Shown: in pieces, positions 1-64,000 of the stretch
How positions within the stretch are numbered: the stretch's first letter is position 1
Layout of the letters: the number at the start of each line of letters is the position of its first letter
Assembly (NCBI GenBank): GCA_030018495.1
Contig: JASEFS010000018.1
Span: 7,591 to 71,590 of the forward strand
Direction of reading: 5' to 3'
Length of the DNA: 64,000 nucleotides
Source of the DNA: Deltaproteobacteria bacterium
GTDB lineage: Bacteria; Desulfobacterota; Desulfobaccia; Desulfobaccales; 0-14-0-80-60-11
The notes under the pieces: model-generated
Database searches by the model: none
What the model saw: the letters and a program-made list of their open reading frames with translations, nothing else
Told to the model about the DNA's origin: nothing
Program-made: the position numbers and the translations under genes

Positions 1-71
1 CGGAAATCACATTGCCGCCTATAAATATGAGAAAGCGAAGCCGATTATAGCACTGCTACTTTTGAACTTTA

Positions 72-106
72 AATCACGAAAAGGCCCGGTGATGTTCGGG
101 CCCCTT
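72..106 (-). terminator. Rho-independent terminator candidate (end of antiporter/USP transcription unit)
   Basis: Minus strand reads GGGGCCCG-AACATCAC-CGGGCC followed by TTTTCGTGATTT, about 130 nt past the stop of the 234..671 ORF. Confidence 0.5.
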
Positions 107-233
107 CATAGTCATATCGCTGAAGAGACTGACCACGCCCGCAAGGATGATGAATTTTCAGGCCGCGGCTTGGGTTGAGGCTGTTGGCTTCCGGCTGTTT
201 TTGTTCATAAGGAGATTGGGGAAGGCTTCAGCC

Positions 234-671
234 TTAAGGGCCGGGGGTCAGCAATTCTTTGATATGGTCTAAATACCGGAGTATTTGATGGGCCCTGGGG
301 TCCAGGTAATCGATCAGTTCCGGCGGCGGTTCGCCAAAACCTCGCAGGTACTTGCCGGTCATTTCCGTGACGTCCACCCAGAGCAGGTAGCAGTGCCCCA
401 GGATGGTTTTGGCAACGTCCAGAGGGCTGGCTTCCAGGTGCAGGGAATCCCTTAATTCCTGCACGATGTCGCGGATGGCGGCAATATCCGCCGATAACTG
501 CGGCCGCCTTTCGGGATCAAGATTATTGGCTTCGTGGTAAAGGACGGAGTGCACTTCCCGCCCTTGGGCCCACTCCTGGAATTTAACCAAAGCTTCATCC
601 AACAGGGTGAGGGTTATCCGGATCCGGCTTCTCTGCGCCTCGCCAAGATTGGGGATGGGTCCCCTCTGCAT
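234..671 (-). CDS. hypothetical protein (145 aa)
   Basis: Uninterrupted ORF with a 42-nt gap to the upstream USP gene on the same strand; no family recognised. Confidence 0.6.
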   Translation of the reverse strand: MQRGPIPNLGEAQRSRIRITLTLLDEALVKFQEWAQGREVHSVLYHEANNLDPERRPQLSADIAAIRDIVQELRDSLHLEASPLDVAKTILGHCYLLWVDVTEMTGKYLRGFGEPPPELIDYLDPRAHQILRYLDHIKELLTPGP

Positions 672-713
672 GCCGCACTTTTCCTGTCAGGTTGTGGCGT
701 TTAACGAGGCTTG

Positions 714-1136
714 CTAACGCACGATGAGGACGCTACAAGGCGCGTGCCGGCTGACTTTTTCAGCAGTGGTGCCCAAGAAGGCGGCCCAGACCCCGGAGAG
801 CCCGGTATGGCCCACCAGCACTAAGTCGAACTTCCCTTCTCTGGCCACCTCCACAATAGTCTTGGCGGGATGTCCGGGCCGCATGATGGTTTTCAGCTCT
901 ATGCCGGCCTCTTGCGCCTGGGTGCGGGCTGATCTCAAAAGCTCGCCGTACTGCTGATCAGCAAACGCTTTTTCCTCCTGGACTTCATCAATGGTGCCGG
1001 CAAACTTGGGCAAGCCTTCCTGCACCGACAAGGCAACAAGCTCAGCCCCGTGAATTTTTGCCAGATTAATTCCCGCGTTCAGGGCTTTATTGGCCCCCTC
1101 CGAGCCGTCGTAGGCCAGCAAGATTTTTTTGTACAT
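714..1136 (-). CDS. universal stress protein (UspA family)
   Basis: 140 aa. N-terminal KKILLAYDGSE and C-terminal VGHTGLSG...VSRHAPCSVLIVR are typical Usp ATP-binding signatures. Confidence 0.85.
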   Translation of the reverse strand: MYKKILLAYDGSEGANKALNAGINLAKIHGAELVALSVQEGLPKFAGTIDEVQEEKAFADQQYGELLRSARTQAQEAGIELKTIMRPGHPAKTIVEVAREGKFDLVLVGHTGLSGVWAAFLGTTAEKVSRHAPCSVLIVR

Positions 1137-1322
1137 GTCGCCCCTCCAGAGCCGCTTTTTTAACCAGGGTCAGGCTGTTTTTAAGAAGGTAATTTCCCCC
1201 GGGCCGACAACCACGATCCGGTATGGCACCGGCCCGGGGGGGGTCCCCTAAAAGGGAGCGCTCATGGCCGCGCCCCTTTGTAGGCCAGGCAGTGAAGAAA
1301 CCTAAGAACATCGCGGGAGTGG

Positions 1323-2528
1323 TTACTCATCCGGCATATGCAGGAAGTGCTCGGTGGAGCCGATAAATTCCAGCTCGTATTCCCGGCCCAAGTTTACTTC
1401 CCGGGGCTGGAACCACACCTGTGCGATAATGGTTGGAACCACCGCCGAGGCGATGACGCCCGTCACCAAAATGGAGTACTGGTCTTGGTCAACATAGCCG
1501 TGGGTAAGGCCGAAGAGAGCGGAGATGCTGCCGAAAGTCAGGCCGGTTGCCATGAGCAGGGTGGTATAATTGCTCTCCCGCAGAGGCAGGCCGAAGAGCC
1601 GGCAGAGAGGCCAGATGCCCACAATTTTAGTAATCATCTTGGCCCAAAAAAGTGCCACGAGAATCCCAAAGCCGGCCACCAGGGCGGGCAAAGACACAAG
1701 GGTGCCGGCCTTGATGAAAAAGAAGGGGGTGAGCAAGGCGAAGGTGATGGCCCGCATGCGGTGGAGCATCACCTTGTCCTGAACGAACAGTCCGGCGATG
1801 ACCATGCCGAACAAGTAGGCTGGCAAGACCGCTTCACTGCGGGCCGTGACCGCCAGGGCCCCCAAGATGCAAAGCACCAGGAATATGAATTTAATTTCCG
1901 GCTCAATGACCCGGCCGCTCCAACGGGCAAAGGCCCAGCGGCAGATGGAGGGCAGCCGCCACAAGGCCACCACGGTCACCACCACAAAGACTATCAGCCA
2001 ACGATCATACTCGGCAAAAATCAACCCCAGGGCCAACACGGTCCCCAAATCGGTAACAAAGCAGGCCGTCAGGATGAGCTTTCCCAATTCGGTGTTGTTC
2101 AGCCCGGTCTCCACCATCACCGCGTAGACCACGGCCATGGAAGTGGTGGACAGGGCAATGCCCGCGATCTGGGCGGATTGCGGCTGCCACCCGCCGATGT
2201 AATAAGCATAGGCCATGCAGCCCAGGAAGGGGAACAGGAACGACATGGCGCCGATGGCCAGGCTGGGTCTCCACAGGCGTCGAAAGGCCTCGGGCTCGAT
2301 CTCGGCCCCGGCCAGGAAGGTCAGGACCACCGAAGCAAAGCCGGCCAAAAAATTGATCCAGGGGGTGGGCTTGAAAATGCCCCAGCCGAAGTAGGCGCCC
2401 AGGTTGCCCGCCACAAATCCCAGAAAAATCTCCACCAGCGCCACAGAAATGCCCAAGCGTATGGAGATGAGGCTGGCTAAAAGGGCTACACCGATCCAGG
2501 CCGCGGCGGTATACCAAACTTGTTCCAC
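1323..2528 (-). CDS. cation:proton antiporter (Na+/H+ exchanger family, CPA2-like)
   Basis: 401 aa, about 11-12 hydrophobic helices, sequence style of Na_H_Exchanger/Kef-type membrane domains; no C-terminal KTN domain. Confidence 0.8.
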   Translation of the reverse strand: MEQVWYTAAAWIGVALLASLISIRLGISVALVEIFLGFVAGNLGAYFGWGIFKPTPWINFLAGFASVVLTFLAGAEIEPEAFRRLWRPSLAIGAMSFLFPFLGCMAYAYYIGGWQPQSAQIAGIALSTTSMAVVYAVMVETGLNNTELGKLILTACFVTDLGTVLALGLIFAEYDRWLIVFVVVTVVALWRLPSICRWAFARWSGRVIEPEIKFIFLVLCILGALAVTARSEAVLPAYLFGMVIAGLFVQDKVMLHRMRAITFALLTPFFFIKAGTLVSLPALVAGFGILVALFWAKMITKIVGIWPLCRLFGLPLRESNYTTLLMATGLTFGSISALFGLTHGYVDQDQYSILVTGVIASAVVPTIIAQVWFQPREVNLGREYELEFIGSTEHFLHMPDE

Positions 2529-2574
2529 GTGAACCCTCCGCTTCTTCTTTTTTCCGGTCTCTCAAGAATGAATT

Positions 2575-2868
2575 TTACGATGAGTCTTTGGCATCATCAT
2601 CGACGATGGTTTCCCATTCCTCTCGAAAAGAATCCTTGTCAGTGAATGTCAAAGCAACAGTTTCCTCTGACTCGGGAGGCATATAATCCGATTCTTTCTG
2701 CAATACCAGCTTGACTGCCGGGATGTGCTCGGACTTGTCCTCTTGTCTCATTTCCTCAGCGCGCACATCTTCGGTGCCGGTTGAGTCCCAGGGAATCCTG
2801 CGGCCTCTGAGCTTCTGGATAAGGGCATAGGCCAGCAAGCCCACATAAATGATTACGACCAGGTCCAT
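2575..2868 (-). CDS. small membrane-anchored acidic protein (97 aa), first gene after fluoride riboswitch 1
   Basis: The ORF track starts at 2925, but that extension overlaps the riboswitch terminator. ATG at 2868 (MDLVVIIYVGLL...) is preceded by a GGGAGG SD. One N-terminal TM helix, then an acidic tail. Confidence 0.55.
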   Translation of the reverse strand: MDLVVIIYVGLLAYALIQKLRGRRIPWDSTGTEDVRAEEMRQEDKSEHIPAVKLVLQKESDYMPPESEETVALTFTDKDSFREEWETIVDDDAKDSS

Positions 2869-2902
2869 CCTGCCTCCCTTTGGGAGTATCCCAGGAAAGG
2901 CC

Positions 2903-3001
2903 AATAAAAAAACCCCTGTCCCCACCGGTAGTGAGAACAGGAGTCATCAGCTCGAGGCGCAGTTCGGCCGGTACGTTACCCGCCGGGCGGACTCCATCAC
3001 C
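2903..3001 (-). promoter_or_regulatory. fluoride riboswitch 1 (crcB motif, variant with enlarged internal region) plus competing terminator
   Basis: Minus strand: GGUGAUGGAGUCCGCC ... GAAC ... GCUGAUGACUCCUG. The P1 loop GGAGUC is complementary to downstream GACUCC (pseudoknot). CUCCUGUUCUCAC-UACCG-GUGGGGACAGGGG-UUUUUUU forms a terminator whose 5' arm reuses the pseudoknot strand. Confidence 0.7.
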
Positions 3002-3009
3002 TGGTTGAT

Positions 3010-3037
3010 TTTATAAACCCAGGCACCGGAATGTCAA
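3010..3037 (-). promoter_or_regulatory. sigma70-like promoter for riboswitch 1 operon
   Basis: Minus strand TTGACA (3037-3032), 16 nt, TATAAA (3015-3010), 8 nt before the first aptamer G at 3001. Confidence 0.6.
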
Positions 3038-3071
3038 TAAAGTGATATTGTGAACTTTATTTATTCTAAAA

Positions 3072-3100
3072 TTGACAAAAATAGGAGGCACTCTTAAATT
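3072..3100 (+). promoter_or_regulatory. sigma70-like promoter for riboswitch 2 operon
   Basis: TTGACA (3072-3077), 17 nt, TAAATT (3095-3100), 10 nt before the aptamer start at 3111. Confidence 0.6.
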
Positions 3101-3110
3101 AAAATTAATC

Positions 3111-3196
3111 GGCAATGAGGTCTGCCGCAAACCGCCCCGCTTGCTCAGGGCGGGGATGATGACTTCTGTCCAACGGGCAGAAGTCATTTTTTTTCT
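3111..3196 (+). promoter_or_regulatory. fluoride riboswitch 2 (crcB motif) plus competing terminator
   Basis: GGCAAUGAGGUCUGCC-GCAAAC-CGCCCCGC(UUGCUCA)GGGCGGGG-AUGAUGACUUCUG. Loop GAGGUC pairs with GACUUC. Terminator AUGACUUCUG-UCCAACGGG-CAGAAGUCAU followed by U8 overlaps the pseudoknot strand. Confidence 0.85.
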
Positions 3197-3225
3197 GCCG
3201 CTCACTTTAAAAAGGAGGGACCGCC

Positions 3226-3510
3226 ATGAAGGAGTTTGATGAAATCATTCGGGAAAAGGGGCTGCCCCGCGTGGGGCAGACGGTGCGCAGCAAGAAGTAC
3301 GGCACTCTTTGGCGAGTCATGGAAAAAAGAGAAATATGGCAGTCCATCGCCGATGACCCCCAAACCGGGGAACCGCGTATGATACCGGCTATTTTTTTAT
3401 CTTACTGGAAAATGCAGGAGGGCGGCCAGCCCGGTACCGGAAAAGTCATGGGATTTACCTATACCCTCTATGACAACACCTTTGCGACGCACTGGGAGGT
3501 TGTGCCCTGA
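3226..3510 (+). CDS. conserved small protein of unknown function (94 aa), paralog A, directly behind fluoride riboswitch 2
   Basis: AAGGAGGG SD 6 nt upstream of the ATG. About 72 of 94 residues are identical to the 9770..10057 product by manual alignment. Confidence 0.8.
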   Translation: MKEFDEIIREKGLPRVGQTVRSKKYGTLWRVMEKREIWQSIADDPQTGEPRMIPAIFLSYWKMQEGGQPGTGKVMGFTYTLYDNTFATHWEVVP

Positions 3511-3645
3511 CCTCCAAAGGATGGGTTAAAGGACATCGAAATGCTGGCATTGGAGTGTTGTTGATGACCGATATTGAATCATCCGATCCCCGAAAAATCT
3601 TCAATGGCCCCCCCTCTATCAGGAGAACCGGAAGGAGGTCCGACG

Positions 3646-3864
3646 ATGGGGAAGATTATCGAGCTCCGCCTGACCAAGAAGGCTGTTTACCGGGCCGCGG
3701 TAAAGGAAATGAATAAAATGTATCAGCTCTCTGCGGGCGGCACGGACCCGATCATCGATGAGGCGTCCAGATGGGCGTTTGAAAGAGGCGAAATAGACGA
3801 AGTGATATGGAAGGATTGGGGGTCTTACTGCGTAATGATGTTAAACAGAATAGGAAAAATCTAA
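3646..3864 (+). CDS. hypothetical small protein (72 aa)
   Basis: ATG at 3646 preceded by GGAAGGAGG; the longer track ORF from 3574 lacks an SD. No family recognised. Confidence 0.5.
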   Translation: MGKIIELRLTKKAVYRAAVKEMNKMYQLSAGGTDPIIDEASRWAFERGEIDEVIWKDWGSYCVMMLNRIGKI

Positions 3865-3958
3865 CTAGATAAGTTACTTAAAGAATCCTAAAAAGGCGAG
3901 ACTCTTTAATGTTCAGCAATGTGAAATAAATCTCAAACTATTAAGGAGGAACAGGATT

Positions 3959-5740
3959 ATGGCTAAGTATGACCCCACTAAAATGGAAGACTGGCAAATC
4001 GGTGAGCTCGCCGAAGAGGAGCTGGATTTCAACCGGCAATGTGACAAAATCGGCATCCTGCCCGAAGAGCGCATCCCCATGGGTCGGAAAATCGGCAAAG
4101 TTGACTACATGGCCATCCTGGAGCGCCTCAAGGACAGACCGGACGGCTATTATATCGATATCACCGCCATCACCCCTACTCCCCTGGGAGAGGGTAAGAC
4201 CGTGACCACCATGGGGTTGATTGAAGGCCTGGGCAAGCGGGGCGTGAACGTGGGCGGTGCCATCCGCCAGCCCTCGGGCGGCCCCACCATGAACATCAAG
4301 GGCACCGCGGCGGGCAGCGGCATAGCGCTCTTGATCCCGATGACCGACTTCTCCCTGGGACTCACCGGCGACATCAACGCCATCATGATCGCCAACAATT
4401 TAGCCATGGTGGCCCTGACCTCCCGGCTGCAGCACGAGTTCAATTACGATGATGAGCAACTGGCCAAAATCCCTCTCAAACGCTTGAACATCGATCCCAG
4501 AAGGGTGGAGATGAAATGGTGCTTTGACCTGTGCGCCCAGTCGCTGCGCAACATCACCATCGGCCGGGGCAGCAAGATGGACGGCTACATGATGGACTCC
4601 GGCTTCGTCATCGCGGTGGCCTCGGAAGTGATGGCCATCCTCTCCATGTTCAAAGACCTGCCGGACCTGCGCAAGAGGTTGGGCGAAATCACCGTGGCCT
4701 ATGACAAGAAGGGCAACCCGATTACCACCGAGGACCTGGAGTGCGCCGGGGCCATGACCGCCTGGATGTTTAAGACCATCAACCCCACTCTGTGCGCCAC
4801 CGTGGAATTGCAGCCGGTCTTCGTGCATGCCGGGCCCTTCGGCAACATCGCGGTGGCCCAGTCTTCCATCGTCGCCTGCCGGACCGGTCTGAAGCTCTTT
4901 GACTACCATTGCACTGAGTCCGGCTTCGGCTGCGACCTGGGCTTCGAGAAATTCTGGAACATCAAATGCCGGGAAAGCGGGCTCAAACCCAACGTAGCGG
5001 TGCTTACCAGCTCCATCCGGGCCCTCAAGCACCACGGGGTCAACGCCGGGGCTCTGCCCGTCCGGCCGGGAAAGCCCATTCCCCAGGAGTATTACACCTC
5101 CACCCCCGAGACTTTGGCCTGGCTGGAGGACGGCCTCAAGAACCTGGTCCACAACATCAATATCGTCAAGCAGTCCGGCATCAAGCCGGTGATCTCCATC
5201 AACCGCTTCCCCACCGATACCGATGAGGAGGTCAAGATGGTCAAACGGTGCGCCGAGGCCGAAGGGGTCCGGGCCGCGGAGGGCAACTACTGGCGCTATG
5301 GGGGTGAGGGAGCCCTGGAATTGGCTGACGCGGTCATCGACGCCTGCAAAGAGAAGGTGGACTTCCGGTTCCTTTATCCTACGGAGATGCCGCTGCGCCA
5401 AAAGATTGAAACCATCGCCACCAAAGTGTATGGAGCCAGCGGAGTAGTTTATACGCCCGAAGCTGAGGCCAAGGCGAAGGCTTTTGAAGCCGATCCCAAG
5501 TTCAAAGATTATCACGTAATGATGGTGAAGACGCATCTGTCGTTGACCCACGATCCCACCCGGAAGGGCGTCCCCAAGGGCTGGGACCTGGCGGTCCGGG
5601 ACTTTCTGCTGTACAGCGGCGCCAAGTACATCTGTCCATGTACCGGCACCATCTCACTTATGCCCGGCACCAGCTCCAACCCGGCCTTCCGGAGGGTGGA
5701 CGTGAATCTCGAGACCGGCAAACCTTACGGCCTGTTCTAA
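3959..5740 (+). CDS. fhs: formate--tetrahydrofolate ligase (divergent FTHFS family member)
   Basis: 593 aa. Contains [10 protein letters not shown](V)TT P-loop, [37 protein letters not shown] and a C-terminal GLF, collinear with canonical FTHFS. The glycine-rich loop is altered ([18 protein letters not shown]). Confidence 0.85.
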
Positions 5741-5784
5741 ATGAGGCTTTTTACCACAGGAACCCAGAGTCTAAGGTGTTTTCT

Positions 5785-5813
5785 CGGCTCCCGGGGGCAA
5801 TCTCCGGGAGCCG
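5785..5813. terminator. GC-rich hairpin between convergent fhs and chrB-like genes (possible terminator, no clear U-run)
   Basis: CGGCTCCCGG-GGGCAATCT-CCGGGAGCCG, a perfect 10-bp stem. Confidence 0.3.
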
Positions 5814-5906
5814 GGTGGGCCTATCATACCTAATCCGGCAAGAAAACTTTGGAGGCCTGCCCGGGGTAACTCACTTCTAATTACAAGCACTTGGCCGCCT
5901 GCATAA

Positions 5907-6437
5907 CTAAATTTTGGCTTGGGTGCGCTCATAAACTTTTCTTGCAAAATCATCAAGCATCTTTTCACAAATTTTTATCTTCTCCAAAGCGGTTTTCCTA
6001 AGAGGAGCCTTAATTACATCCCGTTTTTCCACTTTTCTGAACCACTGCTTTAATTTTTCCAGTTCTTCCTCGTTTTCCTCGACTTCCGCGAAGATGAAGT
6101 TCTGTCTTTGAATTTCATATTCCATCTCTTTAAAATAAGCTTCACACTTGTCTATAATTTCCTTATACTCTTCATTTCTGGACTCGGTAAAAGCTTCGAC
6201 GATGAGTTCTTCTTGCTCTTTACTGAGAATTTTTCCCACAATTAACAAGCCCATTCCTTTGAATCCTTTAATATTTTCGATAAGCTTATTGAATTCATTG
6301 ACTCGTTCTGAAGAATACGGGGCCACCCATACCGTCTGGTAGTTGACGGCTCCAATTTTTCTCAACTGCCGCCAAACAAAGACCCTGGCTTTGGAAGGGG
6401 TTGTCGGCAAACTATACGAAAAGAACAGCCATTTCAT
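5907..6437 (-). CDS. ChrB N-terminal-domain-like protein (176 aa)
   Basis: N-terminus MKWLFFSYSLPTTPSKARVFVWRQLRKIGAV resembles the ChrB_N signature (SLPt..s..R...WR.L...GA). The gene is markedly AT-richer than its neighbours. Confidence 0.55.
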   Translation of the reverse strand: MKWLFFSYSLPTTPSKARVFVWRQLRKIGAVNYQTVWVAPYSSERVNEFNKLIENIKGFKGMGLLIVGKILSKEQEELIVEAFTESRNEEYKEIIDKCEAYFKEMEYEIQRQNFIFAEVEENEEELEKLKQWFRKVEKRDVIKAPLRKTALEKIKICEKMLDDFARKVYERTQAKI

Positions 6438-6563
6438 GGAAATACGCCGCCTACCCCCCAGAATGCGAAGTCCCGTCTCCGGGTGGCGTCGGTCGGAAGG
6501 AAATCCGGCAGGGAGCCACCCGACTACTCACTGAGTCCATGCGATTGCGGCATTATATCATCT

Positions 6564-7529
6564 TCAAATCTTCAGGCCCAACATGACTGTTCCGACCACG
6601 AACAGAACATAAAGGGCCATGAGGGTAATGCCCACCCAGCGAGGCGTATGGCCCCGCCAAACGATTATCAGCAAAATGAGCCAACTCAAGGCCACGGCGG
6701 GGAAAAAATAATCCAAAGCCACCGCTTCCACCGTCAGGGGGCGGATCAGGGCGCAAATTCCCAAGGTAAACAGCAGTTGAAAAAAAGAACTGCCCGCGAC
6801 GTTTCCGATAACCACTTCCGGGTGTCCCTTTTGGGCCGGGATGATGGCTTCCACCAATTCCACGGAATTGGCGGCGATGGCCAGCAGGGTCAAACCGAGA
6901 ATGGTCTCCGCGATGCCGGTCCAGATTAGGACCGCTTTCACCCCCTTGATCACCAGGAGAGCGCCCACCACCAAGCCGATGAGCCCGCCCACCAACATGA
7001 GGGGGAAGTGCCAGGCCGGCTCCCGGATGATCTTCTCCACCTCTTCTTCCGCTTCCTCAATCTCCTCCTTGGCAGCCCTGGTTCGCCGCAAGTCGGTGAT
7101 CAGGTAAGCCATGAAAGCCCCGTAAACTCCCAGGACAATAAAGCCATCGGGACGGCTGATCTCCCCGTCAAAGGCCAAAAGGAAAACCAGCAGGAGGACG
7201 CCGCCCAGCATCCAAATGTATTTCAGGGGGAAATCAGGGTGTCTGATGGGAAAAAGGGCCGCCGCCGAGCCCAGGGCGAGAAATATTAAAAAGATAACCG
7301 TGCCCAGGATACTGCCGAAGGCCAGGGCCGTCAGGTGCTGGTAAGCGCCGATGACTGCCGGGGCAAATTCCTCCAGGTCGATGCTGATGATCAGCATGGC
7401 CAGAACAAACGGCGTTACTGCCAAACGGGCGGCCAGGCCGACCAACCCCTCTACCAGGTACTTGGCCGCGAAGATGAGGATCAACACACCGACCAGCAAT
7501 GAGCCGATATTTATATAAAGATTTTCCAC
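6564..7529 (-). CDS. Ca2+/cation antiporter family protein (CaCA, YrbG-like)
   Basis: 321 aa, two hydrophobic halves separated by an acidic loop (EEIEEAEEEVE). Alpha-repeat-like GSILGTVIF and GNVAGSSFF motifs. GTG start with a GGAGG SD. Confidence 0.75.
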   Translation of the reverse strand: MENLYINIGSLLVGVLILIFAAKYLVEGLVGLAARLAVTPFVLAMLIISIDLEEFAPAVIGAYQHLTALAFGSILGTVIFLIFLALGSAAALFPIRHPDFPLKYIWMLGGVLLLVFLLAFDGEISRPDGFIVLGVYGAFMAYLITDLRRTRAAKEEIEEAEEEVEKIIREPAWHFPLMLVGGLIGLVVGALLVIKGVKAVLIWTGIAETILGLTLLAIAANSVELVEAIIPAQKGHPEVVIGNVAGSSFFQLLFTLGICALIRPLTVEAVALDYFFPAVALSWLILLIIVWRGHTPRWVGITLMALYVLFVVGTVMLGLKI

Positions 7530-7564
7530 AGTTGCCTCCAGAAAGACAGTTGCCTCCAGAAAGA
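7529..7564. repeat. perfect 18-bp tandem duplication (2 copies) covering the SD of the CaCA gene
   Basis: cagttgcctccagaaaga occurs at 7529-7546 and again at 7547-7564. Confidence 0.95.
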
Positions 7565-7626
7565 AAAAGTCTTAGAGATAATTGAAATAAATGATACATA
7601 TATAGAATAAGAAAATCAAATAATAT

Positions 7627-7644
7627 ATGTAATAATTATTACAT
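7627..7644. promoter_or_regulatory. perfect 18-bp palindrome, candidate operator in the CaCA/chrB-like upstream region
   Basis: ATGTAATAA|TTATTACAT is exactly self-complementary and sits in an AT-rich intergenic region. Confidence 0.3.
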
Positions 7645-7751
7645 TTTTAATGGAAAGGCTTACCTTGAAGCCCTTTAAAGTTTGCCCGATGAAAAGACTT
7701 AACGTAATAATTTTCTTAAAAAATGTTTATTTTAGACAAAATTTCTTCTAA

Positions 7752-7780
7752 TTGACAATTGGGCAGGAATATTTTAATTT
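7752..7780 (+). promoter_or_regulatory. sigma70-like promoter for riboswitch 3 operon
   Basis: TTGACA (7752-7757), 17 nt, TAATTT (7775-7780), 10 nt before the aptamer. Shares AATTGACAA with the riboswitch 2 promoter. Confidence 0.6.
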
Positions 7781-7790
7781 CATCTACAAA

Positions 7791-7873
7791 GGTGATGAAG
7801 TCCGCCATAACCGCCCTGCCTTCCCAGGCGGGGATGATGACTTCTGTCCAGTAGCCGGGCAGAAGTTTTTTTT
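7791..7873 (+). promoter_or_regulatory. fluoride riboswitch 3 (crcB motif) plus competing terminator
   Basis: GGUGAUGAAGUCCGCC-AUAAC-CGCCCUGCC(UUCCC)AGGCGGGG-AUGAUGACUUCUG. Loop GAAGUC is perfectly complementary to GACUUC. Terminator ACUUCUGUCC-AGUAGCC-GGGCAGAAGU followed by U8. Confidence 0.85.
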
Positions 7874-7895
7874 CGCCCGGTCCCAGGAGGACCAT

Positions 7896-9650
7896 ATGGG
7901 AACCTTTCAACAACTCCAGGAGGCCCTGGAGAGGCAGCTTACCCAATTGGCGCGCCTGCCGGAATTTCAGGGTCCCGGCTTGCCCCGGATTTTGGAGAAA
8001 CTGCGACAGAACCGCTTTCATCTGGTGGTGCTGGGGGCTTTCAAGCGGGGCAAAAGCACCCTGATCAACGCCCTGCTGGGCGACCCCATCCTGCCCACCG
8101 CCATCATCCCCCTGACTTCGGTGGTCACCATCCTCACCTATGGGGAGAGTCTGACCATCGAGGTGCGCTTCCATAACGGCCAGCGCCGGCAGATTTCCCA
8201 AGCCGAACTGGTGGATTACATAACCGAGAAGGGCAATCCCGGCAACCGCAAGGGAGTTCAGGAAGTCGAGATTACCTACCCTTCCGACTACCTCAAAGAA
8301 GGAGTGCGGATCATCGACACTCCCGGGGTGGGCTCGGTTTACAGCCATAACACCGACGTGGCTTATAATTACCTGCCCCAAGTGGACGCCGCCATCTTCG
8401 TGGTTACCGTGGACCCGCCCCTGTCCGCGGCGGAGCAGGAGTTTTTGCAGGATATCAGGGAGTTTGTCCACAAGATCTTTTTTGTCCTCAACAAGATTGA
8501 TTACGTGGAGGCCGCGGAGCGGCAGGAAGCCCTGGATTTCACCTCCCAGGTCCTGGCGGCCAACCTGGCAGCCTGCCCGGTGGCAATCTTTCCCCTGTCC
8601 GCCAAGATGGCCCTGGACGGCAAGACCAATGGCCACCCGGAACTCCTGGAGGCGAGCCTCCTGCCCCAATTCGAGGAGCACTTGCGCCAGTTCCTCTACC
8701 GGGAAAAGGGGCGGGTGCTGCTGATTTCCTGCGTCAGCGGGGCCTTGAAGGCCATCACCGACTCCACCCTGGCCCTCAAGGTGGAACGCCAGGCCAGCGG
8801 CCTGCCCTTGAAGGAACTGGAAGAAAAAATCGCCCGCTTTGATCTGGAATTGCAAGGACTGGAAAAAGAGCGGGAGATGTCCCTGCTCCTGCTGGACGGC
8901 CGGGTCAAAGGCGTGGTGGCGCAAGTGGACGCCGACCTGGAGGCTTTTAGAAAAGAAACCACCGCCCGTCTGCGCCGGGAGGTGGAGGCGACCTTCCAGC
9001 AAAAAAGCCGGGCCGCTCTGGACCTGCGGAAAGAGATGGAAGAATTCCTCTTCGCGGCGCTCAGAGATGTCTTCACCACTTGGCGGCGCCAGGAGATCGA
9101 GAAGCTTTCCCAGATATTGGCCGAGACCCACCAGGACTTCGCCGGCCGTATCAACGCCATCCTGGAGCGGCTGACCCAGTTGACCGCCCGCATCTTCGAT
9201 TTTTCCTTGCGGGGCTTTGCGGTGGAGGAAGCCTTCACGGATTTGCGGCAATTCTGGTTCAGGTTTAAGGAAGACCCGGTGGGGCTGGAAATACTGCAGA
9301 TGACCGTTACTTCCCTCTTGCCCAGGGCCCTGACCAAGGGGTTGCTCCTGAAAAAGCTGTTGGAAAATGTCACGGAGTTGGTGGACAAGCACTGCGGGCG
9401 GCTGCGCTATGACTTTCACCAGCGCCTCCAGGAGATTGCCCGGGACTTCCGCCAGACCTGGCTCGCCAGAATTGACGACACCACCCGGAGCATCCGCCAG
9501 GCCCTGGAGCGGGCCCGGGCTCAAAAGCAGACCAGCGCCCAGGCCGTCGCGGCCCGGGCGGGACAACTGGACCAGAGCCTGGCTGAAATCCTGAAGGCCG
9601 AAGCGCAATTGTTAGCCTTGAAGGAGCGCATTGAAGCGACCGTGCATTAA
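7896..9650 (+). CDS. dynamin-family GTPase (bacterial dynamin-like protein, 584 aa)
   Basis: GAFKRGKST (G1), IIDTPG (G3), LNKID (G4), then a long helical/coiled-coil C-terminal half. ATG at 7896 follows an AGGAGG SD; the track extension from 7752 overlaps the riboswitch. Confidence 0.8.
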   Translation: MGTFQQLQEALERQLTQLARLPEFQGPGLPRILEKLRQNRFHLVVLGAFKRGKSTLINALLGDPILPTAIIPLTSVVTILTYGESLTIEVRFHNGQRRQISQAELVDYITEKGNPGNRKGVQEVEITYPSDYLKEGVRIIDTPGVGSVYSHNTDVAYNYLPQVDAAIFVVTVDPPLSAAEQEFLQDIREFVHKIFFVLNKIDYVEAAERQEALDFTSQVLAANLAACPVAIFPLSAKMALDGKTNGHPELLEASLLPQFEEHLRQFLYREKGRVLLISCVSGALKAITDSTLALKVERQASGLPLKELEEKIARFDLELQGLEKEREMSLLLLDGRVKGVVAQVDADLEAFRKETTARLRREVEATFQQKSRAALDLRKEMEEFLFAALRDVFTTWRRQEIEKLSQILAETHQDFAGRINAILERLTQLTARIFDFSLRGFAVEEAFTDLRQFWFRFKEDPVGLEILQMTVTSLLPRALTKGLLLKKLLENVTELVDKHCGRLRYDFHQRLQEIARDFRQTWLARIDDTTRSIRQALERARAQKQTSAQAVAARAGQLDQSLAEILKAEAQLLALKERIEATVH

Positions 9651-9769
9651 CAGCCGCTGGTCCATCCGAATTAACTTGCATCGGTTGAATATGGACTTAA
9701 CATAATTGAGGCGGGGGACGCTGAATATGCTTTTGTCAAAAGATCAATCTTGCTCAAGAGGAGGCGGCA

Positions 9770-10057
9770 ATGAAGGAGTATGACGAGATCATCCGGCAAA
9801 AGGGTCTGCCCCGCGTGGGACAGACGGTGCGCAGCAAAAAGTACGGTACTTTGTGGCGCGTCATGGAGAAAAAGGAGATTTGGCGCAACATCGATCCCGA
9901 CCCCCAAACCGGCGAACCCCGCATGGTCCCGGCCATCTACCTCCTTTACTGGAAGGTTCAGGAAGGAACCCCGCCCGGGGTAGGTAAAATGATGGGCTAC
10001 GAATACACCCTGTACGACAACACCTTTGCCTTAAACTGGGATATCGTCCAAGATTAG
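9770..10057 (+). CDS. conserved small protein of unknown function (95 aa), paralog B
   Basis: GAGGAGG SD; about three quarters identical to the 3226..3510 product. Confidence 0.8.
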   Translation: MKEYDEIIRQKGLPRVGQTVRSKKYGTLWRVMEKKEIWRNIDPDPQTGEPRMVPAIYLLYWKVQEGTPPGVGKMMGYEYTLYDNTFALNWDIVQD

Positions 10058-10068
10058 GCACCTGCCAC

Positions 10069-10106
10069 ACCCGGATTGGGGAGTATTCCGATCCGGGTTT
10101 TCTTTA
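10069..10106 (+). terminator. Rho-independent terminator after paralog B
   Basis: ACCCGGAT-(14 nt)-ATCCGGGT followed by TTTTCTTTAAATTT. Confidence 0.65.
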
Positions 10107-10150
10107 AATTTGGTCAACCACTTTTGCAAAAACAGCGGGGGGCATACGAA

Positions 10151-10786
10151 ATGACCCAAATTATCCTGGTGCGCCACGGCCAAACGCCCTGGAACAAGGA
10201 CAAGATTTTTCGAGGCTCCAAAGACATCCCCTTGAACGACCAGGGGCAAGAGGAAGCCCGCCTGGCCGGGGAATGGCTCAAAGGTGAGACCATTCATGCG
10301 GTTTATACTTCGCCTCTTTCCCGCTCCCGGGATACAGCCCTGGCCATTGCCCGACACCACGGCCTTCAAGTCACGGATTTGCCGGGTCTGAGCGATCTCT
10401 GCTATGGTGATTGGGAAGGTCTGCCCTTAACCGAGGTCAAAGTGAAATATGCTGACCTTTACCGCCAATGGGAGACAGCTCCCCACACAGTGCGCTTCCC
10501 TGGGGGTGAAACTCTGGAGGAGTTGCGCAGCCGCGCCATGGCTGCGGTAAATGAAGTAGTTCAACGACACCCCGGCCAGGTTGTCCTGCTTTCGGCTCAT
10601 CGCGCCGTCAACAAAGTCTTGATCGCCGCTCTCATCGGCCTGGACAATTCCCACTTCTGGCGCATCGGCCAGGATACTACTGCAGTCAACCGTTTTCACC
10701 TGGTCGGCGATGTCTGGCACATCATGTCGATAAACGATGCCTGCCACCTGCGCGGGATGCAACGCGGCGAGTACGTGGATTTTTGA
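10151..10786 (+). CDS. histidine phosphatase family protein (phosphoglycerate mutase-like)
   Basis: N-terminal ILVRHGQTPWN (RHG catalytic motif), later LSAHRAV. ATG at 10151. Confidence 0.8.
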   Translation: MTQIILVRHGQTPWNKDKIFRGSKDIPLNDQGQEEARLAGEWLKGETIHAVYTSPLSRSRDTALAIARHHGLQVTDLPGLSDLCYGDWEGLPLTEVKVKYADLYRQWETAPHTVRFPGGETLEELRSRAMAAVNEVVQRHPGQVVLLSAHRAVNKVLIAALIGLDNSHFWRIGQDTTAVNRFHLVGDVWHIMSINDACHLRGMQRGEYVDF

Positions 10787-10873
10787 TTCCTATCAGGGAG
10801 CTTCACCCTGTTCGCAGGCCAGCGCGCGATTTTAGCCGGTTATTGCCGGTTATTAATACATGGCCGCGGAGTC

Positions 10874-11290
10874 ATGAGATTTTATTGTCCCCGATGCTGG
10901 CAGGATTTTGACAAGGACTTGTCTCGCTGCCCTTACTGCGGCCTTGATATTCACGGATTCTGGAAGTCAAAAGATTACGTGGAAAAATTGATCGTCGCCT
11001 TAAACCATCCGGAACCGGAAACTCCCATCCGGGCGGCGTGGCTTTTGGGAGAACTCAAGGACCCCCGGGCAGTTGAGCCGTTAATCAGGTTGATAAAATA
11101 TACTGAAGATGTGTACATTGCCCAGGCCGCAGTTGAGGCTTTGGGGAAATTTGAAACACCCGAGTCCCTGCATTTCCTGGACACTTTGGTTCATCACCCG
11201 GTCAAAATGGTCAGAGACACGGTGCTGCAAATCCTGGCCTCGCGAAATCGACACCGCCCCTCAACTGAGAAAGGAAAGGAAAATGTATGA
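10874..11290 (+). CDS. zinc-ribbon plus HEAT-repeat protein (138 aa)
   Basis: CPRC...CPYC at the N-terminus, followed by PBS-lyase/HEAT-like repeats ([29 protein letters not shown]). Confidence 0.65.
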
Positions 11291-12558
11291 GTAATAAAAT
11301 CACTTCCGTCCAGGCCATGGAAATCCTTGATTCCCGCGGCAACCCGACGCTTCGTGCTTATGTAACTCTGGACAACGGCATTTCTGCCTCTGCCTCCGTG
11401 CCTTCCGGCGCTTCCACCGGCGAGAACGAAGCCGTGGAATTGCGGGATGGAGATAAAAAGCGCTATGGCGGCAAAGGCGTGTTGAGAGCCGTAGAAAACG
11501 TCAACACGGTTATCGCCTCCCGCCTCATTGGCCATGACCCCAGTCGCCAGGCCGAAATCGACCGCCTCCTGATCGAACTGGATGGCACCTCCAATAAAAG
11601 CAACTTGGGCGCCAACGCTATTCTGGGGGTGTCCATGGCGGTGGCCCGGGCCGCGGCGCAGTCCGCGCAGATCCCTCTTTACCAATATCTCGGTGGGGCT
11701 GGGGCAAGAAGATTGCCGGTCCCCTGCATGAACATCGTCAACGGCGGCCAACATGCCGACAACAGTGTGGACATCCAGGAATTCATGGCTGTTCCCATCG
11801 GCGCGCCTTCTTTCCGGGAGGGACTGCGTTACGTGGCGGAAACCTTCCATACCCTTAAGGGAATTTTGAAGGCTCGGGGCCTGGCGACCAGCGTTGGTGA
11901 CGAGGGCGGCTTCGCGCCGAATTTTTCCAGCAACGAGGATGCCATAGAAACGATCCTGCAGGCGATTGACAAGGCAGGCTACAAGCCCGGGGAGCAGATT
12001 GCCATTGCCTTGGACAGCGCCGCGAGTTCCTTTGCGCTGGATCGGGTCGGGGAGTACGACCTGAAGCGCTCCCGAGCCGGAAGAAAGACCAGCAGTGAGC
12101 TTATTGCTATGGCCGGCGAATGGCTCGAGAAATACCCCATCGTTCTCTGGGAAGACCCGTTGGCGGAAGGGGATTGGGAGGGATTTAAGCAGTTTACGGC
12201 TAAATATGGCGGGAAAATCGAAGTTGTCGGCGACGACATCTTTGTCACCAATACAAAATACATAGCCAGGGGGATCAAAGAAGGCACCGCGAATTCGGCG
12301 CTGATCAAGCTGAACCAGATCGGCACCGTAACTGAAACGATCGAAGCAGTGCGCATGTGCCGTGAGGCGGGTTGGCGCTATTTCCTCTCGCATCGGTCCG
12401 GAGAGACGGAAGACACCTTTCTGGCGGATTTTGCCGTCGCCATGGATGGGGGGCACCTCAAGACCGGCTCGGCAAGCCGCAGCGAGCGGATCGCCAAATA
12501 CAACCGCTTGTTGGAAATCGAGCAGGAGATTGGGAAAGAAGCTTTGTTTTACTGGTGA
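11287..12558 (+). CDS. eno: enolase (phosphopyruvate hydratase)
   Basis: 423 aa. [30 protein letters not shown] and [20 protein letters not shown] motifs. The ATG overlaps the upstream stop (ATGA). Confidence 0.95.
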
Positions 12559-12793
12559 TCGCTTTCTTTAGAATACAAACAAAGCGCTGCATCGGACGGC
12601 CGGGCAAAATCCTGAATGATGCTTCGGGGCCATTGGAGGCTTCATAAAACCTTGCCAGCCTCCCGCAGATATGGGAAAATGGACGCAAGGCGGGATATGA
12701 TCGAGGAGGAACCTTCTATACCGGCCCTCCGTAAACCGTCTGTGGCTGATAATGAATAAATGAATACATCTGCTAAAACAAGGAGTTAATCAG

Positions 12794-12835
12794 GGAGAAT
12801 GCGGGTTGGATTCCCGCGCCTCCACCATTTTTCTT
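12794..12835 (+). terminator. hairpin plus T-run (terminator candidate, tRNA-minihelix-like)
   Basis: GGAG-AAT-GCGGG-TTGGATT-CCCGC-G-CCTCC-ACCA-TTTTTCTT. Confidence 0.4.
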
Positions 12836-13014
12836 CCAAATCCTTCCAACAGAAAATTTGCTTCTCATAATCTACTGGCGGCTCGGGATTTATTGCAGCT
12901 TTTCACCATCTGGCCTTTATTTCAAACAGCAGTCGGAAGGAATCTATTTTTATCCAAATATGATATTATACGGTTCGAATCAGGATCCTTCCCAGAGGAC
13001 CGGAGGCGCGCTGG

Positions 13015-13719
13015 ATGCGAATAATTTCGGAAGCAAGAAAGATGCGCCGGGCGGACAAAACCAAGGAATCTTTGAAGGTGGCGCGGGCTGCTCTCGAAGC
13101 AGAGACCCAGGAAGTTGTCCGGACATCTAAAAACCTGAATGAAAATTTAGGCAAAGCCGTAAAGAGTATTTGGCGGCAGCTGCTTTTTCTTTGGGCCATA
13201 GTGGCCATCCTGGCGATCTCCTATTTATGGGTCCTGAAAAGTACTCCCAAGGCCATAAACCTGGTAGAGGCGCCACAGGCCCAAAGCATGCAGGGTAAGC
13301 TGCTGCCGCCCGCCACACCTGCTCCCCAGACTCCTGATCCTGCCTCAATCCCCGCCGGAGAGGATTTGATCAAACTGCTCAACCAAATTCGGGAGGCTCA
13401 GCTAAAAAAAGATATTCAATTGTTTTTAAAGGCTTATTCTTCTGATTTCGTCAACTTGAAGCAAAAAAAGGACCTGACCCTGAATATATGGAGAAGGTAT
13501 GATTACATAGATTTGCAATATCAATTAAGCAACGTTATCCAAGAAGATGATTCCACCATACTGGCGCTGGTGACCTGGGATATCAAAGCTCGGGATCACA
13601 AAACCGATGACGTCAAACTACTCACAAAATCTTATAAAGTCCAATTTTTCAGAGAATCCTCAGGTAACTGGCTGGTCCAAAAACTGGAACCCGTCGATGA
13701 AAATGAATTGGAGACTTAA
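13015..13719 (+). CDS. membrane-anchored hypothetical protein (234 aa)
   Basis: One TM helix (LLFLWAIVAILAISYLWVL), a Pro-rich linker and a C-terminal ~110-aa domain that looks NTF2/SnoaL-like (weak guess). Start uncertain (13015 or 13042). Confidence 0.55.
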   Translation: MRIISEARKMRRADKTKESLKVARAALEAETQEVVRTSKNLNENLGKAVKSIWRQLLFLWAIVAILAISYLWVLKSTPKAINLVEAPQAQSMQGKLLPPATPAPQTPDPASIPAGEDLIKLLNQIREAQLKKDIQLFLKAYSSDFVNLKQKKDLTLNIWRRYDYIDLQYQLSNVIQEDDSTILALVTWDIKARDHKTDDVKLLTKSYKVQFFRESSGNWLVQKLEPVDENELET

Positions 13720-13756
13720 CTTGGGCTTTTCTGCTGTTCTTTCCACTCAATCAAGA

Positions 13757-14626
13757 ATGTTGCAGACGCTATTATTAATTTTATTATTAGTTTTTATCAA
13801 CGCCTGTGCAGCCCCTGTTAAACAAAATGTTCTTTACAGTATCCCCACGGTTACTTATTTGCGCGAGTGCCCTGATTATGACTGCCAGGTGGTAGGCGAG
13901 ATATTTAACGGCGATCAGGTGCTGGTTTTGAATAAAACCGACACAGGCTGGTGGCGGGTGCAATCCGAGCGCGACCAGAAGATTGGTTGGACTCAGCGAG
14001 ATTTGCTCAGTGAGTCCCAGATCAGCGTAAAAGAGTACATTATTGCGAAGGACGGCACTCCTTTGCGGGATTCTCCCAGCCAGGACATGGTTTCCCGGAC
14101 CAATTTGGCCTTGGGAGACCGCATTCAGAAACTGGTCGAACGTAACGGCTGGTGGCGAGTCCTGGTAGAAAAAGACAAATCCATAGGGTGGATTCCAGCC
14201 GGGGTGGCTTCTGAATTGCCGCCCAAGCCCACCACCACGGCAACTATGATTAAGACAGTGTCTGAAGAGCCCGGCCAAGCTGCTTCCCCTGCCAAGCCTG
14301 ACTCAGAAGCCGGTCAACTCTTTGTCGCCGCCGAGAACGTCACTCTGCACCTCATTCCCTTTAAGGAATCCAAGGTAATAAGGGAATTAACCATAAACGA
14401 CAAAGTAGTAAAAATTTCCCAGTCAGGCTCTGAGTGGATCAAGGTGAGATACCTGGAAACAGGTGCGGAAGGATGGGCCCTGGCCCACTACTTTAAGGAA
14501 ACACCGGTAAAGGCCAGAGCTCAGATTGTCACGGAAAAGGGCAAAGCTCAGAAAAAATCTCCTGAGAAAAAACCGCTTACTCCGGATCCGTTCAAATCGG
14601 AAACGCTGGAGCCCGAAGGCATGTGA
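13757..14626 (+). CDS. lipoprotein with three bacterial SH3-like repeats
   Basis: Signal peptide with lipobox LLLVFINAC. Three repeats of the GWWRV...IGW / WIKVRY...GW type. Start chosen at the ATG just after the upstream stop. Confidence 0.65.
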   Translation: MLQTLLLILLLVFINACAAPVKQNVLYSIPTVTYLRECPDYDCQVVGEIFNGDQVLVLNKTDTGWWRVQSERDQKIGWTQRDLLSESQISVKEYIIAKDGTPLRDSPSQDMVSRTNLALGDRIQKLVERNGWWRVLVEKDKSIGWIPAGVASELPPKPTTTATMIKTVSEEPGQAASPAKPDSEAGQLFVAAENVTLHLIPFKESKVIRELTINDKVVKISQSGSEWIKVRYLETGAEGWALAHYFKETPVKARAQIVTEKGKAQKKSPEKKPLTPDPFKSETLEPEGM

Positions 14627-14801
14627 AGCCGGGCTTTCTTGAGCAAAGTTTCAGATATCGCAGTTCTCCGCAGATGTGTGAGTGGAATCTTCCCGCCCCA
14701 GACTTCATCCTGTGTTTGGCATCAACCTTAGGTTATGGCCGAGTTGCCTCAGGGAAGCAGCTGTCTTTCTTTGGCGCGTGTCACTTTAGGCGTTGACCCT
14801 A

Positions 14802-16079
14802 ATGGAAAACCTTCTTCTCATTGCCAATGCTGTCATTATCCTGATTTTGCTTGCCATGACCTGGTGGTATGCTCATTCTACCAGCAGTCTTCTGCATCGC
14901 TCTCAAGATCAGGTGGCGGGGATTCAGCGTCAAGCGGTGGCCAAAATTGAAGAACTGCATGCTTCTTATACCCGGATCCTCAGGGAAATCGAAGAACGTC
15001 AGCAGGCCGAAGAAAGACTGGAAGAGAGCGAAGCACGTTTCGCCGCGTTCATGCGGCATTTGCCTGGCATGGCTGAGATGCGGGATACCAATGGCCGCTA
15101 TTTGTTTGTTAACGAGACCTGGGAAAAAATCTTCGCCCGCAATCCGGATGATTGCCGGGGTAAAACCCTGGAAGAAGTCTGGCCCCCGGATTTTGCCAGC
15201 CGTTTCATGGAACTGGACCGGCGAATCATAGAAGACGGCCATCCCCTGGAAAATATCGAAAATTTAGACCAGAACGGGCGAACCTATTCATGGCTGATTA
15301 CCCGATTCCCCATACTTAATCAAGAGAACCAGGCAGTCATGGTGGGCGCCATCGGTATAGACATAACCGCCCGCCGGCAGGCCGAGGAGGCCCTGAAGGC
15401 CTCTGAGCAAAAACTCCGCTCTCTTACCGCGCAGCTCCTCAGCGCTCAGGAAATTGAACGCAAACGGTTGGCTGCGGAATTGCACGACGAACTGGGTCAT
15501 TCGCTGCTGACTTTGAAACTGCGCCTGGAGTCTCTGGAAGAGCAGTTGCAGCCGCAGCAGGTATCTCTGAAAAAAGAAGTTCAGAAGATTCTGCGCTTCA
15601 TCAGTCAAACTATAGGAGAAGTGCGCCGCCTGTATCTGGATTTGATTCCGGGGGATCTGGAAGATCTGGGACTGACGGCCGCGCTGCACTCCCTGATCGA
15701 AGATTTTATCGATTTGCAGAAGCAGATTTCCTGGGAAGTGGAAGTGGACAACCTGGACGGACTGTTCCCCTTGCCGATCCAGACCGCCATCTATCGGGTG
15801 GTGCAAGAGGCCTTGACCAATATCGGCAAGCACGCCAAGCCTACCCAGGTAGCTCTGTCAATAAGCAAGGACCAGGATAAGGTCCTCTTCACAATCAAAG
15901 ATAACGGCGGAGGTTTTGACGCCAACAAAGTCTTTGCCCAGAAAAAAACCTTGGGCTTGCTGTCCATGGAAGAACGGGTGAAGATTCTCGGGGGAACCTT
16001 CAACCTCTGGAGCCAAAAAAACCAGGGGACCAAAATCTCCTTCAGCATCCCGCTGTCCAAGGAAGGATACCTGCTATGA
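14802..16079 (+). CDS. sensor histidine kinase (TM, PAS, HisKA_3, HATPase_c)
   Basis: N-terminal TM helix, PAS-like segment, H-box AAELHDELGHSL (NarX/DegS type), N-box QEALTNIGKHA and a G-box-like KDNGGGF. Confidence 0.85.
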   Translation: MENLLLIANAVIILILLAMTWWYAHSTSSLLHRSQDQVAGIQRQAVAKIEELHASYTRILREIEERQQAEERLEESEARFAAFMRHLPGMAEMRDTNGRYLFVNETWEKIFARNPDDCRGKTLEEVWPPDFASRFMELDRRIIEDGHPLENIENLDQNGRTYSWLITRFPILNQENQAVMVGAIGIDITARRQAEEALKASEQKLRSLTAQLLSAQEIERKRLAAELHDELGHSLLTLKLRLESLEEQLQPQQVSLKKEVQKILRFISQTIGEVRRLYLDLIPGDLEDLGLTAALHSLIEDFIDLQKQISWEVEVDNLDGLFPLPIQTAIYRVVQEALTNIGKHAKPTQVALSISKDQDKVLFTIKDNGGGFDANKVFAQKKTLGLLSMEERVKILGGTFNLWSQKNQGTKISFSIPLSKEGYLL

Positions 16080-16717
16080 GCCCTTATTCTGTCGTGCTGG
16101 CGGATGACCACGTCATGTTCAGGGAAGGCATACGCAAAATCATTGAAAAAATCGACGACGTCCAGATCAGCGGCGAAGCCAATGACGGCCTGGAGCTGCT
16201 GGAATTCCTGAAAACCTCCACCCCTGACTTGGTTATTCTGGACATTTCCATGCCCAATCTGCGAGGCTTGGAAGCCATCAGAGAGATCAAGAAGTTGTAC
16301 CCGCCGGTAAGCATCCTGGTGTTAACCATGCACCGGAAAAAAGAATTTATCCGCCAGGCGCTGGCGGACGGAGCAGACGGATTTTTACTGAAAGAAGACC
16401 CGGCCGGCGAGTTGGTGCGGGCTGTACAGGTTGTCAGAAGCGGGGAAAAATATCTCTCCCCCCTGCTTACCAGCGCCCTGATGACTTTGAACCTGCCTGA
16501 CGAGCAGCAGGATCGCCTGACCATGCGGGAAAGAGAAGTTTTAAAACTCCTGGCGGAGGGCAAGAAGGCCCAGGATATTGCTGAAGCCTTGTTTATCAGC
16601 GTAAATACAGTGCGCCGCCACCGTTACAATATTATGGAAAAGCTAAACATTGACAACATGGCCGACCTGGTAAAGTATGCAATTTCGCAGAGTTACATTC
16701 AAGATGAGGACTCCTGA
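16076..16717 (+). CDS. response regulator, NarL/FixJ family (REC plus LuxR-type HTH)
   Basis: VVLADDH, DLVILDISMP, C-terminal LTMREREVLKLLAEGKKAQDIAEALFISVNTVRRHRYNIMEKL. 4-nt overlap with the kinase gene. Confidence 0.9.
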   Translation: MSPYSVVLADDHVMFREGIRKIIEKIDDVQISGEANDGLELLEFLKTSTPDLVILDISMPNLRGLEAIREIKKLYPPVSILVLTMHRKKEFIRQALADGADGFLLKEDPAGELVRAVQVVRSGEKYLSPLLTSALMTLNLPDEQQDRLTMREREVLKLLAEGKKAQDIAEALFISVNTVRRHRYNIMEKLNIDNMADLVKYAISQSYIQDEDS

Positions 16718-16923
16718 ACACCCCTATGATTAAAATGATCACTAAAAATTGAGCATTTCAACCATAGACTTTCCTTACTTCACCCCCCATTCTGAAATTA
16801 CCTAAGCACAATTGTTCAGGTAAACCCTGAGCGAGATGGCATACTTTAGCTTATGGCAGTTTGTTCCGGGGGAGAGGGCCGGGAGTCTGCGGCCCCTCGG
16901 CTCTTTCAAAGTTAAGCTGATTC

Positions 16924-17616
16924 ATGCTTCGGGAAAGAAAGATGGGAATCAGGGAGATCCTGCTGGTTGATCAACAGACTCCTATTACCTCGGCGGTGGG
17001 GTTTGCCTTGCAGTGCCGGGGCTACATGATCATGCTGGCGCCGGACGCCGCGACCGCTTTCGAAGACATCAAGAATTATTGTTTTGATCTTATTTTGGTC
17101 GGGTTGAACGGCTACGAAGCGGAAAAGATTGACTTCCTGCGGCAGGCCAAAAAAAGGTCTCCGGAATCAAAACTCATGGTCCTGGGCAACCCGCAAACCA
17201 TGGTTTTTCCCATCGAGACTTTCAGGATTGAGGTGGACGATTATCTGGTCACCCCGTTCACTGTCCCCCAATTATGCCTGCGGGTGGAAAAATGCCTGAG
17301 GAACGGTGAAGCCGAAAATATAGCTGGTATTGAAAGCAAACCAAGAAAAATCAATAAGCGTGTCCTGGATTCATTGAAACTGAAAATTCGCAATATGCAC
17401 AATACGATTTATTCTTTAGTAGCTCATATGAACATATTGATAGAAAAAAATAATAATCTCCTGAGCGATTATAATGTTAGAAAAATAAACGATATTTCAG
17501 ATGATTTGATAACAATGATGAATATAACCGAAGATATTTTGGTCAATTTTCTTGTCTCCGGAGTAGATGCAGAGCCGATAATTGATCAATATTGTTTAAA
17601 CAAAATGCCAAACTGA
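16924..17616 (+). CDS. receiver-domain protein with atypical active site and AT-rich helical C-terminal domain
   Basis: REC-like fold (ILLVDQQ, FDLILVGL). The conserved Lys position reads DYLVTPF (Thr) and the acidic pair is DQ. The C-terminal 90 aa are helical and contain His. Confidence 0.6.
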   Translation: MLRERKMGIREILLVDQQTPITSAVGFALQCRGYMIMLAPDAATAFEDIKNYCFDLILVGLNGYEAEKIDFLRQAKKRSPESKLMVLGNPQTMVFPIETFRIEVDDYLVTPFTVPQLCLRVEKCLRNGEAENIAGIESKPRKINKRVLDSLKLKIRNMHNTIYSLVAHMNILIEKNNNLLSDYNVRKINDISDDLITMMNITEDILVNFLVSGVDAEPIIDQYCLNKMPN

Positions 17617-17875
17617 GAGTGAGCTATGGACGGCGCAATTTGTCTTTTCTGGAGCGGGGCGCTATTAACTGTAATTTCCTTCTCGCTGCTGATTCTTACC
17701 TGCTTAAAAGCCAGGATAAAATGCCAGACCGACGGGGCGAAAGAGTAAAAACCGAGCTCTGAGTGCGGCCAAGCCGCAACAGGTATCCTCTTGTCAAAGC
17801 AATCGCTAGGTGAGACCGGTGAAGCATCCCCGGCCTTTACTGTCAAGACGGTAGGACAGAGAGCAGGATAACGGG

Positions 17876-18337
17876 CTAGGAGGAATTTTGTGAAGGCGGG
17901 ATGATGTCGTTTATCTGAGTTTTCCCGGCCTGGGCGTTTTTCGCCAAATCCGCCAGGGTTATGCACTTAAGCCGTTCAAACATCGCCTCAGATGCTTCTT
18001 TCCAGATCAGACGGGTCGGACAGATGTCGGATCGATTGCAAATTTCAGCATTCTCGGTGCATTCCACCAAGCTTGAGACCTCCTCCAACAGGGCGACGAT
18101 TTCGGCCAGGGTGATCTCTTCCGGCGGCTTGGCCAGAATATGGCCCCCCTTGGGACCTCGCACGCTTTTCACATAGTGGGCTTTTTTCAGAGGGATAATG
18201 ATCTGCTCCAGGTATTTCACCGAAATATCCTGGCGTTTGGCGATCTCCCCCAACTGGACGGGGCCCTGATTGTATCGTTGGGCCATATCTACCAACATGC
18301 GGGTACCATAGCGGCTTTTAGTGGAAAGTTTGATCAT
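17876..18337 (-). CDS. Rrf2 family transcriptional regulator (IscR/NsrR-like, Cys-ligand motif present)
   Basis: MIKLSTKSRYGTRMLVDMA..., HTH, and VECTENAEICNRSDICPTR with three spaced Cys. Confidence 0.85.
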   Translation of the reverse strand: MIKLSTKSRYGTRMLVDMAQRYNQGPVQLGEIAKRQDISVKYLEQIIIPLKKAHYVKSVRGPKGGHILAKPPEEITLAEIVALLEEVSSLVECTENAEICNRSDICPTRLIWKEASEAMFERLKCITLADLAKNAQAGKTQINDIIPPSQNSS

Positions 18338-18637
18338 TACCCTTCTCCTGAAAAATTTTTCTTCTGCTGAATCCGGTCTCTAAGGCGCAATCATGTGCCT
18401 GTTTCTCCACCGAAATAAATAATATATTTTGGTGATATATACAATAGCAATATTGCCCTACATTTTTTACTTTATAATCCCGATGGTTTTTCCTTTTTAA
18501 AAATTGGGAAAATCGGAGGGCGTCAACCGGGACACGGCGCGCCGCGTGACCCGTGAAAAGCGCCTTTCAGCAGCCTTCCAGCGAATATTTCACGGGTGCA
18601 AATGAGTTGCTTGAAGGCGGCGCAAATCTTTGGCGCC

Positions 18638-19159
18638 CTAACTTGTTTTTGGACCGGCTTCCGGTGAAGAAATCCCCAAAAAGTTAAGGATAAATGCTCC
18701 GATGGCTTCTGTATCCTCCGGAAGAAAAACAGGGAGCGAGGAGTTTGCGGGCTCCGGACTCAGCCAGGCGACCACCCGGGAGGCATTCAGCCGGATTTGG
18801 TCCTGGCCCGGAGCGGCAAACGCGATCTTGGGAAGAGGGCTCTGCTTGTAACCCTCCACGATGACCACATCGGCTTTGGAGGCCAAATCCGCCAGAACTT
18901 CAGGCAAATTCGGCTCTTTTTCTTGAAAACGGGAGATTTGCAGGATATTGGGACCAACCGCGGCCGCGGCCTGGGCTCCGGCCTCGCGGTAAGCGCGGGC
19001 CGAGTCGGCCTCCGCCAGCCTGGTTTTATGGCTGTGTTTGAGCACGGCCACGGTGCGGCCCCAGGCCTTCAGGCAGGCCACCAGGCGGCAGATAAGGTCG
19101 GTTTTGCCCGAACCGGAGGGTCCCACCAAGGAGATGACGTTAGCCGGGTAAAGAGTCAT
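18638..19159 (-). CDS. mobB: molybdopterin-guanine dinucleotide biosynthesis adaptor MobB
   Basis: VISLVGPSGSGKTDLICRLV Walker A followed by VAVLKHSHK; size typical of MobB. Confidence 0.75.
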   Translation of the reverse strand: MTLYPANVISLVGPSGSGKTDLICRLVACLKAWGRTVAVLKHSHKTRLAEADSARAYREAGAQAAAAVGPNILQISRFQEKEPNLPEVLADLASKADVVIVEGYKQSPLPKIAFAAPGQDQIRLNASRVVAWLSPEPANSSLPVFLPEDTEAIGAFILNFLGISSPEAGPKTS

Positions 19160-19230
19160 TATGAGCAAGTTTGAGCGCAAAGATATGGAAAAATAATATC
19201 AGGCTGTCTCGCTGACTACAAGAATGCGCC

Positions 19231-20109
19231 TTACCCGTGTCCCAGGTTTTCCATCACTTTTGCGATGGCTGCGAAGTCGGCGTCGCCCAGACCCTGGCTG
19301 ACGCCCAGGCGGAAAAGGTGCAGGAGCAGGTGGCCCAAAGGAGCGGGGGCGCCGGTGTCATAGGCGGTATCCACGATGAACTTGGCATCCTTGGTCATGT
19401 GCTTGAGGGGAAACTGGGCCGGATAGTCGTCATCTTTCAGCATCTCTGATTTCACCTGGTAGAGACCGCAGGACAGGGGCCCGGAGAGGATCACCTCCAG
19501 AATGTCCTCGAGCCGCAGGCCTCCTTTCAAGCCATACTGCACGGTTTCACCGAGGCCGGCCATCATAAGCCCCAGGAGCAGGTTGATGGTCATTTTCATC
19601 ATGGAGCCCAAGCCTGTTTCGCCGCAATAAACCACCTTCTTGCCCATAGTTTTCAAGATCGGGGTGACCTCATCAATCCGGGCCTTGTCGCCGCCGGCCA
19701 AAATGATAAGTGTGCCTTCCTCAGCGGGTTTTTTGGTGCCCGAGACAGGCGCGTCAATGAAGGCGCAGCCGGTGGGGGCGAGCCTTTGGGCCAGATCCCG
19801 GGTATAAGCCGGGGATACGGAGCTCATGTTGATCAGGGTCTTTTTTTTATTTAACGATTGGGCTGCGCCCTCCGGGCCGAACAAGAGGCCGTCGACGGCC
19901 TCGGGTCCGGTGACCATGAGAATGACGATATCAGTGGCATGAGCCAGGGATTTGGGGCTGGATGCCACTCCCACTCCCATCTCGGCAAATTTCTCGGATT
20001 TGTCGGCGCTGCGGTTGTAAACCATCAAAGGGAACCCGGCCCGGTGGATGTTGGCCGCCATGGCCGCGCCCATGATCCCCAATCCCATAAAACCGACTTT
20101 CGGTCCCAT
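19231..20109 (-). CDS. NAD(P)-dependent beta-hydroxyacid dehydrogenase (3-hydroxyisobutyrate dehydrogenase family)
   Basis: KVGFMGLGIMGAAMAANI Rossmann motif, DAPVSG, catalytic-Lys region KHMTKD. ATG at 20109 with a GGAGG SD. Confidence 0.8.
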   Translation of the reverse strand: MGPKVGFMGLGIMGAAMAANIHRAGFPLMVYNRSADKSEKFAEMGVGVASSPKSLAHATDIVILMVTGPEAVDGLLFGPEGAAQSLNKKKTLINMSSVSPAYTRDLAQRLAPTGCAFIDAPVSGTKKPAEEGTLIILAGGDKARIDEVTPILKTMGKKVVYCGETGLGSMMKMTINLLLGLMMAGLGETVQYGLKGGLRLEDILEVILSGPLSCGLYQVKSEMLKDDDYPAQFPLKHMTKDAKFIVDTAYDTGAPAPLGHLLLHLFRLGVSQGLGDADFAAIAKVMENLGHG

Positions 20110-20423
20110 GCTGCCCTCCGATTTTTGCAATTAAAAAGTGAGCTGCGTTTTGGTGGCAAGGGGAGCTGACGGACCAGTCCCCTTTTCAGACCCGCCGACC
20201 CTTAGTTCGGGAGCCCAGGCTCCCCCGTGCTCCCGAAAGAATATTTCAGGATAATGGAAGGGTTCCTCCCGCCCTTGCTTGAGTCAAGGCCCGCCATGCT
20301 CCGGTTAAGAAAAAAATCTCCGACAATATCTTCATATCAGCAAGGTGAATACTTAAAAGATTAACAAAGGGATGATGGCGAGTCAAAAGTCCTGAAGATA
20401 AATACTGCCAAGCGAGGTGCAAT

Positions 20424-20888
20424 ATGCCCAGGTTAAACCCCGGTGAGCCGGCGCCGGACTTCGAACTGGAAAATCAGGAAGGCAAAAAGGTCAGACTGTC
20501 GGACTACGCCGGCAGGAAGCTCCTGCTCTATTTCTACCCCAAAGCCGATACGCCGGGGTGCACCAAGCAGGCTTGCTCCATCCGGGACGCCAGGGATGAA
20601 CTCGCGGATGCAGGCGTGGCTGCTTTGGGCATAAGCCCCGATAAGCCGGGAACGCAACAGAAGTTTGACGGCAAATACGGCTTGGGCTTTCCGCTGCTCT
20701 CAGACCCCGAGCACAAGGTGGCCGAGGCCTACGGCGCCTGGGGGGAAAAGTCCATGTATGGCAAGACCACGCAAGGGATCATAAGATCTTCGTTCCTAAT
20801 CAATGAAGAGGGGAAAATCATTCAGGCCTGGTACAAAGTGAAGCCGGAAGACACTGTTCCCAAGGCCAAAGCGGCCTTGGGCAAGTAA
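20424..20888 (+). CDS. bcp: thioredoxin-dependent peroxiredoxin Bcp
   Basis: 154 aa with the YFYPKADTPGCTKQAC active-site motif. Confidence 0.9.
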   Translation: MPRLNPGEPAPDFELENQEGKKVRLSDYAGRKLLLYFYPKADTPGCTKQACSIRDARDELADAGVAALGISPDKPGTQQKFDGKYGLGFPLLSDPEHKVAEAYGAWGEKSMYGKTTQGIIRSSFLINEEGKIIQAWYKVKPEDTVPKAKAALGK

Positions 20889-21013
20889 CCAAACCCTAAC
20901 GGCTCCCCAAATTTCTTATGGAATTGCCGCTATAGAGGCATTCTTAAGGCAGAGCCACGGCTTAGACGCCATTTTAAAGGGCGCGCCGCCAAAGCGTTAA
21001 TTTCCTTCATTCG

Positions 21014-21055
21014 CAGAAAAGGCCTGGACAGGAGAGGTTCCATCCTATCCAGGCC
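21014..21055 (-). terminator. Rho-independent terminator of the formate dehydrogenase operon
   Basis: Minus strand GGCCTGGA-(19 nt)-TCCAGGCC followed by TTTTCTGCG, about 60 nt past the NrfD-like stop. Confidence 0.6.
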
Positions 21056-21117
21056 CGATGGGAGAGGAGGGGTTGAGGAGGGCTGGAGGCTGGGCGGCTC
21101 GCAGCCCCCCCTCGCGG

Positions 21118-22269
21118 TTATTCAGCCAGCTCCGATTTATATACCGGCAGGTTCTTGGTCAGAAAATCAAAAATAAGAATGCCTCCGGCGATCAGAGAAA
21201 GCGTGATGATGATTTCCACCAACGAAGGAAAGTATGAGAAAGTGCGGTAACCGCCGTAGCTGGTGAGGCTCACGTTAAAGCGGTTGAAAACCACGCCGAA
21301 GGCGGCAATCCCAGCGGCCCAGAGAAGCCCCTTTTGGGAATTTCTAACCTCATGGAAATAAAGCAGCAAAGCCGGGAACGCCACACAGCCGAAAAGCTCG
21401 AAATAGAAGGCCAGGTGTGGGGCGTCCAAGCTCCACACGGTGGCGCCCCGGGCATAAAGGTCGGTCACCTTCATGGCGAAGTAGACCAGGAGAACCAACC
21501 CCAGGCCCTTGGCAAAGCTGGGCAGAATGTCCATTTCCGGCTTGCGCTTATAAGCCCAGGCGCTGATTATGCTCTCCAGGATGATCATGCTCATGCCGCC
21601 GATAACGGCGCTGGTAAAGAACAAGGGGCCGATGGCTCGGCTGGCCCAGAGGTCGGACATCTTCTCGGGGAGCAGCAGGTACAGCGCCCCCAGGGAAGAC
21701 TGATGCAAAGTGGAGAGTATGACGCCCGCCACCACCAGGACCAAATAAATATCCCGGAAGAATTTCACCCAGTCGTGCTTCTGCCAGCGCTCCAGAGCCA
21801 TTATGAAGATGTCTATCCCCAGGACCGTGGTATACAGCATGACGCACCAGGCCACCTCAAAGAGCACGGAATTAGGATTCCACATGATCATGGGGTGCCA
21901 GATGCGCCAAGGCTGGCCCAGATCGAAGAACAAGCCGATGACGAACATCAGGTAGCCCAGGAATGCGGAGATTTTGGCCGGTCTGAGCAGGGGCTCAAAC
22001 TTCTTCAGATTAAAGATGTAAATGGTGGCGGCCATGGTGAAGCCACCGCCGGCAAGGGCCACCCCGGCCAGGACGTCGAAACTGATCCACAGACCCCAGG
22101 GGTAGGCGTCATTCAGGTTGGTAGTGGCGCCCAGGCCGAAAAACAAGCGGATTGCCCCGGAAATCAGGCCCAGCATCACTAAAGCGTAGAGAGCAAGCCG
22201 GAAAGGAGTTACCTTGCCCTCGCCAGGATACCACCTCTTCAATTCAGGAGTCGTTCCGGATTGGGTCAT
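21118..22269 (-). CDS. NrfD/PsrC-family integral membrane subunit (quinone-interacting) of the formate dehydrogenase complex
   Basis: 383 aa, about 9-10 TM helices, polysulfide-reductase NrfD style; immediately downstream of the Fe-S subunit. Confidence 0.7.
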   Translation of the reverse strand: MTQSGTTPELKRWYPGEGKVTPFRLALYALVMLGLISGAIRLFFGLGATTNLNDAYPWGLWISFDVLAGVALAGGGFTMAATIYIFNLKKFEPLLRPAKISAFLGYLMFVIGLFFDLGQPWRIWHPMIMWNPNSVLFEVAWCVMLYTTVLGIDIFIMALERWQKHDWVKFFRDIYLVLVVAGVILSTLHQSSLGALYLLLPEKMSDLWASRAIGPLFFTSAVIGGMSMIILESIISAWAYKRKPEMDILPSFAKGLGLVLLVYFAMKVTDLYARGATVWSLDAPHLAFYFELFGCVAFPALLLYFHEVRNSQKGLLWAAGIAAFGVVFNRFNVSLTSYGGYRTFSYFPSLVEIIITLSLIAGGILIFDFLTKNLPVYKSELAE

Positions 22270-22272
22270 GGT

Positions 22273-23076
22273 TTACTCCTCCTTGTGTTCCTGGGACTGG
22301 ACTTGGGCCCGGCGCTTATTGAGATAATGCAGGCCTACGGCCAGGCTTCCAACTGTTAAAGCCACCCATGGAACCTTGGACATCCACTCCCGGCCATAGA
22401 GACCGTGAGGGTAATCGCCCAAGTCGGTGCGGAATCCCAGGTGGTTGATCCCTATATTATCGAAAGACGCGGTGGTGAGATAAAGCATGGAGGCACCACC
22501 ACCGGTACGCTCGCCGTACACCTCAGGGTAATACTTGCCGGGATGGGCTCCGATGCGGCGATGCGCCTCCTTGAGCAGCTTGTCCCGTTCCCCGAAAAGC
22601 AAGGCGTCTGTCGGGCAGGAGGACGTGCAGGCGGGTTCCTGTCCCATAGCCTGTCGGTCCGCGCAGAAAGTGCACTTGCGAATCAGGGGAACTGCTGATT
22701 CCCATTCGAATTTGGGAATCTGGAAGGGACAGGCCATCATGCAGTAGCGGCAGCCGATGCATTTATCATCATTATAAACCACCGGACCTTCGGGCAGCCT
22801 GATCAAGGCGCCCACGGGGCAGGCGCTGGCGCAGGCCGGCGTCAGGCAATGCATGCACTGGCGTTTGATAAATTGCCATTTCAGGTCTCCTCCCGGTTGG
22901 GAAATTTCCCGGAAGAGGACCCGGGTGTAGTTGTGACTATCAAGGAATTTGGGGTTTTCCCAGGTGTCAGAAAACGTGGTGCTCTTACCCGGAAGGTCGT
23001 TCCAGCTCTTGCACGCCACCTGGCAGGCCCGACAACCGATACATTTGCTGGTATCGATGAGAACGGCTTTGCTCAT
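22273..23076 (-). CDS. 4Fe-4S ferredoxin-type iron-sulfur subunit (FdnH/HybA-like)
   Basis: CIGCRACQVAC, CMHCLTPACASACP, CIGCRYCMMACP and CTFCADR cluster motifs; C-terminal TM anchor. Confidence 0.85.
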   Translation of the reverse strand: MSKAVLIDTSKCIGCRACQVACKSWNDLPGKSTTFSDTWENPKFLDSHNYTRVLFREISQPGGDLKWQFIKRQCMHCLTPACASACPVGALIRLPEGPVVYNDDKCIGCRYCMMACPFQIPKFEWESAVPLIRKCTFCADRQAMGQEPACTSSCPTDALLFGERDKLLKEAHRRIGAHPGKYYPEVYGERTGGGASMLYLTTASFDNIGINHLGFRTDLGDYPHGLYGREWMSKVPWVALTVGSLAVGLHYLNKRRAQVQSQEHKEE

Positions 23077-23102
23077 GGTTCTCCTCCTTTAGGCCTTCAG
23101 GC

Positions 23103-26100
23103 TCAGGCTTTCTGAACGTCCACCAGGAATACCTTGTATTCCGGGATCATGGTGTTGGCGTCCCCCACCATGGGGGCGAGCTGGTTGGCGGCATAATTGC
23201 ACTTCGGGTCGGAGCCGCCGGTGGACAGGCCGGCAAAGCCGAAATGCCAGGGCAAGGCCACCATTTCCACGTTGTTTTCCAGCCCGGGTCGGCCGCAGCG
23301 GAAAGGCGCCACTCGGCTGGTGACGTTGGCCCTGGCTTTGACTTCGCCCCGGACGCTCCTCACAATGACCCAGTCGCCGGGCTTTATCCCCTTGGCTTTG
23401 GCCAGGGTCGGACTCATTTCCACGAACATCTCCGGCATCAGTTCCGTTTGCCAGGAGAGGTTGCGGGTCATGGCGCCGGCCTGCCAGTGCTCTGTCAGTC
23501 GGAAGGTGGTGGCCAGGATCGGAAAGCGCGGATCGCAAATTTCGGCCACCTTGTCCAAGGCGGAGGCCCAAAGTTTGATGGCCGGGTTGGTTTGCTGGGG
23601 CGACACCGGGTTGGCAAAAGCGCACTCCAGAGGTTCATAGTGCTCGGGGAAAGGACCGTCTTTGCAAGCCCCTTTGGGCACAAAGAGACGGCTTTTTCCT
23701 TCCGGCAGCATGATGAAGGGAGTTTTGGCAGAAACCTCTGGAGGCACGTGAGTTTTGGTTTCCGGGTCCAGCCATTTGAAATCCGGCACGTCGAATTTCG
23801 TCCAAGTTTTGGTGCCGGGATCCCAACCCACCAGGACCTTGTTCTTGTTCCAGGGCTGACCCTGGGGATCGGCGGAACAACGGTTGTAGATGATGCGGCG
23901 ATTCACCGGCCAGGCGAAGGCCCAGCCCGGATAAAGACCCAGACCGCTGGGGTCTTTTTTGTCTCGAGCCGCGGCCTTGTTATCCTTCTTGTCCGGGCCG
24001 GGGTAGAAGCCCGAATAGATCCAACAGCCACAGGCGGTAGAACCGTCTTCCTTCAAGGCCAAAAAGTTGGCCACCTGTTTTTTGTCGGCCACGGTGTAGC
24101 CGTTGATCTCCTTGGCTACCAAGTGAACATCCGGGTCTTTGCCATAGTCCCAATTCAATTTGACGATAGGATCGGGGAACACCGCCTTGGCATCTTCCTG
24201 ATAAAGTTGCTTTAACTCCAAGGCCAGGCGATTAGCGTACCACAGGTCGCTGCGAGCGTCTCCATGCGGCTTTACCGCCTGGTAGCGCCACTGGATCCAA
24301 CGGCCGCTGTTGCTGGCGCTGCCTTCCTTCTCCATGGAATCGGCCGCCGGGAAGAGGAAGACCTCGGTTTTAATGTCCTTGGGATTAGCGCCGGGACGCT
24401 TCCAAAAAACTGAAGTGTCCGTTTCCCAGAGATCGAACGCGGCCAGCCATTCCAGCTTGTCCAACCCAGCATAGGTCTGATTGAGATTGGACGAACTCAC
24501 CGCTGGATTCATGCCCCAGATCATCAAACCTTTGATGCCCCCTTCCGCCATATTTTCGAAAAGGGGAATCCAGGAGTAGCCGGCACCCTGGTAGCCTTTC
24601 CCCACCTTGGGCAGATAATGGTAGGCGAAGTCGTTGTCCGGTTTGGCCGCATCACCCCAGAAAGCTTTGAGCAGACTGACGAAATATTTGGGTTTATTGG
24701 ACCACCAGCCGGCCTTAGGGGTTTCCTTTTCCAAATAATCCTTCAAGGAAGGATGATTGGCTTCATTGGGGATTCCCATATAACCCGGCACCAGGTGGAA
24801 GAGCATGGCCATATCGGTGGCGCCCTGGACGTTGTTCTCGCCCCGCAGGGCATTGATGCCTCCACCGGGTACGCCCATGTTGCCCAACAGCATTTGCAGA
24901 ATGGAATAGCTGCGAATGATCTGCACTCCGATGGTATGCTGGGTGCCGCCCATGGCGTACATGATAGTGGCGGCTTTGTCCGGCTGACCGGTGGCGGAGA
25001 TGAGTTCGGCGACTTTCAAAAAGGTTTCCCGGGGAATGCCGGTGGTGGCGGTGACCAAAGCCGGGGTGTAGCGGGCGAAGTGCTGCTTTAGGAGCTGAAA
25101 AACACAGCGGGGATGCTGCAGGGTCGGATCGGTGACGGGCTTGCCCTCTTTATCCGTCTCGTAGTCCCAGGATTGGGGGTCGTAAGCTTTTTTCCCTTTG
25201 TCATATCCGCAAAACAAGCCGTCCTGGAAGGAGAATTCAGGGCGGATGACAAAGGCTGCGTTGGTATAATTAACTATATAGTCCTTATGGTAAAGCTCGT
25301 TCTGTAACACATAGCTGATCAACCCCCCCATCAGCGCAATGTCCGTCCCCGGTCTCAGACGCGCATAGAGGTCTGCTTTGGCCGCGGACCGGGTGAAGCG
25401 CGGGTCCACTACGATAAGCTTGGCCCCTTTCTCCTGAGCCTGGGTGATCCACTTAAAACTGATGGGATGATTTTCCGCCGGGTTACAGCCGATGATCACA
25501 ATGCAATCACTGTTGACCAAGTCATTCCAGTGATTAGTCATGGCTCCACGGCCAAAGGTGGGCCCCAACGAGGCCACCGTGGAGGAGTGTCAAAGGCGGG
25601 CTTGAGTTTCAATATAGACAAGGCCGAGAGCCCGGCTTAGCTTGGTGATCAGATAACATTCTTCGTTGTTAAGGGTGGAGCCGCCTATGGCCGCGAGGGC
25701 TTCGGTGCGGTTCACCGGCACGTTGTTTGCCGATGTGGCAATGAAATTGGCGTCTCGGGTGGCCTTAATACGCTGGGCCAGAGTTTTAATGCCCCATTCC
25801 AGATCCTTTTCTTCCCAGCGATCGCTGCCCGGGGCTCGATAGCGGAGTTTCTTTAAGCGGCGGGGGCTTGTAACTACTTCAAAGACAGCCTGTCCCTTGC
25901 TGCATAAGGAGCCTTGGTTGATGGGATGGTCCGGGTCACCCTGGACACTTACTAGCTTGCCCTTCACGGTGTAGGCTACCAGACCGCAGCCTACGCCACA
26001 AAAAGGGCAGATGGAAGTGGTTTTCTCGGCGTCCTTGGTCTTGGCAGGGTGAACAAACCCTGCCCACCCTCGTCGTGGGAGCAGAACGTCCGAGAGCCCT

Positions 26101-26156
26101 AAGGCGGTGAGACCACCACCCAAACCTTTGAGAAAGGTTCTGCGGGAAATGCCCAT
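23103..26156 (-). CDS. fdnG: formate dehydrogenase alpha subunit, selenocysteine-containing, Tat-exported (one gene split into two ORFs by in-frame UGA at 25592..25590)
   Basis: Twin-arginine signal MGISRRTFLKG. CPFCGVGC Fe-S motif. ...ETQARL-UGA-HSSTVASLGPTFGRGAMTNHWND matches the FdnG/FdhA Sec active-site context. Both ORFs are in the same frame. Confidence 0.9.
25544..25584 (-). promoter_or_regulatory. SECIS-like hairpin downstream of the UGA codon
   Basis: Minus strand CUCCACGG-UGGCCUCGUUGGGGCCCACCUUUGG-CCGUGGAG starts 5 nt after the UGA, with an inner GGCC/GGCC helix. Confidence 0.55.
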
Positions 26157-26248
26157 TTTCCCTCCCATTTAAATTTGGAATTCTGCGGTCTAATAGAAAG
26201 GATAAATCATTGTTTGCCGGACTATCACCTCCTTTTTCCATATACAAA

Positions 26249-26282
26249 TTTGTGTAACACACCGTAATAACTTTTACACAAA
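26249..26282. promoter_or_regulatory. inverted repeat TTTGTGTAA-N16-TTACACAAA upstream of the FDH operon (candidate operator)
   Basis: Perfect 9-bp arms at 26249-26257 and 26274-26282, about 90 nt upstream of the fdnG start. Confidence 0.3.
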
Positions 26283-26602
26283 AAGTCAACAGGATAACCG
26301 CCTGCGGATAAGATTAGTCACCTTCTATAGAGGGCGGTGTCAGAGGGGATAATTATTTGTAATTATTCAACAAAGCAATGTGCTCCATATATCATTTTTT
26401 TACGGGGTTTAGCGGCTCTCGGGCGAGTTTAAGGGAGTTTTGCAGGAAATACCGTGTGGCTTTGTGAACAAAAGTTAATAACTGGTCTGTATTTGACGAT
26501 CTTGGGTGCAAAAGATGAAAGCAGGCTTTACTTGAATAAGGAATTGCTCATGATTAGTGCGGAGAGGACCAGGCTGTCTTCAGAATGAGCCGATAGCTTT
26601 CT

Positions 26603-27265
26603 TTATCTGCCCTTGCCCCGCAAAACGGTCGGAACGGTTTTCAGCAGAATCTGCAAATCCAGACATAGGGATTGATGGCTGAGGTAAAACAGGTCGTACT
26701 GCAACATCCTGATGTGATCTTCCATGGTGTTGGCGTGGCCTATATGCACTTGGGCCCACCCGGTGATGCCGGGCTTGGCCATAAGGCGAGCGCGGTAGAG
26801 AGGCAGTTCCTGGGCCATCAAGTCGACAAAATGCCGGCGGATCGGGCGAGGTCCGATAATACTCATGTCGTTTTTCAACACATTCCATAATTGAGGGAGT
26901 TCATCCAGGCGCAGCTTGCGAAGGATTTTCCCCACCCTGGTGATGCGGGGGTCGCTGTCCTTACACCATTGCGGGCCGCTGCTTTCAGCATTTTCAATCA
27001 TCGTGCGCAATTTTATTAGGTTAAAAGGGGCTCCTGCCAACCCCAGGCGTTCCTGGATAAAGAAAACCGGCCCGCGGCTATCCAGTTTGATGGCTAAGGC
27101 GCAGATCAGGATAAGGGGCAGGGCCAAGGGCAGCAGCAGCAAGGTGATAAGGATATCACCGGTTCTTTTTAGTATGCGGCGCTCCCGGGGAGAAGAAAAA
27201 TCCTTTCGACCGGGAAGCAGCAGCAATTGTTTGTCCATGCACTGAGCCGATATCGAATCTATCAT
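26603..27265 (-). CDS. undecaprenyl-phosphate sugar phosphotransferase (bacterial sugar transferase family)
   Basis: KRTGDILITLLLLPLALP..., DSRGPVFFIQERLG, KLRTM, DELPQLWNVLKNDMSIIGPRP. Confidence 0.85.
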   Translation of the reverse strand: MIDSISAQCMDKQLLLLPGRKDFSSPRERRILKRTGDILITLLLLPLALPLILICALAIKLDSRGPVFFIQERLGLAGAPFNLIKLRTMIENAESSGPQWCKDSDPRITRVGKILRKLRLDELPQLWNVLKNDMSIIGPRPIRRHFVDLMAQELPLYRARLMAKPGITGWAQVHIGHANTMEDHIRMLQYDLFYLSHQSLCLDLQILLKTVPTVLRGKGR

Positions 27266-27362
27266 TACGCGAAACCCTTCTGAAATTTCCGGCGAAATAA
27301 TCCGCTTCTTAAGACAAACAAACAGCCACTTAAAATCCCTGCGGTAAAATGAGTCTCAGGGC

Positions 27363-28571
27363 TTACCGGGCCTTCAGGTTCGGACTGGCGCAATTTTTCA
27401 AAAGGGGCTGATAGAGTTCAAAAGTCCGCCCCACCATCCGGGACAGGCTGAATCGCTCTTCCATCTGCCTAAGCTGGAGGGCGCTCAGGAGTCGGCGGTC
27501 TCTCGCGCCGCGCCGGCCGAGCAGTTCCTGTCGTGTTACTGAGATAAGTTCATCCAGGCGACCGGGAGGGACCAGGCGGGCGCAGATGCCGGGAATTTCC
27601 CGCAAGCCATAGCAATCAAAACCCACCACCGGCACCCCGGCGGCCACCGCCTCTATTACGGATCCGGGCACCCCTTCAAACGGCATGGAGGTCAGAAGGT
27701 ACAGGTCAAACAGAGCATAATAAGCAGCCGTCTCCCGTTGCCAACCGGTGAAGACCACGTGTTTCTGCAGACCCAGGGAAAACGCGGTTTTCAGCAATTT
27801 TTCTTTGTAGTCCTGTTCAGCCGGGGTCCTGGCATCCCCTACGATGATCAATTTGAGATGGGGGAACTGCTGCCTCAAGACATGCACCACCTGCAAGGCG
27901 AGATGATGTCCCTTCCAGGGGACCAACCGGGAGACATTGCCCAATATGAGGTCATCCGGAGCAAAGCCCGCGGCCTGCCGGCGCGCCAGCCGCTCCTGAT
28001 CGGAAAGGGCTGCCGCTTTGAAGAAGGGAGCAAGTTCTTTGCCGTAATAAACTACGCTGCCCCTGCCGTTGCAGACGCCTGCCCGCTGATAGGCCGCATG
28101 AAGTTCCCGGCCCACAAAGGCAAAACGGTCTGTGGCTTGTCCCGCTAATTTCTCTAAATTTTTATAAAGGGCATATTTGATTGCCGGCTGGGTAGGAGCA
28201 AAGCTGGCTCCATAGACGGAGTGGACGATGTTTTTCAGCCCCGCGGCTTTGGCCGCCAGCCGCCCCAGGACGCCGGCCTTGGCCAGATGCGTGTGCACCA
28301 GGTCGAAGCGGCGGCGCCGGAAAAACCGATAGAGCTCCCAGAAGGCCGCGGCGTCATGGAATGGATGCACATATTTGCGCAAGCTGTGGATTCGGGTGAC
28401 CCTAAACCCCTGGCGGCGCTTTTGAGCCAGCAGGTCCGGAGAGGAGTTCCGGCCCACGATCAGTTTCACCTGCCAGCCGCACCCTTGCTGATGATCGGCC
28501 AGCGCGGATATCCAGGCGGAGGTATTGGAGTCAAGAAATGTCGTGATTACATGGGCGATTTTTGGGGCCAT
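27363..28571 (-). CDS. glycosyltransferase, GT4 (group 1) family
   Basis: 402 aa. N-terminal sugar-binding-like half and C-terminal E-x7-E region (FEGVPGSVIEAVAAGVPVV). Confidence 0.8.
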   Translation of the reverse strand: MAPKIAHVITTFLDSNTSAWISALADHQQGCGWQVKLIVGRNSSPDLLAQKRRQGFRVTRIHSLRKYVHPFHDAAAFWELYRFFRRRRFDLVHTHLAKAGVLGRLAAKAAGLKNIVHSVYGASFAPTQPAIKYALYKNLEKLAGQATDRFAFVGRELHAAYQRAGVCNGRGSVVYYGKELAPFFKAAALSDQERLARRQAAGFAPDDLILGNVSRLVPWKGHHLALQVVHVLRQQFPHLKLIIVGDARTPAEQDYKEKLLKTAFSLGLQKHVVFTGWQRETAAYYALFDLYLLTSMPFEGVPGSVIEAVAAGVPVVGFDCYGLREIPGICARLVPPGRLDELISVTRQELLGRRGARDRRLLSALQLRQMEERFSLSRMVGRTFELYQPLLKNCASPNLKAR

Positions 28572-28586
28572 GAAGCCGTTACACCT

Positions 28587-30290
28587 TTATTCTGGATTAA
28601 CCAACGAACGCCATATGCCGCGGAGGAACCCCTCAGCTTCGGGGAGCTTGGCCGAGTCAGGGGCAGCCTTTGTCTTGGGACTTGGCGATTTTCCCGCGGC
28701 CCGGTGCAGAAGTTGACCGACCTGTAAGCGCAAGTTTTCCAATTCCTGCATGGGCACCTGAAATGAGCTGCTCTGAAAGTTATTGGTAATCGCCTCCAGT
28801 TTCTGTTCGATTTGCTCGGCCCTTTTTAGAGGCACCAAACCCTTCTCCTGGGCCTCCTTCAAGAGTCGGAAATATTGGTAATCCTGGAGCCCCCGCCGGA
28901 AGGAGGCCAATCGCAAAGTAGGCACGGGGAGACCGTTTAGGGGGTGGGGATAGTAGAATGTCCCTCGCCGCCAAAAATCCGCGTCCCCGGGCTCAGCGGT
29001 CCAGGGGTCGTGCGGCCAATAGTTGACGCCCCAAAGGAGATATCCGTTAAATTTATGGCGATATAGGATCCAGCCGATGAGGCGCTGGTGCACCGCAGGG
29101 TGATCGATGGCGTGGAGACGATTGGCGTACAGCCATTGTTCCTGCCCCCGGGACCGGGCAGACTGCGCCTGGGGCTCTTTATAATAAGAAGCCGGCGTAG
29201 CCCAGATATCGATTACCTCGACGAAAGCCGGATCGGGGTTCCAGCCGGCGCAAAGCGTCCTGATATCGGGGGCCAGCTGCTTGGCGGCGGCAAAAGCCTG
29301 CCGGGCCGCCGGGTAAAGGTCCGGGGAGGGTTCATCAATAAGATAATTGAGCGCCCGGTGCTGCCAGCCATAGCGTTTAAGATAATCCTGATATAGCGGG
29401 TAAAAAACCTGGGCCCGTTTGATGAAGCTGTCGCCGGGCTGGTTGATGGTCCGCCAGCCCCGCATTTTGGGGATCATAAAGAAGCGGTAGTTGAGATGGG
29501 CAAGGGCATACTGCAATAGGCTATGATAGGCGGTGAATTCCTCAATCTTCTGTCCCGGCTTGATTTCTTCGAAGGGAAAGGAATAAAAGCCCCCCAAGGT
29601 GTTTATCTTATATTGCCTCATGCTGCGGTAAAAACTCTTGATTACCTCCAGATAATTTTCAAAAGAATTGACGCCGTACTTAGCGTAAAAATCGGGAGGA
29701 TAATCCCAAAAACCTCCGAAAATGGCGATAGGCAGGTCATCCGGCAGGCTGAAGTTATAGACTTGGACTTTCACGGGCTGCCGGTAGCTATGAATTTGGT
29801 CGGAGGCATTCAGTTCGAAGGGAAAGGATCCCGCGGGAAAGTCAGGAGGAATATAAAGGGTCACCAAAATGTCAACGGCATCGCCGACCGCCAGCAGGCC
29901 CTGGTCCAGCGGCAGCAGGGCGTCGGCAGGAAATTTTCCCCGGCACGCGGGAGGAGCCCAATAAACCTGGGAAAAAGTGCAGGTGATTTTTGGGGACGCA
30001 GGCTTGGGTCTTTTCTCCGCCAAGCAGATTTTAAAAGTGGCCGGGTCCGCCGCTGGAAAGCGGCAATGCAGCAAGAGGTGTTCGTTTTTGGCCCCCGCCA
30101 ACGTCAGCCCCCGGTGGCGTTTAACTAAAAAGCCGTCCGGCTGCACATCAATTACGGGGTATTGCATGGACGCACCGATGGGATCGGCGCCGGATGCGGA
30201 GCCCGCCAGGGCAAAGGCAAAGACTGCCAGAAAAGCGGCCCTTTTTGCTGCATAGTGCCAACCGGGCCGGAAAATGGTGATAGGGCTCAT
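28587..30290 (-). CDS. secreted hypothetical protein, possibly glycoside-hydrolase-like (DUF4091-type; weak)
   Basis: Signal-peptide-like N-terminus (AAFLAVFAFALAGSASG) and a Trp/Tyr-rich C-terminal half (GYLLWGVNYWPHDPW). Family call is a recollection, not verified. Confidence 0.45.
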   Translation of the reverse strand: MSPITIFRPGWHYAAKRAAFLAVFAFALAGSASGADPIGASMQYPVIDVQPDGFLVKRHRGLTLAGAKNEHLLLHCRFPAADPATFKICLAEKRPKPASPKITCTFSQVYWAPPACRGKFPADALLPLDQGLLAVGDAVDILVTLYIPPDFPAGSFPFELNASDQIHSYRQPVKVQVYNFSLPDDLPIAIFGGFWDYPPDFYAKYGVNSFENYLEVIKSFYRSMRQYKINTLGGFYSFPFEEIKPGQKIEEFTAYHSLLQYALAHLNYRFFMIPKMRGWRTINQPGDSFIKRAQVFYPLYQDYLKRYGWQHRALNYLIDEPSPDLYPAARQAFAAAKQLAPDIRTLCAGWNPDPAFVEVIDIWATPASYYKEPQAQSARSRGQEQWLYANRLHAIDHPAVHQRLIGWILYRHKFNGYLLWGVNYWPHDPWTAEPGDADFWRRGTFYYPHPLNGLPVPTLRLASFRRGLQDYQYFRLLKEAQEKGLVPLKRAEQIEQKLEAITNNFQSSSFQVPMQELENLRLQVGQLLHRAAGKSPSPKTKAAPDSAKLPEAEGFLRGIWRSLVNPE

Positions 30291-30297
30291 TAGGCTC

Positions 30298-31599
30298 CTA
30301 CTTTCCTCCCTGAGGTTCCTGGCAGGGAACCGGGGCGGCAGATTGAGCTGCGGCCAGGCGCCTGGAAGGGTTCAGAAAAGCGTGCGCCGCGGCCGGCACC
30401 ATCAGGATGAAAAACATGGTGCGGTGGCGCATTGCCGCGCCGACGTTGCATTGGAGTAAACTGCTGGAGCCAAACCCCAGGACGACAAAGATGAGCAGCA
30501 GCAGGGCCAATTTGCGCCTGCGGCGGTACAGCTCCGGCATGCCTTTCAAGAAATAAAATGTCAGGAGAAGCAGCAGGGCGGAATCGATAAGACCCAGAGC
30601 CTGCTTGGGCGAGCGCACCTGCCAGGGGAGAGGGGAATACATGAAGTAGCAAGTGGCCAGAGGCAAAGTGAGAATAAGATCTTTAACTGAGCCATAGCGC
30701 AGTCCCGGCAGATAAGCGGAGTCGGCGTCCTCGGAGGATTCCAGGCGCAGATTGAGATTGTCGATGCTGGTGAACTGCAAGGCCCGGCGCGTCAGCTCAA
30801 ACCCGTTCAAACGGTCTTTATTCCAAACAATGGTAGAAAATGTCGCCAGGATGAGCACCGCCAGCAATATTGCTTTAAGCGGCTTAAAGACATTGAGAGA
30901 CCGAAAGAGCCCCCGGTTTTTTATGAGCAGGGAAACGCCCAGCGTCAGGCCGCAGAGCACCAACAACGGGGGGCGCAGGAGCGTGAGATAGACAACGCCA
31001 GCAATTCCTTTGATATAGGCGGCCTTTCCGCATTTGTGATCGGGACAATCGCTGAGGGCTTCCGCCAAGAGGCGAAAGAGGAGAGTAATGAAAAACGCGA
31101 TGGGCATATCCCGGTTCAGAGTGGTAGCGATGACCCAGCCATATGGATAGAGCGCCACCCACAGAACAGCCAGATTGGCCGCCTGACGGTGGTAACAGGC
31201 CAGGGTCAGGCGATGTACGTTATAAAGGACGCCCAGACCCAGTACCGTGCTGAAGAGTTGGCCTAATGGTTCGGAAGGGCCGAAAATGAAGTAGAGAAAT
31301 CCCAGGGGCACGGTATATGCCGAATAGGCATAAAAAATCCGGGGAAGATTGCCTGGAAAATCATGGCTCAGCTGCAAACTTATGGCCGTGGCCAGCGATT
31401 GGTAAAGCTTGGCATCGTAAGTGCCCAAATCCGTAGGCAGACACAGTTTGAGAATTATGAAAGTGAGGCAAAAGGAAAAATACAACAGTAAAATTTTGGC
31501 CAAAAGACTGCGGTTCTTCAGCAAATACCACAACAGGAAGGCCAGGATAACCGAAGCCCAGGCGATCAGCGGCAAAATCGAAGGCAGGTATGAACTCAT
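30298..31599 (-). CDS. polytopic membrane protein, polysaccharide polymerase/ligase-like
   Basis: 433 aa, at least 10 TM helices, embedded between glycosyltransferase genes. Confidence 0.5.
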   Translation of the reverse strand: MSSYLPSILPLIAWASVILAFLLWYLLKNRSLLAKILLLYFSFCLTFIILKLCLPTDLGTYDAKLYQSLATAISLQLSHDFPGNLPRIFYAYSAYTVPLGFLYFIFGPSEPLGQLFSTVLGLGVLYNVHRLTLACYHRQAANLAVLWVALYPYGWVIATTLNRDMPIAFFITLLFRLLAEALSDCPDHKCGKAAYIKGIAGVVYLTLLRPPLLVLCGLTLGVSLLIKNRGLFRSLNVFKPLKAILLAVLILATFSTIVWNKDRLNGFELTRRALQFTSIDNLNLRLESSEDADSAYLPGLRYGSVKDLILTLPLATCYFMYSPLPWQVRSPKQALGLIDSALLLLLTFYFLKGMPELYRRRRKLALLLLIFVVLGFGSSSLLQCNVGAAMRHRTMFFILMVPAAAHAFLNPSRRLAAAQSAAPVPCQEPQGGK

Positions 31600-31650
31600 G
31601 ACAATCCGTATGGTTTAATCAGCCAATTCAGGGCAAAGCCGCCGGGGTTC

Positions 31651-32811
31651 TCACAGTGCTTCAACGTACAGAGATTCATAGCGCCTGATGGTCTTCGTCA
31701 AACTGAATTCTTGCAGCAGACGCTGCCTGGCCGCGGCGCTCAAGGAGCGATACGCTTCCGGCTTCAAGTGCAGCAACTGCAGCATCCCCCGGGCCAACCG
31801 CTCGGGGCGACGGGGCGGCACAACTATGCCGGTTTGACCTAGAATGAAAGCCGCATCGCCCACGTCGGTAGCCACGCAGGGCACCCCACAGGCCATGGCC
31901 TCGCCGATGACGTTGGAGAATCCTTCTCCGAAAGCCGAAGAGGATACGAAAACATCCAGAGAGGCCATCACCCGGTGCATATCCGACCTCTCCCCCAAAA
32001 GAAAAACCTTGCCTGGATCAAGACCTGCTCCCTGCACCAGCTCTATAACCGGGGGATTATTCCGGTCCACACCAGGGCCCGCCGCCAGAAAATGAACCTC
32101 GGGAGCGCTCCGGTTGACCAATGCGGCGGCCCGGAAAAAAGTGCCGTAATCCTTCTGGGGATCGAAACGGGCCGCCATGCCCACCAAGCGCGTGTGTTCG
32201 GGAAGCCGCAGTTCCTTCCTGACGTCGGCATAAGCGGCCGGATCGGGCCGGAAAAGATCCCCGGCAAAGCCGTTGGGGATGGCCACCATTTTGCTCCGGT
32301 CGTAGCCCAGGCCGGCATGATGTTCGATGCCGGCATGGGAGTTCACCACTATTTTGTCTACAAAGCGCGAGACGCGGGCGCACAACCTTACGGTCAGGCC
32401 GGTGGTGCGGCGATAACAGGAGAAATCCATGCGGGATTGGCGAATATTCCAAAAAATGCGCGGCACGCGGGCGCATTTGCCGGCCAGAAAGCCCAACAGG
32501 TCCGCGTGATAAAGGTGGGTCTGAAGGAGGCGAGGCTTGAGCTGCCGCAAAAGGGCCGCCAGCTTCCCCAAACCAGCCGGATTGGGTTTGCCTTTGGCCA
32601 TTCCCAAAGTGAGCACCGGCACGCCCCTGGCCGTCAGCATATCTCCCACTACCCCCGGCTTGACCAGGGAAATAACCGTGGATTGGAAGCGCTTGGGGTT
32701 CAGCAGGCAAAGCAGCCTGTACAACTGCATCTGGGCCCCGCCCATATGGAGGCTGGTGATAAGGTGAACCACGGGTATCGGTGACTGAACTGGCACAAAA
32801 TATCCCGACAT
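31651..32811 (-). CDS. glycosyltransferase, GT4 (group 1) family
   Basis: 386 aa. HLITSLHMGGAQ N-terminus and the FGEGFSNVIGEAMACGVPCVATDVGD motif. Confidence 0.8.
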   Translation of the reverse strand: MSGYFVPVQSPIPVVHLITSLHMGGAQMQLYRLLCLLNPKRFQSTVISLVKPGVVGDMLTARGVPVLTLGMAKGKPNPAGLGKLAALLRQLKPRLLQTHLYHADLLGFLAGKCARVPRIFWNIRQSRMDFSCYRRTTGLTVRLCARVSRFVDKIVVNSHAGIEHHAGLGYDRSKMVAIPNGFAGDLFRPDPAAYADVRKELRLPEHTRLVGMAARFDPQKDYGTFFRAAALVNRSAPEVHFLAAGPGVDRNNPPVIELVQGAGLDPGKVFLLGERSDMHRVMASLDVFVSSSAFGEGFSNVIGEAMACGVPCVATDVGDAAFILGQTGIVVPPRRPERLARGMLQLLHLKPEAYRSLSAAARQRLLQEFSLTKTIRRYESLYVEAL

Positions 32812-33074
32812 ATTTTCTTCGGGGAAGGATTTGCCGTTCCTTGGCGGCTGAAGTCTCCCGAGATGTTGTGAAACAAATCGAAAAATTTTCTCAACAACTT
32901 TAGAAAAAAATTAAGAAGGTGCGAAACTCTTTGAAATTGATTACTTGCTCAAAAAGGGCAGGGGTTCTGAGGGCAGGGGACGCCTGCGCCGCCTGGCTTT
33001 TGCCGGCATTCCCAGCGGGAGCTGGGGGATGATAAGGAACTTTCGGAGCAGGCTGCCGGAGTGGAACGGCGAGG

Positions 33075-33110
33075 GCAAAAACAGGGCCCGGGAGCGGCTG
33101 CCGGGCCCTG
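33075..33110 (-). terminator. Rho-independent terminator after ftsZ (end of dcw cluster)
   Basis: Minus strand CAGGGCCCGG-CAGCCGCTC-CCGGGCCCTG followed by TTTTTG. Confidence 0.75.
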
Positions 33111-33127
33111 CTTGGCAATGACGCAGA

Positions 33128-34330
33128 CTAATCGGCTTTTCTTAAAAACGGCGGGGTGTCCAGTTCGCTCTCCTCGTATTGCAGGTCAGGATGCACCACA
33201 TATTTTTTGCCGCTTACCACTCCCAGGGCCGGAGACCGTTTTTCCGCGGCCTGGCTTTCCCCGGCTCTGGGCAGTTCTCCTTTTCTGAGTATGGTGGGTA
33301 TATCCAAATCCTCCATTTCAGGCGTTTCAGCGGCTGAAGGCTGCCAGGCGGCCATATCCCGTTCCATATCACCTTTCTTGCCTATGCCGGTGGCGATCAC
33401 CGTGACCCGAATCTCCTCGTTCAGGCTGTCGTCGTAGACCAGGCCCCATTTGATGAGGGCGTCGTCATGAGCCTCATCCTGGATGATACTGCAAATTTCC
33501 CGCAGTTCTTCCATGGAAAAATCCTGGGAGGAAGTGATGTTGATGAGGATGCCCCGGGCCCCCCGGATGGAGATGTCTTCCAGCAGGGGATGGGAGATGG
33601 CTTTCTGGGCCGCGTCCTGAGCTCTGGCATTGCCGCTGGCGATGCCGGTGCCCATGAGGGCCATGCCGCCTTCCCGCATGATGGTGCGCACGTCGGCGAA
33701 GTCCACTTTGACATAGCCGGGAACCATAATGAGGTCGGAAATGCCTCGCACGGCCGCGCCCAGCACTTCATTGGCCATGGAAAAGATATCGGTGGTGCGG
33801 GAGTTTTTGGCCCCCAGGCTGAACAGGCGGTCATTCGGTATGGTGATGATGGTGTCGGCCACCCGGCGCAGTTCCTCGATGCCCTTCTCCGCCAACCGGG
33901 TTTTCATTTTGCCCTCAAATTCAAAGGGCTTGCTGACCACCGCCACGGTCAAAGCCCCCACTTCCCGGCTGATTTCCGCCACAATGGGAGCGCCGCCGGT
34001 GCCGGTGCCGCCGCCCATGCCCGCGGCGATAAACACCATGTCGGCTCCCTGGAGGACCTGTTTGATCCGTTCCGCTTCCTCTTTGGTGGCTTCCCGGCCG
34101 ATTTCGGGATTGCCGCCGGCTCCCAAGCCCCGGGTGACCGTGGTGCCCAATTGAATTTTTACGGAGGCCAGGCTGCGCTCCAGGGACATGGCATCGGAAT
34201 TGGCGGCGATGAAGTCCACCCCCACCATGTTTGATTTGATCATGTCATTGATGGCGTTGCCGCCGGCGCCGCCGACGCCCAAGACTTTAATCTTGGCTGA
34301 CAATTCACTGGGGACCAATTGAATTTTCAT
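33128..34330 (-). CDS. ftsZ: cell division protein FtsZ
   Basis: GVGGAGGNAINDM, GMGGGTGTGGAPIVA tubulin signature; ATG at 34330 with a purine-rich SD. Confidence 0.95.
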   Translation of the reverse strand: MKIQLVPSELSAKIKVLGVGGAGGNAINDMIKSNMVGVDFIAANSDAMSLERSLASVKIQLGTTVTRGLGAGGNPEIGREATKEEAERIKQVLQGADMVFIAAGMGGGTGTGGAPIVAEISREVGALTVAVVSKPFEFEGKMKTRLAEKGIEELRRVADTIITIPNDRLFSLGAKNSRTTDIFSMANEVLGAAVRGISDLIMVPGYVKVDFADVRTIMREGGMALMGTGIASGNARAQDAAQKAISHPLLEDISIRGARGILINITSSQDFSMEELREICSIIQDEAHDDALIKWGLVYDDSLNEEIRVTVIATGIGKKGDMERDMAAWQPSAAETPEMEDLDIPTILRKGELPRAGESQAAEKRSPALGVVSGKKYVVHPDLQYEESELDTPPFLRKAD

Positions 34331-34353
34331 GGACAAACCCCCCTTAAGTGGAA

Positions 34354-35592
34354 TTACACCACTTCCTGAAACCAATTTTTCAAACGGCCCCAAAGGCCGA
34401 CCCTGGAGCCGCGCGTTTTCCTGCTTCGGGGTCGGCCGGGACCAGCTTCCTGCTGCATCCGGTAGCCATAAAGCACCAGACCCACTCCGGTGGCGTAAGC
34501 CGGATCATGGATCACATCCGTCAGGCCGCCGCTTACCTTGGGATACCCCAGGCGAGTGGGAAGATATAAAGTCTCATCCACAAGTTCGGCCAAACCGGCA
34601 ATTTGCGCCGAGCCGCCGGAGATCACCGCCCCGGCCAGCACCGGGTTGGCCGCCCCGGCTTTTTGAATCTCTTTGGAGATGAGGCCCAGCAGCTCGCTCA
34701 GGCGCAGGTGGATGATCTCCGCCAGTTCCCGGCGGGACATATTACGGGCTTTGCGTCCGCCCAGGCCGGGGATTTCGATGCTTTCCTCCAGCCCCAGCAG
34801 GGCGTTAAGACAGCAGCCGTAATCCTTCTTCAATTGTTCGGCATTCTGGAGGGAAGTTTGCAGGCCCACGGCGATATCATTGGTCAGGTTATTGCCGCCT
34901 ACCGGAATTACCGAACTGTAACGCAGCGAATTGCCGGCAAAAACAGCCAGGTCCGTGGTGCCGCCGCCCAAATCCACCAGGGCCACCCCCAGGGCTTTCT
35001 CTTCGTCGGTAAGCACCGCTTCGCCCGTGGCCAAACTCTGCAGAGCGATGCCGTTGACCTCAAGCCCGGCCCGGTTGGCGCATTTAACAATATTGTTCAG
35101 GGCATTCACCGCGGCCGTGACGATGTGGACCCGGCATTCCAGGCGGACGCCGTGAATGCCCACCGGGTCCCGAATGCCGTCCTGACCGTCTATCAAGAAA
35201 TCCTGCACCAGGGTATGAATGACTGAGCGGTCAGAGGGGATGGACACCATGAGCCTGGCGGAGTCGATGACCCGATCCACTTCAGCCGGGGTGACCTCCC
35301 GTTCCTTGATCACAATGACCCCATGGCTGTTTTGCCCCTGGATGTGGGCCCCGGCCACGCCGGTATAAACTGAGCGGATTTCACAACCCGCCATGGTTTC
35401 GGCTTCTTCCACCGCCTTCCTGATGGCTTTGACGGTGCTGTCGATGTTGACCACAACGCTTTTCCGCAAGCCTCCGCCGGTGGGCGCGGTGCCGACGCCG
35501 ACGACTTCCACCTGGTTGTCCCTAACTTCGCCCACCACGGCACACACCTTGGTGGTGCCGATATCAAGTCCGACAATCAATTCCTGGTTCAC
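34354..35592 (-). CDS. ftsA: cell division protein FtsA
   Basis: Actin-like ATPase motifs (VGLDIGTTKVCAVV, DLGGGTTDLAV); positioned between ftsQ and ftsZ. Confidence 0.95.
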   Translation of the reverse strand: MNQELIVGLDIGTTKVCAVVGEVRDNQVEVVGVGTAPTGGGLRKSVVVNIDSTVKAIRKAVEEAETMAGCEIRSVYTGVAGAHIQGQNSHGVIVIKEREVTPAEVDRVIDSARLMVSIPSDRSVIHTLVQDFLIDGQDGIRDPVGIHGVRLECRVHIVTAAVNALNNIVKCANRAGLEVNGIALQSLATGEAVLTDEEKALGVALVDLGGGTTDLAVFAGNSLRYSSVIPVGGNNLTNDIAVGLQTSLQNAEQLKKDYGCCLNALLGLEESIEIPGLGGRKARNMSRRELAEIIHLRLSELLGLISKEIQKAGAANPVLAGAVISGGSAQIAGLAELVDETLYLPTRLGYPKVSGGLTDVIHDPAYATGVGLVLYGYRMQQEAGPGRPRSRKTRGSRVGLWGRLKNWFQEVV

Positions 35593-36491
35593 TGAGCCCT
35601 TCCTACCGGTTCTCCGTGCAACTCCTTCATACTGAGGAGCACCCGCTGCGGATAATCCAAATTGATAAATTCCACCTGGGGCCCCTGCTGCCTCAAAGTC
35701 GGCCAGACCAAGGCAAACTTTTGCAGTTTTTCAGGCAGATCGTTAAGGCCCAAGTGAACCGCACTTTTCATGCCATTGGCATACAAGGTGAAGCCGCGTT
35801 CCTGATCCACATGAATTTCAGAAATATTGGATAAATTAAGGGGCGCCGGAGTATCCTTGAGAAGATCGATCAAGGCCATGGCTTTTTCGAATATCACCGG
35901 TGGAAATCCCTGTCCCTCTACAAACAGTTCCCGCTTCAATCCTGTGATAATCGGGAAATCATGGGGGTCTCCGGGGGACAAAGGCTTAAAAAGGCTACCC
36001 TTGCGGTCGGCATAATAGATTTCCCCCACCTGCACCAGGGCAACCGGTTTCCGCTCCTGAATCGCGAGATGCACCCGGTTGGGCCAGCGCCTGGTCAACT
36101 CCGCCTCGGCAATCCATGGATGGGCTCTCAGAGCCTGTTCCACACGGGCAGGCCGAAGGGCCAAAAGACTTACGCCGGGTCCCAAACCGGTCATTTGGAG
36201 CAATAGGGCGGGGTCGAGGCGGTCGGTCCCGGTTATTTCAATGTCCCCGATATTTTTAATGGAAAAGAAGTCGCTGGTCAAGAGTTGATAATACAGCGCC
36301 ACCAGACCCAGGCAGAGTCCTGTCAAGCTGATAAGGGCGATTTTGACCAGGAGGAGCTTCCCCCAGAAATTTTTCCTGTTTTTGCCGGAAACCTTTCTCT
36401 GACGGTAAGTGTTGCGGGTTTTCTTCCGACCGAAGAAAGTCTTCTTTTTTTTGACGGACCGCTGGGAGGCTAGGGGCGGGCTCCACGACAT
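35589..36491 (-). CDS. ftsQ: cell division protein FtsQ
   Basis: Basic N-terminus, single TM helix, POTRA-like segment; synteny. Confidence 0.8.
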   Translation of the reverse strand: MSWSPPLASQRSVKKKKTFFGRKKTRNTYRQRKVSGKNRKNFWGKLLLVKIALISLTGLCLGLVALYYQLLTSDFFSIKNIGDIEITGTDRLDPALLLQMTGLGPGVSLLALRPARVEQALRAHPWIAEAELTRRWPNRVHLAIQERKPVALVQVGEIYYADRKGSLFKPLSPGDPHDFPIITGLKRELFVEGQGFPPVIFEKAMALIDLLKDTPAPLNLSNISEIHVDQERGFTLYANGMKSAVHLGLNDLPEKLQKFALVWPTLRQQGPQVEFINLDYPQRVLLSMKELHGEPVGRAQ

Positions 36492-37915
36492 GACGGTGCT
36501 CCTGGTAAGGCATGGGTCAAAGGGGGATTGGCCTGTCCCGACAGGTGGGCCAGCAGGTCTTCTCCCAATCGCCAGATATCCCCGGCTCCCAAGGTGAGGA
36601 CCAAATCCCCGGGTTCCACTATGTCCAGCAGTGTTTTGAGAAGAGATTCCCGGTCCGGCGTAAAATGCGCGGCCTGATGGCCGGCCTGACGGACGCCTTC
36701 CAAGACGTCGCGTCCGGACAGGCCGGGCACCGCGTCTTCGCCGGCGCTGTAAATTTCAGTAATGCACACCAAGTGGGCCTGATGAAAAACCGGGAAGAAT
36801 TCCGGCAACAGGGCCTGAGTGCGGGTGTACCGGTGCGGCTGGAAGGCCACTATCAGGCGGCGCTCCGGGAAGGCCTGGGCCAAGGCGGCCAGAGTGGCCT
36901 CAATTTCAGCGGGGTGATGGCCGTAGTCGTCCATCACCATGATGTGGCGCACCTGGCCTTTCACCTGACAGCGCCGGTGAATTTGACCCAGATCGGCCAG
37001 CCCCTGCTGCCAGGCCGGGAAAGGCACCCCCAGGCTAAAGGCCGCGGCGCACGCGGCCAGGGAATTTAAAACGTAATGACGGCCGGCCAGAGGCAGCCGG
37101 ATTTCGCCCAGTTCTTTTCCCTGATGCTGCAGACGGTAGCGGCAGCCCAGCCCTTGCAGGCGGATGTCTGCGGCCCCGAAATCAGCGCCGGGCTTAAGAC
37201 TATAAGTGAGCAGGCGGTGAGGGAATGATTTCAGAAGTTGGGCCAAGTGCGGGTCGTCCCGCCAGGCCACCACCAGCGAGTGGGCGGGCAGCTTGGCCAG
37301 GTACGCCGCGAAAATCTCCTTGATGTGGTCCAAATCCCGGTAAAAATCCAGGTGTTCCCGGTCCAGATTGGTGATTACCGTGATTTCCGGGGTGAGGCAG
37401 GCAAAGGAGGCGTCGCTTTCGTCGGCTTCGGCCACGAAATATTCGCCCCGCCCCAACGCGGCATTGGACTCCAGGTTGGCCATCACCGCGCCCACCAGGA
37501 CGGTGGGGTCCAGACCGCCGGCCCGGAGGATGGCGGCTGCCATGGCCGTGGTGGAGGTCTTGCCGTGCGCCCCGGTGACTGCTATCTGGCGGTGACCGGC
37601 CATCAGGCGGGCCAGCATCTCCCCCCGGCGGAGCACCTCCCGGCCCTGGGCCCGGGCCGCGGCCAGCTCCGGATTGGTTTCCCTGACCGCGGTGGAATGC
37701 ACCACAACCTCGGCTTCGCCTATCTGCTCGGCCCGGTGCCCCTGGTAAACTGTAACGCCCAAGGTCTCCAGCCGCGCCGTGATGGCGTTGGCCGCCAGGT
37801 CGGAGCCGGAGACGCGATGCCCCTGGCGCACCAGCAATTCCGCCAAGCCGCTCATGCCGATGCCGCCGACGCCGATGAAGTGGTAAGATGGTTTTTTGGC
37901 CGAAGGATTATTCAT
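36470..37915 (-). CDS. murC: UDP-N-acetylmuramate--L-alanine ligase
   Basis: HFIGVGGIGMSGLAE, TGAHGKTSTTAM. Confidence 0.95.
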   Translation of the reverse strand: MNNPSAKKPSYHFIGVGGIGMSGLAELLVRQGHRVSGSDLAANAITARLETLGVTVYQGHRAEQIGEAEVVVHSTAVRETNPELAAARAQGREVLRRGEMLARLMAGHRQIAVTGAHGKTSTTAMAAAILRAGGLDPTVLVGAVMANLESNAALGRGEYFVAEADESDASFACLTPEITVITNLDREHLDFYRDLDHIKEIFAAYLAKLPAHSLVVAWRDDPHLAQLLKSFPHRLLTYSLKPGADFGAADIRLQGLGCRYRLQHQGKELGEIRLPLAGRHYVLNSLAACAAAFSLGVPFPAWQQGLADLGQIHRRCQVKGQVRHIMVMDDYGHHPAEIEATLAALAQAFPERRLIVAFQPHRYTRTQALLPEFFPVFHQAHLVCITEIYSAGEDAVPGLSGRDVLEGVRQAGHQAAHFTPDRESLLKTLLDIVEPGDLVLTLGAGDIWRLGEDLLAHLSGQANPPLTHALPGAPSCRGARP

Positions 37916-37982
37916 TAATAATAGGAAGCGCTTTTAAAACTTAAATAATTAGGCATGTTGTTTTAATTATTCGCTATTTATC

Positions 37983-38006
37983 GGCGGGCAATGCCCGCCC
38001 TACATA
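37983..38006. repeat. REP-like palindromic element copy 1
   Basis: GGCGGGCAATGCCCGCCCTACATA (hairpin GGCGGGCA/TGCCCGCC). Confidence 0.8.
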
Positions 38007-38084
38007 TGCCCGTCCCCAATATGCGCTGAGGGTGGCCTAGTGGTTCCTCCTCATAGGAAAATTCCTGAAGCTCCTTTTAAAGGC

Positions 38085-38108
38085 GGCGGGCAGTGCCCGC
38101 CCTACATA
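38085..38108. repeat. REP-like palindromic element copy 2
   Basis: GGCGGGCAGTGCCCGCCCTACATA, a direct repeat of copy 1 102 bp away. Confidence 0.8.
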
Positions 38109-38115
38109 AAAATGG

Positions 38116-39198
38116 TTAATGAAGGAGCTTTAAACACCCCTCCACAATCTCCCGGGCTGCGTGGGGCTTGGCCAAACTCCGGGCGGCGGCCTCCATGCGG
38201 GCCAGGGCCTCGGGGTCTGCCATTAACTGCCGTATCTTACCAGCCAAAAGCTCACCTGTAAAATTTTTATTCAGAATTACCTCGGCGGCCCCGGAAGCCT
38301 CGAAGAAGCGGGCATTATGCTCCTGGTGGTTGTTGGCTGCGAAAGGGTAGGGGACCAGGAGCGCGGCCCGACCCACTGCGGCCAGTTCGGCCAGCGACGA
38401 AGCCCCGGCCCGGCAGACCAGCAAATGGGCTTGAGCCAGCCAGCGGGCCACTTCCGGAGTAAAAGCCGCCACCTGCGCAGCAAAGCCGGCCTCCCGGTAG
38501 CCGCTTGCCACTGCTTCATAATCGGCTTCCCCGGTGAGGTGGAGGAAGCGGAGGTTTTCTTTGACCTCAGCGAGCCGCGGCAAGGACGCCAATGTTTCGA
38601 AATTCAAATGGCGGGCCCCCTGGCTGCCGCCCATCAGCATCACTGAAAACGGATTGTCGGGACGGTTTGCCGCAGCTTCGAAAAATTCCCCCCGGATAGG
38701 GTTGCCGGTCCAGAGAGTTTTGGCCTCCGGAAAGTTGCCGGCGGTATCGGGAAACGACAGAAACACCCTGGAAGCGAAGCGGGAGAGCCAGCGATTGGTA
38801 GTGCCCGGAATCGCGTTCTGCTCATGAATTGCCAAAGGAATCCCCAGGGAGCAGGCCGCCAGGCCCACCGGCCCGGCGGCGTAGCCTCCCATGCCCAGGA
38901 CCAGATGGGGCTTTAGGGTTTTGAGGCGCGCCCGCGCCTCAAGAACGTATCCCGGCAAACTGAAAACAGTGCGCAGCCGGCTGAACAGTCCTTCGCCCTT
39001 CAAGGCGCGGCTGGCGATGGGCTCCCATTTAAGCTGATAGCGCTCCAGGATTTGTCCGGTAACCGGTTTGGGGGTAGTGAGAAAAGTCACCCGGATTCCC
39101 GGACGGGACAGAAATTCTTGGGCTACGGCAATGCCGGGGAAGAGGTGGCCGCCGGTGCCGCCGGCGACGATGACGATATGCAATTCCATGGCAAACAC
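38116..39198 (-). CDS. murG: undecaprenyldiphospho-muramoylpentapeptide beta-N-acetylglucosaminyltransferase
   Basis: VAGGTGGHLFPGIAVA motif; synteny. Start is either GTG at 39198 or ATG at 39189. Confidence 0.95.
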   Translation of the reverse strand: MFAMELHIVIVAGGTGGHLFPGIAVAQEFLSRPGIRVTFLTTPKPVTGQILERYQLKWEPIASRALKGEGLFSRLRTVFSLPGYVLEARARLKTLKPHLVLGMGGYAAGPVGLAACSLGIPLAIHEQNAIPGTTNRWLSRFASRVFLSFPDTAGNFPEAKTLWTGNPIRGEFFEAAANRPDNPFSVMLMGGSQGARHLNFETLASLPRLAEVKENLRFLHLTGEADYEAVASGYREAGFAAQVAAFTPEVARWLAQAHLLVCRAGASSLAELAAVGRAALLVPYPFAANNHQEHNARFFEASGAAEVILNKNFTGELLAGKIRQLMADPEALARMEAAARSLAKPHAAREIVEGCLKLLH

Positions 39199-39310
39199 CG
39201 CAAACGCTCTTCACTTCGCCGAGGCAAAGCGGTTGAAGGGGAGAGCAGACGCAAAAGATCTTATGAAGAAAAAAACAATGGCAAAATCGTCAACGCGCCG
39301 GAAAGGATGC

Positions 39311-39622
39311 TTATCTTTTGCTCGCAGTTCTCAACGATGCGAAGGGACTCTCCCCCATTCGGGTCCTGTCGCCTAATCGGCAAAATTCATCCGCCTCCTC
39401 GTCTTCATCTTCCTCAGCGTCAGCCGTCAGGCGCTCGGCGAGAAGGCCGCAAAAGTAAGCGACTTCCCGCGATTTATAACGGTCATAAAAGCACAACAAA
39501 CCGTTGTCTTTCAGACACTCATTTTCAAGAAAACTGTACCAATGTTCCCGGCTTTCCCCCCTCAATCCCGAGAAACAAAAGGCGGTGGGTTTTGCCATCC
39601 ATGGTTGGCCATTGTCTATCAT
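39311..39622 (-). CDS. hypothetical Cys-containing acidic protein (103 aa) inserted between ftsW and murG
   Basis: GGGGGAGG SD 8 nt upstream of the ATG. Five Cys and a DAEEDEDEEADE tract. No family recognised. Confidence 0.5.
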   Translation of the reverse strand: MIDNGQPWMAKPTAFCFSGLRGESREHWYSFLENECLKDNGLLCFYDRYKSREVAYFCGLLAERLTADAEEDEDEEADEFCRLGDRTRMGESPFASLRTASKR

Positions 39623-39757
39623 GATCAGAACCTCCCCCGAATCTGATCCGTCTCATCTCAAATCCCCGGAAGCCAACGGAATTAACCCCGTTTTTTGCAA
39701 TCCCTGTTCGCCCGCCCGTTCGAAGGGTCTTATGTTCCCGCGCTGCACCTCTTGAAT

Positions 39758-40918
39758 TTATTTGGCTGCGGCTATTCCCGGCCGTTGGACCGGGGCAATT
39801 TTGGGCCGTTTTATCTGGCTGCTGATATTCAACAGAATTCCCACCGCGGCCAGGGTGGCCATCAAGGAAGAGCCGCCGTAGCTCAAGAAGGGCAAGGACA
39901 GGCCCTTGGTGGGAAACAGGCCGGTGACCACTCCCATGTTAATGCCGGCCTGCAAGCTGATAAGCAGGGTCAGGCCCAAAGCCAGATAGGAGCCGAAAGC
40001 GTCCGGCGCCCGCAAGCTCAACAAAATGCCGCGATAGACCAGAATAATGAACAGCGCCAGGATCAGCAGGACGCCTATGAACCCCAATTCTTCGCTGAAA
40101 ATGGCCAGAATGAAATCGGTGTGCGCGTCCGGCAGGTAAAAGAGCTTGGCCCGGCTTTGGCCCGGACCCAGCCCGAACAATCCCCCCGAACCGATGGCCA
40201 GCAGTGATTGCTTCAGTTGGTAGCCCACGTCCTGGCCGTACTTCCAAGGATCCAGAAAGGAGAGGATGCGGTTAAACTTTTTTGGATCTCTAAGGACCAT
40301 CATGGTGGCCAAGCCGGCGACGCTGAAAAAAGCCCCCATAATATATGCCAGGCGCACGCCGCCCACCAGCAGCATGACAAACACCAGGGCCGCCAGAGTC
40401 ATGGCGGTGCCGAAGTCCGGCTCCTTGGCGATCAGGGCGATGAATATCCCGGTCACGACCATGTGAGGCATAAAGCCGATGGAGAAATATTTCATCTTGT
40501 CCTGTTTGCGCGCCAGGGAGTAAGCCATGAAAAGCACTACGGCAAGTTTGGCAAATTCCGAAGGCTGGAGAGTAATCGGCCCCAGTCTGAGCCAGCGAGC
40601 CGCGCCCCGCACTTTAGTGCCGATGCCCGGGACGAATACCAGGAGCAAGGTGACGAGCGACAAGAACAGGACCGGGTACACTATGGCCTGGTAGCGCCGG
40701 TAGTCAATGAGCCGCGTGGCGAACATGGCCGCCAGGCCTGCCAGGGCATATAAGGCTTGGCGCTTGGTAAAGAAATAGGGATCGTGGTATTGGGACTGCG
40801 CCATCACGTGGCTGGAGATAAAGACCATGGTCAGGCCCAGGGACATCAGGGCCAGAGCGCTCACCAGGAGAACATTGTCCTGGAAGGAAGCCGCATCCGG
40901 ATCACTACGCGGCGGCAT
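39758..40918 (-). CDS. ftsW: lipid II flippase / SEDS glycosyltransferase FtsW
   Basis: FtsW/RodA/SpoVE family features (10 TM helices, SLQPSEFAKL-like, LPDAHTDFI, GGSS). Confidence 0.9.
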   Translation of the reverse strand: MPPRSDPDAASFQDNVLLVSALALMSLGLTMVFISSHVMAQSQYHDPYFFTKRQALYALAGLAAMFATRLIDYRRYQAIVYPVLFLSLVTLLLVFVPGIGTKVRGAARWLRLGPITLQPSEFAKLAVVLFMAYSLARKQDKMKYFSIGFMPHMVVTGIFIALIAKEPDFGTAMTLAALVFVMLLVGGVRLAYIMGAFFSVAGLATMMVLRDPKKFNRILSFLDPWKYGQDVGYQLKQSLLAIGSGGLFGLGPGQSRAKLFYLPDAHTDFILAIFSEELGFIGVLLILALFIILVYRGILLSLRAPDAFGSYLALGLTLLISLQAGINMGVVTGLFPTKGLSLPFLSYGGSSLMATLAAVGILLNISSQIKRPKIAPVQRPGIAAAK

Positions 40919-42263
40919 GGCGCACCTCCCGCACCAGTCTTTGAAAGGTTTCGCCCCGGTGGGCGTAATCCCGGAACATGTCGAAGCTGGCGCAGGCCGG
41001 GGACAACAGGACCACGTCTCCCGGACAGGCCAGTTTCCAGGCCCGGGCCACCGCGTCCGGGAAATCGGCCGCCAGATAAATGGGGGCCAGGCCGTCCCAG
41101 ACCCGGGCCAGGTGTTTCCTGGTTTCCCCCACCAGGACCAGAGCTTTGACTTTTTCCCGGATCAATGGAGATAGAAGGGAAAAGTCGCTGTCTTTGTCCC
41201 GGCCGCCGGCAATGAGAATTACCGGCTGGTTGAAAAAAGACAGGGATCGGGCCACCGCACCCACGTTGGTGCCCTTGGAGTCATCGTAAAAATCCACCCC
41301 GTTGATGCGGGTCACCCATTCCAGGCGATGGGGCGGCAGCTGAAAACGCGCCAGCACTTCCCGGCAGGCCTCAGGAAAAGCCCCGGCGTTTAAGGCCAGG
41401 AGCAGGGCGGCCATGACGTTTTCCAGGTTGTGGTTACCCGGCATAAAGATGTGATGCAAGGGGAAATGCTCTTCCTGTCCGGAGTCGAGTCTTACCCGGA
41501 TATCGCCGTTTTCCAGCCAGGCGCCCAGAGAAAGCTTCTCCCGGCTGGAAAACCGGTACACCCGCTGGGGCCCGTGGTTCAGATTCCGCACCAGGGGATC
41601 ATCATTATTGAGAACTTTCAGATCCTCAGCGGTCTGGCCTTGGAACACCGCGGCCTTGGAGGCCGCATAGGCTTCATAATCGGCATAACGGTCCAGATGA
41701 TCGGGGGTGATGTTGAGCAGGGCCGCGGCCCAGGCGTGGAAATGGGGCGCGGTGTCCAACTGAAAACTGCTCACCTCCAGGACCAGAAAATCGGCTTCGT
41801 GCTGCCGGGACAGCAAGGAAACCAGGGGCGTGCCGATGTTGCCCCCCACCAGGGGCCGCAGGCCGCTGCCTTCCAGGAGTTTCCCCACCAGCATGGTGGT
41901 GGTGGTCTTGCCGTTGGTGCCGGTCACCGCGATGGTGGGAATTGAGATGAAATGACTGGCCAGCTCCAATTCCCCCCAAATCGGCACGCCGGCTTGGCGG
42001 GCCTCCGCCAGCCAGGGCGCCTCAGGGGGCACGCCGGGGCTCAACAGGATGAGATCGTACTCCGCCGGGTTTGACGGCTGCGGCACCCCCAATTCTTCGT
42101 TGATGCCGAAACCCTGTATATCCCAGCGCGGTTCAGTCAGTTCAGCCGCGGGGGCCTGATCCGTGACCGTAACCAGGGCTCCCTTGACAGCCAAGAACCG
42201 GGCCATGGCCACGCCCGTGCGGGCCAGGCCGACTACCAGCGTTTTTTTTCCTTTAAGGTCCAT
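40905..42263 (-). CDS. murD: UDP-N-acetylmuramoylalanine--D-glutamate ligase
   Basis: VVGLARTGVA, TGTNGKTTTT. Confidence 0.95.
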   Translation of the reverse strand: MDLKGKKTLVVGLARTGVAMARFLAVKGALVTVTDQAPAAELTEPRWDIQGFGINEELGVPQPSNPAEYDLILLSPGVPPEAPWLAEARQAGVPIWGELELASHFISIPTIAVTGTNGKTTTTMLVGKLLEGSGLRPLVGGNIGTPLVSLLSRQHEADFLVLEVSSFQLDTAPHFHAWAAALLNITPDHLDRYADYEAYAASKAAVFQGQTAEDLKVLNNDDPLVRNLNHGPQRVYRFSSREKLSLGAWLENGDIRVRLDSGQEEHFPLHHIFMPGNHNLENVMAALLLALNAGAFPEACREVLARFQLPPHRLEWVTRINGVDFYDDSKGTNVGAVARSLSFFNQPVILIAGGRDKDSDFSLLSPLIREKVKALVLVGETRKHLARVWDGLAPIYLAADFPDAVARAWKLACPGDVVLLSPACASFDMFRDYAHRGETFQRLVREVRHAAA

Positions 42264-42269
42264 ATCGCT

Positions 42270-43349
42270 TTACCGCAGTTTCAAAGCGCTCAGGGACAAC
42301 AGTCCCAACACGATGGCAATAATCCAGAAGCGCACGATGACCTTGGGTTCAGGCCAGCCCTTCAGTTCGAAATGGTGATGAATTGGGGCCATGCGAAAGA
42401 TGCGCCTGCCGTTGGTCATCTTGAAAAAACTCACCTGCATGATGACGGACAGGGCCTCGACCACAAAGAGGCCGCCTACCAGGATCAGGAGAATTTCCTG
42501 TTTGGTGGCGATGGCCACGCTCCCCAAAACGCCCCCCAGGGCCAGGGCGCCCACGTCGCCCATAAAGACCTGCGCCGGATAGGCATTAAACCAGAGAAAG
42601 CCGATGCCGGCCCCTACCAGGGCGCCCAGGAAAACGGAGAGCTCACCCGCGCCCCGGACAAAAGGAATCTGAAGATAAGCGGCAATGCGGGCGTTGCCCG
42701 CCAGGTAGGCAAAGATCAAGTAAAATGCCGCGGCAATGGTCATGGGGCCGATGGCCAAACCGTCCAGACCGTCGGTCAGGTTCACGGCATTGGCCGCACC
42801 GACTATGATAAAAACCGCGAGCGGGATAAAGCCCCAGGACAGGTCCGGCTGCATTTCCTTAAAGAACGGGATGGTCAGGGTGGTGTCAAAGCCGGGATAA
42901 AAATAAAACCAAAATGCCATGATAGAGGCTATGCCTGTCTGCCACAGCAGTTTGGCCCGCCCTGAGAGACCCCGGTTCTGCTTTTTGACCACCTTTAAAT
43001 AATCATCCAAAAAGCCGATAAAGCCGAAGCCCAGGGTTACAAAAATCATCATCCAGACATAGGAGTTGCTGAGATCGGCCCAGAGCAGCGTGGCGGACAA
43101 CATGGCGAAAAGAATCATCAGGCCGCCCATGGTAGGGGTGCCCGCTTTGGAAAGGTGCGATTGGGGGCCGTCCTCCCGAATATACTGGCCGATTTGCAGT
43201 TGCTTAAGCTTCTTGATGCACCAGGGGCCGATAATGAGGGAGATCATCAGCGCGGTGAGAATCGCGAAAATCGATCGGAAGGTTATGTAGCGGAAGACGT
43301 TGAACCCTCCGAAAATCGATTTTAAAGGATATAAGAGATGAAAGAGCAC
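42270..43349 (-). CDS. mraY: phospho-N-acetylmuramoyl-pentapeptide transferase
   Basis: [24 protein letters not shown] motifs. Confidence 0.95.
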
Positions 43350-43449
43350 TTGGCGGCTTCCCCATTCAATGCATCAACTGTTTAAACTTGCCGAAAATGT
43401 TGTCCTCGGCTTTGGTTCTGGTGACTTTCAACCGGCGACCGCCGACGAA

Positions 43450-44883
43450 CTATCCCCCCAGGGCCTCGACAATGCATTCCATGTGCATGCTGCGGGAGCC
43501 TTTGACCAGGAGCCAGTCGCCGGGCCGCAAAAAGTCCTTTAAAACCCTTACGCCTTCCTCTCGATCCTGGACCGGGATGACACGGTTTTTGGACAGGCCG
43601 CCTTCTGCGGCTCCGGCGGCCACGTGCTCCTTGAAATTGCCGTAGGCCACCAGGAGATCGAGATCCAGGGCAGCCGCAAGTTTGCCTAATTCACGATGCT
43701 GGGCGACGGCATGCGCGCCCAATTCCAACATGTCCCCCAAGGCCGCGGCAGCCCGGCCGCCGTCTTTGAGTTCCTTCAAGGTCCTCAGGGCCATGGCCAT
43801 GGAGCCGGGGTTGGCGTTGTAACAGTCGTTCATCAGGTGGACCCCGGAGGGCAGAGTCACGATTTGGGAACGCCGCTGAACAGGCTGAAATTCAGCCAGG
43901 GCCTGCGCGGTTTCCTCCGGCGCCACCCCTAACAGCAGCCCCACCGCGGTAGCCGCCAAGGCGTTCAGGAGCTGGTGCAGGCCCGGAGCCTTGAGCTTGA
44001 GAGGCCAGCTTTTTTCCTGCCAGGTCAAAAGCGCGGTCTGGCCGCCCCGCCCCAAAGACTGCCGGCTGCGGGCCCGTAGCGCCGCCCCGGAGCCCAAGCC
44101 GAAGCTCAGAGTGCGGCCGGGGAAAAAGCCCGCCCGGCAAGCCACGCGGGGGTCATCCGCATTATACACCAACACGGACGTGGAAGGCAGGCCGGCGATA
44201 AGCTCCCCCTTGGCGCAGGCCACGCCTTCCACGCATCCCACCCCCTCGGTATGAGCCGGATAAACATTCAACAGCACCCCCACCGCGGGCTGCGATATTG
44301 CCGTCAGGCGCTGGATCTCCCCGAACCGGTTCATGCCCATCTCCACCACCGCGGCGGTGTAACCGGCGTCAAGCTTCAGCAAAGTCTGGGGCAGACCGAT
44401 CAGATTGTTCAAATTAAGCTCATTCTTGAGCACCCGGTAGGCCCCGGACAACACCCGGGCGGTCATCTCCTTGGCCGTGGTCTTACCGCAACTGCCGGTG
44501 AGGGCAACTACCGGAATGGAAAACCGGGAACGCCAGGCGCGGGCCAGATCACCCAAAGCCGCCAGGGTGTCAGGGACGGCGATGAGTGTTACCTCTTTGG
44601 GCGTGTGGGGGAGGGGGCCAGAGACCGGCGGCTGCGTTCCTCCGGTCCTTCCCTCAAAGAGCCATTTTTCCTCCACCACGACCCCCCGCACGCCGCGATC
44701 CAGAGCCTTGGGGACATACTCATGGCCGTCGTGGCGCTCGCCTTTCAGGGGGATGAAGAGGTCTCCGGCCTGGCAGGTGCGGGAGTCGGTGGACACGCCC
44801 GCAAAAGCCGCGTCCGCATGCCCCTGGACCAGGTTTCCCCGGGTGGCGCTCAGGATGTCGGCGGTGGTGAAAAATGGTGGCAT
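43450..44883 (-). CDS. murF: UDP-N-acetylmuramoyl-tripeptide--D-alanyl-D-alanine ligase
   Basis: TGSCGKTTAKEM motif. ATG at 44883 gives a typical N-terminus; the track start (TTG at 44925) would overlap murE. Confidence 0.9.
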   Translation of the reverse strand: MPPFFTTADILSATRGNLVQGHADAAFAGVSTDSRTCQAGDLFIPLKGERHDGHEYVPKALDRGVRGVVVEEKWLFEGRTGGTQPPVSGPLPHTPKEVTLIAVPDTLAALGDLARAWRSRFSIPVVALTGSCGKTTAKEMTARVLSGAYRVLKNELNLNNLIGLPQTLLKLDAGYTAAVVEMGMNRFGEIQRLTAISQPAVGVLLNVYPAHTEGVGCVEGVACAKGELIAGLPSTSVLVYNADDPRVACRAGFFPGRTLSFGLGSGAALRARSRQSLGRGGQTALLTWQEKSWPLKLKAPGLHQLLNALAATAVGLLLGVAPEETAQALAEFQPVQRRSQIVTLPSGVHLMNDCYNANPGSMAMALRTLKELKDGGRAAAALGDMLELGAHAVAQHRELGKLAAALDLDLLVAYGNFKEHVAAGAAEGGLSKNRVIPVQDREEGVRVLKDFLRPGDWLLVKGSRSMHMECIVEALGG

Positions 44884-44914
44884 CTTTGCTTCCAGCAGCC
44901 GGGCAAGGCGGTTG

Positions 44915-46501
44915 CTACCTTTCAATCAAGCCGGGATGTGCGCCCGCCTCGATATCTTCAGAATAACCAATTTTGCCGCGCAATGCCTCCTGCACTTCCT
45001 CCCGGTCGTCAAAATGGCGGCGCTCCTGGCCGACAATCTGATAGTCTTCGTGGCCTTTGCCGGCCACCAGCACACCGTCGTCAGTTTGGGCAAAGCGGAC
45101 GGCCAGACGGATGGCCTCCCGCCGCTCGGGCACCACGAGATAGCCTTTGTCGCCGCGTTTGGCGGCCGCCAGGCTCAACGGGGGAAAGCCCATATCCTGC
45201 AGGCCTGCTTCGATTTCGCCGATGATGGCCACCGGGTCTTCGCTGCGGGGGTTGTCGCTGGTGACGATGACCAGGTCGCTGCCTTCCGCCGCGGCCTGCC
45301 CCATCAGGGGCCGCTTGGTGCGGTCGCGGTCGCCGCCGCAGCCGAACACGGTGATGAGCCGGGCGAACTGCAAGCTCTTTAAGGCTGTGAGCACCGACAC
45401 CAGGGCGTCCGGGGTGTGGGCGTAATCCACGAACACGTGGGGGCCGCCGGCCGGGCCGAAGCGCTCCAGCCGTCCCGGCACGCCGGCCAGGGAGGCCACG
45501 CCGCGGGTGACGGCGTCGGGGGTTATGCCCAGCCCCAGGGCGGCCGCCACCGCGGCCAGGATATTGGACAGGTTATAGGGGCCCACCAGGCGGCAGGCAA
45601 TGGCCAATTCTCCCTGGGGAGTGGCGAGACGGGCCTCCAGGCCTTCCCGGTGAAAGCGGGCCGACAGAGGCCGCACCAAGCTTTCCGGGTGATTGCCGAA
45701 GGTCAGGGTCGGGACTTGCAGCCGCTGGCTGAGTTGCCGCCCCCGGGGGTCGTCCAGATTAATGACCGCCAAGCCTGCGGGTGAGCCGCCGTTGGACAGG
45801 ATTTCCAGGAACAAACGGGACTTGGCGGCAAAATAAAGGTCCAGGTTCTTGTGGTAGTCCAGATGGTCCTGCGAGAGGTTGGTGAAGATGCCCGCGGCAA
45901 AGGCCACCCGGTCCACTCTCTTTAAATCCAGGGCGTGGGACGAGACTTCCAAAAGCGCGTGGGTGGCCCCGTTGGCGACCATCTCCCGGAGAAAGCGGTT
46001 CAAGTCCAGGGATTCCGGCGTGGTCACCGGCGCGGGCCAGCAGCGGCCGCCCAGCCGGTAATTGACCGTGCCTAAAACCCCCACCCGGTGGCCGGCCGCG
46101 CTGAAAATGGCTTCCAAAAGATACGAGGTAGTAGTCTTGCCGTTGGTGCCGGTAATGCCTATGAGGGACAGCTCCCGGCTGGGATGGTCATAAAAGGCGC
46201 CGCTCAAGTGCGCCAGGGCCAGCCGCGCCTCCGGGACTTGTACCGCGGTCACGCCTGGAGGCGGCAGATAGTCGTGCTCGGAGACAATCACCCGGGCGCC
46301 TTGGGCCAGAGCAGAGGCGATAAACCGGCGGCCGTCGGTCTTATGGCCGGGAATGGCCACAAACAGGCCGCCGGGAGTGACGTCCTGGGAATGATAGGCC
46401 AGGGAGGAAATCAGGACGCGGTCATCTCCCGTCACCCGGCAGCCATGCAGGCCTTCCAGGAGATATTTCAAGGATTTGGGGGATGAGGGGTTGCTCTGCA
46501 C
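44915..46501 (-). CDS. murE: UDP-N-acetylmuramoyl-L-alanyl-D-glutamate--2,6-diaminopimelate ligase
   Basis: ITGTNGKTTTSYL and the DNPR motif (TSDNPRSEDP). Confidence 0.95.
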   Translation of the reverse strand: MQSNPSSPKSLKYLLEGLHGCRVTGDDRVLISSLAYHSQDVTPGGLFVAIPGHKTDGRRFIASALAQGARVIVSEHDYLPPPGVTAVQVPEARLALAHLSGAFYDHPSRELSLIGITGTNGKTTTSYLLEAIFSAAGHRVGVLGTVNYRLGGRCWPAPVTTPESLDLNRFLREMVANGATHALLEVSSHALDLKRVDRVAFAAGIFTNLSQDHLDYHKNLDLYFAAKSRLFLEILSNGGSPAGLAVINLDDPRGRQLSQRLQVPTLTFGNHPESLVRPLSARFHREGLEARLATPQGELAIACRLVGPYNLSNILAAVAAALGLGITPDAVTRGVASLAGVPGRLERFGPAGGPHVFVDYAHTPDALVSVLTALKSLQFARLITVFGCGGDRDRTKRPLMGQAAAEGSDLVIVTSDNPRSEDPVAIIGEIEAGLQDMGFPPLSLAAAKRGDKGYLVVPERREAIRLAVRFAQTDDGVLVAGKGHEDYQIVGQERRHFDDREEVQEALRGKIGYSEDIEAGAHPGLIER

Positions 46502-46607
46502 CTGGATTCCGCCGCCTGATGATAAAATTTTTGGAATTCTTTTTAATTTTATTAAATGCTATAAAAACGTCCCATTTTTGACAACCACCAAATCTAGTAA
46601 CCAGGGA

Positions 46608-48635
46608 TTACAGCCTGGATTGGAATTTTACTGAGCAGATATCGCCTGGGTTGATGGGAGTGCCCGGAGCCGGTTCCTGGGAGACGGCCAACCCGCTGCC
46701 CTCCAGGCGGCAGCGGATGCCGGCGCGGTGGAGCACATCCAGGACCTGGCGGATGGTCTTGCCCTGAAGGTCGGGCATGATCGTAAGCGGCCCTTCAGCG
46801 GCAGCAAGAGACGGCGTCTCCTTGATCTCGGGCTTGGATTGGGCATGGGCCGCGGCGGGCAGGAGACTGGCCAGCACCGGGACATTGGGGGTAGGGGGAT
46901 AATATCCCATCACGCGCAAAGCCTGGGCGGCAACTTCCTTGAAAATGGGAGCTGCCACCACCCCCCCGTAAATCGCCCCTTTAGGTTCATCCACAATGAC
47001 GCTGATAGCCAGAACGGGATTGTCAGCCGGCACCATGCCGATGAAGACGGCGTTGAATTTGCTGTGGGAATAGGCCCGCCCCACCAGTTTTTGAGCGGTC
47101 CCGGTCTTGCCCGCGGCGGTGAACCCCGGCGGCGCGGCTCCCACGGCGGTGCCTCCCTGCTGGGTCACCGTCTCCATAATGGCCAGCATCTGCCGGGCGG
47201 TTGACACGCTGAGGACCCGCCTCAGCGGGCGAGGTCTGAACTCCTCTACGGTTTCCCCTTTGGCGTTTTCAATCCGTTTTACCAGCCGGGGCTCCATGAG
47301 CACGCCTTCATTGCCCATGGCCGCCAACGCCATGGTCAATTGCAAGGGGGTGACCGAAACCCCCTGCCCAAAGGCGCAAGTGGCCCGATCCAGAGGTGAG
47401 CGGGCCAGGCGGAGATTTTTCAGGAGGCCGGCGTTCTCGCCGGGAAACTGGATGCCGGTGCGGCTGCCGAAGCCGAAGGCTTTGAGATAATCATGCAGAC
47501 GGGCCGAGCCGACCTTGTTGGCTAGTTTGGCGGCGCCGATATTGCTTGATTTCTGGATAATGCCCTGGACCGTGAGACTGCCGTAGGAATGCACGTCATG
47601 AATGACTTCCTTGGCGGTCAGGTGCCAGACGCCGTTCTCACAATGAAATTGGTCGGTGGGCCTCACGGCTTGCGCGTCCAAAGCCGCGGCGGCCACAAAA
47701 ATTTTAAAGGAGGAGCCGGGCTCCATGGCATGCGTGAGGAGGCGGTTGCGCCGGACTTCCTCCGGATAGAAGGCGAACCTGTTGGGGTCCATGGTGGGGA
47801 CCTGAGCCATAGCCAGGATTTCCCCGGTTTGCGGCCTGACCGCCATGACGAGTCCGCCGGCGGCTTTCCATTTTTCCACGCCGCGCATGAGCTCTTTTTC
47901 GGCAATATATTGAATGGTCCGGTCCAGGGTGAGCACCACGTTATGGCCCATGACCTCCGGGTCCCAGGCTTTCTCCTCGGTGACTACGCACCGGCCGCGG
48001 GCATCCACCATCATTTGGACTTTTTTGGGTTTCCCGTAAAGCTCATCCTCAAACTGAAATTCCAGCCCCTCCAATCCTTTCCCGTCGATGTTGCAAAATC
48101 CCAACACATGGCCGGCCAGAGCCTGCTGGGGATAATAACGCTTGGCCTCCGGCAGGAGATAAATCCAATCCTCATCGCGGCGGCCGTCGCCGTCGGCGGC
48201 TCGCGTCTGTTTGTCTTTGCTTTCCTGCCAGGTGCGGAAGGCTTCCTCTTTTTCCGGAGTCAGGTGGCGCTTCACCCAGACAAAAGTCTCTCCCGAACCC
48301 AACAGAGACTTCAGTTCGCCGGGGTTAATCCCCAGAATCGGGGCCAACTCCTGGCTCAAGCGGGCTGGATCGGTGATTTTCCTGGGGTGGGCCACCACTG
48401 AGTATACCCGGGTGCTGATGGCCAACTCGGTGCCCCGGCGGTCCAGGATGTGACCGCGCACCGGCAGGACGGGACAGAGTTTTTGGACTTCCCGGTTGGC
48501 CTGCTCCCTGAGCTCGGGGCCCAGGATCACCTGTAACTGAAAGAACCTGCCGCCCACCATCAGGAGGAGCAGGCCCAAACCCAGGCCCACCAGGATTATC
48601 CGCAGCCGCACCCACTTGTTGATGATGTAGCTCAT
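46608..48635 (-). CDS. ftsI: peptidoglycan D,D-transpeptidase FtsI (class B PBP)
   Basis: TM anchor, SSFK (SxxK), SSN and KTGT motifs. ATG at 48635 overlaps the ftsL stop (ATGA); the 5' extension in the track overlaps ftsL. Confidence 0.9.
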   Translation of the reverse strand: MSYIINKWVRLRIILVGLGLGLLLLMVGGRFFQLQVILGPELREQANREVQKLCPVLPVRGHILDRRGTELAISTRVYSVVAHPRKITDPARLSQELAPILGINPGELKSLLGSGETFVWVKRHLTPEKEEAFRTWQESKDKQTRAADGDGRRDEDWIYLLPEAKRYYPQQALAGHVLGFCNIDGKGLEGLEFQFEDELYGKPKKVQMMVDARGRCVVTEEKAWDPEVMGHNVVLTLDRTIQYIAEKELMRGVEKWKAAGGLVMAVRPQTGEILAMAQVPTMDPNRFAFYPEEVRRNRLLTHAMEPGSSFKIFVAAAALDAQAVRPTDQFHCENGVWHLTAKEVIHDVHSYGSLTVQGIIQKSSNIGAAKLANKVGSARLHDYLKAFGFGSRTGIQFPGENAGLLKNLRLARSPLDRATCAFGQGVSVTPLQLTMALAAMGNEGVLMEPRLVKRIENAKGETVEEFRPRPLRRVLSVSTARQMLAIMETVTQQGGTAVGAAPPGFTAAGKTGTAQKLVGRAYSHSKFNAVFIGMVPADNPVLAISVIVDEPKGAIYGGVVAAPIFKEVAAQALRVMGYYPPTPNVPVLASLLPAAAHAQSKPEIKETPSLAAAEGPLTIMPDLQGKTIRQVLDVLHRAGIRCRLEGSGLAVSQEPAPGTPINPGDICSVKFQSRL

Positions 48636-48988
48636 GGAAGATGCAAGACCTGATGGGGTTGCGGGGGCCCCATCGCGTAAGTTTCCACCGCCAGTTTTTC
48701 CAACCGGGAAATGGCCATGAGGCTGGAAAGCTCCACTCGCAGTTTCCGGTTGAGTTCCAGATGTTGCTTCATATTTTCCTGAGCCTGGGAAATCTGATAA
48801 TTCAAGGTAACCACCTGCAGATTCAACCAAGCCCAGATCAAGGAGGTAAGCATGACCCCGGCCGTAGCCAGCACCAAGGCCGCCACCACAGCTCTCCCCC
48901 AAGTGCTGTGGCGGCGGCTCACTTTCCGGTTGCGGGCCAAAAGCGAATGACTCACGGCAGTCAAGCGCAATATTAGGTTGGCGGACAT
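48632..48988 (-). CDS. ftsL: cell division protein FtsL
   Basis: Small bitopic protein with TM plus coiled coil, positioned between rsmH and ftsI. Confidence 0.75.
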   Translation of the reverse strand: MSANLILRLTAVSHSLLARNRKVSRRHSTWGRAVVAALVLATAGVMLTSLIWAWLNLQVVTLNYQISQAQENMKQHLELNRKLRVELSSLMAISRLEKLAVETYAMGPPQPHQVLHLP

Positions 48989-49007
48989 TGCTTACCTCCT
49001 GTGATCG

Positions 49008-49877
49008 TCAGGTTTTTTCTGCGATGCGCAGTTTGGCGGCGCGTGCCCTGGGATTGCGTTTCACTTCAGCATCGCTGGGCGTCAAGGGCTTTTTGGTAAG
49101 CCGGCGCATCACGCCGGCCCGGTCCCATTCCAGGAAGCGTTGCTTTACGAGCCGGTCCTCCAAAGAGTGGTAAGAAAGCACCACGAGTCTCCCCTGGGAT
49201 TCCAACCAAGCAGGAGCATGGGATAAGAATTTCTCCAGCTCATCCAGTTCCCGGTTCACCGCGATGCGGAGAGCCTGAAAAATCCTGGTAGCCGGATGAA
49301 TGCGGCTCTTTGCCCGGCGCGGTCCCAGGGCTTGGTGAATTACCTCCACCAAATCCTGGGTGGTGTGGAAGGGCCGACGTCGGCGGGTCTCCACTACCAG
49401 CCGGGCAAGGCGCCGGGCCCGGGGCTCCTCCCCAAAGTCCCGGAAGATGGTTTCCAGATCGAACTGTGATAAGGTATTCAGCAGGTCAGCGGCCGTGGGT
49501 CCGGGCTCGTCAGGATTGAACCGCATGTCCAACGGTTCATCCAGTTGAAAAGAAAAGCCCCGGCCGGACTGTTCCAAGAGGTAGAGCGACAATCCCAGGT
49601 CCAGGAGGATGCCTGCCACCTCCTGAACCTGGATTGCCCCAAGGACCTCCCCCATCTGTGAAAAAGAACAATGAAACAAACGAAACCTGGAGGTGTAGGG
49701 GGCCAACCGGTCGGCGGCCTTAGGCAGGACGGCCGGATTGCGATCCAGCCCGATAAGCTCCCCCCCCTGCATAAGCCGGTCCAGGATGGCCACTGCATGA
49801 CCCCCCTCTCCCACGGTGCCATCCACATAAAGACGTCCAGGCCGGATATTCAGGCCCGCCAACACCTCCACTACCAT
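49008..49877 (-). CDS. rsmH: 16S rRNA (cytosine1402-N4)-methyltransferase RsmH
   Basis: VDGTVGEGGHA, DLGLS, SYHSLEDR motifs. The conserved H.PV motif (HEPV) lies just upstream of the first ATG with no canonical start codon, so the true start is unresolved. Confidence 0.85.
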   Translation of the reverse strand: MVVEVLAGLNIRPGRLYVDGTVGEGGHAVAILDRLMQGGELIGLDRNPAVLPKAADRLAPYTSRFRLFHCSFSQMGEVLGAIQVQEVAGILLDLGLSLYLLEQSGRGFSFQLDEPLDMRFNPDEPGPTAADLLNTLSQFDLETIFRDFGEEPRARRLARLVVETRRRRPFHTTQDLVEVIHQALGPRRAKSRIHPATRIFQALRIAVNRELDELEKFLSHAPAWLESQGRLVVLSYHSLEDRLVKQRFLEWDRAGVMRRLTKKPLTPSDAEVKRNPRARAAKLRIAEKT

Positions 49878-49909
49878 AACCGGTTCATGAACCGGATGAT
49901 GGTCCTCAA

Positions 49910-50350
49910 TTAAACTGGTAATTTCTGATAAACCTCGTCTCCGATGGACTCCTCTAACTGCTTATCATGAACTTCGTATGCCTGGGGATTCCAAATTTCA
50001 AAGGTTCGTCCGGTACCTACCAGGCAGACATCACGCTCCAGCTTGGCGTACTCCCTCAGATTGGGTGGAATGAGGATGCGGCCCATGCGGTCCAGGGTGC
50101 ACTCCTCGGCCCGGGCGTTCAAGAACCTGATGAAGCGGCGAATCTCTTTGTCAAAGGTGGGTTGTTTGTTCAATTCCTCGGTGACCCGGAGCCATTCCGA
50201 TTGGGGAAAGGCCATGATGTAGCCCTCGAAATTCGTCAAAATCAGACTCCGGTCGCCGCGTTGGTGCAGTACATCCCGGTAGCGGGCGGGGATGCTGAGC
50301 CGCCCCTTCTTGTCCATGGTGTGCAAAAAGCTACCGGTGAAGACAGGCAC
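49910..50350 (-). CDS. mraZ: transcriptional regulator MraZ
   Basis: F.G.....DKKGR.S.P tandem SpoVT-AbrB halves (DKKGRLSIPARYR and DRMGRILIPPNLR); GTG start. Confidence 0.9.
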   Translation of the reverse strand: MPVFTGSFLHTMDKKGRLSIPARYRDVLHQRGDRSLILTNFEGYIMAFPQSEWLRVTEELNKQPTFDKEIRRFIRFLNARAEECTLDRMGRILIPPNLREYAKLERDVCLVGTGRTFEIWNPQAYEVHDKQLEESIGDEVYQKLPV

Positions 50351-50365
50351 TGCTGTTTTCCCCCA

Positions 50366-50395
50366 AAATTTGCCATATCATGCCATTTCAGCCCA
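50366..50395 (-). promoter_or_regulatory. MraZ-box-like direct repeats with 10-bp period
   Basis: Minus strand TGGGCTGAAA|TGGCATGATA|TGGCAAATTT, followed by the TGGGGGAAAA SD, just upstream of mraZ. Confidence 0.4.
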
Positions 50396-50405
50396 CCGTG
50401 AAATC

Positions 50406-50434
50406 AATTTCGACATTTCTGCAGAAAAAGTCAA
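50406..50434 (-). promoter_or_regulatory. candidate dcw (Pmra-like) promoter
   Basis: Minus strand TTGACT, 17 nt, GAAATT, immediately upstream of the TGG repeats; weak -10. Confidence 0.3.
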
Positions 50435-50668
50435 GGAAAAAAACGACCTAAGGAAAATATTCTCAAATAGGGGGATATTAAGGAATTTAAGGATGTTAGG
50501 CCAAAAGGCCTTTAAAGCTAATATCACAAATGCTTATTTCTTTGCCTTAAACAGGCAGTCGTCTTCACAGCTTAACCGAATAAACGGGGAGTTTTTCCTG
50601 AAGCGGTGGTTTGGAAAAAATTAAGCTTTGAGAAAGACGGCTTGAATGGGTACCGCTGTTGTGCAAGT

Positions 50669-51118
50669 TCAAAGCTGCTTAGAGGCATCCAAATAGGCCT
50701 GCAAAATCAGCACCGCGGCCAGTTTGTCCACCACTTGGCGGCGGCGCCGCCGGCTCATGTCCGCGGCGATGAGGACCCGCTCCGCCTCCTTGGTGGAAAG
50801 GCGCTCATCCCAGGTGGCGACCGGCGCCCCCAGGGCCTCTCCCAGGGCGCGGGCCAGATCAAGGATCTCCTCCGCCTGGGCGCCCAAACGCCCGTCCATG
50901 TGGCGGGGCAGGCCCACCAGGATTTCCTGCACCTCATACTCCCGGGCTACTTCCAGGAGATAAGCCAGGTCGGCTTCCCGTCCCTTTCTTTCCAGGACGC
51001 CTAGCCCCTGGGCCGTAAGCCCCAGAGGGTCGCTCACCGCCAGGCCGATGCGCTTCCGGCCTATGTCCAGGGCTAAAATTCGACCTTCTTTTTTTCTCTC
51101 AGTTCTTATTTCGTCCAA
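50669..51118 (-). CDS. ruvX: Holliday junction resolvase-like nuclease RuvX/YqgF
   Basis: RILALDIGRKRIGLAVSD N-terminus, 149 aa; TTG start at 51118 after an AAAGAGG SD. The 419-aa track ORF is an artefactual upstream extension. Confidence 0.8.
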   Translation of the reverse strand: MDEIRTERKKEGRILALDIGRKRIGLAVSDPLGLTAQGLGVLERKGREADLAYLLEVAREYEVQEILVGLPRHMDGRLGAQAEEILDLARALGEALGAPVATWDERLSTKEAERVLIAADMSRRRRRQVVDKLAAVLILQAYLDASKQL

Positions 51119-51273
51119 ATCAACCTCTTTAACCTCAGCCAAGCAGGGGAAAAGGCGAAAAGCAAAGGCAAGAGTTTTGTTTTCCTGCAAAACTACAGGG
51201 GAATATCCCGGTATAGAAAAATTTTTCCGCTGCCTGATGCCCTTTTTCTCGTTTCGCCTTTTTCTTTTTTCCC

Positions 51274-51684
51274 CTATTCTGATAACAGCCAGACCGCGGC
51301 CAAGGCTGCGGCGATGCCCGCCAGATGCCGCATGGTAATGGGCTCCTTCAGCAGAAAATAGCTGAGGACCACGGTGACCAACGGATAGAGGGCGGTCACC
51401 GGCACCACTTTGGCGGCCTGGCCGCCGGCCAAAGCCCGGTAGTAGCACAGCAGGCCCAGGGCCGCACATATCCCCGCCGCCAGGGAGGCGCTCCAGCCCG
51501 CGGCCTGCCAGGGCACCCGGAAGCCGCTGCCTATCAGGAGGATGCCGATTATGGGCAGATACCCCAGGGTGCTGACCAGGTACGCGGCAAAGGGCGGCAG
51601 ATGCAGGGTGGCCACCTTCGTCAACAAGCCCCACACCCCCCAGAACGTCAACGCCATCAAAGAAAAAGTCAACCACGTCGGCAT
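51274..51684 (-). CDS. small EamA/DMT-family membrane transporter (single EamA domain)
   Basis: Four to five TM helices, ALYPLVTVVLSYFLLKE-type EamA motif. Confidence 0.65.
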   Translation of the reverse strand: MPTWLTFSLMALTFWGVWGLLTKVATLHLPPFAAYLVSTLGYLPIIGILLIGSGFRVPWQAAGWSASLAAGICAALGLLCYYRALAGGQAAKVVPVTALYPLVTVVLSYFLLKEPITMRHLAGIAAALAAVWLLSE

Positions 51685-51809
51685 CTGCCCTCCACAACTT
51701 GCGTGTTGCCGGTTTTTCATTTAAATATGTTAATTTAGCCTGCGGCGCAAGGGCAAGCGCGATTGCCCCGCGGCGATTCGGACTCACAGGCGAGGGAGGA
51801 GAGTTCCGC

Positions 51810-52556
51810 ATGCACATCATGGGCCATCGGGGAGCCCCGGTTGAGGAACCGGAAAATACGCGGCGCTCCATCCGCCGGGCCCTGGAGATCGGCGTCGATG
51901 CCGTGGAGGTGGATGTCCACCTGTCCAAAGACGGCCGCCTGGTGGTGATTCACGACGACAAGGTGGACCGCACCACCAACGGCAAGGGCCGGGTGAAGGA
52001 TTTGACCTTCGCCGAACTCCGGCGGCTGGACGCCGGCAAGGGCGAGCGGTTGCCGTCCCTGGAGGAGGTGATGGACCTGGTCATTGGCCGGGCCCACCTG
52101 ATAGTGGAGGTCAAGGCTCCGGAAGCCGGCCCGGCGCTGGTGCGCCTCTTTCAGGAGCGGGATATCTTTCAGCACGCCCACGTCATTTCCTTCTGGCACC
52201 CCCTGGTAAAGACATTGAAAGAGCAGGAACCCCGGCTGCGCACCGGCGTCCTTATGGTGGGCTGCCCGGCTGACCCGGCGGGATTGGCCCGGGCGGCGCT
52301 GGCCGAAGCCCTGGTCCTCAACTATGCCTACGTCAATCCGGAACTGGTGACCCAGGCTCACGCTCACGACCTCCTGGTGTATGTCTGGAACATCGACGAC
52401 ATCGAAACCCTGAAGCCCTATCTCACCATGAACCTGGACGGCATCGGCACCAACCGCCCGGACGTGGTGGTGGAGTATGTAAAGAAATTGGGGGGAGGGC
52501 TGGGGGAGCACAACTCCCCCGACCTCCCCTCAAACTCCCTTCCCAAGCCCCGTTAA
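51810..52556 (+). CDS. glycerophosphodiester phosphodiesterase family protein
   Basis: GHRGAPVEEPENT and VEVDVHLSKDGRLVVIHD motifs. GAGGGAGGAG SD. The last ~25 codons read into a repeat-like G/C-rich element. Confidence 0.85.
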   Translation: MHIMGHRGAPVEEPENTRRSIRRALEIGVDAVEVDVHLSKDGRLVVIHDDKVDRTTNGKGRVKDLTFAELRRLDAGKGERLPSLEEVMDLVIGRAHLIVEVKAPEAGPALVRLFQERDIFQHAHVISFWHPLVKTLKEQEPRLRTGVLMVGCPADPAGLARAALAEALVLNYAYVNPELVTQAHAHDLLVYVWNIDDIETLKPYLTMNLDGIGTNRPDVVVEYVKKLGGGLGEHNSPDLPSNSLPKPR

Positions 52557-52566
52557 TATTATTTTA

Positions 52567-52618
52567 GGGAGCGCGGGCATCTTGCCCGTGCCTGCACAGG
52601 CTGGAAGCCTGTGCTCCC
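52567..52618. repeat. composite REP-like palindromic element
   Basis: Outer arms GGGAGC...GCTCCC enclose hairpins GCGGGCA-TCT-TGCCCG and GCACAGGCT-GGA-AGCCTGTGC. Confidence 0.7.
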
Positions 52619-52702
52619 GATATAAGGGGTTGGGGGTGGGGTGCGGGGCGCAGGGGCCGTCGGCCCATGGCCCCCTCCCCAAATCAAACAAAAGGAAAAA
52701 GC

Positions 52703-54670
52703 ATGGCCAAGACCATAACCGAGCAAATCATGCAGGCTCATCTGGTTGCCGGGAGGTTGGAGCCCGGCGCCGAGGTGGCGTTTAAGATCGACCATACGTT
52801 GACCCAGGATGCCACCGGCACGCTGGCTTATCTGGAATTTGAGGCCATGGGGGTGGACCGGGCCAAACCCGAGGTGGCGGTGAGCTATGTGGACCACAAT
52901 CTTCTGCAAACCGATTTCCGCAATGCCGACGACCACCGCTTCCTGCGGACCATAGCGGCCCGCTACGGCCTGTGGTTTTCGCCGCCGGGCAACGGCATCT
53001 CCCACCAGGTGCACCTGGAGCGCTTCGGCGCGCCGGGCAAAACCCTCATCGGGTCGGACAGCCACACCCCCACCGCGGGCGGCGGCGGCATGCTGGCCTT
53101 CGGCGCGGGCGGCCTGGATGTGGCCCTGGCCCTGGCCGGCCAGCCTTTTTACCTGGTCATGCCCGAAATCCTGGGGGTGCGCCTGACGGGCAAGTTGCCG
53201 TCCTGGGTGTCAGCCAAAGACGTCATCCTGGAACTCCTCAGAAGGCTCACAGTGAAGGGAGGCCGGGGCAAGATTTTGGAATACTTCGGCCCGGCCCTGA
53301 AGTTTCTCAGCGTGCCGGAGCGGGCCGGCATCGCCAACATGGGCGCGGAGCTGGGGGCCACCACCTCCGTCTTTCCTGCGGATGAGCAAACCGGAAAATT
53401 TTTGAGACTTCAGGGACGGGAGGCCGATTTCCGGATTTTGGAAAATAAGGGCCAGGGCGATTACGCCCAAGTAATAGAAGTCGATCTGGCGGCCCTGGAG
53501 CCGCTGGTCGCCTGCCCCGGTTCGCCGGACAATGTCGTGCCGGTCCGGGAAGCCGCGGGGACTGAGGTGGAGCAGGTGCTCATCGGCTCCTGCGCCAACT
53601 CCTCCTTCCGGGACCTGATGGTGGTGGCCAAGGCCCTGACAGGGCGTCAAGTGCACCCGCGGGTGAGCCTGGAGATCAACCCCGGCTCCCGCCAGGTGCT
53701 GGAGAACCTGGCCCTGGCCGGGGCCCTGGTGCCGCTTCTCGAAGCCGGGGCCAAGATCATGCCCCCGGGCTGCTGGGGCTGCATCGGCATGGGCCAGGCT
53801 CCAGGCACCGGCGCGGTCTCGGTGCGCACTTTTACCCGCAATTTTCCGGGCCGGAGCGGCACCAAGGGCGATCTGGTCTATCTGGCCAGCCCCGAAACCG
53901 CCGCGGCCGCAGCCGTGTTCGGGGAGCTCACCGACCCCCGCAGGCTGGGAGATTATCCCAAGGTGGCGGCGCCCCGGCGTTTTCTGGTCAACGGCCGCCA
54001 TATTATCCCTCCTTTGCCGGAGAAAGAGGCCCGCGGGGTCGAAGTGCTGCGGGGCCCCAACATCGTCCCGTTTCCGGAGTTAACCCCGCTGCCGGACACC
54101 TGGCGGGGCAAGGTCTGGCTCAAGGCCGGAGACAACGTCACCACCGACGACATCCTGCCCGCGGGCAGCCATATCCTGCCGCTCAGGAGCAATCTGCCGG
54201 CCATCAGCCAATACACCTTCTCCCGGCTTGATCCCGGCTTCGTCCAACGGGTCGGCGACCTGGTTTCCGGGGAAGAGCAAGTGCTCCGGGAAGGGGCTAT
54301 AATCGGCGGGGAAAACTACGGCCAGGGCTCCTCCCGGGAGCACGCGGCGCTGGCCCCCAGGTACCTGGGCGTGCGCCTCAAGCTGGTGAAAAGCTTTGCC
54401 CGCATCCACTTGGCCAATCTGATTAATTTCGGCATCCTGCCCCTCACCTTTGAGGACCCGGAAGACTATCATCACCTGCATGAGGATCAGGTGGTGGAAC
54501 TTCCCCATATAAGGGAGCGCCTGCTCAACGGCGAGGACCGCCTGCCCTTCAACATCCTGGGGCCGGACGGCCTCAAGGAGCGGGAAATCAGGGTTAAGGT
54601 TGATTTATCCGACCGCCAGCGCCGCATGATCGCTCTGGGCGGTGCTCTGAATCTGGTCCGGGGAGGATGA
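52703..54670 (+). CDS. aconitase-family hydratase (fused large plus swivel domains, ~655 aa type)
   Basis: GNGISHQV, GSDSHT, CANSSFRD, GCWGCIGMG Fe-S ligand regions and a C-terminal GENYGQGSSREHAA swivel motif. Confidence 0.85.
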   Translation: MAKTITEQIMQAHLVAGRLEPGAEVAFKIDHTLTQDATGTLAYLEFEAMGVDRAKPEVAVSYVDHNLLQTDFRNADDHRFLRTIAARYGLWFSPPGNGISHQVHLERFGAPGKTLIGSDSHTPTAGGGGMLAFGAGGLDVALALAGQPFYLVMPEILGVRLTGKLPSWVSAKDVILELLRRLTVKGGRGKILEYFGPALKFLSVPERAGIANMGAELGATTSVFPADEQTGKFLRLQGREADFRILENKGQGDYAQVIEVDLAALEPLVACPGSPDNVVPVREAAGTEVEQVLIGSCANSSFRDLMVVAKALTGRQVHPRVSLEINPGSRQVLENLALAGALVPLLEAGAKIMPPGCWGCIGMGQAPGTGAVSVRTFTRNFPGRSGTKGDLVYLASPETAAAAAVFGELTDPRRLGDYPKVAAPRRFLVNGRHIIPPLPEKEARGVEVLRGPNIVPFPELTPLPDTWRGKVWLKAGDNVTTDDILPAGSHILPLRSNLPAISQYTFSRLDPGFVQRVGDLVSGEEQVLREGAIIGGENYGQGSSREHAALAPRYLGVRLKLVKSFARIHLANLINFGILPLTFEDPEDYHHLHEDQVVELPHIRERLLNGEDRLPFNILGPDGLKEREIRVKVDLSDRQRRMIALGGALNLVRGG

Positions 54671-54780
54671 GGTAAAAGCGTTTGCGGGGGAAGGGGCCAG
54701 GACTTCCAAGCCCCTGCCCCTTCCCCCACACCCCCCTCCCCAACCCGCATAAAACTGTAAGTGAAGGGTTGGTATTTTCT

Positions 54781-54806
54781 CGTTCCCAAGCTCCCGCCTG
54801 GGAACG
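54781..54806. repeat. REP-like hairpin CGTTCCCA-N10-TGGGAACG
   Basis: Perfect 8-bp arms in the aconitase/DUF502 intergenic region, adjacent to a C-rich tract at 54700-54760. Confidence 0.6.
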
Positions 54807-54883
54807 CCAAAGTAAAGTAAAGTGGCAGCCGCCGTTTACGAAGATGCCTCGGGGAGGGCATGTAAAAAGAATAGGAAGAAGCT

Positions 54884-55588
54884 ATGACCGAGAAAAGCCA
54901 GGAGCCCATCGTCGGGCCGAAAAAGGCGTATATCTTTGCAGGGGTGCTCACCATCATCCCCATCCTGATAACCTGGTGGGTGGTCAGGTTTATCATTTCG
55001 CTGCTGCGGGATTTCGGGGGGCCGGTGGTGAGCTGGCTGGTGTTCATACTGCGCCCCGTGTTGCCGGACGCGGCTGAAGTGCTCCTGACCCCGTGGTTCG
55101 AGTCTATCCTGGCCGTGATTTTGGCTCTTTTCGGTTTTTACTTGCTGGGCTGGATCGCCAGCCGGATGGTGGGGCGGCGGCTGTTGTCCGCCATGGACGC
55201 CCTGGTCCACCGCATCCCCTTTGTGAGCACCATTTACAGCTCGGTGCAAAAGTTCCTCGCGGTCCTGGAGCAGAAGCCGGACGGCGTCCAACGCATCGTG
55301 CTCATCGATTTCCCGTCCCCGGAGATGAAAACCGTGGGCTTTGTGACCCGGACCCTGGTGGATTCCGCCAGCGGCAAGCTGTTGGCTGCGGTGTACGTGC
55401 CCACCACCCCCAACCCCACTTCCGGCTATTTGGAGATCGTGCCCCTGGAAAATGTCATCTCCACGGACTGGACCATGGACGAGGCCATGACCTTTATCAT
55501 CTCCGGCGGCGCGGTGGCCCCGCCCAAGATGAATTATTACAAAAGAGCCGGAATGGAAGCCGCACCGGAAAGCTGCCCCAAGGAATAA
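54884..55588 (+). CDS. DUF502-family membrane protein
   Basis: Two to three N-terminal TM helices, then the RIPFVSTIYSSVQKF and GFVT...PTTPNPTSGY pattern typical of DUF502. Confidence 0.65.
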   Translation: MTEKSQEPIVGPKKAYIFAGVLTIIPILITWWVVRFIISLLRDFGGPVVSWLVFILRPVLPDAAEVLLTPWFESILAVILALFGFYLLGWIASRMVGRRLLSAMDALVHRIPFVSTIYSSVQKFLAVLEQKPDGVQRIVLIDFPSPEMKTVGFVTRTLVDSASGKLLAAVYVPTTPNPTSGYLEIVPLENVISTDWTMDEAMTFIISGGAVAPPKMNYYKRAGMEAAPESCPKE

Positions 55589-55626
55589 GATAAGGCGGGA
55601 AACCCCAGCGGGAATTTCCTGCATAT

Positions 55627-57066
55627 TTGAAAGATAAGATGATGGCCAAGGCAAAAGGTTGCTTCATCAACAACCGCTGGGCGGAAACCGGCAGCCTGCT
55701 TTCTGTCCTCTCCCCCTGGTCCGGCGATGTGGTGGGCGAGGTCTGCCTGGCCGGGGAGGCGGAGTGGGGGCAGGCCATAGCCGCGGCCCAGGCCGCGGCC
55801 GAAGTTTTCCGGAAATTTTCCGGCTACGAGCGCCGGGAAATTCTGGAGGCGCTGCTGGCCGGGGTAAGAGAACGCCAGGAAGAGTTTGCCCAAACCATCA
55901 TGGCCGAAGGCGGCAAGCCCATCACCTATGCCCGGGCCGAAATGGCCCGGGGGGTGATGACGCTCAGATTGGCTGCTGAGGAAGCGGTCCGGCTGGGCGG
56001 CGAGGTCATCCCCCTGGACGCGGGCAAATTCGCCGCGGGGCGCTGGGGGCTTACCCGGCGCTTTCCCCTGGGGCCGGTCCTGGGCATCACGCCCTTCAAC
56101 TTCCCCTTCAACCTCATGGCCCATAAGGTGGGGCCGGCTCTGGCCGCGGGCAACCCCATCATCATCAAGCCTGCGTCCAAGACGCCCCTGACCGCCTTGA
56201 AACTGGCCGAAATTTATCATGAGGCGGGGCTGCCGCCCGGAGGCTTCCAGGTGCTTCCCAGCCCCGTGGAGTTGGCGGAGCGGGCCGCGGCGGACGACCG
56301 CTTGAAAGCTCTTTCCTTCACCGGCAGCGCCGCGGTGGGCTGGCATTTGAAGAACGTGGCCGGCAGGAAGCGGGTGCTCCTGGAGTTGGGAGGCAATGCC
56401 GCGCTTATCGTGGATGCGGGCGCGGACCTGAAGGCCGCGGCGCACCGGGCCGCGATCGGCGGCTTTGCCCACGCCGGGCAGATTTGCATCGCGGTGCAGC
56501 GGCTTCTGGTATTGGAAGAAATATATGAAGAGTTTAAAGAGATTTTATTGGAAACCGTAGCCCGGGAGGTCATCACCGGCGACCCCGGCCGGGAGGAGAC
56601 CGTGGCCGGCCCGATGATTGACGAAACCGCGGCTCGGAAGGTGCGGACCTGGGTCAGGGAGGCCGTGGACGGCGGCGCGGTCATGCTCACCGGCGGGCTG
56701 GGGGAGGGCAGCCTCATCCCGCCCATTGTCCTGGAAAACGTCAGCCGGGACATGAAGGTCTGGCGGGAGGAAGTCTTCGGGCCGGTGGTGACCCTGACTC
56801 CGTGCCGAAGCTTCGCCGAAGCCCTCGCCTTGGCCAACGACTCCGTCTACGGCCTCCAGGCCGGGGTGTTCACCAACAACCTGGCCCACGCCTGGCAGGC
56901 TTTCGAGACCCTGGAAGTGGGCGGGGTCATCATCAACGACGCGCCCATCTTCCGGGCGGACCACATGCCCTATGGCGGGGCCAAGGCTTCGGGCCTGGGC
57001 CGCGAAGGCGTGCGCTACGCCATGGAGGAATTGACGGAACTGCGCCTGCTGGCCTTAAAAGTTTAA
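55627..57066 (+). CDS. NAD(P)-dependent aldehyde dehydrogenase
   Basis: FTGS, ELGGNA, catalytic Cys context GQICIA, EEVFGPV. Confidence 0.9.
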   Translation: MKDKMMAKAKGCFINNRWAETGSLLSVLSPWSGDVVGEVCLAGEAEWGQAIAAAQAAAEVFRKFSGYERREILEALLAGVRERQEEFAQTIMAEGGKPITYARAEMARGVMTLRLAAEEAVRLGGEVIPLDAGKFAAGRWGLTRRFPLGPVLGITPFNFPFNLMAHKVGPALAAGNPIIIKPASKTPLTALKLAEIYHEAGLPPGGFQVLPSPVELAERAAADDRLKALSFTGSAAVGWHLKNVAGRKRVLLELGGNAALIVDAGADLKAAAHRAAIGGFAHAGQICIAVQRLLVLEEIYEEFKEILLETVAREVITGDPGREETVAGPMIDETAARKVRTWVREAVDGGAVMLTGGLGEGSLIPPIVLENVSRDMKVWREEVFGPVVTLTPCRSFAEALALANDSVYGLQAGVFTNNLAHAWQAFETLEVGGVIINDAPIFRADHMPYGGAKASGLGREGVRYAMEELTELRLLALKV

Positions 57067-57335
57067 AGTCAATGGTAAGCCCAGGTCGCTAAACGAAGAT
57101 TCAACCTGCCGAAGCGACGTACTGCTTATTCGGCTTCAACTCGGGACGCTCTCTGCTCATCCCTTCCATATGCAAACAGCAGTCCTAGTCTGAAATTAAA
57201 CAGATTTTAGACGATGTAAACTTTTTTAAATTCATCAAGCCCGGCGATATTTCGGGCCGCGGATTAACATTCTGTAGTCGCTCAGAGTCTATTCAAGGCA
57301 AGCTTTAGGTTTGCAGCAGTGGAGGCGTGCTTCGC

Positions 57336-58361
57336 CTAATCGGCCGGGTCCGATTCTCGCGCAGGGGGTTCAAGGCGGGAGTTGGGGCTTTTATACAGGC
57401 GGCGTTCCAGGAAAAAATGTCTGACGGTGAATTCCCCGTCGCCGGCATCGACTTCAAGATGCCGCCTGGCCATATGCAATTTGGCGTCGATTTCGTCCAG
57501 GTAATAGACCAGGAGAGCTTCGGGCGTCTTGGGGAGCACCGGGGAGCCGAACTCCTCGGCGCCGTGATGTGAAATAATGATGTGCTCCAGTTCCCGGAGC
57601 AGGTCTTCATCCGGAAAATCGACGGCTCTGGCCTCTTCCCGCACCATCTCCCAGCCCAGGACGATATGGCCGAGCAGGCCTCCCGGCACCGTGCGCTTGG
57701 GACATTCGGGGTTGGCCAGTTCCTTGATTTTCCCCAGGTCATGGAGGATGGCCCCGGCCAGAACCAGGTCTTTGTTCAGGCTGCGGTAGACCTCCAGGGA
57801 GCGCAGGGCGTGACGGGCCACCGACCAGGTGTGCTCCAAAAGGCCGCCCAAATAGGCATGGTGGACGGATTCGGCGCCGGGCCAGGTCATGAGTTGCGAC
57901 TCGTACCTTTTCAGGATGCCGAGGACCAGTTCTTGCAATGGGGAATGGATATGCGAACCGACCAGTTCACAGAGTTCCCGCCACAACTCCTCCCGATTAT
58001 ATGCGGTGCTCAGGACCAGGAGTTCGGGATCAAAGTTCTGGAGGTCTCCGCCTCTTTGCCGGATGTGGTCAACGGGTTCGATGTAAGTGACATTAATCTG
58101 AGGCTCGCCCTGGAAGGTTTCCACCAGGCCGGTGACTCCGACAAAATCGCAGGCGGCCGGCTCCTGGGGGCATTTCTTCAGGGTTTCCTCCCAAACCATG
58201 GCCTTGACCACGCCTGTCTTGTCGCCCAACATCAGCGCCAGGTAACGCTTACCGTCCTTGGTGCGGCGGCTTTCCACCCGGCGCACCAGGAAAAACTGCT
58301 TGAGCGTCAGGCCGGCGCGCAGATTAACAATATAGTGATGGGAGGCCGATGATTCAGGCAT
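57336..58361 (-). CDS. OB-fold plus HD-domain phosphohydrolase (YhaM-like 3'-5' exoribonuclease family)
   Basis: N-terminal OB-like segment, HHAYLGGLLEHT and ILHDLGK HD motifs, ISHHG. Confidence 0.7.
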   Translation of the reverse strand: MPESSASHHYIVNLRAGLTLKQFFLVRRVESRRTKDGKRYLALMLGDKTGVVKAMVWEETLKKCPQEPAACDFVGVTGLVETFQGEPQINVTYIEPVDHIRQRGGDLQNFDPELLVLSTAYNREELWRELCELVGSHIHSPLQELVLGILKRYESQLMTWPGAESVHHAYLGGLLEHTWSVARHALRSLEVYRSLNKDLVLAGAILHDLGKIKELANPECPKRTVPGGLLGHIVLGWEMVREEARAVDFPDEDLLRELEHIIISHHGAEEFGSPVLPKTPEALLVYYLDEIDAKLHMARRHLEVDAGDGEFTVRHFFLERRLYKSPNSRLEPPARESDPAD

Positions 58362-58486
58362 GGTTGTGTCATGATAACGCGAGTTCCAGGGCGGGTCAAG
58401 GAAAGGAGAGGCCCTATTGAAGAAATCCTTGACATAGGCAAATATGTAATTATTTTATTCATATGGGAAATTGACCAAAAAAATGG

Positions 58487-58514
58487 TTGACATCCACAGA
58501 TGAGGCGATAAAAT
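58487..58514 (+). promoter_or_regulatory. sigma70-like promoter upstream of rpoD
   Basis: TTGACA (58487-92), 16 nt, TAAAAT (58509-14). Confidence 0.5.
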
Positions 58515-58548
58515 AATTAATTTGATTTTTTCCTAAGAGGTTGGCCCT

Positions 58549-59865
58549 TTGGCTATAAATATAATGGAAAAAGAATATCTTAAGAAATTCCTTGATTTGG
58601 ACGGCGGCAACGAGGCCCGCGCGGCCTACGACCAGCTGCCTTTCCTCATTTCGGAGGATGAATCCGAAAATTATGCCTTTCGGAATAAATTCGACCTGTC
58701 CCCCGAGGAAGAGCTGGAGGTAACGGACCAGTTCACCGCCTCTCCTTACGATGGGGAGGAGGAGCTTCCCGAAGTCGACGTGGAAGAGGGGACGGACACG
58801 GATGAAATTCCGGAGCATGAGGGGCTGGTAGCCGCCTATTTTCGTGAAATGCTGCGCTATGCCATCCTTTCTCCGGAGGAAGAGCGGGAGTTGGGGCGCA
58901 TCATCAAACATGGACAGGAGGGAGTGCTTCAGCTTGTGCTGCAGTCTCAGTCCGACCTGGAGGAGATTGCCTACCTGAAAAAGAAGGTGGATGCCTGGTT
59001 TCAAGCGCCGGAAAAAAGCGCTCAGGCCAAAGAAAAGCTGTTTCGCCTGATTCACCAGGTCCTGCAGCGGCTTTTGCGGCAGCGCCCCGGTGATGAGGAA
59101 ATCAAGGGTCTGATGGAGCGCATCAAGGCCACGGAGGCCGAGGTCACCCAGGCCCGCGATAAAATGATCAAGGCCAACTTGCGCCTGGTGGTGAGCATCG
59201 CCAAAAAATACCTTCACCGGGGGCTGACGTTTTCCGACCTGATCCAGGAAGGCAACCTGGGGCTGATGAAGGCCGTGACCAGGTACGACTATACTACGGG
59301 CTACCGGCTGAGCACCTTTGCCTCCTGGTGGATCCGGCAGACCATAACCCGGGCTATCTATGACAAAACCCGGACGATCCGCATCCCGGTGCACCTTCAG
59401 GAAATCCGCAACCGGTGCTACCGCGCCTTTTACGACCTCTTGAAGGAGTTGGGGCGGGAGCCTAACTTAAAGGAGATTTCCGAACGTTCCGGGGTATCTG
59501 AAGAGAAGATCCTCATGGTCACCAATCTTTCGGATGAACTGATTTCCCTGGAGACCCCGGTAGGGGATGAAGGCGACCGGCTGGGCGATTTTATCCGCAA
59601 CGACAAGGCCGTATCGCCCTATGAAGGGATACTGGAATCCGAACTGATGGATAAGACGTCCATTATTCTCAACACGCTGACTCAGCGGGAAGAGAAGATT
59701 ATGAAGATGCGCTTCGGCATCGGCGACGAAGTGGAGCACACCCTGGAGGAAATCGGGCGCGCCTTCAACGTCTCCCGGGAGCGCATCCGCCAGATTGAAA
59801 AGAAGGCGCTGAAGCGCCTTAAACACCCTACCCGCAAGGCGGCGTTAGAGGATTTCTTGGAGTAA
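58549..59865 (+). CDS. rpoD: RNA polymerase sigma-70 family factor (RpoD-like, regions 1.2-4)
   Basis: [60 protein letters not shown] at 58549 has an AAGAGG SD; ATG at 58564 is the alternative. Confidence 0.85.
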
Positions 59866-59922
59866 TCCCGGCCCGAGCCCAGCCCTAAAGGCCTGGTGCA
59901 TGATTCCGGAGAAGGAGCAAAC

Positions 59923-60309
59923 ATGGCAGGACTGAGCCCGGAAAAGTTAGCGGTGGTTAGAGAGCGGCTCCTGGACCGTAAAAAACGCCTCTGGCTGGAG
60001 GTAAAGGAACAGCTCAAGAGCAGCATCGGTGATGGTTATCAGGAGATGTTGTCCACGGCCCGGGACGAAGAGGACCAGGCCTCGGTGAGTCTGCTCGCCG
60101 AAACCAATCTCACTCTCCTGGGCCCCAAACGCCAGGAATTGGAGGCCATCGAAGAGGCCCTGCAACGCCTGGACAACGGCAGTTACGGGGAATGCGAGGC
60201 TTGCGGTCAGCCCATCGAGGCCCGCCGCCTGGAAGTGATGCCGGAGACGCCCTACTGCCGGAATTGCATGTCCCAGAAGGAGAAGCTCGCCAAGGCCGCA
60301 GCGCGATAA
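59923..60309 (+). CDS. DksA/TraR-family C4 zinc-finger protein
   Basis: CEACGQPI...CRNC four-Cys motif preceded by a coiled-coil region; GAAGGAG SD. Confidence 0.8.
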   Translation: MAGLSPEKLAVVRERLLDRKKRLWLEVKEQLKSSIGDGYQEMLSTARDEEDQASVSLLAETNLTLLGPKRQELEAIEEALQRLDNGSYGECEACGQPIEARRLEVMPETPYCRNCMSQKEKLAKAAAR

Positions 60310-60332
60310 ACAAACCGATCCTTAAAACAAAA

Positions 60333-60362
60333 GGCGGGAGGGATAACCCTTCCGCCTTTTTT
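60333..60362 (+). terminator. Rho-independent terminator (between convergent genes)
   Basis: GGCGGGAGGG-ATAA-CCCTTCCGCC followed by TTTTTT. Confidence 0.8.
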
Positions 60363-60405
60363 ATCTGCCTTGGGCAGGGCGGAGGCAATCGGTCTCGATG
60401 AATCT

Positions 60406-61212
60406 TCAGCGCAAACGCCGGTGCATGAGCACGGGCATTTCCCGGCGCAGGCGGGTGAGGCGCTCGTGGTCCAGTTCAGCGTAAATGATGCCTTCTCCAT
60501 CAGGGGCCTGGGCCAGCACGGTGCCCCAGGGGTCCACGATGAGGGCCCGGCCGTAGCTTCGCCGGCCCTTGCTGTGAACCCCCCATTGAGCCGGCGCCAC
60601 CACATAGGCCTGATTTTCGATGGCCCGGGCCCGCAGCAGCACCTCCCAGTGGTCCCGGCCGGTGGCGAAAGTGAAGGCCGAAGGGATGAACATGAGGTCC
60701 GCGCCCCGGTCGGCCAGGGCGCGGTAGAGCTCCGGGAAGCGCAGGTCATAGCAAACGCTCAGGCCCGCGGTGAAGGGGGTGGGGGCCAGCGACGCGGCCA
60801 CCACTTCGCTGCCGGCCTGGACGCTGTTGGATTCGCGAAAAACCGGGCCGCCGGCAATGTCCACGTCGAAAAGGTGGATCTTGCGGTAGCGGGCCAAAAT
60901 CTGGCCGCCGATGCCGATGAGCACGCTGGTGTTGTAATAAGGGCGGTCCGGGTAAACGATTTCCGGAAAGGTGCCCATGAGCAGGATGATTCCCAGGCTG
61001 CGGGCCAAGTCCCGGAATTCCTTGACCAGGGGGCCGTCCAGGGGCTGGGCCGCGGGCGGCGCTTTCTCCTCCGGCCCCAGGTACGCGAAGTGCTCCGGCA
61101 GGGCCACCAGAGAGGCGCCGTGGTGCACGGCCTCCTGGACGAGGTCCCTGGCCCGGGCGATGTTGCGCTCCAGGTCGGCGGTAGAGTTGAGTTGAATGGC
61201 AGCTATCCACAT
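60406..61212 (-). CDS. carbon-nitrogen hydrolase (nitrilase superfamily, Nit/omega-amidase-like)
   Basis: IAAIQL start, EHF (Glu), KIHLFD (Lys) and CYDLRFPE (Cys) catalytic-triad contexts. Confidence 0.85.
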   Translation of the reverse strand: MWIAAIQLNSTADLERNIARARDLVQEAVHHGASLVALPEHFAYLGPEEKAPPAAQPLDGPLVKEFRDLARSLGIILLMGTFPEIVYPDRPYYNTSVLIGIGGQILARYRKIHLFDVDIAGGPVFRESNSVQAGSEVVAASLAPTPFTAGLSVCYDLRFPELYRALADRGADLMFIPSAFTFATGRDHWEVLLRARAIENQAYVVAPAQWGVHSKGRRSYGRALIVDPWGTVLAQAPDGEGIIYAELDHERLTRLRREMPVLMHRRLR

Positions 61213-61352
61213 TTTTAAGTGTACCTGAAGTTTATTTGTCGATATCCCAAGCCATGGCGGGATATCCGTTGCTGACTAGATTTGAAGGCTTAGGTAGCAG
61301 GGCCGAAAGTCGCCGAAGACACTTGCGGCCAAAAGCTTGGAGCAAGAAACCA

Positions 61353-61399
61353 TGGTCGGGACGGGCGGACTTGAACCGCCGACCTCCTGCTCCCAAGGC
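61353..61399 (-). pseudogene. 3' fragment of a tRNA-Pro(UGG)-like gene (anticodon loop to CCA), no 5' half
   Basis: Minus strand GCCTTGGGAGCAGGAGGTC-GGCGG-TTCAAGT-CCGCC-CGTCCCG-A-CCA has the T-arm, 3' acceptor strand and CCA. The complementary 5' acceptor strand CGGGACG is absent upstream. Confidence 0.6.
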
Positions 61400-61632
61400 A
61401 TAAGCCCCGAGCTTCACAACCTCCTCAATTTTAGGGCAATTCATTGAAATAGCAGGATTTTGTCTTATCACACCTTGGCAGGTATTAGCAAGCTTTGGTA
61501 TGAGCGAAGTTATAGACCTTTAGCACCCGGTCATGATCAGCGACAATCAAAACTCCCGGCTGACGACAATTAAAATTCCCGTTTCTCTGTAAACAAGATT
61601 AAACCATCCAAGCGGTGTTGGAGGAGGCTTGG

Positions 61633-63114
61633 ATGGTGACCGATCAACAGGTGAGGAAGCTGATGAAGCTGATCCAGAGTGAAGAAACCCTGGCCCTGGC
61701 CGCAGCGAAAGCGGGAATGGATGAGAAGACAGCCCGGAAATATCGGAGATTGGGGAAACTACCCAGTCAATGCCAGCAGGCCCATACCTGGAAGACCCGG
61801 GTGGACCCCTTTGCCGACCATTGGCCAGAGATTCAGCAACTGCTGCAGTTAAATCCAGGTTTGGAAGCCAAGACCATTTTCGAAGATTTACAAAGGAGAT
61901 ATCCCGGCCGTTTCCAGGATGGCCAACTACGGACCTTGCAGCGGAAGGTGAAGAGGTGGCGAGTCTTGGAAGGTCCGCCCAGGGAAGTCTTTTTCCCCCA
62001 AGACTATCGCCCGGGCCAGTTGTGCCAGTCTGATTTTACCCACCTGACCAAACTGCGGGTGACGATCCGGGGCGAAGCTTTTCCCCATCTGCTATACCAC
62101 TTTGTCCTCCCCTATTCGAACTGGGAGACAGGGACCATTTGTTTTTCAGAAAGTTATGAGAGTCTCAGTCAGGGCTTGCAGAATGCGCTCTGGGAGCTGG
62201 GCGGGGTGCCGGCGGAACATCAGTCGGATCGGCTGTCGGCGGCAGTGAACAATTATCTCAATCCCGAGGCTTTCACCCGCCGCTACCAGGCTCTGCTCCG
62301 TCACTACGGCTTGAAAGGCCGCAAGATTCAAGCCAGAGAGGCTCACGAGAACGGCGATGTGGAGCAACGGCATTATCGGTTTAAGCGGGCTTTAGAGCAG
62401 GCTTTGTTATTAAGAGGCCACCGGGACTTCGAGAGCCGGAGTGAGTATGAGGGTTTTTTACAGAAGCTCTTCAAACAACTGAATAGCGGCCGCCAGGACC
62501 GTTTGCGGGAAGAACTGCAGGTGCTCCGGCGACTGCCAGGGCGCCGAGTGGACGATTCCCAGAAGGAAAGAGTCAGGGTGGGGCCCAGCAGCACCATCCG
62601 CGTCAAGAAAAATACGTATAGCGTGGACAGCCGCCTCATCGGGGAACTGGTGGAGGTGCGGATTTATGCCGAGCGGATCGAGGTCTGGTATGGCCAACGT
62701 AACATTCACCGTCTCCCCCGGCTGTCCGGACATGGCAAGCATTACATCAATTACCGCTATATCATCGACTCTTTGGTCCGCAAACCCGGAGCTTTCGAGA
62801 ACTATCGCTATCGGGAGGAGCTCTTCCCCACCAGCTACTTTCGCATGGCTTACGACCTCCTGAGAAAGCAAGATCGACGGCGCGCTCACAAGGAATATCT
62901 GAAGATCCTTTATCTGGCCGCCAAGGAGAGCGAGAGCGAGGTCAATGCAGCCTTGCGGCGGTTAATAGAACTGGAACAGCCCATCACTGCCGTAGCCGTA
63001 AAAGACCGCCTCGGTGCCCTCTCGGCAACTGCTCCCATCAATGCGGTGTCCGTAGCGGAGGTTAATCTGGCCATGTATGATGTCCTGCTTAAGCAGGAGG
63101 CGGTGGCCAGATGA
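61633..63114 (+). CDS. istA: IS21-family transposase IstA
   Basis: N-terminal HTH, DDE-type integrase core (CQSDFT..., ...SDR..., ...ENG..E); GGAGGAGG SD before the ATG at 61633. Confidence 0.85.
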   Translation: MVTDQQVRKLMKLIQSEETLALAAAKAGMDEKTARKYRRLGKLPSQCQQAHTWKTRVDPFADHWPEIQQLLQLNPGLEAKTIFEDLQRRYPGRFQDGQLRTLQRKVKRWRVLEGPPREVFFPQDYRPGQLCQSDFTHLTKLRVTIRGEAFPHLLYHFVLPYSNWETGTICFSESYESLSQGLQNALWELGGVPAEHQSDRLSAAVNNYLNPEAFTRRYQALLRHYGLKGRKIQAREAHENGDVEQRHYRFKRALEQALLLRGHRDFESRSEYEGFLQKLFKQLNSGRQDRLREELQVLRRLPGRRVDDSQKERVRVGPSSTIRVKKNTYSVDSRLIGELVEVRIYAERIEVWYGQRNIHRLPRLSGHGKHYINYRYIIDSLVRKPGAFENYRYREELFPTSYFRMAYDLLRKQDRRRAHKEYLKILYLAAKESESEVNAALRRLIELEQPITAVAVKDRLGALSATAPINAVSVAEVNLAMYDVLLKQEAVAR

Positions 63115-63869
63115 TCCCCATGAGCGAACTGCGCGGGCAATTGGTGGGCTATCTGAAGGAACTTCATCTCCCCACGGTGCGGGAATGCTTTGAAGAGATG
63201 GCCCTCAAAGCTCAACAAGAATCGTTGGGTTACGAGCAGTATCTCCTGGAGGTGACGGCTCGGGAATGTGAAGTGCGCCGGCACAAGCGCATCCAAAAAT
63301 TGCTGCGGGAATCACAGTTGCCCTTGGAAAAGAGCCTGGAGGAGTTTGACCTGAACCGGTTGCCGCGCAAGGTGGTCAATCAGGTCCAAACCCTGCGCAC
63401 CGGCTCGTTTCTGGCCCGGCCGGAAAATGTGCTCGTCTTCGGGAACCCCGGCAGCGGTAAAACCCACTTGGTCTGCGCCCTGGGACAGGAGCTGGTCCGT
63501 CATGGGCACCGGGTTTATTTTGGCCACTGCAATCTTCTCGTCCAGGAACTCCTGCGGGCCAAACAGGAGTTGAAGTTGAGCCGCTGGTTGAAAAAGCTGA
63601 GCAAATGTGCGGCGGTGATCCTGGACGACATCGGTTACGTGCAGCAGTCCCGGGAAGAGATGGAAGTGCTGTTCACTTTGCTGGCGGAGCGCTATGAGCG
63701 GGGCAGCGTCATAATTACCAGCAATCTGCCGTTCTCCAAATGGGAGGCCATCTTTAAAGACCCTATGACCACGGCCGCGGCTATCGATCGCCTGGTGCAT
63801 CACTGCGTCATCATCGAACTGAATATCCCCAGCTACAGGATGGAACAGGCTAAACGGTCCCAAGAATAA
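63111..63869 (+). CDS. istB: IS21-family helper ATPase IstB
   Basis: Walker A GNPGSGKTH, Walker B VILDDIGY, DnaC-like AAA+. Confidence 0.9.
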   Translation: MIPMSELRGQLVGYLKELHLPTVRECFEEMALKAQQESLGYEQYLLEVTARECEVRRHKRIQKLLRESQLPLEKSLEEFDLNRLPRKVVNQVQTLRTGSFLARPENVLVFGNPGSGKTHLVCALGQELVRHGHRVYFGHCNLLVQELLRAKQELKLSRWLKKLSKCAAVILDDIGYVQQSREEMEVLFTLLAERYERGSVIITSNLPFSKWEAIFKDPMTTAAAIDRLVHHCVIIELNIPSYRMEQAKRSQE

Positions 63870-64000
63870 CCAATGTCGTTATCAGCAGAAATATTTGTCG
63901 TTATAAGACCTCCGGCGCCCAGCAAGCCTTGGCCGGAAGGGAGTCCATGATGTTTAAGCAGGGCGGCTGCGGCCTGCCCTGCATAATGTTGGTGCCGGCA

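What the first reader, a model, noticed from the sequence alone, without database searches (positions are those of the whole stretch)
72..3001. Fluoride-gated minus-strand operon without a canonical fluoride exporter
Riboswitch 1 leads into four genes: a 97-aa single-TM acidic protein (2575..2868), a CPA2-like cation/H+ antiporter (1323..2528), a USP (714..1136) and a 145-aa unknown (234..671). The unit ends at a terminator at 72-106. Na+/H+ antiporters and USPs have been reported among fluoride-riboswitch-associated genes, but usually alongside CrcB or EriC-F. I see no ~120-aa four-TM Fluc/CrcB-like or CLC-type ORF anywhere in this 64-kb window. Either the exporter is encoded elsewhere, or the small TM protein and antiporter pair provides the fluoride/pH defence here.
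Basis: partly seen in the sequence, partly recalled or inferred. Interest (0 to 1): 0.6.

Follow-up and report, generated by a model that had tools for sequence, protein, structure and literature searches.

The report
Fluoride-switched antiporter operon lacking its exporter gene
This is a real fluoride-riboswitch operon for a cation/proton antiporter and a stress protein, a gene pairing already known and widespread, and here it is a trimmed copy of a Desulfobacca operon that normally starts with the fluoride channel gene crcB.

Summary
A fluoride riboswitch (2931-3010, minus strand; Rfam 37.9 bits against a threshold of 34) has its own promoter and an overlapping terminator. It precedes a 97-aa membrane-anchored acidic protein, a 401-aa CPA2-like antiporter, an ATP-motif USP and a 145-aa unknown protein. 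No CrcB or CLC is encoded anywhere in the 64 kb.

The antiporter belongs to a clade that follows a fluoride riboswitch in 69 of 76 testable genomes across about seven phyla, and a USP follows it in 51 of 80. In at least 13 of those genomes crcB sits in the same operon.

In Desulfobacca acetoxidans DSM 11109, the cultured type strain of the same order, the operon reads riboswitch, crcB, DUF190-CBS, antiporter, usp, MFS, eno. The window's lineage lacks the first two genes and keeps a 37-codon relic of the MFS gene. The antiporter retains the cation-site Asp and Lys, so it is most likely an accessory pH or cation-homeostasis module and not a fluoride exporter.

The 97-aa protein occurs in only six related loci, so it cannot be a general partner of the antiporter. 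I could not test whether this genome carries crcB elsewhere. Verdict: a new member of a known kind, of low to moderate interest.

The parts
3008..3037 (-). Sigma-70-like promoter of the minus-strand operon (TTGACA, 18 nt, TAAAAT). A divergent partner promoter for riboswitch 2 lies at 3072-3100 (+).
   Evidence: Consensus scan, 11 of 12 matches. Its position immediately 5' of the aptamer is read from the sequence; function is inferred.
2931..3010 (-). Fluoride riboswitch aptamer (crcB motif RNA, RF01734). It carries an extra hairpin (about 2963-2983) between P1 and the AAC segment.
   Evidence: Rfam 37.9 bits against a gathering score of 34, E 6.7e-7. My own covariance model gives 48.8 bits. 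The same inserted hairpin, with different sequences, occurs in antiporter-associated riboswitches of relatives.
2904..2945 (-). Expression platform: an intrinsic terminator (16-pair stem, then T7) whose 5' arm overlaps the 3' tail of the aptamer. This predicts a transcriptional ON switch when fluoride is bound.
   Evidence: Terminator scan and minimum-free-energy fold. The switching mechanism follows from established knowledge of fluoride riboswitches.
2575..2868 (-). 97-aa protein: N-terminal TM helix followed by KLRGRR, then an acidic tail with the conserved motif E-[ST]-G-E-T...T-[ED]-G-D-x-F-x-x-E-W-E. Function unknown; lineage-specific insertion.
   Evidence: ORF with RBS. No Pfam or NCBIfam match. 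Six orthologs at 31-55% identity, all located between riboswitch and antiporter. pI 4.4.
1323..2528 (-). 401-aa CPA2-like monovalent cation/proton antiporter without a KTN/RCK domain. The ion-site motif is T-D (N-D in many relatives) with a conserved Lys.
   Evidence: PF00999 at E 4e-36. TIGR00932 (CPA2) at 92 bits, below its cutoff. A profile of the clade matches NapA at E 1e-14 and KefC at E 8e-8. D160 and K301 are invariant. 69 of 76 homologous loci have an upstream fluoride riboswitch.
714..1136 (-). 140-aa universal stress protein with the ATP-binding motif G-x2-G-x9-G-T. Probable nucleotide-sensing partner of the antiporter.
   Evidence: PF00582 at E 3e-33. Motif at residues 109-123. A usp follows the antiporter in 51 of 80 loci, 31 of them within 50 nt or overlapping.
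234..671 (-). 145-aa conserved hypothetical protein, predicted to be four helices, with the motif L-R-G-[YF]-G-E-x-P...Y-L-D-P. It recurs in fluoride-riboswitch gene clusters of several phyla.
   Evidence: 119 database homologs, none named and none with a Pfam domain. Homologs in 14 of 80 genome loci. AlphaFold model pLDDT 74, no informative fold match.
101..205 (-). Relic of the N-terminus of an MFS transporter gene (37 codons, with an in-frame TGA, truncated). The intact gene follows usp in D. acetoxidans.
   Evidence: tblastn 51% identity, E 1.3e-4 against the window and 1.9e-5 against L001. Intact copies in relatives.
76..110 (-). GC-rich hairpin at the 3' end of the unit; probable terminator.
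   Evidence: Fold at -23.7 kcal/mol, z -3.15. Not flagged by the consensus scan. Convergent genes follow in L001.

Best explanation
This is a fluoride-inducible accessory operon for ion and pH homeostasis, not an exporter operon.

Rising cytoplasmic fluoride (bound as a Mg-F complex) stabilises the aptamer. That prevents the overlapping terminator from forming and lets transcription read into four genes.

The main product is a CPA2-type monovalent cation/proton antiporter. It probably works with the co-encoded ATP-binding USP as its cytoplasmic regulator. I think it corrects the pH and cation disturbance that comes with weak-acid (HF) entry, most likely by expelling H+ in exchange for Na+ or K+.

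The arrangement is a derived form of the Desulfobacca operon riboswitch-crcB-DUF190/CBS-antiporter-usp-MFS-eno:
- the two 5' genes (the Fluc channel and its DUF190-CBS companion) are missing;
- the MFS gene is reduced to a relic;
- a 145-aa helical protein and, in this sub-lineage only, a 97-aa membrane-anchored acidic protein have been added.

The fluoride channel itself is most likely encoded elsewhere in the genome.

Shown: the riboswitch, the gene content, the family assignments, the cross-phylum linkage of this antiporter clade to the riboswitch, the co-operonic crcB in relatives, and the absence of crcB or CLC in this 64 kb.

Inferred: co-transcription, the direction and ion of transport, regulation by the USP, and the location of crcB.
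For: Regulatory elements: riboswitch, promoter and overlapping terminator.

Linkage of the antiporter clade to the riboswitch:
- 69 of 76 loci with enough upstream DNA carry a same-strand fluoride riboswitch, usually 30-100 nt upstream. They come from Desulfobaccales, Verrucomicrobiota, Chloroflexota, Xanthobacteraceae, Sporomusaceae, Syntrophia and Bacteroidota.
- Rfam's own model, at its gathering score, confirmed 16 of 19 testable loci in a 20-locus subset.

CrcB in the same operon as this antiporter:
- Verrucomicrobiota: RS>crcB>DUF190>CPA>usp.
- Chloroflexota: RS>CPA>crcB.
- Sporomusaceae: RS>CPA>usp>crcB.
- D. acetoxidans DSM 11109: RS>crcB>DUF190-CBS>CPA>usp>MFS>eno, with no separate riboswitch before the CPA. 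The same order is seen in five further Desulfobacca-type contexts.

Orthology: window proteins are 66.6% (CPA), 71% (USP), 73% (dynamin-like), 68% (enolase) and 80% (PGM) identical to those of D. acetoxidans. The MFS relic marks descent from that layout.

Ion-site residues: the Asp aligned to NapA D157 and the Lys aligned to NapA K305 are invariant in 32 clade members.

USP: the gene is adjacent or overlapping in 31 loci, and the window protein has the ATP motif.

Literature: Na+/H+ antiporters are the second-commonest riboswitch cargo and are linked to pH homeostasis under HF entry (PMC11139923). A riboswitch-controlled uspA-eno-gpmA-crcB operon has been shown experimentally in E. cloacae FRM (PMC5533749).
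Against: - No transport or expression data exist for any member of this antiporter clade, as far as my searches of the held library show.
- The first residue of the NapA 'DD' pair is Thr here (Asn in many relatives). The protein scores below the curated CPA2 cutoff and has no single-sequence match in the PDB. Its ion specificity and stoichiometry are therefore open.
- None of about 25 Desulfobaccales loci of the window's type has crcB within 10 kb. Every Desulfobacca-type CrcB whose context I read lies inside the fluoride cluster. So 'crcB elsewhere' is an assumption for this lineage.
- The direction of proton movement is not determined. A Kef-like H+ import that collapses the pH gradient would also lower fluoride trapping.
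Confidence: 0.68

Rival explanations
1. Exporter-independent defence. The lineage has truly lost Fluc, and the riboswitch-controlled antiporter is the main defence. Exchanging K+ (out) for H+ (in) would shrink the transmembrane pH gradient, and with it the weak-acid trapping of fluoride. Riboswitch-driven extra copies of fluoride-sensitive enzymes (enolase, PGM, formate-THF ligase) would cover the remaining inhibition.
For: - No CrcB or CLC in 64 kb.
- No CrcB within 10 kb of the cluster in about 25 related species-level genomes.
- In all Desulfobacca-type genomes examined, crcB lies inside this cluster and nowhere else that I saw. Loss from the cluster could therefore mean loss from the genome.
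- The MFS relic shows that deletions occurred in this operon.
- Three riboswitch operons drive spare glycolytic and C1 enzymes.
- Kef-type proteins are among the nearest characterised relatives.
Against: - More than 85% of surveyed genomes have an exporter, and those without are mostly reduced symbionts (PMC11139923).
- Only a minority of Flucs are riboswitch-linked, so a constitutive crcB elsewhere is the common pattern.
- The same antiporter is co-operonic with crcB in four phyla, which suggests it works with the channel rather than instead of it.
- The reciprocal variants (crcB kept, antiporter deleted) show the antiporter is the dispensable part.
Confidence: 0.17
2. The antiporter clade, alone or with the 97-aa protein, is itself a fluoride or HF exporter that has diverged from cation/proton antiporters.
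For: - Very tight linkage of the clade to the fluoride riboswitch.
- A non-canonical T/N-D ion-site motif, and low similarity to characterised CPA2 proteins.
- In many Alphaproteobacteria the antiporter is the only gene I identified behind the riboswitch.
Against: - The carboxylate and the Lys of the cation/proton site are invariant, and further acidic residues (E140, E209, E211) are conserved. That is expected for cation binding and not for a small anion.
- The protein is co-operonic with a bona fide Fluc in many genomes, which would make a second exporter redundant.
- The 97-aa protein is absent from nearly all loci.
- I know of no precedent for anion transport within PF00999.
Confidence: 0.05
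3. The operon is a decaying remnant. After the rearrangements that removed crcB and truncated the MFS gene, the remaining genes or the riboswitch are no longer functional in fluoride defence.
For: - The MFS relic with an in-frame stop.
- The riboswitch score is only 4 bits above the Rfam threshold.
- A 186-nt spacer lies before usp, where relatives usually have overlapping genes.
Against: - All four ORFs are intact and conserved at 70-97% identity in many related genomes and metagenomes.
- The riboswitch keeps the conserved aptamer nucleotides, a matching terminator and a near-consensus promoter.
- The low Rfam score is explained by the inserted hairpin, which is shared and structurally maintained in relatives.
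Confidence: 0.05

Closest known systems
Fluoride riboswitch (crcB motif RNA, Rfam RF01734) with its 'super-regulon' (Baker et al. 2012, as summarised in PMC11139923 and PMC7266159)
   Same: The aptamer scores above the Rfam gathering threshold. It has an overlapping intrinsic terminator, which is the classic transcriptional ON architecture. Its cargo (Na+/H+ antiporter, USP; enolase in the neighbouring operon) is on the published list of associated genes.
   Different: It carries an extra hairpin between P1 and the AAC segment. Three riboswitches lie within 5 kb, driving three operons, and none of them controls an exporter.
Desulfobacca acetoxidans DSM 11109 fluoride cluster: PGM<p94<p94<dynamin-like<RS RS>crcB>DUF190-CBS>CPA>usp>MFS>eno (L209; CrcB = AEB10568.1 / WP_041283997.1)
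   Same: The divergent two-riboswitch core is the same. The antiporter (66.6% identical), USP (71%), dynamin-like GTPase (73%), p94 proteins (72-80%), PGM (80%) and enolase (68%) are orthologous.
   Different: - The window lacks crcB and DUF190-CBS.
- The MFS gene survives only as a 37-codon relic.
- It has gained the 97-aa and 145-aa genes.
- A third riboswitch operon (p94-p96-formate-THF ligase) is inserted.
- Enolase has moved behind the dynamin-like gene.
Thermus thermophilus NapA and E. coli KefC (CPA2 family; PDB 4bwz/5bz3, 8bxg)
   Same: These are the best solved-structure relatives by profile search (E 1e-14 and 8e-8), aligned over about 340 residues. The residues aligned to NapA D157 and K305 are conserved. 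Like NapA, the protein has no KTN domain.
   Different: NapA D156 is Thr or Asn here, so the electrogenic 'DD' signature is missing. There is no single-sequence match to any PDB chain. The score is below the TIGR00932 cutoff. The substrate ion is unknown.
Enterobacter cloacae FRM fluoride-resistance operon ppaC-uspA-eno-gpmA-crcB-orf5249 (PMC5533749)
   Same: A fluoride riboswitch drives a USP together with fluoride-sensitive glycolytic enzymes. Experiments there show that these accessory genes add to resistance beyond crcB.
   Different: That operon contains crcB and has no cation/proton antiporter. The organism is a gamma-proteobacterium on a genomic island.
Fluc/CrcB channels and CLC-F F-/H+ antiporters
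   Same: They are regulated by the same riboswitch class and belong to the same physiological response.
   Different: No homolog of either is encoded in the window. Nothing in the operon resembles their four-TM dual-topology fold or their CLC fold.

Membership tests
Fluoride riboswitch (RF01734) | Covariance-model score at or above Rfam's curated gathering score | tested here: met
   37.9 bits against 34, full-length match 1-64 of 64; repeated in a local scan.
Fluoride riboswitch (RF01734) | Expression platform that competes with the 3' tail of the aptamer | tested here: met
   A 16-pair terminator stem at 2945-2911 starts inside GAUGACUCCUGU and is followed by U7.
Fluoride riboswitch (RF01734) | Selective binding of fluoride (Mg-F) and fluoride-dependent read-through | not testable with these tools
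   Needs in-line probing, or transcription or reporter assays.
Monovalent cation:proton antiporter-2 (CPA2; PF00999 / TIGR00932) | Na_H_Exchanger transmembrane domain | tested here: met
   PF00999 at E 4.4e-36, covering residues 14-369.
Monovalent cation:proton antiporter-2 (CPA2; PF00999 / TIGR00932) | Score above the curated CPA2 subfamily cutoff (TIGR00932) | tested here: not met
   92.1 bits against a cutoff of 238.3. CPA2 proteins are nonetheless the nearest characterised relatives (NapA, KefC).
Monovalent cation:proton antiporter-2 (CPA2; PF00999 / TIGR00932) | Asp-Asp pair in the TM5-equivalent helix, typical of electrogenic CPA2 (NapA D156/D157) | tested here: not met
   The aligned residues are T159-D160 in the window, and T-D or N-D throughout the clade. 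Only the second Asp is invariant.
Monovalent cation:proton antiporter-2 (CPA2; PF00999 / TIGR00932) | Conserved Lys that pairs with the ion-site Asp (NapA K305) | tested here: met
   K301 is invariant in 32 sequences and aligns to NapA K305 in the profile alignment.
Monovalent cation:proton antiporter-2 (CPA2; PF00999 / TIGR00932) | Cation/H+ exchange activity | not testable with these tools
   Needs everted-vesicle or proteoliposome assays.
Kef-type glutathione-gated K+ efflux systems | C-terminal KTN/RCK regulatory domain | tested here: not met
   The protein ends about 30 residues after the transporter domain. No second Pfam domain was found. KefB/KefC equivalog scores are 44 and 26 bits against cutoffs of 804 and 752.
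Universal stress protein, ATP-binding (UspFG / MJ0577-like) type | Usp domain plus the G-x2-G-x9-G-[ST] nucleotide-binding motif | tested here: met
   PF00582 at E 3.3e-33 over the full length. The motif GHTGLSGVWAAFLGT is at residues 109-123. ATP binding itself was not tested.
Fluc / CrcB fluoride channel (PF02537) | An ORF in the operon or window matching the CrcB family | tested here: not met
   An HMM of 42 CrcB sequences gave a best E of 1.1 against all window reading frames (control 2.6e-44). tblastn was negative. The only small multi-TM ORF (51274-51720) is EamA.
CLC-F fluoride/proton antiporter (Voltage_CLC, PF00654) | An ORF in the window matching the CLC family | tested here: not met
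   Five of the seven ORFs with three or more predicted TM segments matched other Pfam families (Na_H_Exchanger, Na_Ca_ex, NrfD, FtsW, EamA), one matched MraY/Glycos_transf_4, and one (30298-31599) matched none. No ORF matched Voltage_CLC.
Fluc / CrcB or CLC-F elsewhere in the same genome | Presence of an exporter gene outside the 64-kb window | not testable with these tools
   Only 10-kb flanks of related contigs can be read. The order's type strain has CrcB, but the window's own MAG could not be inspected.

The most novel reading that the evidence does not exclude
A family-level branch of Desulfobaccales (about 25 species-level genomes here) has deleted the Fluc channel and its DUF190-CBS partner from the ancestral fluoride operon, and from the genome. 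It survives fluoride without any dedicated exporter. Instead it would rely on a riboswitch-induced cation/proton antiporter-USP pair to reset the pH gradient that drives HF trapping, helped in some members by the 97-aa acidic membrane protein. Riboswitch-induced spare copies of fluoride-sensitive enzymes would cover the rest.
Probability: 0.15. Interest if true: 0.65.

Novelty: new member of a known kind. Interest (0 to 1): 0.3.

Why it matters
On the ordinary reading, this adds a well-documented example to a known class, and the value is comparative.

- It defines a specific, cross-phylum clade of CPA2-like antiporters, usually paired with an ATP-motif USP, that is almost always under fluoride-riboswitch control. 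No member has been characterised biochemically, so it is a clean target for testing how pH or cation exchange contributes to fluoride tolerance.
- It flags three uncharacterised protein families (the 97-aa, 145-aa and 94/95-aa proteins) and a dynamin-like GTPase as recurrent fluoride-regulon members.

If the lineage really lacks Fluc and CLC-F, it would be a rare free-living bacterium that tolerates fluoride without an exporter. That would bear on fluoride toxicity models and on engineering fluoride-robust strains.

Tried and rejected
1. Single-sequence search of the antiporter against the PDB found nothing. A profile of the clade was needed to reach NapA and KefC.

2. Reading Baker et al. 2012 directly failed because the paper is not held. 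I relied on reviews that cite it.

3. A MAFFT alignment of the three window riboswitches misplaced riboswitch 1 because of its inserted hairpin. I built a covariance model from 33 regex-selected riboswitches with only P1 and P2 annotated, and cross-checked it with Rfam on 20 loci.

4. Is the 97-aa gene a remnant of crcB or DUF190-CBS? tblastn of the D. acetoxidans proteins against the window gave no hit in 2529-2930, so I rejected this.

5. Function of the 145-aa protein. Pfam and NCBIfam found nothing. The AlphaFold model is a four-helix protein of moderate confidence, and the best Foldseek match in the PDB has E 0.39, which is uninformative.

6. Finding crcB in the window's own genome.
   - The protein search, seeded with the CrcB of the closest crcB-bearing relative (L096), returned only Desulfobacca-type CrcBs.
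   - Every context I could read placed those CrcBs inside the fluoride cluster.
   - Accession look-up gave MDI6853909.1 for the window's 145-aa protein, but no CrcB from the same assembly.
   - The question remains unresolved.

7. The metagenome scan for Desulfobaccales-type riboswitches found several RS>crcB loci. Apart from L096 they differ in GC content or lack linking genes, so they could not be assigned to this lineage.

8. A literature search for DUF190 together with fluoride riboswitch gave nothing.

Full report
**1. What is in the sequence**

Rfam at its gathering thresholds finds three fluoride riboswitches in the window: 2931-3010 (-) at 37.9 bits, 3102-3175 (+) at 44.2 bits and 7782-7853 (+) at 45.4 bits. 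The family threshold is 34. The first is the one in the finding.

- A near-consensus promoter (TTGACA, 18 nt, TAAAAT; 11 of 12 matches) lies at 3037-3008 (-), directly upstream. It is back to back with a similar promoter for riboswitch 2.
- Directly after the aptamer, a 16-pair hairpin at 2945-2911 is followed by seven T. Its 5' arm is the aptamer's own 3' tail, GAUGACUCCUGU. This is the standard layout of a fluoride ON switch acting on transcription termination.

| Coordinates | Length | Assignment | Evidence |
|---|---|---|---|
| 2575-2868 | 97 aa | No family match | ATG behind AAGGGAGG; Pfam/NCBIfam empty |
| 1323-2528 | 401 aa | Na_H_Exchanger | E 4e-36 |
| 714-1136 | 140 aa | Usp | E 3e-33 |
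| 234-671 | 145 aa | No family match | Pfam/NCBIfam empty |

A GC-rich hairpin at about 76-110 closes the unit (-23.7 kcal/mol, z -3.15). On an overlapping contig from another sample, the next genes are convergent. The only soft point is that co-transcription across the 186-nt spacer before usp is inferred.

**2. No exporter in the window**

- I listed every stop-to-stop frame with three or more hydrophobic segments and ran them all through Pfam.
- They are Na_H_Exchanger, Na_Ca_ex, NrfD, FtsW, MraY, EamA, and one protein with no match. None is CrcB or CLC.
It scores 2.6e-44 on a control.
- tblastn with the Desulfobacca acetoxidans CrcB and DUF190-CBS proteins is also negative.

**3. Source organism**

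The antiporter's closest database relatives (74-97% identical) come from Desulfobaccales MAGs. The 145-aa protein is identical to MDI6853909.1 from a MAG labelled Deltaproteobacteria bacterium, locus tag QME75_09965.

**4. The antiporter clade is dedicated fluoride-riboswitch cargo**

A scan of one genome per GTDB species returned 80 loci encoding homologs at 44-87% identity. They come from Desulfobaccales, Verrucomicrobiota, Chloroflexota, Xanthobacteraceae and other Alphaproteobacteria, Sporomusaceae, Peptococcaceae, Syntrophia and Bacteroidota.

I built a covariance model from 33 riboswitches found in these loci and searched all of them.

- 69 of the 80 loci have a fluoride riboswitch on the same strand upstream of the antiporter. 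Four of the 80 lack enough upstream DNA to judge. The riboswitch is mostly 30-100 nt upstream.
- Rfam's own model, at gathering score, confirmed this in 16 of 19 testable loci of a 20-locus subset.
- A usp gene follows the antiporter in 51 loci. In 31 of these it lies within 50 nt or overlaps.
- The window USP has the G-x2-G-x9-G-T nucleotide-binding motif.

This fits the published statement that Na+/H+ antiporters are the next most common fluoride-riboswitch cargo after the exporters and serve pH homeostasis (PMC11139923). USP-containing riboswitch operons are likewise known from experiment (PMC5533749).

**5. What kind of antiporter it is**

- A single-sequence search of the PDB finds nothing. 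A profile of 32 clade members finds Thermus NapA (E 1e-14) and E. coli KefC (E 8e-8).
- NCBIfam gives the CPA2 subfamily model at 92 bits, well below its cutoff. There is no KTN domain.
- In the alignment to NapA, the residue matching D157 is invariant (D160 here), as is the Lys matching K305 (K301). The residue matching D156 is Thr here, and Thr or Asn across the clade.
- The protein therefore keeps the core of a cation/proton site but lacks the Asp-Asp signature of the electrogenic CPA2 members. I read it as a divergent CPA2-like exchanger of unknown ion and stoichiometry.
- Nothing suggests an anion site.

**6. The decisive comparison: relatives that carry crcB**

In 15 of the 80 loci a CrcB gene lies within 10 kb, and in at least 13 it is in the same direction and operon:

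- Verrucomicrobiota: RS>crcB>DUF190>antiporter>usp.
- Chloroflexota: RS>antiporter>crcB.
- Sporomusaceae: RS>antiporter>usp>crcB.

None of the roughly 25 Desulfobaccales loci of the window's type has crcB within 10 kb.

A metagenome scan for Desulfobaccales-style riboswitches produced one contig, L096, whose proteins are 66-71% identical to the window's. It reads RS>crcB>DUF190-CBS>antiporter>usp.

I used that CrcB as the query for a protein search. It returned a large family named, where names exist, after Desulfobacca. One cluster contains AEB10568.1 / WP_041283997.1 of D. acetoxidans DSM 11109.

The type strain's locus reads: PGM < p94 < p94 < dynamin-like GTPase < RS, then RS > crcB > DUF190-CBS > antiporter (393 aa) > usp > MFS > enolase. 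There is no second riboswitch in front of the antiporter. Five further contexts show the same order.

Window proteins compared with the type strain:

| Protein | Identity to D. acetoxidans |
|---|---|
| Antiporter | 66.6% |
| USP | 71% |
| Dynamin-like GTPase | 73% |
| Enolase | 68% |
| PGM | 80% |

At 101-205 (-), just after the 145-aa gene, the window keeps 37 codons of the MFS gene's N-terminus, with an in-frame TGA. Intact copies of that MFS gene sit between the antiporter and usp in other relatives.

The window's operon is therefore a rearranged descendant of a crcB-led operon. Reciprocal variants also exist, in which crcB and DUF190-CBS are kept but the antiporter, and most of usp, are deleted. 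The two modules are separable.

**7. The two unknown proteins**

The 97-aa protein:
- It has six orthologs (31-55% identical). All lie between riboswitch and antiporter, and all share an N-terminal TM helix and an acidic C-terminal motif.
- The basic residues after the helix suggest that the tail is cytoplasmic.
- It is a real gene, but most crcB-less relatives have the riboswitch about 60 nt in front of the antiporter with no room for it. It cannot be a required partner or a general substitute for Fluc.

The 145-aa protein:
- It has 119 database homologs, none with a product name other than 'hypothetical protein' and none with a Pfam domain.
- It has weaker relatives in fluoride clusters of Chloroflexota, Verrucomicrobiota and Syntrophia.
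- It is predicted to be four helices (pLDDT 74), with no informative fold match. Its role is unknown.

**8. Mechanism I consider most likely (confidence about 0.68)**

Fluoride enters as HF and dissociates in the cytoplasm, leaving F- and H+ (established weak-acid accumulation model; PMC11139923). The riboswitch senses F- and turns on an antiporter-USP pair that restores pH and cation balance, most plausibly by H+ extrusion against Na+ or K+. A Fluc channel removes the anion.

The co-operonic crcB in four phyla and in the type strain supports a cooperative, accessory role. So do the conserved cation-site residues and the existence of crcB-only variants. On this reading crcB is encoded elsewhere in the genome. 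That fits the published figures that most Flucs are not riboswitch-controlled and that more than 85% of genomes have an exporter.

**9. Rivals**

- The most interesting alternative (about 0.15-0.17) is that this branch of Desulfobaccales has truly lost Fluc and manages with pH-gradient control plus spare enzymes. In its favour, every Desulfobacca-type crcB I could place lies inside the cluster, the window's type of cluster never contains one, and deletions have clearly occurred here. I could not inspect whole genomes, so this stays open.
- The reading that the antiporter is itself a fluoride exporter (about 0.05) conflicts with its conserved acidic site and its frequent pairing with Fluc.
- The reading that the operon is decaying (about 0.05) conflicts with intact, conserved ORFs and regulatory elements.

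**10. Verdict**

The finding is real and correctly described. It is a new member of a known kind: a fluoride-riboswitch antiporter-USP operon. The 'missing exporter' is a genuine lineage-specific difference from the type strain's operon, but it is not evidence of a new export mechanism. Interest is low to moderate. The uncharacterised antiporter clade, the small proteins and the riboswitch-linked dynamin-like GTPase are the parts worth experimental follow-up.

Noticed in passing
window 7782-9650 (+): A dynamin-like GTPase (Dynamin_N at E 2e-29; likely start at 7896) sits directly behind fluoride riboswitch 3. Dynamin-like homologs lie in 27 of the 80 genome loci. Several follow a fluoride riboswitch directly, including loci from Verrucomicrobiota and Sporomusaceae and the D. 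acetoxidans type strain. I found no mention of this association in the papers I read.
   Followed up: partly
window 3226-3510 (+) and 9770-10057 (+): Two paralogous proteins of 94 and 95 aa have no Pfam or NCBIfam match. One directly follows riboswitch 2 and the other lies in the riboswitch 3 operon. Homologs occur in 20 genome loci, all of the Desulfobaccales type, always inside fluoride-riboswitch operons. They are 61-80% identical to the two D. acetoxidans copies.
   Followed up: partly
window 3102-5740 (+): Riboswitch 2 drives p94, a 96-aa unknown protein (3574-3864) and a formate-tetrahydrofolate ligase (PF01268, E 4e-199). This three-gene module is present in only some Desulfobaccales clusters. 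Where present, it sits between the antiporter operon and the dynamin-like operon.
   Followed up: partly
window 101-205 (-): Relic of an MFS transporter gene: 37 codons, 51% identical to the N-terminus of the D. acetoxidans gene, with an in-frame TGA. Intact copies of this MFS gene are recurrent members of Desulfobaccales fluoride operons. Their substrate is unknown.
   Followed up: yes
window about 2963-2983 (-), inside riboswitch 1: An extra hairpin lies between P1 and the AAC segment of the aptamer. The same insertion, with different sequences that still pair, occurs in antiporter-associated fluoride riboswitches of Desulfobaccales and Verrucomicrobiota. It lowers their Rfam scores; two relatives fall below the gathering score.
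   Followed up: partly
window 5907-7529 (-): A Na_Ca_ex family exchanger (321 aa) and a ChrB_N-domain protein (176 aa) lie between the formate-THF ligase and riboswitch 3, divergent from the dynamin-like operon. The same placement is seen in metagenome locus L148. They have no riboswitch of their own.
   Followed up: no
window 10076-12558 (+): The riboswitch 3 operon continues with a histidine-phosphatase-type phosphoglycerate mutase, a zinc-ribbon/HEAT-repeat protein and an enolase. These are extra copies of fluoride-sensitive glycolytic steps, as in the E. cloacae FRM operon.
   Followed up: partly
L212-L214 and L223 (crcB at 10001-10504 in L212); L205 and L222: Reciprocal operon variants exist in Desulfobacca relatives. 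In one, RS>crcB>DUF190-CBS>MFS>eno has the antiporter deleted, and L223 keeps a 35-aa usp relic. In the other the order is RS>antiporter>usp>crcB>DUF190-CBS>EamA. The crcB module and the antiporter module have been shuffled repeatedly.
   Followed up: partly
window 51274-51720 (-): A 148-aa EamA-family ORF with four or five TM segments is the only CrcB-sized membrane protein in the window. It is only 24% identical to the EamA gene that ends the fluoride operon in L205, and it has no riboswitch.
   Followed up: partly
window 30298-31599 (-): A 433-aa ORF with about eight predicted TM segments has no Pfam or NCBIfam match. It lies in an unrelated minus-strand gene row.
   Followed up: no

Follow-up and report, generated by a model that had tools for sequence, protein, structure and literature searches.

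In the fluoride riboswitch class, the standard design is a fluoride-ON antitermination switch, in which a terminator competes for the pseudoknot strand of the aptamer (PMC2864571; PMC8752731). The archetype, the crcB switch of Bacillus cereus (RF01734), is made up of the GGnGAUGnnGUnCnCC P1 hairpin, an AAC junction, a short P2, a GAUGAC-UCC tail and a pseudoknot between loop and tail, and the 5' arm of its terminator is the 3' strand of the pseudoknot, so that the ligand prevents termination (PMC2864571, PMC8752731). In all of these features the two elements described below resemble it. The genes behind such switches, the fluoride 'super-regulon' of Baker et al. 2012 as summarised in PMC11139923 and PMC7266159, include Na+/H+ antiporters, the second most common associated gene class (PMC11139923). 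Enolase, pyrophosphatase, formate hydrogen lyase and mutS are further known associates (PMC11139923, PMC2864571), enolase being a classic one (PMC11139923). In tandem riboswitches, the aptamers are part of one transcript, where cooperation or logic-gate behaviour is possible (PMC13018625).

The window, by which we mean the whole 64-kb stretch of DNA analysed here, was scanned with cmscan against 4227 Rfam families at curated thresholds, the gathering score of RF01734 being 34 bits. Three matches were obtained in total, and every one was a full-length match to RF01734 (fluoride riboswitch / crcB motif). The aptamers, with the scores of the first two under our own covariance model R1, are as follows.

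3102-3175, plus strand: fluoride riboswitch aptamer (RF01734, 44.2 bits, E 5.6e-9, model positions 1-64; R1, 64.2 bits)
3010-2931, minus strand: fluoride riboswitch aptamer (RF01734, 37.9 bits, E 6.7e-7, model positions 1-64; R1, 53 bits)
7782-7853, plus strand: third fluoride riboswitch aptamer (RF01734, 45.4 bits, model positions 1-64)

The RF01734 matches on both strands are far beyond chance. An earlier note on this DNA had read the region as two fluoride riboswitches placed back-to-back on opposite strands, and both elements indeed score above the gathering score; the RF01734 search of 2850-3250 on both strands that it had proposed was run on the whole window, with a match on each strand. 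The plus and minus elements are new members of a known riboswitch class, with a mechanism typical of that class. The possibility that one match is the mere reverse complement of the other was ruled out, since 91 nt separate the plus and minus matches and the two do not overlap. The third aptamer, 7782-7853(+), lies in the same island and is missing from the earlier note. No fluoride aptamer beyond these three was detected in the window by cmscan at a permissive E-value. A search of positions 1-14000 for a fourth, degenerate aptamer, using our own covariance model with filters off, gave only trivial terminator-complement matches, both in 7530-7780 (upstream of a divergent Na+/Ca2+ exchanger) and in the rest of that stretch.

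Direct re-reading of 2700-3400 gave the same letters for the two elements as had been reported. The plus strand at 3111-3168 reads GGCAAUGAGGUCUGCC GCAAAC CGCCCCGC UUGCUCA GGGCGGGG AUGAUGACUUCUG; on the minus strand, the letters from 3001 onward are GGUGAUGGAGUCCGCC, followed by CGGCGGGUAACGUACCGGCCG and by AAC U GCGC CUC GAGC UGAUGACUCCUG. The hallmarks of the crcB motif that had been claimed for both, namely P1, AAC junction, P2, GAUGA segment and a 6-bp pseudoknot between loop and 3' tail, are present in each. Both copies also agree with the class in having a P1 of the GGnG...CnCC type that closes an AUGnnGUY loop, and a (U/A)GAUGA segment behind P2.

3111-3114 with 3123-3126, plus strand: P1 (GGCA/UGCC, loop AUGAGGUC)
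3130-3132, plus strand: AAC junction
3134/3135-3142 with 3148-3155/3156, plus strand: P2
3117-3122 with 3161-3166, plus strand: pseudoknot (GAGGUC with GACUUC, 6 of 6 pairs including one G.U)
3001-2998 with 2989-2986, minus strand: P1 (GGUG/CGCC, loop AUGGAGUC)
2985-2965, minus strand: extra hairpin CGGCGGGUAACGUACCGGCCG between the P1 3' strand and the AAC junction (MFE and centroid folds)
2964-2962, minus strand: AAC junction
2960-2957 with 2953-2950, minus strand: P2, containing a G.A mismatch
2945-2940, minus strand: 3' pseudoknot strand GACUCC (6 of 6 pairs with GGAGUC)

The genes of the two units were then assigned from family matches and synteny with the related loci described below.

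2575-2868, minus strand: 97-aa protein, first gene of the minus unit (hydrophobic N-terminus, acidic tail)
1323-2528, minus strand: Na+/H+ exchanger of CPA2 type, second gene of the minus unit (PF00999, E 4e-36; NCBIfam CPA2)
714-1136, minus strand: universal stress protein (Usp) of the minus unit (PF00582, E 3e-33)
234-671, minus strand: 145-aa conserved hypothetical protein, probably the last minus-unit gene inside the window (syntenic in loci L004, L007 and L032)
3226-3510, plus strand: p94, a highly conserved, uncharacterised 94-aa protein, first gene of the plus unit
3646-3864, plus strand: 72-aa hypothetical protein (96 aa from an upstream TTG), second gene of the plus unit (syntenic in at least 10 loci)
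3959-5740, plus strand: formate--tetrahydrofolate ligase, third gene of the plus unit (PF01268, E 4e-199)

One public contig (Logan SRR23186779) is identical to the window; the exchanger protein is found on it, and the 97-aa gene, with the ribosome-binding site GGGAGG 7 nt upstream, has been called there as well. The 97-aa product is a predicted small membrane protein with no match in Pfam or NCBIfam; weak homologues stand at the equivalent position in L007, L016 and L022. The 72/96-aa protein likewise has no family match in Pfam or NCBIfam. For p94, more than 585 homologues were found, all labelled "hypothetical", in Desulfobaccales, Syntrophobacterales/Syntrophobacteraceae, Nitrospirota and similar MAGs. 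Its conservation is unusual, with a mean column identity of 80% over 25 diverse members, and the AF2 model (pLDDT 87) has no match among PDB folds at E<=0.001. A p94 paralogue, 77% identical, is encoded at 9770-10057. It belongs to the unit behind the third aptamer, which includes a dynamin-like GTPase, the p94 paralogue, a branch-1 histidine phosphatase, a HEAT-repeat protein and enolase; this aptamer has its own promoter (TTGACA-17-TAATTT) and terminator (7839-7875). The aptamers thus lie in the leaders of fluoride-regulon genes, the exchanger and Usp on the minus side and the enolase unit for the third copy. Homologues of CrcB, DUF190-CBS, PPase, MutS-like and Hyc-like proteins were searched for in the 64-kb window by tblastn, using proteins from related loci as queries (CLC-F not among them), and none was found. 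With no CrcB exporter encoded in the window, this island contains nothing but accessory genes of the response. In relatives, homologous aptamers do precede genes of the CrcB, PPase, Hyc-like and MutS-like types. Cultured relatives with homologous units include, for example, Desulfoferrobacter suflitae DRH4 (L053) and Desulfobacca acetoxidans.

Relatives were taken from 77 genomic loci around p94 homologues in Desulfobaccales/Syntrophobacterales-type genomes. The first 12 loci gave 25 fluoride aptamers at Rfam gathering scores; our own covariance model was built from 28 sequences, these 25 locus aptamers and the three window copies, and was then searched on all loci. Removal of four weak long matches left 124 good aptamers, spread over 63 of 79 sources (122 without the duplicate contig), and the gene units in the related loci were labelled against reference proteins. 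Among the 124 distinct related aptamers, pairing reaches 97.8% in P1, 99.7% in the pseudoknot and 90% in P2. Compensatory changes were found in 8 of the 14 pairs of the fold, including all four pairs of P2, and P1 is also compensated; none of 500 shuffles reached the observed values, and slid controls collapsed. Pseudoknot pair 17-212 alternates between A-U (69) and G-C (48), and RNAalifold recovers the pseudoknot helix. Since the aptamer alignment was fitted to P1 and P2, not to the pseudoknot, the pseudoknot result is the more independent one. Covariation of this kind argues that the aptamer structure is under selection across the relatives.

Downstream of each aptamer, the GACUYC 3' strand of the pseudoknot is also the 5' arm of an intrinsic terminator, which starts within the GAUGACUYC tail.

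3158-3196, plus strand: intrinsic terminator of the plus unit (stem-loop 3158-3188, U8 at 3187-3194, -16.6 kcal/mol)
2945-2903, minus strand: intrinsic terminator of the minus unit (stem-loop 2945-2911, U7 at 2912-2906, -20.7 kcal/mol)

This double use of the pseudoknot strand, which had been claimed before, was borne out in both elements by the terminator scan and by the MFE folds of both leaders, in which the terminator hairpins form; the U-runs of 7 (minus) and 8 (plus) are also where they were said to be. A terminator using the pseudoknot strand, followed by a T-run, stands after 114 of the 122 related aptamers. By their architecture, both elements represent the classic transcriptional fluoride-ON design, and ON polarity would be expected in vivo.

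The promoters were located by consensus scan in the core between the two aptamers.

3032-3037, minus strand: -35 hexamer TTGACA of the minus promoter
3008-3013, minus strand: -10 hexamer TAAAAT of the minus promoter (11 of 12 matches together with the -35, spacer 18 nt)
3072-3077, plus strand: -35 hexamer TTGACA of the plus promoter
3095-3100, plus strand: -10 hexamer TAAATT of the plus promoter (10 of 12 matches together with the -35, spacer 17)

A TTGACA-16/17-TAnAnn promoter had been placed at the right distance before each aptamer; both promoters, their distance and the plus spacer of 17 stand, while the minus spacer has to be corrected to 18 nt. Between the end of the -10 box and the first G of P1 there are 6 nt in the minus element (G at 3001) and 10 nt in the plus element (G at 3111), so that transcripts should start practically at the aptamers, the predicted transcription starts leaving almost no leader 5' of P1. 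The description of a single AT-rich core also holds, as the 109 bp from P1 to P1 have 28% GC against 57% for the window; the -35 boxes are 34 bp apart, with 18% GC in the spacer between them. Promoter-like sites with at least 9 of 12 matches were detected upstream of 65 of 119 related aptamers, against 14% of shuffled controls, and in 59 of these 65 the -10 ends 6-16 nt before P1. In relatives of the window type, the inter-aptamer core is well conserved beyond the hexamers, including TTGAC(T) -35 boxes. The promoter hexamers of the window differ from this better-conserved core, so that their assignment rests on consensus matching.

The minus aptamer carries an insert between P1 and the AAC junction, measuring 18 nt as an Rfam insertion and 21 nt as delimited in the earlier note, where about 20 extra nucleotides were taken to mark a structural variant. 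Inserts of 12-20 nt between the P1 3' strand and (G/A)AAC are present in 37 of 122 related aptamers; their sequences differ, and each folds as a hairpin. In an alignment of 33 inserts anchored on the first and last 7 nt, compensatory changes were found in 6 of the 7 pairs of the stem, one pair for example occurring as C-G (9), U-A (9), U-G (3) and A-U (2), and none of 500 shuffles matched the observed values. As the anchored alignment is artificial, 31 full-length insert-bearing aptamers were also aligned with MAFFT, without such bias, and given to RNAalifold, which arrived at the same stem on its own (columns 27-31 with 43-47), as well as at P2 and the pseudoknot. Judging from these compensatory changes, the insert is a real extra hairpin, and the minus aptamer belongs to a sub-lineage that bears it between P1 and the AAC junction; the variant status given to it before is upheld by a covarying hairpin conserved in 37 related aptamers. 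The searchable literature, outside which the original consensus descriptions lie, holds no mention of an extra-hairpin fluoride riboswitch, and to our knowledge no structure exists of an insert-bearing fluoride aptamer.

The divergent arrangement was also found in relatives. Excluding the duplicate contig, 38 minus/plus divergent pairs were detected in 59 aptamer-bearing loci, with P1-to-P1 distances of about 90-283 nt (median ~120, mostly 90-140 nt). The flanking units recombine among these pairs, the main combinations being the following.

10 divergent pairs: exchanger unit on the left, dynamin unit on the right
5 divergent pairs: CrcB-DUF190/CBS unit on the left, dynamin unit on the right
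7 divergent pairs: small97 or exchanger unit on the left, p94 unit on the right (window type)

Further pairings combine Hyc-like with p94, MutS-like with p94, and p94 with dynamin, and one locus (L020) has six aptamers within ~6 kb. The commonest first genes behind the aptamers of this clade are the dynamin-like GTPase (39 units) and p94 (36 units), and formate-THF ligase and branch-1 histidine phosphatase are also common. The recurrence of the layout suggests that it is a conserved module in this clade, not a one-off. A search for divergent or tandem fluoride riboswitches, and for Desulfobacca, gave nothing relevant in the searchable literature. The extra hairpin follows the type of unit. It was found on Na+/H+ exchanger, small97, Hyc-like and MutS-like units and on some p94 units, and it was never seen on dynamin-first units. 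Of the 38 divergent pairs, 27 have it only on the arm opposite the p94/dynamin unit, and in none does the plus-oriented p94/dynamin arm bear it. It does occur on seven p94 units that stand alone or form the opposite arm.

With high probability, the two elements are in our view transcriptional riboswitches of the fluoride-ON kind, acting in cis and independently of each other from back-to-back promoters. It is observed here that both belong to the family, that the fold is conserved and covaries, how promoters and terminators are built, which genes are present, and that the layout is conserved; fluoride binding, ON polarity, the transcription starts and the independence of the two arms would follow the behaviour of the class. 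The stretch 2903-3196 would then be a compact bidirectional control cassette, its 109-bp AT-rich core holding two back-to-back sigma-70-type promoters and each transcript beginning essentially at P1 of a fluoride (crcB-motif) aptamer. Without fluoride, GACUYC would be captured as the 5' arm of the strong intrinsic terminator and transcription would stop after ~95-100 nt. Fluoride, bound as a Mg2+-F- cluster, would lock the pseudoknot between the P1 loop and the 3' tail and block the terminator, and RNA polymerase would read through, leftward into the genes for the small membrane protein, the Na+/H+ exchanger, Usp and the 145-aa protein, and rightward into those for p94, the small protein and formate-THF ligase. 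The two switches would act independently, in cis, on separate transcripts, and a rise in fluoride most likely switches on both sets of genes, one in each direction.

It might be argued that only the plus element works, and that the minus element is a decaying or non-functional copy behind which the exchanger operon is constitutively terminated or expressed. The minus aptamer does rank last of the three by Rfam score (37.9 bits, only 3.9 above the gathering score of 34); its P2 is short, with 4 pairs of which one is the G.A mismatch and only 3 are Watson-Crick, and P1 is missing from the MFE fold of the naked minus RNA. The same peculiarities are, however, kept elsewhere: the insert hairpin, the short P2 and the terminator recur in 37 aptamers from different genomes, and the G.A of P2 is shared with the orthologue in L007. 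The stem of the insert has undergone compensatory substitution, the pseudoknot is fully intact, and the terminator uses the pseudoknot strand as it does in canonical copies. Because the unusual features are conserved across genomes, decay of the minus copy is very improbable. Coupling of the two arms deserves somewhat more weight, although we still regard it as unlikely. The core could also bind a protein regulator, or the promoters could be linked through supercoiling or competition for RNA polymerase, adding a second signal or coordination between the arms. The -35 boxes only 34 bp apart in a spacer of 18% GC, the good conservation of the relatives' core outside the hexamers, and the tight, conserved P1-to-P1 spacing, which suggests selection on the whole cassette, are consistent with such coupling, as is an inverted repeat, CTTT-N6-8-AAAG, which is semi-conserved in relatives and lies inside their plus promoter, between its -35 and -10. 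This repeat, however, is absent from the core of the window itself, no regulator gene is consistently adjacent in the related loci, and AT-richness and conservation are expected for any strong promoter pair with UP-like elements.

A shift in the function of the hairpin-bearing aptamers is possible, even if on balance doubtful: the sub-lineage could have another fluoride threshold or kinetic window, or even an altered ligand, and the two units would then fire at different fluoride levels. With the insert, 20 nt more must be transcribed before the pseudoknot strand emerges, and the stem is under selection. Its restriction to particular units (27 pairs with it on the other arm only, against none on the plus arm) points the same way, and RNA folding kinetics set riboswitch sensitivity in vivo according to PMC10996619. 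An altered ligand is nevertheless unlikely, because neither the pseudoknot nor the nucleotides of the core have changed; the genes concerned belong to the standard fluoride regulon, and the hairpin could be a neutral decoration inherited in the lineage. Independent switching of two fluoride-ON elements stays our preferred reading. As a wider and more speculative proposal, which we hold tentatively and think rather unlikely to be right in all its parts, the cassette would be a reusable Desulfobaccales/Syntrophobacterales-type module whose hairpin and plain arms differ in threshold or kinetics, with p94 and the dynamin-like GTPase as new tolerance effectors. If so, the exchanger, CrcB, Hyc and MutS-like genes and the p94, dynamin-like GTPase, formate-THF ligase and enolase genes would be induced at different fluoride levels.

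The riboswitch class concerned is an ordinary and well-understood one, and no new category is opened by these elements. What is added is the documentation of a conserved bidirectional layout, which offers a fluoride-inducible cassette of ~300 bp that could be reused in biosensing or synthetic biology, and of a covarying hairpin that defines a natural aptamer sub-lineage. Within one cell this sub-lineage can be compared with canonical copies for the peripheral tuning of co-transcriptional switching. The regulon of the clade is dominated by genes without a known link to fluoride (p94, dynamin-like GTPase, formate-THF ligase and histidine phosphatase), which are candidates for fluoride-tolerance functions and of possible relevance to organofluorine bioremediation. 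In the reviews, a scope that leaves the gene table of Baker et al. 2012 outside, the dynamin-like GTPase, p94, formate-THF ligase and branch-1 histidine phosphatase are not among the listed associates.

In other respects the gene content agrees with the fluoride 'super-regulon' (PMC11139923, PMC7266159), as Na+/H+ antiporter, enolase, CrcB, DUF190 and H+-pyrophosphatase, as well as formate-hydrogenlyase-like subunits, a MutS-domain protein and Usp, are found behind the aptamers of the window or its relatives. Like tandem riboswitches such as the glycine tandem (PMC13018625), the locus packs multiple aptamers of one class into a short control region. Unlike them, its aptamers are on opposite strands and separate transcripts, each with its own promoter and terminator, so that cooperation at the RNA level is impossible and the locus is not a tandem riboswitch.

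At the level of the aptamer itself, both window copies share the AUG after P1 and the AUGAC tail with the fluoride aptamer of Thermotoga petrophila, whose crystal structure was reportedly solved by Ren et al. in 2012. In that RNA, the phosphates around the Mg2+3-F- cluster reportedly come from two segments, the AUG that follows P1 and the UG within the AUGAC tail. The junction in the crystallised RNA is minimal and lacks an inserted hairpin, unlike that of the minus aptamer of the window, and the plus aptamer of the window differs from this RNA in its 8-bp extended P2.

Set against the B. cereus crcB switch, the locus combines the familiar aptamer and expression platform with a different arrangement: two switches face apart across a 109-bp promoter core, one of the aptamers has an extra hairpin at the P1-P2 junction, and the genes behind them are antiporter/Usp and p94/formate-THF ligase units in place of the CrcB exporter.

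The window carries a third fluoride riboswitch, which was absent from the earlier note, where only the two divergent aptamers had been described. This element has a promoter of its own (TTGACA-17-TAATTT) and a terminator, and stands at the start of a unit encoding a dynamin-like GTPase, a paralogue of p94 (the 94-aa uncharacterised protein encoded by the first gene of the plus-strand unit), a histidine phosphatase, a HEAT protein and enolase.

Features of the window discussed in this part.
7782-7875, plus strand: third fluoride riboswitch (RF01734, 45.4 bits)
7896-9650, plus strand: dynamin-like GTPase (PF00350)
3226-3510 and 9770-10057, plus strand: the two copies of p94, 94-aa protein family
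5907-7529, minus strand: ChrB_N-domain protein and Na+/Ca2+ exchanger, flanked by the formate-THF ligase gene on one side and the third riboswitch on the other
23103-26168, minus strand: molybdopterin oxidoreductase, two in-frame ORFs split by TGA at 25590-25592

The ChrB_N-domain protein and the Na+/Ca2+ exchanger are missing at this position from syntenic relatives such as locus L007. The exchanger gene, for which no aptamer of its own was found, and the third riboswitch are transcribed away from each other. Adjoining its GTG start on the upstream side is a perfect 18-bp tandem duplication (7529-7564, CAGTTGCCTCCAGAAAGA twice), by which the GGAGG ribosome-binding site of the exchanger is doubled.

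Alignment of the promoter cores of the relatives (A5) revealed a semi-conserved inverted repeat, CTTT-N6-8-AAAG, in seven loci (L003, L004, L006, L007, L008, L010 and L011), located between the -35 and -10 regions of the plus-strand promoter. This repeat, a possible operator, is missing from the core of the window itself.

The molybdopterin oxidoreductase is almost certainly a selenocysteine-containing FdhA rather than a pseudogene. The context of its TGA is the formate-dehydrogenase motif ...QARL-U-HSSTVASLGPTFGRGAMTNH, and a sub-threshold SECIS_3 match (25537-25595, minus strand; 39 bits, E 2.5e-5) begins at this TGA.

In some relatives, namely L020 (3092-9149), L012 (3989-8553) and L013 (4920-8539), the fluoride aptamers are packed extremely closely. 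Six were detected within about 6 kb of L020, two of them on the same strand about 430-480 nt apart, and five within 4.6 kb of L012.

About 100 copies of p94 were found in the 77 loci fetched around its homologues, nearly all within fluoride-riboswitch units. The protein is a candidate for a new fluoride-response protein. Neither Pfam nor NCBIfam holds a model for this family, of which the mean column identity is about 80% across orders. AF2 predicts one helix and an antiparallel sheet with good confidence (pLDDT 87), and this model gave no significant match in fold comparison against PDB. In L002, which holds the closest p94 homologue in genome_contigs (87% identity), the stretch directly ahead of the p94 gene yielded no aptamer, the sole aptamer of the locus being located 2.3 kb downstream, indicating that a riboswitch immediately upstream of p94 is not universal. 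In this clade, the gene that comes first after a fluoride aptamer is most often that of the dynamin-like GTPase (39 units), which is not named as a member of the fluoride regulon in the accessible reviews.

Follow-up and report, generated by a model that had tools for sequence, protein, structure and literature searches.

A small uncharacterized protein domain associated with fluoride riboswitches and Na+/H+ antiporters in Desulfobaccales, Syntrophobacterales and their relatives

The window, that is, the whole 64-kb stretch of DNA that was analysed, comes from a Deltaproteobacteria MAG and contains three fluoride aptamers of the RF01734 family. No other Rfam match was found in the 64 kb at the gathering threshold, which for RF01734 is a score of 34 bits. 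A fluoride aptamer coupled to a terminator is an ON switch that binds Mg-fluoride, and each of the three aptamers has a terminator-type expression platform, recognized at the level of sequence pattern only. The three units behind these aptamers are composed, respectively, of paralog A, a small conserved gene and a formate–tetrahydrofolate (THF) ligase gene; of a dynamin-like GTPase gene and paralog B; and of a half-domain gene, a CPA2 antiporter gene and a universal stress protein (Usp) gene.

The first of these units is controlled by riboswitch 2. Its aptamer (3102..3175, plus strand; 44.2 bits in Rfam) directly follows a sigma-70-like promoter (3072..3100, plus strand; TTGACA-17-TAAATT), which is a pattern match only, and the expression platform is a terminator-like stem with a T run (3158..3188, plus strand), also assigned at pattern level. 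The ATG of paralog A is located 50 nt past the aptamer, behind this stem and a GGAGG ribosome-binding site. Paralog A (3226..3510, plus strand) is a 94-aa ORF with an ATG start (NCBI MDI6853913.1). It is followed by small2 (3646..3864, plus strand), a conserved partner gene of 72 aa without any family match, and by the third gene of the unit, a formate–THF ligase gene (3959..5740, plus strand; NCBIfam NF010032, E 7e-286). In related genomes, small2 follows genes of the A clade in 13 loci, and synteny of the ligase with A-clade genes was observed in 17 loci. Paralog A, paralog B and the small gene after A have all been deposited as hypothetical proteins.

Aptamer 3 (7782..7853, plus strand; 45.4 bits in Rfam) has a terminator-like stem and T run as its expression platform (7839..7867, plus strand; pattern level). 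The first gene after it, directly upstream of paralog B, encodes a dynamin-like GTPase (7896..9650, plus strand; Pfam Dynamin_N, E 1.9e-29). Paralog B (9770..10057, plus strand), the second gene of the riboswitch-3 unit, is a 95-aa ORF with an ATG start (NCBI MDI6853919.1), and is flanked by the GTPase gene and a histidine-phosphatase/phosphoglycerate-mutase-like gene. The GTPase stop and the start of B are separated by 119 nt, in which a pattern search identified no terminator-like site, while a terminator-like hairpin of 13 pairs with a T-rich tail (10069..10098, plus strand) begins 12 nt past the B stop. The order GTPase-then-B was found in at least 28 loci; in the cultured Desulfoferrobacter suflitae DRH4 (locus L052), too, a riboswitch precedes the GTPase gene and the family gene. 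Both A and B satisfy the sequence-level criteria for membership of a fluoride regulon, namely an aptamer at or above the gathering score, an expression platform, and an arrangement that is kept in other genomes. Several B-type genes in other genomes have a conserved TTGACA-type promoter of their own directly upstream and no riboswitch, so it is possible that expression of B does not depend on riboswitch 3 alone. A dynamin-type anti-phage defence function was also considered for the GTPase-B pair. The GTPase matched LeoA/LeoBC in PADLOC at an E value of about 1e-19, a match that could be expected of any dynamin-like protein from bacteria. This function was rejected, as B had no PADLOC match, the GTPase matched only generic dynamin models and the unit is preceded by a riboswitch.

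The third unit lies on the minus strand, behind aptamer 1 (2931..3010, minus strand; 37.9 bits in Rfam), which has an extra hairpin inserted after P1. Its first gene (2575..2868, minus strand) starts with an ATG at 2868, has a AAGGGAGG ribosome-binding site and encodes a 97-aa protein, consisting of one N-terminal membrane helix, the residues RGRR and a part that is related to the C-terminal half of the domain found in A and B. In hmmsearch, this protein matched profile positions 45–95 of the domain, with E 1.6e-6 for the profile built from standalone and fused sequences and E 3.6e-7 for the fused-only profile. The second gene (1323..2528, minus strand) encodes a CPA2-type cation/proton antiporter (Pfam Na_H_Exchanger, E 4e-36; NCBIfam TIGR00932) of 401 aa without a C-terminal domain, and the third (714..1136, minus strand) encodes a Usp (Pfam Usp, E 3e-33). 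The antiporter-Usp synteny is also present in related loci, as revealed by tblastn with the window proteins. Because of the half-domain match, all three fluoride units of the window hold a version of the domain.

Paralogs A and B are identical at 72 of 93 residues (77%, with 91% positives) in a gap-free BLASTP alignment with an E value of 3e-57. Their comparison by the Nei-Gojobori method gave a dN of 0.17 and a dS of 1.8, which is saturated, and dN/dS was approximately 0.03–0.09 when A or B was compared with orthologs. Both genes are under strong purifying selection. The low dN/dS, together with the 585 clusters of homologs described below, indicates that A and B are real genes. In a neighbour-joining tree, an A clade (riboswitch-proximal, in the ligase context) and a B clade (after the GTPase) are separate; the tree also shows a basal group and, for some genomes, an additional tandem copy. 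The separation of the two clades indicates that A and B represent old orthologous groups and not a recent duplication. A sequence-only reading of the window had placed the paralogs at 3226–3510 and 9770–10057, with about 72 of 94 residues identical, A as the first gene behind riboswitch 2 and B as the last gene before the terminator of the riboswitch-3 operon. The coordinates held exactly, BLASTP confirmed the count of identities, and both gene positions were supported by the Rfam matches, the ORF positions and the hairpin past B. The same reading had described this family as the only gene type shared by the two plus-strand units. The link proved wider than that, as the minus-strand unit starts with the half-domain relative.

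No curated family was found for A or B. Neither had a Pfam-A, NCBIfam or PADLOC match above cut-off; the sole Pfam signal was Kelch_3 at E 0.03–0.08, which is below cut-off, and profiles of CrcB and CLC did not match either protein. A word-indexed search of 5.8 billion proteins returned 585 clusters of homologs. The 120 homologs listed were 67–89% identical and almost all 93–95 aa in length, and were derived from Desulfobaccales, Syntrophobacterales and Nitrospirota MAGs. None of these 120 carried a Pfam domain in the precomputed Pfam column, and all those with a name were called 'hypothetical'. An exhaustive profile search against 1.84 billion representatives clustered at 50% identity returned only 130 proteins, so the family is small and compact. 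Some other matches were set aside. A fusion of the family gene with small2 (P0122) was a single case and is probably a read-through or an error, since small2 homologs are otherwise all about 72 aa; matches in several stretches of giant actinobacterial proteins (P0220 and others) are probably spurious. A mobile or plasmid origin was rejected, as tblastn detected no match to the family in 72,556 plasmids.

The alignment of 25 family sequences contains 33 invariant columns. The domain has four conserved tryptophans, a conserved Arg21 and many basic residues. Of its loops, the best conserved is basic and rich in glycine (P69-G70-x-G72-K/R73), with G72 invariant in all 26 diverse members; invariant Trp residues are present as well. 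An AF2 model of paralog A (pLDDT 86) displayed a helix at residues 2–11 and strands at 19–22, 28–41, 51–62, 74–80 and 90–93; the predicted structure is an N-terminal helix followed by a small five-stranded beta barrel. Foldseek identified no significant structural match to this confident model in the PDB, and sequence-profile searches of the PDB with either a narrow or a broad alignment were also negative. The earlier statements that the protein has no recognizable motif and is soluble are in agreement with these results: Pfam, NCBIfam, PADLOC and PDB matches were all absent, and the model is globular, made of a helix plus strands, without a long hydrophobic helix. Profile searches and structure prediction, of the kind which that reading had proposed, gave no known family or fold.

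The association with fluoride riboswitches was determined by a scan of one genome per species across 185,579 species, in which 159 relatives were found. The best 80 of these yielded 77 loci, with flanks of up to 6 kb each, and a covariance model made from 34 Rfam-verified aptamers was run over all 77. A same-strand aptamer was located 43–223 nt upstream of the family gene in 22 of the 77 loci, and 1890–2136 nt upstream, ahead of the GTPase, in 28. An aptamer accompanied the family gene in 50 of 77 loci, or approximately 50 of the 72 that could be evaluated; the remaining 27 had none, five of them being cut by contig ends. Rfam itself gave 31 RF01734 matches in 12 of the loci, with an aptamer about 50 nt upstream of the gene in eight and about 1.9 kb upstream in two, and agreed at the gathering score with the covariance-model calls in 12 of 12 further loci. 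Use of the window proteins as tblastn queries revealed that the near class is arranged as riboswitch, family gene, small2 and formate–THF ligase (or enolase, which follows the A-clade gene in two loci). The far class is arranged as riboswitch, dynamin-like GTPase, family gene and histidine phosphatase. These two distance classes are exactly the two arrangements of the window. Genomes typically hold few aptamers, and chance is therefore ruled out as the explanation for 50 loci at two fixed distances.

Hidden riboswitches were considered for the loci without a call. This was rejected for eight of them (including L001), in which a repeated search with the filters off found no aptamer near the gene. 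The fused antiporters found at the genome loci are behind minus-strand riboswitches and diverge from the GTPase-B unit; in four loci this riboswitch is an RF01734 variant with an insertion of about 100 nt, which scored 29.5 bits in Rfam, just under the gathering score. Of the 117 riboswitches in the 77 loci, 35 had the GTPase gene as their first gene, 25 the family gene, 13 an unfused CPA gene, at least nine a fused CPA gene, four a half-domain gene and about five a CrcB-like gene, with single cases such as H+-pyrophosphatase. Any CPA gene within 6 kb was present in only about half of the loci. The sequence-only reading had proposed a check of co-occurrence with RF01734, to be refuted if homologs were widespread with no enrichment next to fluoride riboswitches. 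With 50 of 77 loci carrying an aptamer at fixed distances, this refutation did not occur. The same reading had called the protein the best candidate for a new fluoride-response effector; the link to the regulon is supported, and 'effector' remains an inference.

The domain also occurs fused to transporters. All long proteins with a C-terminal copy of the domain among the 130 representatives are Na_H_Exchanger (PF00999) transporters, in which the domain forms the C-terminal 100 or so residues of NHA2/NhaP-like Na+/H+ antiporters. In one such representative, P0170, and its relatives, PF00999 covers residues 7–380 and the domain lies at about 400–491; paralog A is 41% identical to the P0170 tail (E 2e-23). 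The fused proteins have no Pfam match other than PF00999, without PF02080, and their nearest NCBIfam names are NhaP2-type K+/H+ antiporters. The AF2 model of P0170, of moderate confidence (pLDDT 69), repeats the helix-plus-five-strand order of the free domain in residues 395–491 and gives no information on an interface. The membrane part matches the structures of NHA2 (31% identity, E 1e-16) and NhaP, and the fold matches of the transporter part include NHE1-CHP1 and the regulated SLC9C1 and SOS1. The C-termini of NHA2 and NhaP are cytoplasmic. Every one of the top 120 homologs of P0170 is a full-length fusion with no annotation beyond that of a cation:proton antiporter; among them are proteins of the cultured Desulfacinum infernum and D. 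hydrothermale. The fused antiporter of D. infernum DSM 9756 is P0310.

A scan of metagenome contigs with the fused tails identified at least 248 fused genes. The 80 genes retrieved were all fused, encoding about 490–540 aa, or were cut by contig ends. An aptamer was located 1193–1370 nt before the tail, directly before the transporter start, in 23 of about 62 evaluable fused genes (20 of the 59 loci in which the upstream sequence was long enough, and three others), and Rfam confirmed the aptamer in 20 of 20 fused-gene loci. About a third of the fused antiporter genes are thus directly behind a fluoride riboswitch. The link of the domain to fluoride is therefore stronger than the sequence-only reading had seen, as the domain is also the tail of riboswitch-controlled Na+/H+ antiporters. 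Fused genes and free copies are found in the same islands, and their co-occurrence in the same genomes indicates that the free genes are not simply a split form of the fused domain. A supposed third distant paralog from tblastn was rejected, being the tail of fused antiporters of about 500 aa. The antiporter of the window was likewise rejected as an ortholog of the fused antiporters, to which it is 25% identical and from which it differs in CPA subfamily.

Not every member of the family is linked to fluoride. Four loci (L049, L053, L071 and L073) have no riboswitch, and in them the family gene is followed by a gene for an FTCD_C (methenyl-THF cyclohydrolase-like) protein. In addition, nine of the 50%-identity representatives outside the main cluster were sampled, six or seven of which could be evaluated. 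An upstream aptamer is present in two of these deep-branching representatives (P0121 and P0125); none was found in four or five, although 135–590 nt of upstream sequence were available. One of the aptamer-less representatives is followed by FTCD_C and another is beside gcvT/gcvP. A weaker theme of folate C1 metabolism is thus apparent, with the ligase at 17 loci, FTCD_C at five and gcvT at one. The presence of riboswitch-less deep relatives beside folate enzymes implies that the family as a whole is not fluoride-specific, and their neighbours point to a role broader than fluoride. It is the A and B clades, together with roughly a third of the fused antiporters, that show a strong fluoride link.

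These exceptions could be read as evidence that the riboswitch link is mere hitch-hiking, in which general stress or housekeeping small proteins reside in fluoride islands of a few related lineages without any role in tolerance. In support, about a third of the loci lack a riboswitch, several B-type genes have their own promoter, most of the evaluable deep representatives (four or five of six or seven) have no aptamer, and the lineages sampled are phylogenetically close. Against it, the aptamer spacing is fixed across two old orthologous clades whose dS is saturated, the antiporter fusions are linked to riboswitches independently and in different metagenomic lineages, and at least three versions of the domain occur in one island. 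Hitch-hiking is considered very unlikely.

A second alternative, also considered unlikely, is that the free proteins serve adjoining fluoride-sensitive phosphoryl-transfer and folate C1 enzymes as accessory subunits or as protectants, the antiporter fusion being secondary. The clients named by this reading are formate–THF ligase, the methenyl-THF cyclohydrolase-like protein, enolase and the GTPase. It is supported by the ligase and the enolase that follow A-clade genes, by the five riboswitch-less relatives followed by FTCD_C and the one beside gcvT/gcvP, and by the position of B between the GTPase and the histidine-phosphatase/phosphoglycerate-mutase-like gene. It leaves unexplained the abundant antiporter fusions and the membrane-anchored half-domain; also, the proposed partners have unrelated folds, and no fusion to any such enzyme was found among the 130 representatives.

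Taken together, the data make it likely that this undescribed domain is part of the bacterial fluoride response, with a link that is clade-specific and a function that is inferred. The reading ranked first, which is given slightly less than an even chance of being right, is that the domain is a regulatory or adaptor module in the cytoplasm that acts on the protein to which it is fused or with which it shares an operon; both the partner and any ligand are inferred. This reading is favoured because the domain is small and has no enzyme signature, because it occurs in free, membrane-anchored and transporter-tail forms, and because the tail is the usual position of regulatory domains. The tails of CPA transporters usually carry such domains (RCK_C, CNBD and CHP1-binding tails). 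On this view, the fluoride-stress regulon of Desulfobaccales, Syntrophobacterales and relatives would have taken up the domain repeatedly. A rise in cytoplasmic fluoride would lead the aptamers to bind Mg-fluoride, relieving termination so that all three units are transcribed. The domain, which would be neither an enzyme nor a transporter, would then dock on its partner at the membrane, on the cytoplasmic side. When fused, it would act in cis on the antiporter; when free, it would act in trans on a co-induced antiporter, the dynamin-like GTPase or a folate enzyme. In either form it would tune the activity of the partner during fluoride or acid stress. The ligand sensed, if any, could be fluoride, Mg-fluoride, pH, a cation or a nucleotide. 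Against the adaptor reading, the direct operon partners of the free copies are the GTPase and a folate enzyme, and not an antiporter. The absence of any CPA gene within 6 kb in about half of the loci, the joint presence of free and fused copies, the riboswitch-less relatives and the moderate confidence of the P0170 model also count against it.

It has also been considered that the domain itself binds fluoride, Mg- or another metal-fluoride, or some other small anion, serving as a buffer or sensor when free and as a gate of the antiporter when it is the tail. Recruitment into fluoride-riboswitch units in three independent architectures favours this reading, as does the invariant glycine-rich basic loop, since such loops often bind anions, although this is an inference. 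There are no binding data, and known fluoride-binding motifs and structural matches are absent; riboswitch-less relatives occur beside folate enzymes, and expression is already gated by fluoride, so that a second sensor would be unneeded. Direct binding is therefore regarded as improbable. A bolder version, for which binding data are equally lacking and which is held to be no more than a remote candidate, is that the domain is a protein sensor of fluoride or Mg-fluoride which switches the antiporters in cis and the GTPase and folate enzymes in trans. If this is true, the domain would be the first regulatory protein domain dedicated to fluoride binding, would add a post-translational layer on top of the riboswitch response, and would explain why Na+/H+ antiporters are common in fluoride regulons.

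Finally, the domain might be a peripheral membrane-binding or targeting module, which under fluoride or acid stress would recruit the GTPase and further partners to the membrane so that this can be remodelled or repaired. All forms other than the free one bring the domain to the membrane, either at the end of a transporter or behind a single-pass anchor; the domain has its conserved tryptophans and many basic residues; and a dynamin-like GTPase always precedes B. The tryptophans may, however, merely form the core of the barrel, A-clade genes pair with a soluble enzyme, and no lipid-binding motif or structural match was found. There is very little likelihood that this reading is correct.

With respect to known systems, the regulatory or adaptor module would most resemble the RCK_C/TrkA_C tails of NhaP2/CvrA and of CpaA, a c-di-AMP receptor, which are likewise cytoplasmic C-terminal domains of about 80–100 aa on transporters of the Na_H_Exchanger fold. 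Tails of the RCK_C/TrkA_C type regulate transport by binding a ligand. In contrast to these tails, the new domain has neither PF02080 nor any other Pfam match, is predicted to consist of one helix and five strands, also exists as a free 94-aa protein, and is linked to fluoride riboswitches; the likeness is in position only. A further analogy is with FeoA, the small SH3-like partner of the FeoB GTPase-transporter. Both are small proteins of about 75–95 aa, a beta barrel in FeoA and by prediction in the new domain, whose genes lie beside those for a GTPase and a membrane transporter, and for both a role in regulation or as an adaptor is presumed. However, the new domain has no sequence or Foldseek similarity to FeoA, and its partners and regulon are different. 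CHP1 on NHE1 and the PII-like SbtB are other small cytoplasmic modulators, acting on the cytoplasmic face of a transporter or on several targets. Their folds (EF-hand and ferredoxin-like, respectively) are unrelated to that of the new domain, for which a comparable interaction is suggested only by analogy.

Genes reported to be associated with fluoride riboswitches encode CrcB/Fluc, CLC-F, Na+/H+ antiporters, enolase, pyrophosphatase and Usp (Baker et al., 2012, via PMC11139923), of which Na+/H+ antiporters are the second most common class (PMC11139923). Like these genes, those described here are located directly behind RF01734 aptamers, in islands with CrcB-like proteins, antiporters, Usp, enolase and H+-pyrophosphatase; unlike the known proteins of the regulon, the new protein is soluble and carries no exporter or enzyme signature. 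The domain is not mentioned in the searchable literature on fluoride riboswitches, and an unnamed listing in Baker et al. (2012) is not excluded. No paper pairing a fluoride riboswitch with a dynamin or with formate–THF ligase was found in the literature searched. What is new is a domain outside every curated family tested, which is inferred to serve a known regulon and a known transporter class as an accessory module.

Little is known of the fluoride regulon beyond the exporters and a few overproduced enzymes. The domain ties the riboswitch-controlled antiporters to two other units, those of the dynamin-like GTPase and of formate–THF ligase, and makes the role of antiporters in the regulon directly testable by comparing a transporter with and without it. 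It also provides the databases with a new domain family. In addition, attention is drawn to the dynamin-like GTPase, whose gene is often the first one after a fluoride riboswitch in these lineages.

The commonest first gene behind a fluoride riboswitch (RF01734) in the genome loci around family genes (L001-L077) encodes a dynamin-like GTPase, which follows 35 of 117 riboswitches. In the window, riboswitch 3 and its dynamin-like GTPase gene form such a unit (7782-9650, +). No paper linking fluoride riboswitches to dynamin-like GTPases was found in the literature searched. Further first genes are found after fluoride riboswitches in L012 (8467-8539, +), L018 (2739-2801, -) and L011 (3989-4049, +). 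On the evidence of the N-terminal sequences alone, their products resemble an MFS transporter, a membrane H+-pyrophosphatase and a dihydroxy-acid dehydratase.

Many B-type genes, including some that come after the GTPase gene, carry a conserved promoter-like TTGACA-N17-TTAxxT element directly 5'. In L042, L058, L061, L065, L067 and L074 it lies approximately 80 nt 5' of the family gene. Its presence suggests that such genes possess an internal promoter that does not depend on the riboswitch.

In 13 loci, A-clade genes are followed by small2, which encodes a 72-aa protein (3646-3864, + in the window). Homologues of small2 constitute a narrow family of 105 clusters, every one about 72 aa in length, and no family match was found for it. 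One database protein, P0122 (214 aa), contains the domain and small2 in a single frame; read-through or an error is the probable cause.

Relatives of the family without a riboswitch are located directly 5' of a gene for an FTCD_C protein (methenyl-THF cyclohydrolase-like); one such relative adjoins gcvT/gcvP. These folate contexts occur in L049, L053, L071 and L073 (at about 6000-7300) and at two loci of deeper-branching relatives, L171 and L162. Taken with the formate-THF ligase encoded after A-clade genes, these neighbours point to a recurrent folate C1 theme.

The first gene after riboswitch 1 (2575-2868, -) encodes a single-pass membrane protein. In its soluble part, the match to the domain (E about 1e-6) is limited to the C-terminal half. 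Downstream of this gene are an unfused CPA2 cation/proton antiporter gene and a Usp gene. Riboswitches that control antiporters have an additional hairpin inserted after P1, as in the window (2931-3010, -), L063 (5509-5669, -), L039, L046 and L050. The insert reaches about 100 nt in four loci, where the aptamer scores 29.5 bits against an Rfam gathering score of 34; every core nucleotide is nevertheless kept.

Around the antiporters that bear the domain as a C-terminal tail (metagenome loci L078-L157), a RidA/YjgF-like gene lies about 135 nt downstream in 26 loci, and in 15 the antiporter gene is preceded by an ORF of 186 aa that is conserved but has no known function. Against the profile's beta2-beta3 region, four giant proteins of 876-5538 aa (P0220, P0227, P0241 and P0244) each gave four to five weak matching stretches with E between 1e-6 and 1e-4, probably spurious repeats.

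Two genes lie between the two plus-strand fluoride units of the window (5907-7529, -), one for a ChrB_N-domain protein and the other for a member of the Na+/Ca2+ exchanger family (CaCA); neither was found to have its own riboswitch. After the terminator behind B, histidine-phosphatase (phosphoglycerate-mutase-like), HEAT-repeat and enolase genes (10151-12558, +) occur in an order conserved in related loci; no aptamer precedes them in the window.

Very dense fluoride islands were observed in L019 (12.3 kb), L011 and L012. At the Rfam gathering score, up to seven RF01734 matches fall within 12 kb (seven in L019, five in L011). The aptamers of these islands occupy both strands, often as divergent back-to-back pairs.
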